Below are positions 1 to 41,045 of a DNA stretch of 41,045 nt, one piece after another. The DNA comes from Macrostomum lignano (Eukaryota). Under the pieces are notes generated by a model. The model was given only the letters and a program-made list of their open reading frames with translations. It was not told the origin of the DNA and searched no databases. Numbering within the stretch: position 1 is the first letter of the stretch; each line of letters starts with the position of its first letter. The stretch spans positions 1 through 41,045 of the forward strand of contig NIVC01004594.1 of the NCBI GenBank assembly GCA_002269645.1. Direction: 5' to 3'. The position numbers were made by a program, and so were the translations under genes.

Positions 1-169
1 TTCAGACTAGTTTTGGTATTGGGGTTTTTGTAATAAAACCATATCTAATGCAGACAAAGCTTTAGAGTTACGAAAAGCCGGTAGCTTTCAACTATAACTT
101 TTATACTTTAAAGTCAATGGCTTTGACTATGTCAGTCACGACGTCACCAGTCGTGACTGACAGTCGTGA

Positions 170-180
170 CGTCACCAGTA
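170..180 (+). repeat. Left target-site duplication of the LINE (CGTCACCAGTA)
   Basis: Identical to 4700-4710; the bases outside the repeat differ. Confidence 0.92.
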
Positions 181-389
181 CCACCGGACTCTACGTCTGG
201 TCTACGACTTTGTCGTAGCTCCTACTTGGCGCCGCGTTTTCGTCGCGGAGGGGAAACACGCCCAATAGGGGTGTACGAAGAGCGCCATAACTCGGACACC
301 GTGTCCAGCGAGCGTCATTGTACTGGAAGATGAGCGCGTATCGGTTTTAACACCGGAGGAGCCAAGTATCCGGCCCGCTACCTCCCGCT

Positions 390-434
390 CTTCTGTTGCT
401 CAGGGCCGGCGATGTTGAGACCAACCCGGGGCCC
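390..434 (+). other. 2A-like ribosomal StopGo peptide LLLLRAGDVETNPG|P
   Basis: Matches the D(V/I)ExNPGP consensus (GAT GTT GAG ACC AAC CCG GGG CCC, 411-434) with the typical upstream Leu run; in frame with ATG 330. Confidence 0.9.
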
Positions 435-866
435 TGCCTGCCCGTCAGCTGCGGCCGCCCTCTGCGCGGCAAGTTCCTCACCTGCGCGAGATGTAACAGC
501 CGCTTCCATCTGCAGAGGGAATGCTCCGGGTTGAGTCGTTGGGCGCGAACAAGGCCGCGGACGCCCAGGAATGGCACTACGCCAATTGCGAGAACGCCCA
601 CCACCCAGACAGACTCGTCGTCCTCTGACAACCGTCCACCCTATCTGCCAGCCCACGGAGGAGCAAACCGCTCGCAGGCAAGCCCTGCTCAACTGTATCC
701 GGCAGGAGAAACCTAAATGCAACCATTGTCGGAAAACGATGCGCGTCAGCTCCACCATCGCCTGCTGCAATGCCTGTGAAGGATTCTTCCATAACGCCTG
801 CTTGCAAGCCACGCGCGACCAGATCAAAAAGAAATCGGTCGTGGGCTTTGGAGATGCGGTCGCTGC
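435..866 (+). other. Two tandem PHD-like zinc fingers at the N-terminus of the LINE ORF
   Basis: Finger 1: CLPVSC..CARC..FH...C, completed after a frameshift by WHYANC (572-589, one Cys to Tyr). Finger 2: CNHC..CNAC..FHNAC (from 718), completed after a frameshift by WRCGRC (849-866). Confidence 0.75.
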
Positions 867-3800
867 ACCGAAGCCGCCTGCCTCCAAGGCCCGCCCTCCC
901 TGAGGACCCTGACCCCACTCCTGTTGGAGGGAGCCACCCGGAAGCTGGGTGGGACTGCAAGAAACCTGAGCTCAAAATTATTCAATGGAATGCGGATGGG
1001 ATCAGCAACAAAATGGGGGAGCTTGAGGACCTCGCATCCCGGCTTCAGGCCGACGTTATTGCGGTTCAAGAGTCGAAGCTCACCTCCTTCAACAAAACCA
1101 TCCGCAAGGACCATAAAACTGCCCGCTGCGACCCGAACGTTAAAGGCGGCGGCCTGCTCTTCTTTTCCGGCAAGGCATTCCGTTCAATAAACTTCAAGGA
1201 TGGTCTGGCGGAACCACCGAAGGCTGCAGAATTTCGATCAGCACCTCGGCCAGAAAAAAACTTGTCGTCTCCAACATCTACCGCCCCCCCCATCCGGCGC
1301 GTGGAAGGCGAAGATCACCGTGAGCACCCCAGTGTCGATTCCTGGCTCAGATGCTTCCACAGGGAAATTCTGCTTGGTGACCTCAACCTCCACCACACTG
1401 CCTGGGGCAGCGATCCCAATCAAGGACCTGAAGGTGCAGCACAAGCTCAGTGCCTGTTCGACTGGTGCAACTCCGTGGACTACCGCATCCTGAACTCAGG
1501 GGAACACACCTGCGTTGACAGGCGCACCGGACGGACTAGTGCTCCCGATCTCACCATCGCTAGTCAATCAGTGGCCGACCTCTGTAAATGGCAACCGCTC
1601 ACCGAGTTTGGCTCCGATCACCAACCCATCCTGGTGACAGTCCGGGAATCCCGGGAAACCCTGAGCACTGCGCCTCGCTTCAGCTGGTCTCGGAAAAAAG
1701 CGGACTGGACCGCTTACCAGACCCTGCTCTCCGAGGACGCCGACCACCTCAATGGCGGCTCCATCAAGAAACAGATTGCCAGGCTCAGCTCGGGCATGCT
1801 TAAAGCAGCCAAAGCTGCTATCCCGCTCAAAAAGTTTCTGCCAAAAACAAGCCATACTGGGATGAAGAATTTACTGAACTTCGCGACACTCGGAACCGGC
1901 TTAGGGAATCTGGCGCCCATCCTGGCGAGTGGCTCGAAAAAAGTCACGAACTGTCCAAACTCTGTGCCGAAAAGAAAGCCGAATTCTGGAAGGAGTACAT
2001 CAACAAAATGTCCGACTCTGCCGACCCAAAACAAGTCTGGAGGACTGTCAAGTGCCTCAGCAACGGCAAACAACAAGATCCTCCCAACGAATCTCTCGTT
2101 GTTGATGGTCGAGACCTGCGCACGGACAAGGAAAAGGCTAACGCCTTTGGCCGCTATTACGAAAACATCAGCACTCTGAAACACTCGGCGGTGGACCGCA
2201 AGGTCAAAGTGGCCACGTCCCGTCGCCTGGCTCATTACTCCACAGACGACGACCTTTACTGCCGTGACTTCACCCTGGTGAGCTGAAACGGGCCATTGGC
2301 AAACTTGACCCCAGCAAAAATGTGGTCCGCGCCGAAATCGAAGCTGCCTTCTTCATCTACCTGCCGGACTCTTGGATGACGGCCTGGCTGGCCGTCTTCA
2401 ACCGTTGCTGGCACACCGGACACTGTCCTGGAGTCAGGCTGTCCGAGTCTGGAAAAAGGCCGTTATCGTCCCCCTGCTAAAGGACGGAAAGGACCCCAAA
2501 GACCGCGGTAGCTACAGGCCTGTCAGCCTCACCTCCATCTGCGGGAAGATCCTCGAACGGCTAGCTTATCCTTGATCGCCTCTATCGCTGGCTCGAGCTC
2601 CACAACATCATTCAGCCTGGCAAGCCGGTTTTCAACGTAGTCGTGGCTGTGAAGAGCAAATCGCACGCCTCGTTCAGTCAATTCAAGATGGATGGGAGAA
2701 ACGCCCGCACTTGAAAACTGTGGCCATCCTCATTGACTGCTCTCGCGCCTTCGACCGTGTTTGGCGCGCTTGCCTTATTGGTCGCATGATGGACGAAGGC
2801 GTCCCTGCCTGTATGGTGCGCTGGTTCACCAGCTTCCTCGAAGGCAGGCAGATCGCTGTGCGGGTCGGCTCCTCGCTTGGGAAATGGCGCAGACTGAGGG
2901 AAGGCGTCCCCAGGGCGCCGTCAGCTCGCCTGCCCTCTTCCTCATCTATGTTAACAAGTGGTCCGGTCACAACGTGCCTCTCGTCGACTACAGTGGCTAT
3001 GCAGATGATCTCGCCCTCTGGAGCACGGGCCGGAACCTCCCGGAAATCCAGGCTCGCCTCCAATCCGCCCTGCAGCTCGTCGAGGAATGGGCCGCTCATC
3101 TACGCATCGACATCAACCTTTCTAAAACTGAGGGATGCCTCTTCTCTCGGGACAGATCCGACCGTCAACGCAACCTCAGCCTCACCCTCCGGGGCCAACA
3201 GATTCCTTTCAAGCAGGAGATTAAGTTTCTCGGAATCTGGATTTACCAAGGTCTGCTATTCGAAAAGCAAACTGACTCCGTCCGGGAGAAAATGCTTCGC
3301 CGAGCTGCCATCCTTCGTGCCCTAGCCCACCGTGAATGGGGCTGGGATCGCAAGCTGCTGCTGCGAGTCTACTGGGCTCTTGTCGAATCCGTCGTGTGGC
3401 ATGCCGCCGCGGCCTGGACGCCCTGGCTATCTGCGACCCGTCTCAACGCCATCGACCGTGCCTAGCGTGAGGCCCTCCGGGTTGTCACTGATCTCCCCCG
3501 CTCGACACCGGTAGAGGCCATCTACTTTGAGTCGGGAATCCTTCCTATCAGCCTCGAAGCCCGCAGAAGATCGCTGCTTGCGGTTGAGAAGGCGCTCCGC
3601 AGACCTCCCGGCGACCCCTTCCGGCAGCTTTGCGAACGCCGCCAGGACACCCGGCTTTCTGCCAACCGAGGCCTCCGCGAAAAAGCTAGACGCATCACCG
3701 ATGAGCTCCTTGGTGGACACCGTCTAGCCAACAGCCACATCCGGCTCCCACCCTGGAATTCGTTGGCCGACGCCGGAGTGCGCATGTTCAACAAGCTGCT

Positions 3801-4699
3801 GTTCGAGCCCATTGAAACCGACGCCGCCCAGGCGGGTCCAAGCCACCGCGACCGCGCGCTGCCCGAACGCCGCCACTTACTTCACCGACGGATCCGTCTC
3901 TGGTGGCGTTGAAAACGGAGGTGCAGCCTGGATTCTCCTGAGCCAGGACGGCTCCATCAGCCGGCGCGGGCGCGTGGCCGCGGGCCGCTGGTGCAGCCCT
4001 CGGCCTTCCTTTGAGGCCGAACTTATCGCCATCTTCCAGGCTCTAAGCGATATCATTGCCAATGCCCGAAAGAGGCTGCAATTCTCACCGACAGCCAGAG
4101 CGCTATCGCGGTCCTGCAAGCTGATCGCCCAACCATCAACCCGCTCGTCGAGAACGTTAAGGAACGCCTTATCATCGCCGCCCGTCTTTCTAAGATCATC
4201 CTGCAGTGGGTGCCCGGGTACGCCGGAATCCCCGGAAATGAACTGGTGGATGCCGAGGCCAAACTAGCGGCCACGCTGCCTCAGGAGCATGTCGGCACCA
4301 CCCTGGATTCGGCTAGGGCCCGCATCCGACGGGTTGTTAACTATTCGCCCAACATGACAGGCCACCTGCTCGAGGTCTATGGCCAAAAGATTACGACGCA
4401 TGAGGGCCCTCGCAGGCAACACAGGTCCTAGTCTCGCAGGTCCGCGCCGGCCACTGTCCTGCATCGATCTACTACCGCGACCGCACCGGCATTGAGGTCG
4501 GGGCCGGCAACTGCCGTCTCTGCGCGGAAGAGGTAGATCAATTCAAACTTCTCAACTGCCCGGCCCTGGACGTCCAACGCCGTACTCACGGCATTACCGA
4601 AATGTGTCAACTCGCTCGCGCCGACGTGGTGGCGCTTCTCCTAGGGGCCATCGGTTGGTGTCCCCTTTAGGAGAGGCTCACAGCATACAACAACAATAG

Positions 4700-4710
4700 C
4701 GTCACCAGTA
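4700..4710 (+). repeat. Right target-site duplication of the LINE (CGTCACCAGTA)
   Basis: Follows the (CAA)n-like tail; identical to 170-180. Confidence 0.92.
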
Positions 4711-4844
4711 ATGCAAAAACCAACTATATTGAGATCATTGTCTAGCAATTTGACGATCATTATTCACATTTTTAATGTAGAACAATCCATTACTACAAGC
4801 AATACATTGTCTGCAGGATCGTCAAATAGAAAAACAATGCAAAG

Positions 4845-5209
4845 AATCAGCGGTCGCAGCACGTGACAACGATTTGTCTATGGCTCGCGCCTACCGCTCG
4901 CCAGACAATCGTTGTCACGCACTGGGACCGCTGATTATTTATTTTGTTGTCTAGCGGGCAAAAGCAAGAGGTGTCTCGTTTATTGACCGAGACGAAGCCG
5001 AGGTCAATGATCGAGACACCGAGTGCTTTTGGCCCTAGACAGCTAAATGAGTGGGGAATATGATATGTATCCCCCGTTCGTTGTCTATGGTTGTTGTCTC
5101 GAATTTATCAGCCCGCGGGGCAGCGGGAAATAAATGATTTATTCACCTAGGGAAATAAATGAAAACATGCGTCACATAGACACTCGCCCGGGGCAAAAGG
5201 GGGATACAT
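4845..5209. repeat. Three consecutive long imperfect hairpins (palindromic non-autonomous element)
   Basis: IR1 4845-4936 (AATCAGCGGTC..GACCGCTGATT, inner GTGACAACGATT/AATCGTTGTCAC). IR2 4949-5040 (GTCTAG..AAAAGCA..GTGTCTCG..ATTGACC / GGTCAAT..CGAGACAC..TGCTTTT..CTAGAC). IR3 5065-5209 (ATGTATCCCCC/GGGGGATACAT). Confidence 0.8.
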
Positions 5210-6166
5210 GGGGAATATATACCATTTATCCATTGTCTAAGGATTCAAGTGAAAAAACGAATCCGAATAAGTATGTTATTCCTCGCTTTTTTCATTTATT
5301 GTGGCCGCGAATAGCTGAAAAACATGGATCAATAAAACCATTGATTGCTTGTCTGTCTTCAATTTTAGCCACCCCCCAGAAGCCTCAGTTCGCATTGATT
5401 TAATTGGCTACTAAATATTCCTTAGTCGTTTGTCTATGGCAAAAGCTGCAGCTAATATAGAACATACAAGACTCGAAGACAGTTGCACGATGTCCTAACG
5501 ACTTTTGCAATCTAGCTATTTCTTGTTGCATTTAATGTTTTGTACAGAGCCTGGATAGGCGACTAAGACACGACTAAAATCACCATTCATGGCTGAATGG
5601 GTTGCTATTGCTATTCAGCCTTTGTATTGGGCTCAAACCATGCATTGTTATTCAGGTAAAAAGAAAAGTTCAAACCTACAAGCTTCTCCACGGTGGTCTG
5701 TATTTATGAGTTAGCAGAAGCTAAAGAAGTCACTACGACTGCCTCTAGCTACGGGTAGTGAAAGGAATTTATCGAAACCAAAATGGTATATTGTAAGGAT
5801 TTTAGCCTTAGCCTTACACTAGCAAGCGCTTCGTTGGCAAAGAAATATGATTGTTTCAGTTTTTGCTCATCCATTTTGGTGGCCTCACTAAACCATGACT
5901 AAGAGATGGTTGTACAATATTTGGAAAAGCCAGCAAATAAAAAGCTTTAACAAAAAACGTACTACTCATCTAAATAATAACACATTGATCGTGAATTAAA
6001 AATTGTATAGTAGCTACGCTCGTACATAGTAAAAATTGTCGGTTTTGTTTCTAGTTACCAGAATTAGCACAAAGAACATGATCAAGCTAACAGAGAACAG
6101 TTTCAATTAAACATAGAAAATTAAGATTTGAATTTAATAATGCTTGGAAACAGACAAGCTTACTGT

Positions 6167-8295
6167 CTATTCTGAGTCGATGCAAACTAACGATTTAAGC
6201 AGCGTTCCCTCGGGTAGTCGAGCGCGGCCGTTAAGAAAAGAGAGTTCAACCACGACCAAGCAGCCAGTGACATTGCCACCAACCCGCTGGATAAGGCGAA
6301 CAGCAGCAGCCATGGTGCCGCCTAGAGCTACTAGGTCGTCAACCAGCATGACTTGGGCACCGGGTGGAACTGCATTGGCCTGGATTTCGAAGCGATCCTG
6401 CCCGTACTCCTTGGTATAGCTCTCAGATTCAACTCGACCGGGTAGTTTTCCAGCCTTACGGATCGGTGCGAAGCCGACACCAAGGCGCTGGGCAATGCAG
6501 GGTCCAAACAAAAAGCCGCGCGACTCTAGACCAACGACAAGATCCACCTGAGGCAAGCCCTGCAACTCAGGAAGCAGTATGGGAATCAATTATCAACAAG
6601 ATAAAAATGAGCAGTTTCTAGATCTTTCAATTATTTGGAAAACCTGCACTCGATTTTGATCGCTCTGTGATAAGTGGCACCACATGCTACAAACAAATAC
6701 TGAGGACTTCTGGAATAACCCTCATAGTCTGAAGATCGAAATCAAATGAAGCCAATATTGTGTAATCACATGCTTCTAATCTTTTTTGTCAATTTTGTAC
6801 ATCCTTTACGTGATTCGATGGCTCATTTTATGCGCGAAAGCTGATTTGCATCAAAATTACTTGGCAGCCAAGCAATTCTTTAAACGTTCCACAGCACGAG
6901 CGTATAAGCTGACAGTGACTGTTATATTAATGAAAGTCTTCTGCATGCTGCCCATACGTACGCCTAGTCAGTCTTAGATCAAGCAATTTTTAGAGCTACT
7001 TTAATCAGCGTCATAGGAGCGTAAGAATTACAATGATAGTGGAAAATATCGAGGAAAAATAGAAGTAAGCATGTACCTTGGCAATATCGACCATAGAATC
7101 GATTGTATCAGCAAAGATAGACGGCGATGCCAGAATTCCCATAATATCTCTACAAATTTGTTTGAAGGTAATAAAAAATTGGCAATTCCTGGATACAATC
7201 TATTACTTGCTTATAATCCATAGAAATAAAGACTTTCCGTGACAATATTTGCGTTCTCCGGGATTTTATTTGGTAATATTCAATAATATCCCGTAAAGTC
7301 TTTATGTCAATGGTTTATGTATCAGATTAAACATGCCTTTTGAGGGCGCTTTTTGTATAAATCACGAGGGCCTGAGGCTTCAACTATATAAACCAGGTAT
7401 AATCCATAGAAATAAAGACTTTCCGTGACAATATTTGCGTTCCCCGGGATTTTATTTGGTAATATTCAATAAAATCCCGTCAAGTCTTTATGTCTATGGT
7501 TTATACGAGATTAAACATGCCTTTTTCGGGAGTTATTTGTATAAATCACGAGGGCCTGAGGCCCGAGGGATTTATGAAAATAACTCCCTCAAAAGGCATG
7601 TTTAATCTGATACATAAAACATAGACAATATTTTACGGGATATTATTGAATGTTGCCAAATGAAATCCCGGAGAACGCAAATAATGCCCGGAAAATCTTA
7701 TTATGAAATCAGGTTTATTCACTTGCAGTAGTTGCGGTTCGTCATGGTAAGATTGTGCAAGGGTTGCTCGTTGTAAGAAGAAAAGAAAAGAAAGGAATTT
7801 TAAACACAGACTAGCTAATTGTAAAAGCCAACGCATTTTGTTGTCACACGTCACGCGTTTCGACATCTTTACGGCTCATTTATCACAAACACAACCAGAT
7901 ATATTAAATACAGTAGAATTATTAATTATCAAAAACACAAGCTCTAAGGTCAGTTCAACCTAGTCCAGTTTAAACAAAATCAATAGTCAAATTAGTCATG
8001 TTCACAAAGAACGACAACGGAAGATACACTCAAGGACTTCTCACAACTGAGTTGATGCTCAGCTCCACTGCTTGGAAGTTAAACGAACCCTGAAGATGTC
8101 TCGTGGTAAGACAACCAGCATATCAGAATTATTCGCCACAAGAAGACGCAATGATACCAGCGCGATCGACGATCGAAAAATAAAGGGATTTAGTATCAAG
8201 ACTCACTTGAAGACAATGCCAGGTTTTGGAAAGTCCGGATAGTCTACTAAGGCCGACTTGATCCGTTGCAATCGAGCCTCTTGTTCAGCAGACAT
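6167..8295 (-). CDS. APRT: Adenine phosphoribosyltransferase, 3 coding exons (8295-8207, 7149-7077, 6559-6167), about 184 aa
   Basis: Spliced product MSAEQEARLQRIKSALVDYPDFPKPGIVFK-DIMGILASPSIFADTIDSMVDIAK-GLPQVDLVVGLESRGFLFG...IRKAGKLPG...EYG...VDDLVALGGT. GT-AG introns with consistent phases (2, 0). PRPP-binding and DFPKPGI motifs present. Confidence 0.96.
7213..7718. repeat. Direct + direct + inverted repeat (about 186-bp unit) in APRT intron
   Basis: 7213-7378 is repeated at 7399-7562. An inverted copy at about 7563-7718 makes a palindrome of about 330 bp (7388-7718) centred on GAGGGCCTGAGGCCCGAGGG. Confidence 0.88.
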
Positions 8296-9217
8296 TTTAA
8301 AGGCCAGAAAGTGCTGGAAAATTCAGAATATTACCAAGCATTTAGTAATGTAAAGGATGTTTTAACTATACTTTCTTTTCTTTCTTGAATAAGGAAACAA
8401 ATTCTCAACTAAGAGACCACTATGATGCGTACCCAAAAATAATGCAAATTCAAGACTAGAATAGCACTGTGGAAACTTGAGTTTCGGTTTTTGAATACAG
8501 CTTCAAGGTTTCGAAGTTAAAACAATTCTCGACCAGGTATAATAGACAAATTCTATTATAAGCAATACAACCTAATGTGCTAGATGCAAAAAGTTAAGTA
8601 GTTTATCGAAAAGTGTGCTCAAAATCCTGTTTTTCTACCTGTAGCGAAACATGCAGGATGGGAATTTCTCAAGATTAGAGGTAGAAGGGTTTGCGCACTC
8701 TGGCGCTCTTAGAAGCGCTGGGCCGGATGAATAAAGTGAGCAAAAACTCAGGAGTAAGAGCTCGGGCTCAGCGCATTGTCACACATTGAGGCATTACTGC
8801 TTTTTCTGCCGACTCGCCCGAGCAGGCACACAAGCGCACGGATACGTAGTCATACGTACAGGCACACACACACAGGAGTGCACAGCGAGCAACTTTATTA
8901 TCTTTGGGGAGGTACTGTAGCAGTCACTGTACCTTGGGATTGGCCTTCAAGGGCGTTAATTGCACGAGCAGAGCCAATCAAGATTCCAATTTAGCCCCAA
9001 ATTAATGTGACCACTGTAAATCGAGCCTGGGCCGCTGGTAGATAAAAGCGCCGAGCTATACAACTAAGCTACGCCCCCCCCCGCGGGATGGGAAATGCAA
9101 TTAATGTAATAGAAATAGCCAGTACTTACACTGTGCTTGTGAAAAAATCTGCCAAATTAACCTCTAAAATGAGTGGGAAAGTGAATGACAGTTACGAGTT
9201 ATGAGCTATACGCTTGT

Positions 9218-9242
9218 ATTGGGCGGCGAAGTAAGCTATTGG
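9218..9242 (-). promoter_or_regulatory. Putative APRT promoter: two CCAAT boxes and a GC box
   Basis: ATTGG at 9218-9222 and 9238-9242, GGGCGG at 9221-9226. These lie upstream of a minus-strand GTAAGT donor (9129-9124) that can splice to the TTTTCCAG acceptor at 8315-8314, 18 nt before the APRT ATG. Confidence 0.55.
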
Positions 9243-9491
9243 CCGAAATGAGCTTGCAGGCAAAGCGGCTACAATGACCGGCCAGGCTCCAACAAACGGA
9301 ATATTTCTACGCCCGGCCGTTTTTCGCTACCTTTATTTTGAAAATTAAGGCGCACACATTGCTAACTTTTTATAGACGTGCATACAAGTTTTTTGATACG
9401 TTTGCGCCAAAACCAATTCTATGCAATACAGACAAAGGCAAATAAGTAGCTACATAAAGCAACATCTGTCGAAGAAAAGTAATGCATTAGG

Positions 9492-9497
9492 TTTATT
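9492..9497 (-). terminator. Candidate AATAAA poly(A) signal for the PAN2-like transcript
   Basis: TTTATT on the + strand about 650 nt past the stop and upstream of the APRT promoter; a second copy is at 9332-9337. Confidence 0.35.
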
Positions 9498-10142
9498 TTA
9501 ACTACAACAGAAAATGGAACAAAATTTTGAAAAATAAGGTGAGAACGGATCGACAGGAACATTTTGTCATTTTGCTCATTTTTGGAGCACCTTCGAAGCA
9601 ATAATGACAGGTACAGGAGAAACGGGTGCAGTCAAACAAGCTTGGGAGACAGCAAAGCGGTTCACTAACAAGACTTCATGGGCTGAGTTGCCATAGACGA
9701 TATCCACCCATATGCTACCGGGTCGTAGTACGGTATATATTGACAGCAATAACGTGCATTAACGCAACATCGAATAACGTTTTCTCTTAGCCTTCCTGTG
9801 GTACAATAAATGAGACGAGGCCATCCCAAGATGCACTCGAGATGCCAAGTTATTTTGAAATCAGTAAGACTAGATTGAAAAACTGGCTTTTGCTATTGCC
9901 ACAGCGCAGTGTTTCGTTTGAATGTTACAAGCCTTTGGTCTGCACAAAAAGAATAAGACACCAAGCAAGATGTGACATTCGCGTGATTCAAGAGTGGCAT
10001 TAGAGATTGGTAGGAAACCAGACTATATGACTACACATTCCTGTCTTCAAAAAACTGGGATACTTTCGAAGTTTAAAATCATCTAAGATAGCAGGAGCTA
10101 AAGTTTTAATTGACAATTTAGTTTAATATCAAACTCGGAATA

Positions 10143-13096
10143 TCAATTTTTTCCAACATCAGCTTCCAATGTGGAGACCTTCTCCGCAATACTTGCAGAA
10201 CCTGAGGTGATGTCACAGGCATTGTTCAGCGACTGGCATTTAGCTGCTGACTGCTCGACCAATTCAGAAAGCTCTGTCAGACTGTAGTAAGGAAAGTGGG
10301 TCCTGCCCCAGCCAGCGGGCTTGCGGGCTATGGCAAGGCCACGGGTTGTAGAAGCGCCACTAATAATTGCCTCATCAATGAGCTTCACCCGTCTCTCGTA
10401 TGAACGGCAGAGGCGAGGCGCCCAATCGCTGGTAAGGGCGCACCGATACCCAGATCCGGCGGAGCTGGCATCGGACTCTTTCGGGTATCCAAATGGCATG
10501 CTGTGAAATTAAGAAAATACAGCCAACATTAGGAAAAATTATGTAAACAGAAATCTTTTCGTCAGGAACTATACTGCTTTAATTTACGAATTGGTGCTTT
10601 GGCTGCTGCAAGCATCTTTGGCTTGCTGCAAAAACTATACCAGATACCAATGGTGAAAAGTGCAAGCACTCGCCACAGGATGCAGTAATAACACGAAGTA
10701 CAATATAAAAAGCTGCGGACCGCTTTTATCGTCTAGCAAATACTTATATATTTACAAAAAAGATTTTGTGAGCAAAGATTCTCTTGTTTATGTAAAAAAT
10801 ATCGCACTAATGCCTATTCATTGTTTATTATCGCAAGCTTCAACAATAGAAAATAGTTGGAACCCCTGCTTTTAATTAATCGATGGCGACTAAATTTCAG
10901 CGTTTCAGCATTTATATTGATGAAAGCCTTTTCTCTCTTACCAGCAATTTATTGCTGCAAATCTAGCCTAATCAATAGTGTGAGCACCCTGTTAATAAAA
11001 AAGGACAGGAAAATTTTATTCGTAGTTTTTTATTACAAAAGAATGCTATTATCTGTTATGCCGAATCATAGTAACTGAGATGTAAATTTATCAGTTATAC
11101 TAGCGTACTAGCATTACAAATTTTGATACAGTATCAAGAAGGCTTATTGTGAGCAAATAGAAAAAATATCCGTTTAAACATTGCTATATACTGACCTTGT
11201 GAAGAAAAAAGACTCGTTGCCAAGTGCAATAGGATTAGGAGAATAAACCGGATCGTCTGGAAATACAGTCGGCAACGGAGAGACATTAAAACGCGGTCCG
11301 ATGACGTCAGCAGTGTCGGCACTCAGCAGGTAGACACCCCCGGCCCCGTCGCCGACAGCGATGCACCGTGAGCTAGCACTAATATCTATATCAGTAGCAC
11401 CAACTCCCAGTTGGTAGACAGGCGATGATGGCATAGACTGACCCAGTTGAAGGAACTGGAATTCGCCAAGCGAATTGCCAACTAACAGTCGGTCATGCAT
11501 TGCCGGTAGGAAGCGGACAAAGTGTGGATCCAGTTGGACGCAGAACGGCTGAACTGGGCGCAAAACTCGCAGATCAAAGGCCTAGAGCAAAAAGTAATCA
11601 ACTAGCCTTAAAAATGACAAGGATATGTGAACACTTGTATCGGCTCTTATTTTAGGACTACAGTGCACTTTACCTGCAGAAGGCGATCAGGTATAACATT
11701 TCCATCATGCCGTACTGACCAGCCGCAAGTGACCAGCAGGCTATCCTGCACTGCTACATCAGCAAGCTGCCCGGTAACTGTGCTGAGGCTGTGCTCTTTT
11801 CGTCCCGTTCCTCTATCCAGTAGAGTAACTGTGCCCTTGGCACTCGCAGCGCAGATAAATCGACCATTGTGCCTTAGAAATTCGCAACCATCTGGTCCCA
11901 TGTCGACACACTTAACCAAGCGGCCAGTGCCAGTATCCAACTGCAACACACGATCCTGCCGGCCACCTAAGGTCAGCCGCCCGGCCTCTGGGTCGTGAAT
12001 CATGGCTGCTAAATCAACGGTCATTCCAGGACATGAATATGACCAACGACGCTGTCCAAACTTTGAGTAACAGGCGACTCCTGATCTGCAGGATGTCAAT
12101 ATATATAGAATATTCGATAGAATTCCCAAGCTCTCTGCCCTCTGAATTTTTCTAGTCAGAAATTTCATTCGTCATACTCTACCCTTAGCGTGTTTTCCAC
12201 TGCTCCCACTCACTACACCGATACAAAGTACAAAAACTGCAATAGTAGCTTATGACTTCTTGTCTACCGTGAGTTATCCGTTAGTCCTAACAGTGACTTA
12301 ATATACGAGTAATTCTTATAACTGCAAGTCCTTTATCTTAGGGTTTTATGAGACGCAAAGAATGTACTATGCAACAAAAAATTGCCTGAGCTCGTTAAGC
12401 TTGAGCACGAACGTATCAGTAGTCGCTAGTGTATAATAAGCAAAAACATATTCTAACTAATAATTTAAAGATGCTTAGTGACCATACCATAGTGACAACT
12501 TAATGACATCTGGTTATATGAAAAACGGCACTTCAAGTTAAGTTTAATATTTTTGACATTACTTAAGATAGTTACCAACTATTTGGTAGCTGATTTGCTC
12601 CTTAAGTTCCTTAAATCAAGCACGTTTTAAACTAGACGTGCAAACTTACTGACTACATTATACCGCAATTTATCAGATGACATATACTTCAAAAGAGTTC
12701 TCACTTTGCCATTGTGAAGACGCCAGCCTCAGCAAGAGGACTAGCAGCACACACCTGTCGCAAATCTTTCTGGACGTGAAGCGACACATACTTGCTGAGC
12801 TGCGGTCCATAGTAACCTGTAAGATGGCCGCCGCAGTTAACACACCACAGCAAGTCCTCGTACTTGTCGAAATGAACGCCGGTTACTGCCTGATTAGTCC
12901 CATCCATGACAACCCAGTTGTACATAAAGTACTCTCCGATTGCAGGCACATTACCTAGCTGGCCTGTCGACTGGGATGGCGAGTGCTGTCCAGAAAAGAA
13001 CTGTGGCGCTGCATCCATTGGACCACTAACAGCTGAGATGCCAGCTCCAGTGGACGTACCAGGTGCAAAAAACTGTTGAGACTGTTGATGATACAT
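10143..13096 (-). CDS. PAN2: PAN2-like protein (PAN2-PAN3 deadenylase subunit), WD40 + linker only; exons 13096-12705, 12085-11674, 11581-11196, 10500-10143; 515 aa
   Basis: Exons join in frame with GT-AG sites (phases 2, 0, 2; 1548 nt). Motifs match the PAN2 N-terminus as recalled: HFDKYEDLLW..GGHLTGYYGPQL, DRLLQAFDLR, DPHFVRFLP, DISASSRCIAVGD, LTSDW, RTHFPY. TGA at 10145-10143. Confidence 0.88.
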
Positions 13097-13440
13097 TGAC
13101 AAGCTGAAAGGTGCAGAGACAAGCTAAAGAAAAGCAAACATCAATACACAGGAAGTATTGCTTAATGGATAGGAAGTATATTCCAAACTATAATCAAAAG
13201 TAGCTACTCGTTGCATAAGTAAGAAGCTTCTTAGCAACTTTTTGCATATGCAATATGCAATATGTACTTCTATATCGATCATAGCATATGCACTGGGTTG
13301 TAAATAAAGCTGTATATTATAATTTGCAATTCGTATACAAATATAAAATGTCAATGCTTTTGCCTATCAATGTTTCTTATAGTAGGAAAGCAATTGATTT
13401 TGCTTTAGTTATGGTACATACATGTGCAACCTTGGGAATC

Positions 13441-13560
13441 ACTTGGCCATTTCTATTGGCAACACACATAAGTCACTATTGTCTACAAGCAGTCACGTGA
13501 CTACTATTCCATCCAATAATGACTTACATGTGTTGTTTATTGCCAATAGAAATGGCCAGT
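13441..13560. repeat. 120-bp imperfect palindrome upstream of PAN2
   Basis: GGCCATTTCTATTGGCAA (13445-13462) pairs with TTGCCAATAGAAATGGCC (13540-13557). Inner TAAGTCA/TGACTTA pair. Centre AGTCACGTGACT. Confidence 0.8.
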
Positions 13561-14349
13561 GAATTCCTAGGTTGCACCCAAGCATGTTGTGGTAGTTGCA
13601 AGCTTATTCTTATTAAATTTGCAAGTTTGCTTTGTTTCAATTCTAGAAGTATTTATTTTTATTCAGGCAAAACTATGAAAATATCTGCTTTCTTTCAGAT
13701 CATTTTGTACTCTTCATTGTTTACTCTCTTATGCAATTCAATCTAGCCTTTTCTTTTTCACCCTCTTCTTCACTTTGATTGGTCCTTACTTTGTCCCTCT
13801 TTAGCCTCTTATTCTCACTCTACCCCTCCATTTTTTTGTGTAGCTAACCTAACCCCCTTTATGCATTTCTTAACCTGCCTAACCTAAATTTTGGCCCCTA
13901 CCCCTATGGTCTGGCAATTTATCTGGCTGCAATTCTGGTTTTCACCTAGGGTCTAAAATATTTCTGACATTTACAAATATATTATAAGTCTAAAGGTGGT
14001 AAACATTTCCAAGATGTTCATTATTAGAAAAAAAATAAAAATAGATGTTCTATAAGGTATATTTAAATGTATATAATATAGTATATAAAATATATCCAAT
14101 GCAGTGCAAAAATGCTTTCCATTCATTCCAATTGAAATGTAATGCAAAAATGATATATTTATAACACCCACTATAATGCATTGACTACATGTGCGAATAG
14201 TCTATTACTAGCAGACAAGCAATGAAAATTGATTGGCCCTAAAGTCTATATGTATCAAATAGTCAATCTAGTAAATTGGGGATAAAATATTTTATGTTAG
14301 GGACCTCTGTTGTCATTTTTAATAGATGATCTACTATTATATATAACAT

Positions 14350-15370
14350 ACAAGCTGTTGAAACCCGTGGAATTTGAACCTGGGGAATTCCAAATTTTTG
14401 CATGTATTCTGTCATTTTGAAATCTGAGCCCATGCTCAAACAAAAACTGGTTAATAGTTAGTAGGATAGAGGTAAACAAAATGGAGTACATTCGCATAAA
14501 ATAAGGATTTGAGGCAAACATTGATATTGTTGGCTAGGGTGTTTTTTACTTTAAATAGGCAATTAATGTCTGTCTGACTCTAAAACATGTATTGGCAAAC
14601 TCTGGCCTCTGCCTCTGACTCTCCCTACATCCCTTGGATCCTTTGAAACTTCTATCTTCTCTTCTGTTTCATACATGCGCAACAGTTGGCCGAGTTGGCC
14701 AATCTGGCCAACCGATTTGGCGGCCAACCAAGGAAGTCGCAAAAATGCCCACCCAAAAAATAACCCAAGTAGTAGTACTAAGTAGCTGACGAGGCATTTA
14801 TAAAAATAAAACAGTCATAGTTACTCCTGCCGTTTACCCAAAGTTGCGTTAATTTTGCTTTCGGGTTTTGTTATATGTAAGTCGCATTTTTGGCCAAAAA
14901 CTACGTCGCTTTTTTGTTAAAACTAAGTCGCACGGCTGACCGAATTTTGGAGGTTGCACATGTATGTTCTGTTTCCTGTCTTCTTTCTCATCCCTCGTCT
15001 CTCCTCTCTGCTCTCTCTCCTCTCTTCTCTTTTTCCTCTCTCCTCTCGTATCTTCCCTCATTTCTCTTCCTTTTCATCTCTTTTATCTCATCTCTTTTCT
15101 CTTCTTTTCTCTTTTCTCTCCTCTTACTCTTCTCTCATCTTTTCCTTCACCTCTCTTCTCTCTTGTCTTTATTTGCTCTCTGATCTCTTCTCTCTCTTCT
15201 CTCTTATCTCTCCTTTGTTCTCTCTACTTTCCCATCTCTCATCTGTTCATTTTCATCTCTGCTCTCAGCTTATCCCCCTCTTTCATCTGTCATCTTTACT
15301 GTCTTATATGTTCTCTCATTCTGTCCTCTGTACTCTTTTCTTTCACCTCTTTTGTCTCCTCACTTTCCTT
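14350..15370 (+). repeat. Composite CT-cored repeat, copy 1 (unique head + polypyrimidine core)
   Basis: Head ACAAGCTGTTGAAACCCG...AAAACATGTATTGGCAAACTCTGGCCTC...GGATCCTTT aligns with 38473-38772. Core segments 15181-15370 align with 39280-39437. Confidence 0.8.
14670..14966 (+). mobile_element. hAT-type MITE, 297 bp
   Basis: 14-bp TIRs CATACATGCGCAAC / GTTGCACATGTATG (1 mismatch). 8-bp TSD TTCTGTTT (14662-14669, 14967-14974). Second, inverted copy at about 31215-31525. Confidence 0.85.
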
Positions 15371-16839
15371 TCTTATAAAAGTTATAAAAAGTAGCAAGAA
15401 AAAAATGCACAAATTCTAATATAGTATTCTTTCCTAGTGTTCCACTTGAGAATTGTGCTATGAGAAAGCATTGCTTGCAGTTTTGTCCAGAATATTCTCC
15501 ATCTCCACTATTTAGCTAGTCTTAGACAGTTGAATATACAAATTAAAACCATATTCTTTCCAGTTGAAAAATGAAACATTTTTCATTTTTTGGAAGTTAG
15601 CAAGAAATTAGTCTGATTATTCACTGGTTAACACCTAGTTTTTAGCTAGGGCCTAGTAGAAATTCCAATAATAAACTAGATTATTCTAAATGTAGCAAAA
15701 CCTTTAATTCTAGATTTGATCTAGGAATTCTTGCAGATTTAGTGCCAACTGCCTAGTCTAGATGAAAATCAAATAAAATTTTAATGTCTGGCTTTTTCCT
15801 AGAAAGAACCCCCCAAACTGGAGGATACCATATGAAAAATTGGGTGACATCTAGAACAAAAGCCTTTATGCCCCTATGTTTCTAATATAAAATAAACTAT
15901 ATGAGACCTAGGCTATAGCCTTCTTTACTGACTTTATACTAACCCTTTCTCTTCTATTGCTAAAGTATAGCTTAATTTGTAGGCTAGATTTATTCATTTT
16001 TAAAGAACTTTAAAAAGATGATTATTAACATAGGACTTAAAGATATGAAATATTAGAGACATGCACTTTATCTTTTATAGGAACTTATAATTTATTTTAT
16101 AAAGGTTAAAATTGCTAAAGTCATTAGTATAAATTTATCTTTTTCTACTTGTAAATATATAATTAAACAATACACTTATGACATAAGTTTCTATACCTTC
16201 TATAAATAAAAAATAAAAATTTATAAATGAAAAATTATCATAGATAAGTCAATTATAATTTGTTTAAGGTAAAGGCAATATTTTTTAATTGTATAAATCT
16301 ATTTTTTATATATATTCTTTAAAGAGAAACATCCTAGATACACTATAGTAATATAATAGGCCTACTTACTATATATAGGCCTAGTTAATAGTAGATGGCA
16401 AGCAATTAAATTACATATAGGTTTAATTGTAATTAATGTAATTTAATATAATTGCAAGTATTAACTGCAACTAAGATAGGCCTAGCTTAGAAGATAAAGG
16501 TTAGACTGACCAAACCAACCTATTTTAATAATTATAACAATTATCTAAAAATATCAATTGCCTATAGTATATGATTGAGACTGATTAGCAAGTGACATAT
16601 CAAACAATTGAGGTATGTCTAGGTATTTCATTGTTGACAATTGCTTCTTACCTTCTTTTTTGCAATTAGGCCCCCTATCTTATTATCTACAAGCTGACAA
16701 GTAGTATGAAGACGCACACGTCTTTTTGCCACCAGTGAACGGGGTTCATTATAGACGTGGGTCTTCATATTACTTGACAAACCTAGTTTTGTACCGATGA
16801 AAAAGAACTTTGAGAAACTCAAAAAATGTAAGTCTCTAG

Positions 16840-17370
16840 TCTCTACTTCTCCGATTTCTTTGTCTCTGCCTGTTGTGTTTCTCTCATATCATATCTCTCC
16901 AGTCATCCTTCTCCTCTCGCTTCTCTCGTCTTATCTTTTATCTCCTCTTTTCTCTTCTCTCTCTCTATTCTCTTTCATTTCCTCTCTCAGTCTCATCTGA
17001 CCGGCTGGCCCGCAGCGATGAGCTGGATTCTTCTATAATAGGCCCTCGATCTAAAAAATTGTCTTAACTCTCTACTCTCCAGCGCGTAGCGGCTAGCATG
17101 GTTATACAACCCTATTAAGCTGGTTGTTTCTGCGCAGATCCTCTTAGCATCAGGCATCAGCTTAAGTGCTTGGAAAGCCAGGCCAGTTTTGTGGGACAAT
17201 ACTCGTACTCTCAAACAGATAGTATACTAAAGATACCCTAAAGCCTAAGCCTCTTCTTCAACGTGGTTGCAAAGAAAGCTATAAATAAAAGTCATTCCAA
17301 AACACTGTACATAGCTACTTCATAAGGGACATAAGCCTTTTAGTCTTTACCTTGGCTTATAGTCTGGGGG
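16840..17370 (+). repeat. CT-rich tract plus tail modules of the composite repeat
   Basis: CT tract 16840-17000, then CTGGCCCGCAGCGATGAGCTGGATTCT (compare 39939-39965), then ATTCCAAAACACTGTACA...GTCTGGGGG (compare 40453-40515). Confidence 0.65.
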
Positions 17371-20300
17371 AGGATTGTACACGTAGTGACTTGGAGCTTG
17401 CCACCCGCCAAACTTTGTACTGGGCTTGCAATTCAAATGTGCAGTTAAAGAGCTAAATTTAACTCTAAATTCTAATCACGTGATGCCCGTTTATCGATCT
17501 AATTTTCCTTCGTCTGTGCGCGAAGCAAATGAAGCTCTATTGACGCCTCTCCAGTCCAAGCCCACATGCCACAACCCCAGTTAAAAGGGACGGGAGTGTA
17601 CATTGGATGTACAATTATTCCTTCCTTCCTTTCCTTTCTAACCAGCCTAACTCAGCCCAACGCCAAAGCCACGCAAGCAATCGCATGCAAATGCAGATTA
17701 TGCAAAGCGGTATGCAGCTTAATGTGATGAATTTCGATGCAAAAAAGGCATTTTTACATGAAAAAAACATCGAATGGTTATGAAATTCAAGAAATTTGTT
17801 AAATTAACTATATGGAACACTGTGCATTGGTTTCAGTGCAAAATTCCTACCATTTCCAGTTTAAATAGCCCCGGAACCAACAAAAAAGTAAAAAGTCAAG
17901 TTTTCAGTTTTTTATCGATAATTTTTTACCCAATGAACCGAATCTCTAGAAATTGCACGCAAATATGCCTTGTCATGTGGGAAATCAGCCGTCATAAAAA
18001 TAATGCCGTCTTATTGCGTTTTTTTGCCTGATTTCAAGCAAAATATAAAAAAATCACTACTCTGATTGATTTCCAATCACTTTTGACACATGAGCACTTG
18101 TTGCAGACACTCAAAAACTTGGTCAATTTTAGCCAGACATTAGTACAACTCGTTGCAGTATCCGCATTTGATCTACCATTCTCTTAAAAATTTAATCACC
18201 CATTTTTCTGGCACCCAATCAGCCAAAAATCACAAATTATCGATTTTTGATCGATTTTTTAACCCGAAAGCAGCAAAATCAGAGGGCGGCAATTTAAACC
18301 AATATAGTGCAGCAACTATGCTATAGAAATTCGTAATCGGCTTATTCGCACCATGTTCTCAAAATTATAATGAGCAATAATGCGAAAGTCATGTGATTTT
18401 TTAAAAAATTGATTTTTGTCAATTTTCCCAGCACTGCAGAATCGTAGGAAAACAAAACTTTAGACACTTGTAGATTTTTGCATTGCGCATCCAACTGCAC
18501 TACTTTGAAGCCCAAACTAAAAAACCTTTGTAGGAAAAAGTGACGAAAAAATAAAATGAGGGTCATTTTTTTACCCAAAAAACCCACCAAAACTGCTTAA
18601 AAACGCGAAATAAATTAAAGTGTCATATACCATTTTGTAGAAAATTTAATTTGACAACTTTGATCTTCAGATGTCGAAGCCGTATCTCGTAAGGTGTACC
18701 AGAATTTTGAGATCTCCCAGAAGCACTTTTGAAAAAATCGTCTTTCCACTTAATTTACGGCTTAGTAATAAAATCTCTGCACTTAAAAGTATATTCATTC
18801 GATAGATTTAAAAGTTTTGTATTGATCGACACCTCACTCAACTCAATCGGTACAGTGGTTGCAAAATGGGAGCATTTTTAGCGAAAAAACGTGAAATTTC
18901 AAAATGCATGGGAGTCTAACTTATTTACTCGTAAATACTTTCTAGCCCATGTCGGCCTTTGGCCGCCATGGGTAGAAATTATTCACTCGCCCTCGGCCCC
19001 TGGTGGGGCCTCGGGTTCTCTTGCTCTCGGCTCGTTCACTGGTGGAACTAGTTACTAAGTGCCATATTTACTCATTAGGGCCTACCAAGTAGAAGCAAGC
19101 TTATATATAAGCTTATACTAGGAAATGCTAGATAGGTTTAGTATAGGATATCAAAATCTGTTAGACATTATATTATAACATATGATGAAATATAGGCATA
19201 GGCCTAAGTATATTGCTACAAACCCAAGAGCAAGTGCCAATCATATGTGGGCTTTTGAGGATAAAGCCTTGCCAACCAAAGTTCTTTTAGGGTTGTAGGC
19301 CTAATAGGGGGGGGGCCTACTAGCAAGTAAATAATAATAACTTTCTTCCAAAGACTGGCTAGGCCTATACTGCGAGTTATAAGCTTGCTTTTTTCCCTAT
19401 TGCTGACTATGCAGCCTTTCCCTTCTACAACTACTAGTACTATTGTCATTGTTAATAATAGTTGACAAAAACAAAAAGCAACTTCTAGCATTGGCAATGG
19501 CAACTTCACAAGTTTGCTTTTTTGGGAGATAGGCCTAATGAATGCACAAAAAAGCCTTCAACTAGGCCCTAAGCCCCTAGCCTGCTCCACCTATTTTTAT
19601 TATATAATATAAAAATATAGGCCCTTTTTAAATCAGTGTAAAAACTATTATTTAGAAATATATTGTACTTAAAATTGTATACTGCGATGGCGCCTATAAA
19701 TATACAAATTATATTGAAACACCATCATCTGTTAAAGTTAAATTCATTTCGATTTCAGACAGAAGCGCAACGAGAAACTTGAAAGGGACTACGTGACATT
19801 TTGGCAAAGTAATATATTGTAATGCCCTGGCAAATTAAAAAAACAGTATATTATATAGAAGAATGAGGTCCGCTCAACTACAATATGTTTACTACCCTTC
19901 CCTGGAATTTAGTACCTGCGTAGTTAGACAGAGTAAACAATGCAAATTCAAACAAATGCATTGCGGTAAAAATTTCCGGCTTGAAGTGCACAAATTCGAA
20001 TGCAGACAAATTGCCAACCTAGCCCTATAAAAAATCCTATACGCTCTTTCAAATACCATATTTAATACAAATTTGGTATTATCTGATTAATACCTATATA
20101 CTTTTTTATCACCTACGGGTTAAACTGATTTGTTCAAAATCACCAACTACATACATCAAATTCAAACAATACTTGTCTTTTTAATTCCTCATACTTTTTT
20201 TCTTCGTTAATTGTCGTTAAAGCTCGTTCAAAGTTTCGTAAATAACATTTACTTGAGTCATTTTCTCTGTCCTATTATTAATATTAGGCAACCATATTAT

Positions 20301-21169
20301 ACCTACCCTTCCCCTAAAGCAAAGCATGTCAATTGTATCATGGATTTGCATGCTGCTCCTTTTATTTTTCCTTTAGATATGAGGAAGCTGTAGTTTTTCC
20401 ACTGCAATAGGCCTATAATATTTTTCTAGTGCTTAACTTATAATATAAACATTGGGTTATAATGTGAGTTGGTAATTTTATCTAGGATACATCTTCATAA
20501 TCATAACATTTGAATTTGTGCATTGATATATTAGGAATTCTTAAAATAGTATCAGTTTTGCATATACAAAGCATAAAAATATCTCTATAGTCAAAATGTT
20601 ATGATAGCATAAGGGCAGGCCTTTTTAAGGAGGGTGCAGCCAAAATCGTCATATTCAAAATTGTCATATGATGATGACAATTTGAACAAATCTGGAAGAC
20701 TTAAAAATTTAAATATGACGACTTTGACCAAAGCCAAAGGCAAGGGTGTATTAATTTATTTTTTTTTAATTTTAATTTTTAATATTATTGGCGCATGACC
20801 AAGATGGCCACACACCAAGATGGCCACAGCTCTGAATGGCTGCTTGGATAGGAATAGGTCTATATATTGCCTCATTTCCTATTGGCTGTGATTGGGGGGG
20901 GGGTATGACCTAGCTTCAAGTCTCGGAGAAGACAGATTTCGTTAGTGAAATTAGACTAAGTATAACAAAAAACAATTCCCTTTATAGCAGGTATTACTAC
21001 CTACTAAAGCTAGTAGCACTACTAGCACAATACATTTGGTTTTTGGATCATGGATAATAGTTTCAAACCTATCTTTAATATACTAAAACTGATGTGTTGT
21101 TTGTATATGTTAAAAGTTAAAGGTAGAGATTAAAGGTATTAGTTATGATAGAAGTAAGCAAAAATTGGA

Positions 21170-22140
21170 GTGCCCTCTTTTCTCTCATCTCTACACTCTT
21201 GTCTCTTATCTCTGCTCTCTTGTCTCTAATCTTTTCTCTCTCATCTCTGCCCTCTCCTCTCTCATCTCTTGCTTTCTCCTCTCCTCACCTCTCTCCTCTC
21301 CTCTCTCCTCATCTCTATCCTCTCTTCTCTCCTCACCTCTGCTCTCATCTCCCTTTTCCTCTTCATTCTCTTCTCCCTTCCCACCTTTCTCCTCTCCATT
21401 AATCTCCCTTATCCTCTGATCTCTCTCTGCTCATATTTAATCTCTCCTCTCATCAACTCTCTTCTCCTTTATTCCTTCGCCTCTCCTTTATCCTATGCTT
21501 GTATTTCTCTTCTCTATTCCTTACCCTCTCTCCTCACCTCTGGCCTGCTGTCATCAGGACTCCTCGCTTCGCTTTGGGGGCCAACGAAGCAGACTATAGA
21601 AGGGCAGTCATGAGCTGGGTTCTCAATCGAGGTAAAAAGTTTGCCAACCCCTGCACTAAAAGCACCTGGCTTAGTCACATTAGATAAAAACTACATGTAT
21701 AGTGGAATGGGATTGAGAACAATGTGAACTAGCCTCTCTACTCTCAACCTCTCTACTCTCAGCCTCTATCTACTCTCAACCTCTCTATTCTCAGCCTCTC
21801 CACTCTCAGCCTCTCTCTACTCTCAGCCTCTACTTTCATCTTCTCTCTCAGCTCAGCTTATATCTAGTTCTAAAATCTGAAGTCATACTCAAACAAAAAC
21901 TTGTCTTTTGAAAACATGTATTGGCAAAATCTCTGGCCTCTTGTCTCTCTCTATGTCCCTCGGATCCTTTGAAACTTCTATCTTCTATTTTGTTTTCTCT
22001 CTCTCTCTTCTCTCTTTCTTCTCTTCTCTTCTTTCCTATCTCCTCTCTCCCATCTTCTCTCGTCGATCTTCCCTCACCTCTCTTCTCTTTCATCTTTGCT
22101 CTCTCTTCTCATTTATCTCTGGTCTCCACTCTCTCCCCTT
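21170..22140 (+). repeat. Composite CT-cored repeat modules inside the MULE
   Basis: CT tracts at 21170-21540 and 21990-22140, a ~15-bp CTCTCTACTCTCA(G/A)C minisatellite at 21733-21832, and a partial head at 21868-21984 that aligns with 14415-14448 and 14582-14657. Confidence 0.7.
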
Positions 22141-22839
22141 AGGAAAGAAGGAAAGATAGGAAAGATAGATAGCAAACATAGGAAAGAAGCCTATGTTTGA
22201 AAAAGTGCCCGACTTGTACCAGCTGAGGCCAGCTAGAAGGCAACGCAGGAGAGATTTTGTTGTAAAATATCCAATTGAGAATGTGCCCATCCATGCACCT
22301 TCTGGTGGATGGGGGCAGTGCGCTGTCTTTGCTAAGAGCCAAAGACTATTCTAAAAAAATCACTGAAAGGAGCATAGAGGCCTTGGAGCCCCCATGTGTG
22401 AAGGCGATGTCATGCTATTAAAGATTATAGGACTGAATGGTAGTCAGCCCGTGATTGCTTAATCCCCTCCCAATTAGTGTATTGAAAGTTTGCTTGTGTT
22501 GCCCCGTTGGATACCGCTTTTCGCTTATTTACGTGCGCTTTCCATTATATTCAAACTATGTTGTGACTCCATGCTCATGTGGCGATGTTTATATATTTAG
22601 GATTTGAGCTCATATTTAAGCTTGAACTTTGAGCTCAAATTTGAGCTTGTATGGTATGTGTTTATTCCCTATAAGTCAATATTATCTTGGAAACCGGAAA
22701 GATTTCTATGGGTCTGCCCCGCAGGAGGTCCTGCCCCGCTGTTTAAAATTTTGTAGGAACAATGGAAGTCTGGGACTGTTAAAATTAGCACATTTCAGTT
22801 TGATTTCTCATGTTTGTTTGCACCTCGTAGGTCAGTGCG

Positions 22840-23360
22840 AAATTCTCTATTCTCTCTCCTCTATCATCTCGACCCTCTTTCCTATTATTTTTTTCTTGTC
22901 TTATCTCCTCTCTCTCATCTCTTATCTATACTCTCCTTTAACATCTCTCCTCTTTTTTCCCAACTCTCCCAACTCTTCTCTCAACTTTCTCCTCTTTACT
23001 CTTTCACCTCCCCTCTCTACTCTCTCCTCCCTCTCATCTCTCCTGCTCTCCCATCTCTCTTCTCCTTTCTACTCTCTCCCTTCTCCATTCTATTTCTTCT
23101 CATCTCTCTTCTCTCCCTTCTCCTCTCTTCCTGTCCTCTTGATTCTCCTTTATTCTCCTTTCTCCTTCACTCCACTTCTCTCCCATTGTCTCTCATGTCT
23201 GCTCTCACATATTTCTCTTCTCTCTCCACTCGTCTCTATAATCTCTTCCCTCTCCTCTCTCCTCTGTTCTAGCTCTACTGTCTCATTTCTCAACTCTGCT
23301 CTCTCATCTCTTCTTTCTCCTCTTTTATCTCTCCTATCTGATCTCTTTTCTCTTCTGTTT
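22840..23360 (+). repeat. CT-rich polypyrimidine tract
   Basis: About 500 bp, almost all C/T on the + strand. Confidence 0.85.
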
Positions 23361-24420
23361 GTATCAGACTTGTATCTGTACATGTATTTAGAGGTTCAGC
23401 TTATTTTGACAATATTTCAGAATTGTTAGACTTTGGTTGAAGCCTTGCATTTTTTGGGTATGTACTTGCTGAAAAATACATGCATCTCATATCTGTGCAA
23501 ATTTGCCGCAGTGCATAAAGAGTACAAATGATATTTACATAAATAAATCTGAGGCTTCATGCTAAGTGCTGCATGCAAAGTCATTATATTGAGTTATTTA
23601 TTTACAAGCCAGATTGTTATCATGGTTACCAACCATAGCAGTTGGTTAAAAATGTTAAAACTGAAAAAAGATTGCAACGAAAAATAATGATATGGCTGAT
23701 TTGATGTGAGCTGTTTTATATAGATAGATTTTTATCTCCATGCAAGCCACGCAAGCCAGTCAGTTATTTAGACTGTATTTATGACTTCCAATCGTATTGT
23801 ATCAGTATAGGCCAAGATTGAAAAAAAAGTTGCTCTATAGGGTTGGCTTGAGTGTAATGATCCGTGAGGCATCACTACCACTAGGGGAGCACTGTGAGGA
23901 CTGTTTGACCATAAATTAACTCTTTGCTCATTCAAGCTTGAATTGACAGCAACCCCACCTACCTTTTGGAATATGGCTCGTATGTGAACTCAATAGAAGT
24001 AGAAATCAAAAATAAAAAAACTGCATCAGTTGCCACCCATTCACGATATTTCATATTATTTCTAGATACCAACGAATTGACAACAGCTTGTAGCTTGTAG
24101 CAATGAATAAATTGTTTTTCTATGAAATCTTTCATCAGGCCTGTTCTGCGAATGTGGGTGCAAAAGGTATCTCATATTTGCATTTTAATAGCTTGTATAT
24201 GTAGCTCATATAATATCATGCATAATGATGGGGATGATGAGATGCTGATGAATTACGGAGGCAGAAATGCACTGAGTCACACATACATGCAGTGACTAGC
24301 CCAAGTAAAGGCTGCTTCCTTTGTAAGTGCGACGCAATGAACCCCCCCCCCATCCCAAATTTGAGCGTAAAACAAAGTGTAATATCTGGCAAGAAATGTG
24401 CAAATGGGCAGAAACTAAGA

Positions 24421-24832
24421 AAGTGCGGATTTTTTGGTTTTTTTAACTCGTTATGATCTGAAATGGCAATAAGGTACGGGTGGCATGGATAGATGACAAA
24501 GTTCAAGCAAATTATAGCAATGGGTACAGTATATTAAGTAAGTGCGGATTTTTTTGGCTTTTTTAACTCGTTATGATCTGAAATGGCAATATGGTACGGG
24601 TGGCATGGATAGATGACAAAGTTCAAGCAAATTATAGCAATGGGTGCAGTATATTAAGTAAGTGCGGATTTTTTTGGCTTTTTTAACTCGTTATGATCTG
24701 AAATGGCAATAAGGTATGGGTGGCATGGATAGATGACAAAGTTCAAGCAAATTATAGCAATGGGTGCAGTATATTAAGTAAGTGCGGATTTTTTTGGCTT
24801 TTTTAACTCGTTATGATCTGAAATGGCAATAG
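24421..24832. repeat. 120-bp tandem repeat, about 3.4 near-identical copies
   Basis: Unit AGTGCGGATTTTTTTGGCTTTTTTAACTCGTTATGATCTGAAATGGCAAT...ATATTAAGTA starts at 24422, 24541, 24661 and 24781. Confidence 0.95.
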
Positions 24833-24866
24833 ATGTGGGTGGGCGGCTTGGGTAGTTGATTAGGTT

Positions 24867-26726
24867 TTAAGCCTCCTCATCTGCAGGCTGCTGTACCTGC
24901 CAGACAGGCTGAGTGTGCAGATGGCTGCAGGCCCTTAGAAAGGCCGCAATTGAAAGTGTACTTTCTCTAAGATGTCTGCAATGCGTCTCGAAGGCAGCAT
25001 TCACTCGTGCGTACCTGGCATGCACCTGCTGGTGATGAGTAACAACCTGGCCCCTGTGAACTTGCTGCTGTAGCCGTCGCACCCGTTCAGCATCACGCTG
25101 TAGCAGGTCCAGCAGAAGGTAGAAGTTCAGCGGCTTCTGTCCACGCTTGTTGAGTTGACCATGCCAGGCTTCTACGTCGTTGTTGGTCCTCTTGTACTGC
25201 TCGAAGATGCAGATAGCATCACGGTCCCAGACGGGATGCTGCAGCCAGGTAGTGCGCACATACTCGGCTAGCTGTAGGAGTAGCTTATTACCTATTGCCA
25301 GTTGAATGCAGGCTGCCAGACCATCAAGCATACAAGCGGATGGCAAGCATGGAATCGAGAGAAGCATGCGTACAACCAACTTAACTGCTGGAACAGTGGA
25401 ATACTGCACCTGAAGGCCAAGATTTTGGACATGCCTGAAGACAGCTTGACAATAATGGAAGAAGCAGCCGCAAACTTGCGCACCTGGATATACCAGCCGA
25501 ATTGCTTGCCAAGCAGCAGCTTCAAAGTCACAGGTGAACTTGATTGGCGCATTATCTGTTGACTCCCAAAGGCAACGAAAGCAGGCTTGATAATCAGCTT
25601 GAGCCTTACCGGACATCAAAAAGAAGGCAAGTGGTACCAGCCTTTCTTGCCCATCAAAGCAAATTGCGCCGTGTACACTGTAAAGCTGTTTGAAAGGTGC
25701 CTTGACAATGCTAAAAGTTTCGTCGCACTTCAAGATTCGTCGGGTTGATAATAGTTCTCGCTGAGTTGTTGTCATGAAGACGAAGTGTCGCCTGTTTGTC
25801 TCAGGAACTGTCACATCCTGCAAATGAAACTGGGCAGGTACATGTCTAGGATCAACTTGTAAATGTACGTCAACAGGTTCCATAGGGCGATCTTTTTTGC
25901 AACTGTAATTAGCATTGCGACTCAATGACTCAATACTAAGCACCTCCTGCACTTCAGGTGAAAATTCTCTTACCTTCTCCTCCGCGATAATTCTAGCAGA
26001 GGTAAACAACATGCGCTTTGCTCCCTCCTTTACCTCCTTTGCTGCCTTTCTCTTCTGAGCTGGCCGATCAACTGGATCGCACGTGTGCGGAGCAAGGGCT
26101 TCTATGGTTCCATCAGCACGGCGGACTGCGGAGCCATGACAGTGCAGTGATAAACGCTTAGTGCAGCGATAGTATGTGTTGCCATTTCGCCGCGTTTTTT
26201 CATCCATCAGATAGCCAAGGTCTCGTTGGGCATACTGCACTAGAAGGTCTTTTCCGTGACTGCATCCTGCACCTGTAAGAATCTCAAAGGGCTGGGGAGG
26301 TGGGCTGCGGGGTGGTGCAAGCTCTGCTGGAGGAATTTGAATGGATTCTTCCAGAGCTGGATCAGGGTCATTGAAATCTGGATACTGGTAAAGAAAATTT
26401 TCTGCTTGTGCCAGAATCAAATGCACTGGTTCTGGATTTTCAGCAGGCAGAGGAACAGCCGCTGGTCCAGAATTCGGGGCTTGTACATGTACCACTGCAG
26501 CATCTGCAGCTTGAGACACTGCTAAGTTACCTGCAGGAGCCCGTCTATTGCATTGATTGCAAAGCCAAAAAAACTCACCGACATTTCTCATTGCAGAATA
26601 CTGATTGATCGTGACGCGACTGTCACATGCACGGTGCTGCCAATTCAAGCATTGAGAACACTCAATTGCTTCTTGTCCATCGCAAACTGGCTGCAGACAG
26701 ACCACACATGGATATGCGCCTGCCAT
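24867..26726 (-). CDS. MULE transposase, 619 aa: N-terminal PHD finger, FLYWCH, DDE domain
   Basis: PHD YPCVVC..AIECSQCLNWQHRAC..WLCNQC; FLYWCH-like YYRC..C..HTC; catalytic D (CDETF, 25722-25724), D (TCDFE, 25527-25529), CFFH, E (RTNNDVEAWH, 25170-25172). No stops or frameshifts. Confidence 0.93.
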   Translation of the reverse strand: MAGAYPCVVCLQPVCDGQEAIECSQCLNWQHRACDSRVTINQYSAMRNVGEFFWLCNQCNRRAPAGNLAVSQAADAAVVHVQAPNSGPAAVPLPAENPEPVHLILAQAENFLYQYPDFNDPDPALEESIQIPPAELAPPRSPPPQPFEILTGAGCSHGKDLLVQYAQRDLGYLMDEKTRRNGNTYYRCTKRLSLHCHGSAVRRADGTIEALAPHTCDPVDRPAQKRKAAKEVKEGAKRMLFTSARIIAEEKVREFSPEVQEVLSIESLSRNANYSCKKDRPMEPVDVHLQVDPRHVPAQFHLQDVTVPETNRRHFVFMTTTQRELLSTRRILKCDETFSIVKAPFKQLYSVHGAICFDGQERLVPLAFFLMSGKAQADYQACFRCLWESTDNAPIKFTCDFEAAAWQAIRLVYPGAQVCGCFFHYCQAVFRHVQNLGLQVQYSTVPAVKLVVRMLLSIPCLPSACMLDGLAACIQLAIGNKLLLQLAEYVRTTWLQHPVWDRDAICIFEQYKRTNNDVEAWHGQLNKRGQKPLNFYLLLDLLQRDAERVRRLQQQVHRGQVVTHHQQVHARYARVNAAFETHCRHLRESTLSIAAFLRACSHLHTQPVWQVQQPADEEA

Positions 26727-27549
26727 TTTGTATCTAAGTGCTTAGACTGCTGTCAGTGAATAAGACAGATGAATTTTGAACAGGGCATGAAATTTACCCA
26801 GTTTTTATCCCTTTAAACAAGTAAATTAGTCTCGACCAATAAGAGAAATGGAAAAAAGCTACACCAGATTTTATATGAAGAAGAGATTTGTTTAATATGA
26901 AATATGTTTACACCTCTTAGGGGCCTACTATAAGTAGGAAATTAAGACTCATAACCATTTTTGTCTTTAGCCCTGCAATATACTAATAAAATTTTGACTG
27001 CCTGTCTAAACCCCCACCCCATTGCAACCCCACATCTCCCCACCTGAAGCTATCCAATAGAAAACCAGTTGTCATTCTCCGTGACCCCCACCCCAGCTGT
27101 GGCCATCTTGGTGTGTGGCCATCTTGGTCTTACACCATATTATTAAGTCCACAATTACTGATGGCATTTCGAAGGGCTGGACATCAGCATACAGCTCACC
27201 CAACAACAAATAGGCTAATCTGTAATCATCCAACTCAGCTGCAGGCTATTCGACTGGTATTGGATTTGTATCATCAAGTTGAGCGATGAGCCGAGTGTCA
27301 GGCTGCTCAACTGGTACTGGATTCGCATAATGTATATGCATGATTGAGATTATTTCCCTGGCCTATAAAGACTCATTTAATTTGATTCCTTTGTATTTGA
27401 CTGTATGATTTTGATGGCTCGTTTGATGGTAGTTGAATAAGCCTTAAGTTATACACTGTAAATCGTTTTAATTTGTTGGCAAACAAGAACACGCTGCTCT
27501 ATGAGCTAAGATCCTTGTGCAGCCAATGCAACACAATATGACGATTTAG

Positions 27550-27902
27550 CAGGGTTTTTTTGTGTGCAGAGTGTGCATATGCACCCTAAATTTAAAAATC
27601 GCACCCTGAAATAAAAAAGTAGGTGCGGTTTAGGTGCAGACTTAGATATAACCATTTTTCTTTAAAGGCTTAACCATGCTTAAGCTATTTTTCATGCATT
27701 GCCTTAAAATATGAAACAAAATAACTCTTTAAATCCTATTAAGTCATATAGCCTACGGCTATAGCCTTATGTAAGATATGTCTATACATTCCCAGTTGTC
27801 TAAAACAAGACTCAAGAGAAATTGCATTCTAAGCCTTAAAATCGCACCTTGAAATTTGGCACAAGGTGCGATTTTGCACCTTGTCTCTGGCAAAAAACCC
27901 TA
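27550..27902. mobile_element. hAT-type MITE, 353 bp
   Basis: Termini CAGGGTTTTT / AAAAACCCTA. 8-bp TSD CGATTTAG (27542-27549, 27903-27910). Repeated subterminal AATCGCACC/GGTGCG motifs. Confidence 0.85.
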
Positions 27903-28164
27903 CGATTTAGTGAATGCAGCATTGTCCAATACTAAGATGATGACAATTTAGATAATTTAGTTGTTTTTTCTTGTAAGCCACAGATGACAATCTCAAATAT
28001 GACAACTTCAGCCAAAACCTTTAAAGAAGATATATATAAAATTGAAAAATTAGTTGCCAAGCTACTAATACTAGAATTAAACTTATATCATTGCTTACTT
28101 TTCTGATTTTAGACTATTAGGCTTATTCTCTAGATGGCTAGATGATCAGCCATAGTCTCGAGTA

Positions 28165-28271
28165 TGCACTGTGTATATGAAAATGCATGCTGCACACAGA
28201 GGGGGGAGGCCTGCACTGTGTATATGAAAACATTTCCTGGCCATGCATGCTGCATATAGAGGGGGGAGGCC
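28165..28271. repeat. Two-copy tandem repeat (47-60 bp)
   Basis: TGCACTGTGTATATGAAAA...TGCATGCTGCA.A.AGAGGGGGGAGGCC occurs twice (28165, 28212). Confidence 0.8.
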
Positions 28272-28437
28272 AAGAGGGTAGGTCTGCGCTATATGCCAAT
28301 ATATTAGTGGGGGTCTGCAGTCTGTAGCACACCACACGTGGATAGACCAGGGGGTGACTTTGATAAATATATAATCAAATACCTTCTAGGCTTCATAGCA
28401 TGTCATAATCAGCATGACAATTCATAAGTCATTGTCT

Positions 28438-28540
28438 GTGGTGGCCTCCTGGTTAGACTTGGACTCAGGCTTAGGCTCAGGTTCTAGCACTGGGGGCAGC
28501 CAACAAATGTGCAGTAAATTTAGTAAATTTAATAGTAAAC
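28438..28540 (+). mobile_element. Possible degenerate tRNA-derived SINE head
   Basis: A-box-like GTGGCCTCCTGGTTAGA, B-box-like GGTTCTAGCAC, and a GTAAATTT-type tail. Confidence 0.3.
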
Positions 28541-29807
28541 TTATCCACTTAGACCACTTAGTGCTCTTCTCTCTAGTTTCTTAGACTTTTTGTCCATCAA
28601 AAAATTGAACAAACTACTTTAAACTACATTAAACAAAATATTAAATATGACTAATATGACTAAATATGACTAAATGCTTTCTAGTAACACAAAAAATCGT
28701 ATTTTGTCTAAAGTAAACAATAAAACCTACAAAATTTTAAAATGCTTATATCTTTTCTATTTTAAAACACATTTTCTATTAGCTAGTTTTCGTTTTTTGA
28801 TTTTCTTGTCATTGTTATTATTACTTTTTGAACTTTGAAATGTTGTGTGGCATATGCATTGTGCGATGCATTCCATGCATGCTGTGCGCATCGTGCAGGC
28901 ATGCAGTGTATGCCATGCACATGGCATGTGCCAGTCCCAGACCCAGTTGTGCATAGGAATAACCCCCACAAAACAGCATACTTGGGAGTATAGATGATCA
29001 GTGGTCTCAAGTTAGATTATGCCATCTGCAGAGGTACAAATGGCTTTTGAGTTAATGAACATAAGTTACCCTGCATATTATAACAATAATGATAGCAAAC
29101 ACTCATAGGCTACTAAATTTCAACTAGGATATCTCTACTTAATACCTCATAGACTATCCCATACAGCTTAGAAGTCTAAACACTGGTCAAAATTGACAAA
29201 AGTAAGTTTTTCATTGGAAATACCATATTAGTCAATACTACTAAAAAGGGTCACTGGGTCCTTGGCATGGTAAAGTCAGGTTCTAACTGCTCTGCCATTG
29301 TCATCAAACTGCTAGGCTAATATGTTGCTACCTATTATCTAATAATATGCCCAACTAGGGACAAGAATAATAATGAATAGTTGGCTGGCCTATAAATATT
29401 TGCTAAACCATGCATTTGTCAATCACTTACTCAACTTTATTGACAAGTCATATTGAAGGTATGTGGGCTTATTCCAAAGCCATGTTTTAGCAAATGCATG
29501 GTATTCTAAAGGAGTATTTGAATCATATTTGCAAGAATATCTCTGGAGGTAGCGATTCCCATAGAAAGTTTTTGGCAACTTCCTTTTCTAGGTTGCACAT
29601 CATTACCCTATTTAGCTTACTAGTACCCTCATGTTATAATGTGGCAATTGACTACAACAAAAAATTTAGCTGCTAGTATATGTTAAACTATTAATATAAA
29701 AACTTTGTTTCATATTTTTGGACTCTAAAATATAAGGGAATCAAATTCAAGCAAAAAATAATTCAACAAACAATTCTATTGTATAGTTAGGGGGTATTAT
29801 ATTTAAA

Positions 29808-29963
29808 AGATATCATTTCTAAATTTATTATTTATATTTTCAAATTCTATTATTAGCAATTTATAGTTATAGAAAGTAATATGATATTAGATATCATTTC
29901 TAAATTTATTATTTATATTTTCAAATTCTATTATTAGCAATATATAGTTATAGAAAGTAATAT
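29808..29963. repeat. 81-bp tandem duplication (AT-rich)
   Basis: AGATATCATTTCTAAATTTATT...TAGAAAGTAATAT at 29808 and 29889. Confidence 0.9.
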
Positions 29964-31214
29964 AAACTTTCTTTTTTTGTCTTTTTCAACTTATTGTAAC
30001 CTCACTAGAGTCCTTACTATTATCTTTACCCTAGCCCAATCATAAATAGAAGGGCCTAGGGCTAAAGACAAAGTTTATCAATTATCAATTTGATTAAGAG
30101 TAAGACTAAAGGTGCATAAGATAATAGGATATAGTAAGTACTACTTACTTACTTACTACTGACAGGGGGCGCAGGCGCCGCAAATAGGCTGCAAGGCCCC
30201 TATTGCAACCCTAAGGTAAAAGAGCTAATAAGTACTAATAAATTATGAGTTTCTAAATACAAATAAAAAATGTACACTAGAATCTTCCCTTGATATAAAG
30301 GCAACTTTCTAGACTATGACCTATTATATAATATACATGCCTAACTATTAATGCTAGCAGATTGTGGTCAATTAAGGCTGTCACAAGATTGACTATCTTT
30401 TAAAACCATTTGTTGAATTATATTCTTTTATTGTTAGTGATTTTTATATTTTTAAGTAGTCCAAAAAGCTTAGCTAAATAGGGTCTTTTTTATATTAAAG
30501 CCAAAAAGGTTAAATCAATCAATAGAATAAATATTCTAAGAAATAAATATTCTAATTAACATCCTAAATCTGATGTTAGGATTCAGAATAAAGCAACTTT
30601 GTTTTTATTAAGCAATAGAGCAATGGTAAAGAATTGGTAGTCATGGCTTTTGTCATGGCTTGTGCCAATAATTCATAAGTTAATTAATTTAGTTATTCAT
30701 TAACAAAATAGACAACTATGCTGCTAAAATAAAATTGAGTTGCTTTTGAGTTGAGCTGATATTCAATGTTATCATTCTATATTTAGCTATGTCAACTGTC
30801 ATTTCAATTTGATAAGGAAATTTAATTTCAGCAAGCAGCATTCAATTTTGGCAATTGGATATTAATTTTATACCATAGATAGTAAGGACATTCAACTAAA
30901 CTTGCTCCTGCATATAGATTTCCAATTCAGTTTTGGCATATTGCATTCAATTTTAGCACATATTTGGCATGCCATTTTTTACTGTTCTTTTTCAATCTTT
31001 AATAGCCCTCTACACTTTCATGCTAACAAAAATATTCTTATTGTCCATAGATCTCTATAGCATCTTTATTTAAACAGAGAACATCCTTGAAATTTGTTTC
31101 CAAAAAGTAGAACCTTTATGTATAGAAGTGTATGCTGATTTCTTTTTTGAAAATATAACATACATCCACAACCTCCAAATTTTTAATTTGCACTCGATAG
31201 ATTCAGTCCTCCAA

Positions 31215-31525
31215 CTCTTCCAACCTCCAAAAGATAGATTCAGTTGCCCATGTGACTTAGTTTTAACAAAAAATGCAACAGTTTTTGGCCAAAAATGTGA
31301 CTTACATATAAAAGAAACCCTAAAACAAAATTAATGCAACTTTTGGTAGATAGCAGGAATAATTATGATTGTCTTATTAAGGCAAAATGGCTAATTATCT
31401 ATTTAGTACTACTTGGGGTGGGAATTTTTGCATTTATTTGGGTGGGCATTTTTGCAACTTACCTTGGTTGGCCACTAAATTGGTTGGCTAGATTGGCCAA
31501 CTCGGCTGACTATTGCGCATATATG
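31215..31525 (-). mobile_element. Diverged inverted copy of the 14670-14966 hAT MITE
   Basis: Reverse-complement alignment along the whole length (e.g. GATTGGCCAACTCGGCTGACTATTGCGCATATATG). One terminus is eroded. Confidence 0.8.
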
Positions 31526-32389
31526 ATATATAACAATTAAGATAAGATTTGAAAAAAGTAGAAGATCCCTATTGGAAAAATTGACATTTTCATAGATAGC
31601 CACTAGTGTCCTTCAAAAAGTGTTAGCACGCTTGCTGCGCTAGAATGGCTAAAGGGCTAAAAGGACAGTGCACCAATTCACAAAGATGATAAGAACCCCC
31701 CCCCCCTACTAAGGGCAATACAAGCAAGTGTCTAATAAAGACAGAGGCTATCTTCTTGATGCACACAAGAAAAATATTATGATTATGTCTCTCTAGTGCA
31801 ACTCATTAAATATCAAGAGAGCCACTGTCTATTCTATCTTGCAATTAGGGTAATAGGAAAAGCAAGCCATAGAACAAAATATATAAAGTTTGATATGCAG
31901 ATAATTTTACAATGCACTAAACATTATTCCAAAAAAATAATTGAAATTAAAATTGAATGCAGATCAAAGTTAGTTGTAGTTTATCCTGCTCAATGGTAGA
32001 TAGGTACTTGTAAATAGTAGGCCCTAGTATTATTATATTTGTTATAGTACATAATTATAGCATATATTATTGTATGAATGATATTAATAAATACCATTTA
32101 TCAAGATATACAAGTAATTGATATTGTCAATAGCATAGCCATAGGGGGCCTGGAAAGTCTCAAACCTCCTGAAATCATGCTGAAAATGTTTACTAAGTAT
32201 TTAATCTTTGGTTTAAATTTTAAGCCAAAGTAATGGAGATTTCAAATTTTACCTTTTTTTCTAAAGCATTACATTACTTTATCTAGATCTGCATGATAAT
32301 AAGAATCCAAACCATACCAAGTCACTCTTTTGCCCATAAACAAAGCAAACATTGACTTTATTTTTTTCCATTCTAGCAGCTTTTTAGTC

Positions 32390-33304
32390 ATGTCGCTTGC
32401 ATTTTCACCACCCTCTGCACGGAAGGCTGCGCCGCCCAACACAGCTACAATTCAGCGACTGTTAGATGAAAATGCCCAACTAATTAATGCCATGCTGGAG
32501 TATGAGCAGCGTGGTCGGACTCACGAGATGGCTACTCTACAGCAGACACTTCACAGAAACCTTGTATACCTAGCTACCATTGCTGATTCACACAGTAATA
32601 GTGCATCTGAACAAACAGCTCAAACACCTATGCAGTCACCCATGCAAGGCCCTGGCGCTGTGTTACGTGCTCCAGGGCCAACACCTCAGCCAATGATCAT
32701 GCAGCCACAGCAACAATCACAGCCGGCTATGATGATTCAGCAGCAACCACAGGCAGCCATAATGCAGCAACAGCCGCAGCAAGCTGTCGCTATGCAGCAG
32801 GCTATGGTGCAACAACCACAAGCTATGATGCAGAGACCACAGCAGCCTATGTTGCAACAGCAGCCACCGCCGCCTCGTGCTGCCCAAAATTCTGTTGGTC
32901 ATGTCACTGGATCATCAACTGCTGCAGCAGCTGCTGCTGCTGCATCGGCCGCTGCTGCAGCTGTTAGACAACAGCAGCAGCCTGCAAATTCTGCGTATTT
33001 TCAACAGCAACCAGCGCAAATTATGAGGCCTCCATATGCACCGACTGTTTTCACACCGCAGCAGCAGCCGCCACAGTCATCTATCGCTTATCAAATGCTG
33101 CCACCGCATGCTTCGTCGTCGCAGGTGCAGCCACAACTGCAGCCACCGGTTCCTCCATCGCAGCAACAGCCAACCGCCGCAGCGCCTGTGACCTCGGCTT
33201 CTGAGGCAAGTGCGCAGTCAGCAGCACCGTCGGATGCGTCAGTGACTCCAATTTCCCAGCAGCAAGGGTCCCAGCACGCGAATAAATCAGCTGCCTCGCA
33301 TTGA
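32390..33304 (+). CDS. SS18: SS18/SS18L1 (SSXT/SNH domain) BAF-complex subunit, 304 aa, single coding exon
   Basis: MSLAFSPP...TIQRLLDENAQLINAMLEYEQRGRT.E...QQTLHRNLVYLATIADS is the SSXT domain, followed by a Q/P/A/M-rich low-complexity region. The ATG at 32390 follows a pyrimidine tract and TTTTTAG acceptor, so the track's start at 32330 is probably intronic. Confidence 0.92.
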   Translation: MSLAFSPPSARKAAPPNTATIQRLLDENAQLINAMLEYEQRGRTHEMATLQQTLHRNLVYLATIADSHSNSASEQTAQTPMQSPMQGPGAVLRAPGPTPQPMIMQPQQQSQPAMMIQQQPQAAIMQQQPQQAVAMQQAMVQQPQAMMQRPQQPMLQQQPPPPRAAQNSVGHVTGSSTAAAAAAAASAAAAAVRQQQQPANSAYFQQQPAQIMRPPYAPTVFTPQQQPPQSSIAYQMLPPHASSSQVQPQLQPPVPPSQQQPTAAAPVTSASEASAQSAAPSDASVTPISQQQGSQHANKSAASH

Positions 33305-33650
33305 AGTGCGCCTGGGAAGGTTTTTCCGGCTCTTGACAAAAGCAAAAGGCCAAATATGGTTGCAAGTCGGAACCATTTTTGAAACTGAGTCTGTTTCATT
33401 CAAGTTTAGCCCAAGTGGGAAAGCCAGCTGGAAACTATAGTGGCGTCGGCAAAAAGAGGATGTAAACGTAAGAGTCAAAATAGAGCCCGAAACATTTTGT
33501 TCCTATTTATCTGCGCCAATCTTCATTTGGAGCCAAATAGCTCCCGTTGTGCCTAAAATAGCATTTTAAGTGTTTTTTTCGTCAAGAAGGTAGATTAATC
33601 CCAATAAGGTAATAAGCATATACATCGATGTACAACGAGTTCATAGGTAG

Positions 33651-33656
33651 AATAAA
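33651..33656 (+). terminator. Candidate AATAAA poly(A) signal of SS18
   Basis: Canonical hexamer about 350 nt after the stop. Confidence 0.45.
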
Positions 33657-34314
33657 GCACGCGTTCACAAACATATTGAGAGATAACATAATGGGGACAT
33701 AACATTGCTATCGCTTCTATCCTTCATACAAACATAATTAGAGCGTTTATTATGGCCATCTCGTCTTTTAAACATTTGAAGCTCCAAATGAAGGGATTGG
33801 AGTAGAGAAATCTGGATCCAATGCTTCAGGCTCCATTTTTACTCTTAGTTTACGTCTTCTTTTTAATTCCCTTTATTTTGCATTGTAGATGCAAATGTTT
33901 TGCATCTCTCCAGACATCTATAAACTAACAATTTAGCTAATTTTTCGCAATGTATATCAGATGGAGGCATCCTTGTTTACCGTCAAGTTCAGTAAAAATA
34001 TATATGTTTTAATAATTTGTCCACACGTAGCTTTATTAATTCTAGTTTTTTTCAGTATGTTTTTCCAATACTATTATCCCTCAACTACTGCTAACTTGTA
34101 ATGTATTGCAGTACGAGTGACATTACGAGTGTCCATAGTGTCATTCAATATATTTTTACGCTTCTTAGTCCCAATTTATTTTTTGTCTATTCATTGACCC
34201 CGGTTAAATTGTTTGATTTTTACCCCATAAACCCGTATTTACTTAAAATCTTTTTCCTAACTAAAAGCACTTTTGTCTATCCTTGTGTAAAATAGTCGTA
34301 TCAACTGTAACATA

Positions 34315-34982
34315 CCGGGTCGTGCAAAAAATGTAATGTGAAGCAGTTTTATCATGGAATGCAAGTATCTTTTTATTCATTCAGCTTATAACTTTCTAAA
34401 ACAACGCTAATATAACCTAATGTCTAACGAATGTGTTCAATCAATCAATCAATCAGTTCAGGAGTGCTCTCGCTCGCTCAAAGTCGTGTATCCCCCTGAG
34501 TTTGAGATAGAAGTGAAGTGGCTGCTCACATCGTCGCAGAGAAACTCCACCAGCTCTTTTTACTGCTCATGATATTGTTGACCGAATGACGCTGTTCTGC
34601 TTGGCCACGCTGCTTTTGGAGGCAGTCGGATTGTCGTCAAATTGCTCCTTGACAGCATTCAGTTCAAGTTTTGCTCGCTGACCAGATCCTACACGCCTCT
34701 AAGCTTTCTCCATCAGAAATCAGCTTTTTCACTCTCCAGACAGTCACAGTTAAACATCCAACAAGCTTGGAGATTTCTTCATTATTCTTTCTGGCGCAAA
34801 CTAAGAGTTCAATCTGTTATCTTTTCTCAGACATTTCACACAGCTGGAAGTGAATTGAGTCAAGAGTGGTATCAGCTGAGAGCTTATATAGCATTCTTTC
34901 AGGCGACGTCAGATTCAAATAGATCTGAGAAACACCCTTCATAATAACAAACATTTTCAAACATTACATTTTTGCACGACAA
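34315..34982 (-). mobile_element. Internally deleted Tc1/mariner (maT/DD37D-like) element
   Basis: TIRs GTCGTGCAAAAAATGTAATGT (34319-34339) and ACATTACATTTTTGCACGAC (34961-34980), TA at the flanks, enclosing a transposase N-terminal remnant. Confidence 0.75.
34454..34834 (-). pseudogene. Tc1/mariner transposase HTH remnant
   Basis: MSEKR*QIELLV...EISKLVGC.TVTVWRVKK...(frameshift)SGQRAKL...PTASKSSVAKQNSV.RSTIS*AVKRAGG.SLRR...FERARALLN*. No DDD domain. Confidence 0.75.
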
Positions 34983-35660
34983 TACCTTAATACCTTTTTA
35001 CGGCAAAACCTTTTTTGCACTGAACTGAAATAAACAAGTAATCAATCCACATTATGCATATTAACTAGCTATTTCATATCGTGTCTGCTGCTGCTAACAG
35101 TTAATCATAATTTTTCAGATGTATAATATTGTAGTCTTCATCCTTTTTTCTGTTGTATACACCTTAACTAATCGAACTTGCAACTATTGTACTGGTATCT
35201 ACCAGGCATTTTATTAATGTTTTTCATTGGTGTAAGTTTTCGATTCGCCTATTGTCTTACATGTATTAGTAGGGCAGCTGCTGGACATATCGTCGGAATT
35301 TAGTAGAATTGGGCACTTGCAGTTAATGCTAACTCAATTCAATAATGTTTTTATTTATATTTATAACATTGTCATAATTTATGCTAACACAGTGCTAATG
35401 AAAATATCTAATATAATTCAATCTTGCTGCTTGCTCTCAGCTGCATCACTTTCACCTGTTGCATGTTGCGAAGTGGAATAAAAATGATTCAAATCGGCTT
35501 ACGGCATTTGCTACTTTCATTTCTGTATTTCATTTTGACTACAATCGCACATTAAGGCTCAACCGGTCTTAACTTAAATCTGTAATACGGTAAGGGCACA
35601 ATTAAATATTTCTTGTCTTCCTTAACTACATGTAACTAACGCTTTGACTTGGGGAGAGGT

Positions 35661-35830
35661 ACTGAAATGTCAAGGCTTTAGGGTTTGGTTTAGGGTTACG
35701 GTTACAGTTAGGGTTGGGTATTGGTGAGATCTATAGACTGACGGGAGATTTGCTGAGATGTCAAGGCTTACTGGGGGAATAGCTGAGAAGTCAAGGCTTA
35801 CGGGGGAATAGCTGAGATGTCAAGGCTTAC
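35661..35830 (+). repeat. Degenerate TTAGGG-like stretch plus 30-bp minisatellite
   Basis: TTAGGGTTTGGTTTAGGGTTACGGTTACAGTTAGGGTTGGG (35678-35718). GCTGAGATGTCAAGGCTTAC units at 35752, 35782, 35811 and a partial one at 35661. Confidence 0.8.
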
Positions 35831-37898
35831 AAAGTGAATTGCTGGGGTCTGCTACATGTAGTTTATTCAAAAATTTGTATTCAATTTTTTGTTCGCTCCC
35901 CAACGGGGGCACTGATTGCTAGTCCCGAACTAAATAACATTGCGAATTCATTCTCATTTTTGTGACTACCAGTCTTGTATTTTACATGCTTTTTCGTGGC
36001 TTTGTACATCAGCCGATGGTACATGTATTATGGTATTAAGGTAGATTTTAATTAAATGCGTTGTGAACTAGCCTTTAGCATTAGCTCAGGGACAAATAAA
36101 ACTACCGGGACGCGAAACAAGCCAAATCATGGTGAAAAAAGTTGGGGGCTCGTTTGAAAGCAGTGTTCTATGGCCGTTTCAACTACAACTCTTCAGTCTA
36201 GTTTAAGTTGTCCCTGCCTTTAGCTATAGCTACAGTACATTAAAAATGGTCGCATTTTAAAGTACGTTCAAGCATGCTGAATTTGAAAAGTTAACGTCTC
36301 ACTTCTACTTCAAAGTAGTGTTGAGAATATTGTATATCGCAGGCTTCGGTGGATTTTACCAGGGTCGAACCGCTTTTGCGATGCGATTTTTGAGTCAACC
36401 TTGCAGTGCTGCTGCTCTCCAACTTGCAGTACGCCACTATTGCATTGTTCCACTACTTCTACTGCCGTCGCTGAGAACCATTGTGTTTGGCTCGGCGAGC
36501 TTCAGAAATGACTCCGTGATGGCTCCAAATTTGAGGCACGTGCTGAATTTTTCTTTCTCGTTTTTGGAATGTCAGCCACTCACCGGGCTGGAAAATCTCA
36601 AAGGAATCCTTCGCCTCGAGTTGAAGTACCCAAGAGACCTGAATTTACAACTGCGCGCAGGAACAAAAGAGTGGATCGGCTAAGCAGAGCTTTTTCCTTC
36701 AGACGAACTCTAATTATAGCCTTCTCGGGTTTTCACTATTGTGCAGTATAGAATTGGAAATTAAATGTTTGGTACTGAAATGAATGAATTTCCAATCCTT
36801 TACAAAAAGGAATGATTAGTTAAATATATTTCAAATATACATTGTATGCTGCGAAAATTGAACTTGCTCGATAAAGCCTACTTACGGTACAACTCTTATA
36901 GGAGACTGCAGATACGGGGATCCATGAATCCTAGAGCAATTCGGAGAAATCGATCAATTTTGGTGTTAATTTTAACAAAAAGTAAGGACTTTTGTCATTT
37001 CAGAGCCCACAGAATTAGTTTGTGTTACGCAAACATGTATGTCCATGAGAGGACTGGTTTGATCTACTTGACAGCACCGTGTAAATAAATTTGATTTTAT
37101 CGGCCTTGAATTAATAATTGATTGACATCTTTCTTAGAAATAACACTTAAAATAAAGAAAAAGAAGCCGTGAAGTGTACTGGTCCTTACAAATACGACAA
37201 AGACATAAATTCCTTTTAAGTAGGCTTAAAATGTACTAGACTACTACCATGTATTAAAAATTTTCTAGAATGTAATTAAGGCCTAGGCCAAGTCATTTTT
37301 TCCTACTTGTTTACAAATTGCTATAGACCCTACTAAGATGTTACATCAGCTGAATCCTCAGCTTAATATGAGCTTCAAAATGAAGAAAGATGCCCTTTTT
37401 GATCTTGAATCAAAGATTAAAGGTAGGTGAATTAAGTATAGGTAGATGTTCTTAAGTGTGTATTTAAAGCATTGATAGATATTTCTATCATGCCTTTGTC
37501 TAGTTGTGACTTTGTAGGTTATATTTTCTATTTTTGCCTAAAGATAGTTAGGTCAAACTTTTAGGCCTATTGTACTTAACTCTTAAGACCTAGTTAAATT
37601 ATTTTACTTCAACTATGTGGACTTATCCCATTTATCCATAGCTAATATATTTGTTTAGCTTTATTGTTAATTGCCATGTAGATCATTAGATCATAGGCCT
37701 ATGGCTATATATAGCATGCTATATAAACTAAAAAGTTTAAAATTCTTATACAGTTAAATGTATTATACTATGAATATAAAATGACAATGTATTGGTTTCC
37801 TGACAGATATTCAGACAAACATTCAGAAATCGTTTAGTAAATGTTTAACAAAATTGTCTATTTAGTATCCTAAAAAATGTAAATTTTTTACTTTTAAC

Positions 37899-38430
37899 CA
37901 TGTCTCTGCTTTAAAACAGACACTTCAGACACACTCAAAGACACTTCACAAGCTGAGATATTCCCTAGCAATGGTTGTTATGATGTTTCCCAATATACCA
38001 AATACTGTATTTGGTTGTTTTTTGAGGAGCCACTACATTGTCACACTTTGCTTTATGCTTTATTTGCTTTTTGCAAATTGCACAGCTGCTTTATGCATGT
38101 CTCTACTTTGAAAATACACAAAAGACATATACAAAGACATTTCACAAGCTAAGATATTCCTTAGCAATGGTTGTTACGACATTTCCCAATTTACCAAATA
38201 TCATATATAGTTGGTAGGCCTACTGCTAATTTTAAAGCGAGCTATATTACCACATATAGTTGGTTTTGAGAAGCCGCTACATTGTCACACTTTGCTCTTT
38301 CGAAATGAAAATTGCACAGCTGCTTTATGCATGTCTCTACTTTAAAAAGACATATCAGACACATACAAAGATGCTTCACAAGTTGACATATTCTTTAGCA
38401 ACGGTTATTACGATGTTTTCTAAATATTTA
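37899..38430. repeat. Diverged tandem repeat, about 2.4 copies of 197-234 bp
   Basis: CATGTCTCT(G/A)CTTT at 37899, 38096 and 38330, each followed by TTCACAAG..GA.ATATTC.TTAGCAA.GGTT.TTA.GA; CTACATTGTCACACTTTGCT occurs twice. Confidence 0.85.
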
Positions 38431-38472
38431 GTACACCAAAAGCTTTTTTATTAATGTTTTTATTTTTTAATG

Positions 38473-39104
38473 ACAAGCTGTTGAAACCCGCGGATTTTGA
38501 ACCCGGGGAATTCCAATCCCCGGAACTATTTTTGCATGTATTCTGAAATCTAAAGCCATCTAACACAAACAAATTGATGTTAGTAGGATAGAGGTAGACA
38601 TAAAATGGAGCACATTTGTGTAAAATTAGGGTTTGAGGCAAACGTTGATATTGTTTGCTGGGGTACTCCACAGAATGCCAGGCAATGTCTGTCTGACTCT
38701 AAAACATGTATTGGCAAACTCTGGCCTCTCCCTGACTCTCCCTATGTCCCTTGGATCCTTTAAAATTTCTATTGTCTCTCTGTTTCCTTTATTCTCTCTC
38801 TTCCCTCGTCTCTCATCTCTCCTCTCTCTTCTCTCCTCTCTTCTCTCGTATCTTCCCTCATCTCTCTTATCTCATCTCTTCCCTATTCTTTTCTCTCTCC
38901 TCTCCTCTCTCCTTTCTACTTTTCGTTTTCTCTCTGCTCTCCTCTCTCCTCTCTACTCTCTCGTTTTCTCTCTCCTCTCTACTCTCTCGTTTTCTCTCTC
39001 CTCTCCTCTCTCCTCTATCCCATCTTTTTCGTATATTCCCTCATCTTTCTTCTCTTTCATATCTCTTATCTCATCTCTTCCCTCTTCTTTTCTCTCTCCT
39101 CTCC

Positions 39105-39178
<74 letters not shown>

Positions 39179-40520
39179 CTCTCTCTCTCCCATCTCTCTT
39201 CTCCTCTCTACTCTCTCCCCTCTTCATTCTCCTACTTCCTCTTCTCTCTCCCTGTCTCTCCTCTCTCCTCTAGTCTCTGTAATCTCTTCTCTCTTATCTC
39301 TCCTCTGTTCTCTCTACTCTCCCATCTCTCGCTGTTCATCTGCTCTCTCATCTGTCATCTTTACTCTCTTATACGTTCTCTCACTTATCTCCTCTGTACT
39401 CTTCTCTTTCACCTCTTCTGACTCCTCTCTTTCCTTACTCCTTCTTTTCTCTTCCCTCTTCTATACTCTCTCTCCTCTATTATCTTCTCTCGTCTCTCTG
39501 CACTCTCCTCTCACCTTTTTCATCTCTCATCTCTTCTTTCATCTGTCTCATCTTTACAATCTCATCTCTTTCCTCTCTCCTCCTCTTCCCTTTACTCTCT
39601 CATCTCTCTTTTCTCCCCTCTTCTTTCACCACTCTCTTATCTCTATCTCTTCTCTTCTCACTCCCCTCTCCCCCCTCTTATCTTCTCTCTTCTTTATCCT
39701 TTCTACTCTCTCCTCTCTAATCTTTCCTCTCCTCTTGACCCTCTGTCATCTTCTTTCTGCTCTCTCATCTCTACTCTCTTCTCAATCTTCTCTACTCTCC
39801 TCTCTCATCAATCCTCTGTCTTATCTCTCCCCTCTTCTCACCTTTATTTCTTTCCTCTCCTTTCTTTCTCCCCTCCTCTTGCTTCTTCCTCTCTTCTTCT
39901 CTGCTCTCTCCTCACCACTTTTCCCTTTCACTCTCATCTGGCCTGCAGCCATGAGCTGGATTCTTTATCTGGCCTTTGAGATAAAAATCTGCCAATCCCT
40001 GCTTTGAAAGTACTATCATGGGACGTAGTACTATCATGGTTGTTATCATTTCTCATGCTTTCATCACGTTATCTTTCTGGCCAATTAGCAGCCCTGAGAG
40101 GAATTTGTGTATCTCTATTCCCTAGCAGCTCCACCACCACAGTCTGCAGCAGTCTAACAACCAAGGAAATACGCATTTCTTAGGAGGCCATTTAAATTTT
40201 AAAGTTACCTTATGCAAATCTTAATGTTAAAATTTTTCATGGTGTAACTAATTTAGTAGGATTGCATTGTAATCAGTTATTCATTAATTTTTCGCTATTT
40301 TTATAAACTATCCCACATCGCCTTGATTTGCCATCCTTGTTTAACTGCTGCAACTTGTCTATACAGAGGACAGTAGTTTGAATCTCTCGCTAAACTCTCT
40401 CCTCTCCACGCCTCTCCACTCGCGGGGGTACGAAGAAGGCTATTAAAAAGTTATTCCAAAACACTGTACATTCACTATGTACATTGAGCCCTATCGCCTG
40501 ATCCTTTGTCTGGGGGAATG
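38473..40520 (+). repeat. Composite CT-cored repeat, longest copy
   Basis: Head 38473-38772, CT core 38772-39940, and tail modules 39939-39975 and 40400-40520, homologous to 14350-15370 and 17000-17370. Confidence 0.8.
39111..39175 (+). repeat. Perfect (CT)32 microsatellite
   Basis: Uninterrupted CT dinucleotide run. Confidence 0.95.
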
Positions 40521-40636
40521 AGTTGGATGAGCGGCAAACAACAGAAAAAGCAGACAAACTTCACATGCTTACAGTTTCTGTCCTGATTGAGATACAGAGT
40601 TGAGACTTTACATGTAGGCAGAGATGAGTCAATAAA

Positions 40637-40940
40637 GAATTGTGTCAAATTTGAAGTCAGAATTGTGTCAAATTTGAAGTCAATCGCTTCACGTGGAGCA
40701 AAACTATGGCAGCCGAAAGTTAGTCATTTTAAAACCTATTCACACCCTTTGCCCAGATTGGGAAAGAGAGGCAGGCAGGCGGAGGTTGGGGTGGCTGCCT
40801 CGCTGAAAAAAACAGCCTAACTTTAAAAGTGCACAGCGGCTTTCAGGATTCACTTTGAGATTTGAAATTTTACACAATTGTGTCAAAATAGTTGAAAATT
40901 GTCTGTGTCAAATTTGAAGAGAATCGGTAGAAGTGGAGCA
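40637..40940. repeat. 23-bp tandem duplication and recurring TGTGTCAAATTTGAAG motif (probable MITE interior)
   Basis: GAATTGTGTCAAATTTGAAGTCA at 40637 and 40660; the motif recurs at about 40904-40919. Termini not identified. Confidence 0.5.
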
Positions 40941-41045
40941 GCGCATATAGAGGATTAAGTGAAAAAATCGCGCATTTTGAGCAGTTTTTTGTACTTTTAG
41001 GCAGAAGACTTGAGTCTAGGCAATTTAAAGGTAGCCTAAGACATT

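What the first reader, a model, noticed from the sequence alone, without database searches (positions are those of the whole stretch)
10143..13096. PAN2 gene that stops after the WD40 + PAN3-binding linker: no nuclease half
Seen: four exons splice cleanly into a 515-aa ORF ending TGA at 10143, followed by AT-rich sequence, a candidate poly(A) signal at 9492 and the APRT promoter about 900 bp after the stop. No exon-sized ORF encoding the UCH/USP or DEDD exonuclease domain was found in 1-10140. Known: canonical PAN2 is about 1100-1200 aa (WD40-linker-UCH-DEDD), and the WD40 and linker contact PAN3. Inference: this is gene fission (catalytic half encoded elsewhere), a nuclease-less paralog that could bind or titrate PAN3, or a long intron nesting APRT and the LINE with the remaining exons left of the window.
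Basis: partly seen in the sequence, partly recalled or inferred. Interest (0 to 1): 0.8.

Follow-up and report, generated by a model that had tools for sequence, protein, structure and literature searches.

The report
Flatworm PAN2 gene lacking its nuclease half
This Macrostomum lignano gene is a real, complete PAN2 that encodes only the propeller and the PAN3-binding linker; tapeworms and a fluke have the same short form, so flatworms seem to have detached or lost the enzyme half of a conserved poly(A)-shortening complex.

Summary
The window is a whole 41,045-bp contig of Macrostomum lignano (assembly GCA_002269645.1). The four exons (13096-12705, 12085-11674, 11581-11196, 10500-10143, minus strand) splice into the 515-aa ORF. 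That ORF equals the RNA-seq-guided GenBank model PAA47056.1.

The product is a PAN2 WD40 propeller plus the PAN3-interacting linker, and nothing else. No UCH or DEDD exonuclease coding sequence exists anywhere in the window or in two near-identical sister loci.

The same short architecture occurs in Echinococcus, Taenia, Rodentolepis, Calicophoron and one unidentified transcript. All stop 0-47 aa after a shared derived motif, KPxxWGxxxxPY. In E. granulosus a convergent gene starts 250 bp after the stop.

The truncation is therefore old and conserved. It is not an assembly break, a giant intron or a pseudogene.

One question stays open. I could not test whether a separate UCH-exonuclease gene exists elsewhere in flatworm genomes (fission) or has been lost. 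I lean slightly to loss. I found no paper describing this. It is a new variant of a known kind, and interest is moderately high.

The parts
12705..13096 (-). Exon 1 of PAN2N: ATG at 13096-13094, a disordered N-terminus and the first propeller blades. A pyrimidine-rich acceptor (ctttcag) ends at 13104, and the annotated ORF starts at 13102.
   Evidence: The 5' end at a likely spliced-leader acceptor is inferred from the 'LSM' start of PAA47056.1 and.
11674..12085 (-). Exon 2: WD40 propeller blades.
   Evidence: tblastn, 33-40% identity to PAN2 residues about 122-287.
11196..11581 (-). Exon 3: last propeller blades and the start of the PAN3-interacting linker (linker from about 11305).
   Evidence: propeller residues about 55-360, pLDDT above 90.
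10143..10500 (-). Exon 4: the rest of the PAN3-interacting linker (SDW motif, the PVD-like segment), the flatworm motif, a 47-aa tail predicted with low confidence, and the TGA stop at 10145-10143.
10287..10322 (-). Codons for KPAGWGRTHFPY (residues 457-468). This is the flatworm version of the canonical 'NPxxxRRNQVPY' that precedes the UCH domain, and the last position alignable to any PAN2.
10105..10127 (-). Two ATTAAA hexamers, 16 and 33 nt after the stop. They are candidate poly(A) signals and are conserved in all three loci.
   Evidence: Their use is not shown.
9492..9497 (-). AATAAA, an alternative distal poly(A) signal. It lies upstream of the CCAAT boxes of the next gene.
6167..9250 (-). 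Downstream boundary: the APRT gene on the same strand. It has CCAAT boxes at about 9243 and 9222, a possible non-coding first exon with a GTAAGT donor at about 9131, an acceptor ttttccag at about 8316, the ATG at about 8295, and a last-exon ORF at 6589-6167 (Pribosyltran).

Best explanation
This is the complete flatworm form of PAN2, which I call PAN2N. It is a stand-alone protein made of the seven-bladed WD40 propeller and the PAN3-interacting linker, ending at a genuine stop codon just where canonical PAN2 enters its UCH-like domain.

Shown: the ORF, its splice sites and its stop; its identity with an RNA-seq-guided gene model; the absence of UCH or DEDD coding sequence in the locus; and the same truncated architecture with a shared derived C-terminal motif in cestodes, a trematode and an unidentified transcript.

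Inferred from fungal and human structural work: PAN2N wraps its linker around the asymmetric PAN3 homodimer. It docks its propeller on the PAN3 knob and on PABP-PABP interfaces of long poly(A) RNPs. It cannot remove adenosines itself.

My committed reading is that the nuclease module is no longer part of the flatworm PAN2-PAN3 assembly and has most likely been lost. PAN2N-PAN3 would then persist as a non-catalytic poly(A)-RNP and GW182 adaptor, with deadenylation left to CCR4-NOT or other nucleases. I put loss at about 50% and a separately encoded nuclease at about 35%. That the gene is real and complete I hold at about 0.9.
For: - Exon model and stop.
- Identical to the GenBank models of two loci, built from RNA-seq, spliced-leader reads and poly(A)-site data.
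- PAN2_N only in Pfam. Human PAN2 9qtu_C matches at 1e-37.
- The flatworm profile matches human PAN2 at 1e-51, aligning residues 80-387 and, in a second stretch that is not significant on its own (2.5 bits) but is collinear and carries the SDW motif, 404-461.
- The AF2 propeller has pLDDT above 90, and the four best PDB fold matches are PAN2 WD40 structures (7.6e-30 to 6.4e-24, against 6e-16 or weaker for generic WD40).
- No UCH or exonuclease by tblastn in the window, in L001 or in L002.
- Short orthologues: E. granulosus, E. multilocularis and T. crassiceps (582 aa), C. daubneyi (629 aa), R. nana (418 aa), and Logan transcript L006 (440 aa, TGA directly after ...WGPVWYPY). All carry KPxxWGxxxxPY 0-47 aa from the end.
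- The last exons in E. granulosus and C. daubneyi run straight into TAG and TGA.
- In E. granulosus a convergent AP-mu gene starts 250 bp after the stop.
- The longer cluster members are upstream ELP4 fusions, not UCH or exonuclease.
- The linker is as conserved as the propeller between M. lignano and the other flatworms (29-34% against 27-32%).
- The cestode tail is conserved between Echinococcus and Taenia.
- ctPan2 1-458 (WD40 plus linker) binds Pan3, while UCH-Exo 459-1170 alone does not, and isolated Pan2 cannot bind RNA: PMC4158885. This makes an untethered nuclease a poor deadenylase and favours its loss.
Against: - The presence or absence of a PAN2-type UCH-exonuclease gene elsewhere in M. 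lignano or any flatworm was not tested. The one search that could have shown it listed only the best 120 of 626 hits, all from other phyla.
- PAN3 was not looked for.
- PAN3 binding is inferred from homology only.
- The five short proteins form a clade in an NJ tree with only 45% bootstrap support, and long-branch attraction is possible.
- A non-catalytic role for a conserved PAN2N has no precedent.
- The cryo-EM contact between the UCH-like domain and the PAN3 knob (PMC6547884) shows that a nuclease supplied in trans could in principle still dock.
Confidence: 0.5

Rival explanations
1. Gene fission. The ancestral flatworm PAN2 was split at the flexible segment between the PAN3-interacting linker and the UCH-like domain. 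A separate, unlinked gene still encodes the UCH-like and DEDD module. That module joins PAN2N-PAN3 non-covalently, so the complex is still a deadenylase.
For: - The break lies exactly at a domain boundary, so both halves could fold.
- PAN2N is conserved, as expected if the complex still works.
- Flatworms use spliced-leader trans-splicing. The M. lignano leader ends in ATG, and 15% of its genes are in operons, which makes splitting a gene into two cistrons easy (PMC8629364).
- The UCH-like domain contacts the PAN3 knob in the yeast cryo-EM structure (PMC6547884).
Against: - No UCH or exonuclease sequence lies next to PAN2N in M. lignano, E. granulosus or C. daubneyi.
- In Chaetomium the UCH-Exo fragment alone does not pull down Pan3 (PMC4158885).
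- No flatworm protein appeared among the 120 listed PAN2 C-terminal homologues, but that list was truncated.
Confidence: 0.35
2. An old nuclease-less paralogue. Flatworms also keep a canonical full-length PAN2 elsewhere, and PAN2N is an extra copy that competes for or modulates PAN3.
For: Only 20 of the 150 listed representatives were given names, so a divergent full-length flatworm PAN2 could be hidden among the unnamed ones.
Against: - The exhaustive HMMER search gave no second M. lignano-like protein. The next hit is a mollusc at 36% identity.
- None of the named flatworm clusters carrying PAN2_N holds a member with UCH or RNase_T.
- The flatworm proteins sit as one clade within PAN2 in the NJ tree.
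Confidence: 0.07
3. An incomplete gene model. The remaining UCH and exonuclease exons lie beyond a very long intron that nests APRT and the LINE, off the left end of the contig, or the assembly is broken there.
For: The window ends 10.1 kb downstream of the stop. The sister loci add almost nothing beyond that.
Against: - The same junction appears in three independently assembled contigs.
- The transcript-based annotation ends at this stop.
- Orthologues in four other flatworm genera and one transcript contig stop at the homologous position, with in-frame stops in the genome and a convergent neighbour 250 bp away in E. granulosus.
- The candidate donors inside exon 4 look weak by eye.
Confidence: 0.04
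4. A decaying remnant: a pseudogene left after PAN2 was disrupted in M. lignano.
For: One of the three copies (L002) has a 1-bp deletion in a G5 run in exon 3 that shifts the frame.
Against: - Two copies keep an intact 515-codon ORF across four exons.
- The homopolymer indel is typical of a PacBio error.
- The architecture and the linker motifs are conserved between Macrostomorpha and Neodermata.
- The H. microstoma model that contains PAN2N, which is fused to the upstream ELP4 gene, is expressed, with normalised counts of about 1200-1900 (PMC6225667 supplement).
Confidence: 0.03

Closest known systems
Canonical PAN2, the catalytic subunit of the PAN2-PAN3 deadenylase (for example human PAN2, PDB 9qtu chain C; yeast Pan2, 6r5k)
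   Same: It has an orthologous WD40 propeller (Pfam PAN2_N 2e-36; Foldseek 7.6e-30 to 9qtu_C). It also has a collinear PAN3-interacting linker with the SDW motif and the terminal PY motif.
   Different: It lacks the UCH-like pseudo-protease and the DEDD RNase_T exonuclease, about 700 residues in all. It ends about 47 aa after the position equivalent to human residue 461. The segment 'YAPNPxxxRRNQVPY' is replaced by 'RKPxxWGxxxxPY'.
Laboratory truncations: Chaetomium Pan2 WD40-PID 1-458 (Wolf et al. 2014, PMC4158885) and the PAN2 WD40-CS1 constructs in PDB 4czy and 4d0k
   Same: The domain content is almost the same as the natural flatworm protein. The 1-458 fragment is sufficient to bind the PAN3 pseudokinase/C-terminal dimer. 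4d0k_A and 4czy_A are among the best fold matches.
   Different: Those are engineered fragments of a full-length enzyme. This is a naturally encoded, evolutionarily conserved gene product.
[quoted passage not shown]
   Same: They have the same WD40 plus linker architecture, the same KPxxWGxxxxPY end motif and a short non-conserved tail.
   Different: They are 27-31% identical to the M. lignano protein. The Neodermata carry a roughly 100-aa insertion in the linker and an upstream ELP4 neighbour, whereas M. lignano has APRT downstream. Their names imply a ribonuclease that the sequences do not contain.
Split PAN2 gene models in other phyla (for example Solemya velum ScPMuIL_015614 with 015619, and short Artemia and Homalodisca models)
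   Same: These are short PAN2_N-only database entries.
   Different: In those species a UCH-exonuclease model lies a few genes away on the same contig, or full-length isoforms sit in the same 90% cluster (P0278 1091 aa, P0276 1208 aa, P0290 1214 aa). They are annotation fragments, not a conserved architecture.

Membership tests
PAN2 (PAN2-PAN3 deadenylase catalytic subunit) | N-terminal seven-bladed WD40 propeller of the PAN2 type (Pfam PF20770) | tested here: met
   PAN2_N 2.1e-36. phmmer to human PAN2 gives 1e-37. The AF2 propeller has pLDDT above 90, and the top four PDB fold hits are all PAN2 WD40.
PAN2 (PAN2-PAN3 deadenylase catalytic subunit) | PAN3-interacting linker (PID / connecting segment) after the propeller | tested here: met
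   The alignment with full-length PAN2 is collinear up to residue 471, corresponding to residue 445 of P0005 and 404-461 of human PAN2. The SDW and PY motifs are conserved. Binding itself was not tested.
PAN2 (PAN2-PAN3 deadenylase catalytic subunit) | UCH-like pseudo-protease domain (PF13423/PF00443) | tested here: not met
   There is no Pfam hit in the protein. tblastn finds nothing in the window, L001 or L002.
PAN2 (PAN2-PAN3 deadenylase catalytic subunit) | C-terminal DEDD (RNase_T, PF00929) exonuclease with catalytic residues | tested here: not met
   There is no Pfam hit. The only weak tblastn matches (E 0.4-4) fall in the LINE on the opposite strand.
PAN2 (PAN2-PAN3 deadenylase catalytic subunit) | Forms a 1:2 complex with a PAN3 homodimer | not testable with these tools
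   Inferred from linker conservation and from PMC4158885. The M. lignano PAN3 was not identified.
Flatworm PAN2N (informal group defined here) | Ends 0-47 aa after the motif KPxxWGxxxxPY, with no further domain | tested here: met
   In M. lignano KPAGWGRTHFPY is followed by 47 aa. The figures are 0 for P0016, 36 for P0021 and 32 for P0051. All have PAN2_N as their only PAN2-related Pfam family, with no UCH or RNase_T; weak generic WD40/beta-propeller hits also appear.
Flatworm PAN2N (informal group defined here) | Single origin (monophyly of the short proteins within PAN2) | tested here: inconclusive
   They form a clade in the NJ tree, but with 45% bootstrap support and long branches. The shared motif and shared truncation point support a single origin.

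The most novel reading that the evidence does not exclude
Rhabditophoran flatworms have no PAN2 nuclease at all. PAN2N-PAN3 survives as a nuclease-free poly(A)-RNP sensor. The new tryptophan-rich C-terminal motif (WGPVWxPY) that replaced the entry into the UCH domain acts as a W-motif. It either occupies the PAN3 W-binding pocket or recruits another effector, such as CCR4-NOT through CNOT9. That would rewire the first step of mRNA deadenylation across this large part of the phylum.
Probability: 0.15. Interest if true: 0.85.

Novelty: new variant of a known kind. Interest (0 to 1): 0.62.

Why it matters
PAN2-PAN3 is treated as a universal eukaryotic deadenylase in which one polypeptide couples a PAN3- and PABP-binding front end to the nuclease. 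A lineage that has kept the front end as its own conserved gene since at least the last common ancestor of Macrostomum and the parasitic flatworms is a natural separation-of-function experiment.

It would show either that the nuclease can work untethered or that WD40-linker/PAN3 has a function independent of deadenylation. M. lignano has transgenesis and RNAi, so this can be tested directly.

There is also a practical point. [quoted passage not shown] They should not be read as deadenylases or as enzyme targets.

Tried and rejected
- **Word-indexed search with the 515-aa protein.** It found only M. lignano itself.
- **Word-indexed search with a mollusc PAN2 C-terminal half.** This was meant to find an M. 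lignano UCH-exonuclease protein. It returned 626 hits but listed only the best 120, all from molluscs, vertebrates and similar groups. It says nothing about flatworms.
- **Word-indexed search with a profile of the flatworm short proteins.** It retrieved only M. lignano and two unrelated WD40 proteins, so the taxonomic survey could not be widened. That used the last of the three searches.
- **Looking up transcripts by exact sequence.** The spliced protein was not accepted, and the exon-4 ORF is not on record.
- **P0179, an 866-aa C-terminal-only UniParc entry.** I considered it as a possible M. lignano C-half. Its sequence looks gastropod-like, and it is not on record in any assembly.
- **dN/dS among the three M. 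lignano loci.** Abandoned, because the loci are 97-99% identical through introns and intergenic DNA alike, which leaves no power.
- **Literature and supplements.** No paper discusses PAN2 in flatworms. Only one expression-table row turned up, for the H. microstoma ELP4-PAN2N fused model.
- **The Schmidtea genome paper.** It is not held.
- **A tRNA-like stretch at about 9040-9090.** ARAGORN does not call it a tRNA.
Full report
**What the window is.** The 515-aa product is 100% identical to GenBank PAA47056.1. That entry is 'hypothetical protein BOX15_Mlig026565g3, partial [Macrostomum lignano]', carried on a contig of exactly 41,045 bp. The window is therefore a whole contig of the Mlig_3_7 assembly (GCA_002269645.1) of this free-living flatworm.

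Two further loci carry the same gene. L001 is on NIVC01003470.1 (96 kb; PAA51285.1, 517 aa, two amino-acid differences). L002 is on NIVC01001148.1 (99 kb; PAA71674.1, annotated as 355 aa). The three loci are 97-99% identical through exons, introns and intergenic DNA alike. They are haplotypes or very recent homeologues of this hidden polyploid, so they give no power for dN/dS.

**Checking the observation.** The four exons (13096-12705, 12085-11674, 11581-11196, 10500-10143, minus strand) have GT-AG introns and join into 1548 nt, which is 515 codons plus TGA.
- The GenBank model is 'partial' only because its ORF is open two codons (L, S) upstream of the Met.
- That start, at 13102, lies one base after a pyrimidine tract and AG (…ctttcag|C).
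- This is what a spliced-leader-trimmed transcript would give. M. lignano trans-splices about 30% of its genes to a 35-nt leader ending in ATG (PMC8629364). That this mRNA is trans-spliced is my inference.
- The Mlig_3_7 annotation was built from RNA-seq, spliced-leader reads and T-fill poly(A) sites (PMC5730564), so the annotated stop rests on transcript evidence.
- All three loci share the TGA and two ATTAAA hexamers 16 and 33 nt downstream. AATAAA follows at 9497.
- The L002 copy has a 1-bp deletion in a G5 run in exon 3, which explains its 355-aa model. It may be a PacBio homopolymer error.

**What the protein is.** Pfam gives PAN2_N (2.1e-36, residues 69-353) and nothing else of note.
- phmmer against PDB sequences gives human PAN2 (9qtu_C) at 1e-37 and the fungal PAN2 WD40 structures.
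- An exhaustive HMMER search of 1.84 billion representatives gives 450 hits. Those I examined (the 20 that were given names, and the Pfam annotation of several unnamed ones) are PAN2 N-termini.
- The best non-self hit is a mollusc PAN2 (P0005, 1228 aa, 36% identity), aligned collinearly from query residue 57 to 471 against residues 47-445.
- An AlphaFold2 model has a propeller (residues about 55-360) with pLDDT above 90. The linker (360-470) is extended and of lower confidence, with a small helix-hairpin. The last roughly 47 residues are modelled at low confidence.
- The four best PDB fold matches are all PAN2 WD40 (7.6e-30 to 6.4e-24). Generic WD40 proteins come next, at 6e-16 or weaker.

**No nuclease half in the locus.** tblastn with seven full-length PAN2 proteins finds only the four exons, on both strands of the whole window and of L001 and L002.
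- The last alignable residue is the PY at 10287.
- The only other matches (E 0.4-4) fall in the LINE on the opposite strand.
- Downstream on the same strand lies APRT. It has CCAAT boxes at about 9243 and 9222, a possible non-coding first exon with a GTAAGT donor at about 9131, an acceptor at about 8316, its ATG at about 8295, and a last exon at 6589-6167.
- Beyond APRT is a degraded LINE on the plus strand (endonuclease and RT ORFs, about 770-4400).

**The decisive comparison.** Among the representative hits, several short proteins end exactly where the M. lignano protein ends.

| Protein | Length | Source | Residues after the motif |
|---|---|---|---|
| M. lignano PAN2N | 515 aa (exon model); GenBank entries P0001/P0003 are 517 aa | this window | 47 |
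| P0016 | 440 aa | unidentified transcript contig L006 | 0 |
| P0021 | 629 aa | Calicophoron daubneyi (trematode) | 36 |
| P0051 | 582 aa | Echinococcus granulosus | 32 |
| P0285 | 582 aa | E. multilocularis | same cluster as P0051 |
| P0286 | 582 aa | Taenia crassiceps | same cluster as P0051 |
| P0053 | 418 aa | Rodentolepis nana | fragment that stops before the motif |

- All except the P0053 fragment carry the motif KPxxWG/MGxxxxPY (M. lignano KPAGWGRTHFPY). Other animals have 'NPxxxRRNQVPY' there, followed by the UCH-like domain.
- P0016 comes from the 1484-nt Logan contig L006. It holds an uninterrupted ORF ending …KPANWGPVWYPY-TGA, followed by 137 nt of non-coding sequence.
- Apart from weak generic WD40/beta-propeller matches, PAN2_N is the only Pfam family hit in these proteins; none has UCH or RNase_T. 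The two longer cluster members (H. microstoma 927 aa, Hydatigera 975 aa) are fusions to the upstream ELP4 (PAXNEB) gene and contain no UCH or exonuclease.
- In E. granulosus the order is ELP4, then PAN2N, then a convergent AP-mu gene whose end lies 250 bp from the PAN2N stop. In C. daubneyi ELP4 is again upstream.
- In both genomes the last exon runs through the motif and tail into an in-frame TAG or TGA. tblastn finds no UCH or exonuclease in the 10 kb downstream.
- The cestode tail is conserved between Echinococcus and Taenia.
- Between M. lignano and the other flatworms the linker is at least as conserved as the propeller (29-34% against 27-32% identity).
- The five short proteins form a clade in an NJ tree. 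Bootstrap support is only 45%, and the branches are long.
- As a control, short PAN2_N models in Artemia, Homalodisca and Tegillarca share 90% clusters with full-length proteins, and in Solemya the UCH-exonuclease model lies a few genes away on the same contig. Those are annotation fragments.

**Interpretation.** The truncation is real and old. It dates at least to the common ancestor of Macrostomorpha and Neodermata, that is, of rhabditophoran flatworms. The ORF is maintained. This disposes of an assembly break, a giant intron and a pseudogene as main explanations.

The product corresponds almost exactly to the Chaetomium 'WD40-PID 1-458' fragment.
- That fragment suffices to bind the PAN3 pseudokinase/C-terminal dimer.
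- UCH-Exo (459-1170) alone does not bind it, and isolated Pan2 cannot bind RNA (PMC4158885).
- In the yeast cryo-EM structure the WD40 domain binds the knob of the bent PAN3 protomer and a Pab1-Pab1 interface, and it is needed to recognise long poly(A) RNPs. The UCH-like domain touches the other PAN3 knob (PMC6547884).

By homology, then, PAN2N should still assemble with PAN3 on poly(A)-PABP. It carries no catalytic activity.

**What remains open.** I could not establish whether flatworms encode the UCH-like/DEDD module as a separate gene (fission) or have lost it.
- The one search that could have shown it listed only the 120 best of 626 hits, none from flatworms.
- A later profile search failed at the word-index stage.
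- No further searches were available, and PAN3 was not examined.

I lean to loss (about 50%) over fission (about 35%). Cutting the only high-affinity tether should cripple the nuclease's access to substrate, PAN2-PAN3 is dispensable in other systems (my own knowledge), and flatworms are known for losing conserved genes (my own knowledge). Fission remains quite plausible in a phylum with spliced-leader trans-splicing and operons.

**Novelty.** Searches of the held literature for PAN2 together with flatworm, Platyhelminthes, Schistosoma, Macrostomum or USP52 found nothing on this. [quoted passage not shown] The only expression evidence found is a differential-expression table row for the H. microstoma ELP4-PAN2N fused model. 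Its GO terms cover only Elongator and protein binding. I class this as a new variant of a known kind, with moderately high interest.

Noticed in passing
window 770-4400 (+); also L001 and L002: A degraded LINE lies here. Its ORFs have endonuclease (Exo_endo_phos_2, 3e-16) and reverse transcriptase (RVT_1, 4e-13) domains in broken frames, and the region is GC-rich (55-62%). It sits at the same position downstream of APRT in all three M. lignano loci.
   Followed up: partly
window 6167-9250 (-): The APRT gene has two CCAAT boxes at about 9243 and 9222, a possible non-coding first exon (GTAAGT donor at about 9131) and an acceptor 18 nt before the ATG at about 8295. That acceptor could equally be a spliced-leader trans-splice site. 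Whether APRT has its own promoter or shares a transcription unit with PAN2N is unknown.
   Followed up: partly
window 24867-26726 (-), with tandem repeat 24416-24831: An intact 619-aa ORF carries a MULE transposase domain (3.8e-12). It is immediately flanked by 3.5 copies of a 120-bp tandem repeat that are 97% identical. This may be a recently active DNA transposon.
   Followed up: no
window 32330-33304 (+): A 324-aa Q/P-rich ORF has an SSXT (SS18 N-terminal) domain (1.6e-25). It looks like an SS18-like transcriptional co-activator gene, apparently encoded in a single exon here.
   Followed up: no
window 13424-13577: A nested inverted repeat (arms of 34 nt and 20 nt, 82-85% complementary) lies about 330 bp upstream of the PAN2N start. 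It looks like a MITE.
   Followed up: no
window 14980-15225, 21175-21860, 23234-23356, 38793-39913: There are long CT/TC-rich low-complexity tracts with strong strand skew (GC skew down to -0.85 at 39-40 kb). They create spurious long Ser/Leu-rich ORFs.
   Followed up: no
L002 about 11760 (equivalent to window exon 3, about 11350): The third M. lignano copy has GGGG where the others have GGGGG. This shifts the frame and explains its 355-aa annotation. It may be a real inactivating mutation in one homeologue or a long-read homopolymer error.
   Followed up: partly
L007 (E. granulosus) 7277-13349; L008 (C. daubneyi) 1-39644: ELP4 (PAXNEB) lies immediately upstream of PAN2N in both a cestode and a trematode. 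The two genes are merged into a single model in H. microstoma (927 aa) and Hydatigera (975 aa, named Elongator protein 4). This may be conserved synteny, or co-transcription, that misleads annotation.
   Followed up: partly
window 13096-13105 (-): If the mRNA is trans-spliced at 13104/13103, the ATG at the end of the M. lignano spliced leader would open a short out-of-frame upstream ORF of about 25 codons that overlaps the PAN2N start codon.
   Followed up: no
window about 9040-9090 (-): A G-run is followed by a tRNA-like stretch (…GCGTAGCTTAGTTGTATAGCTCGGCG…GGCTCGATT…) between the putative APRT promoter and the coding exon. ARAGORN does not call it a tRNA. It may be a fragment of a tRNA-derived SINE.
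   Followed up: partly
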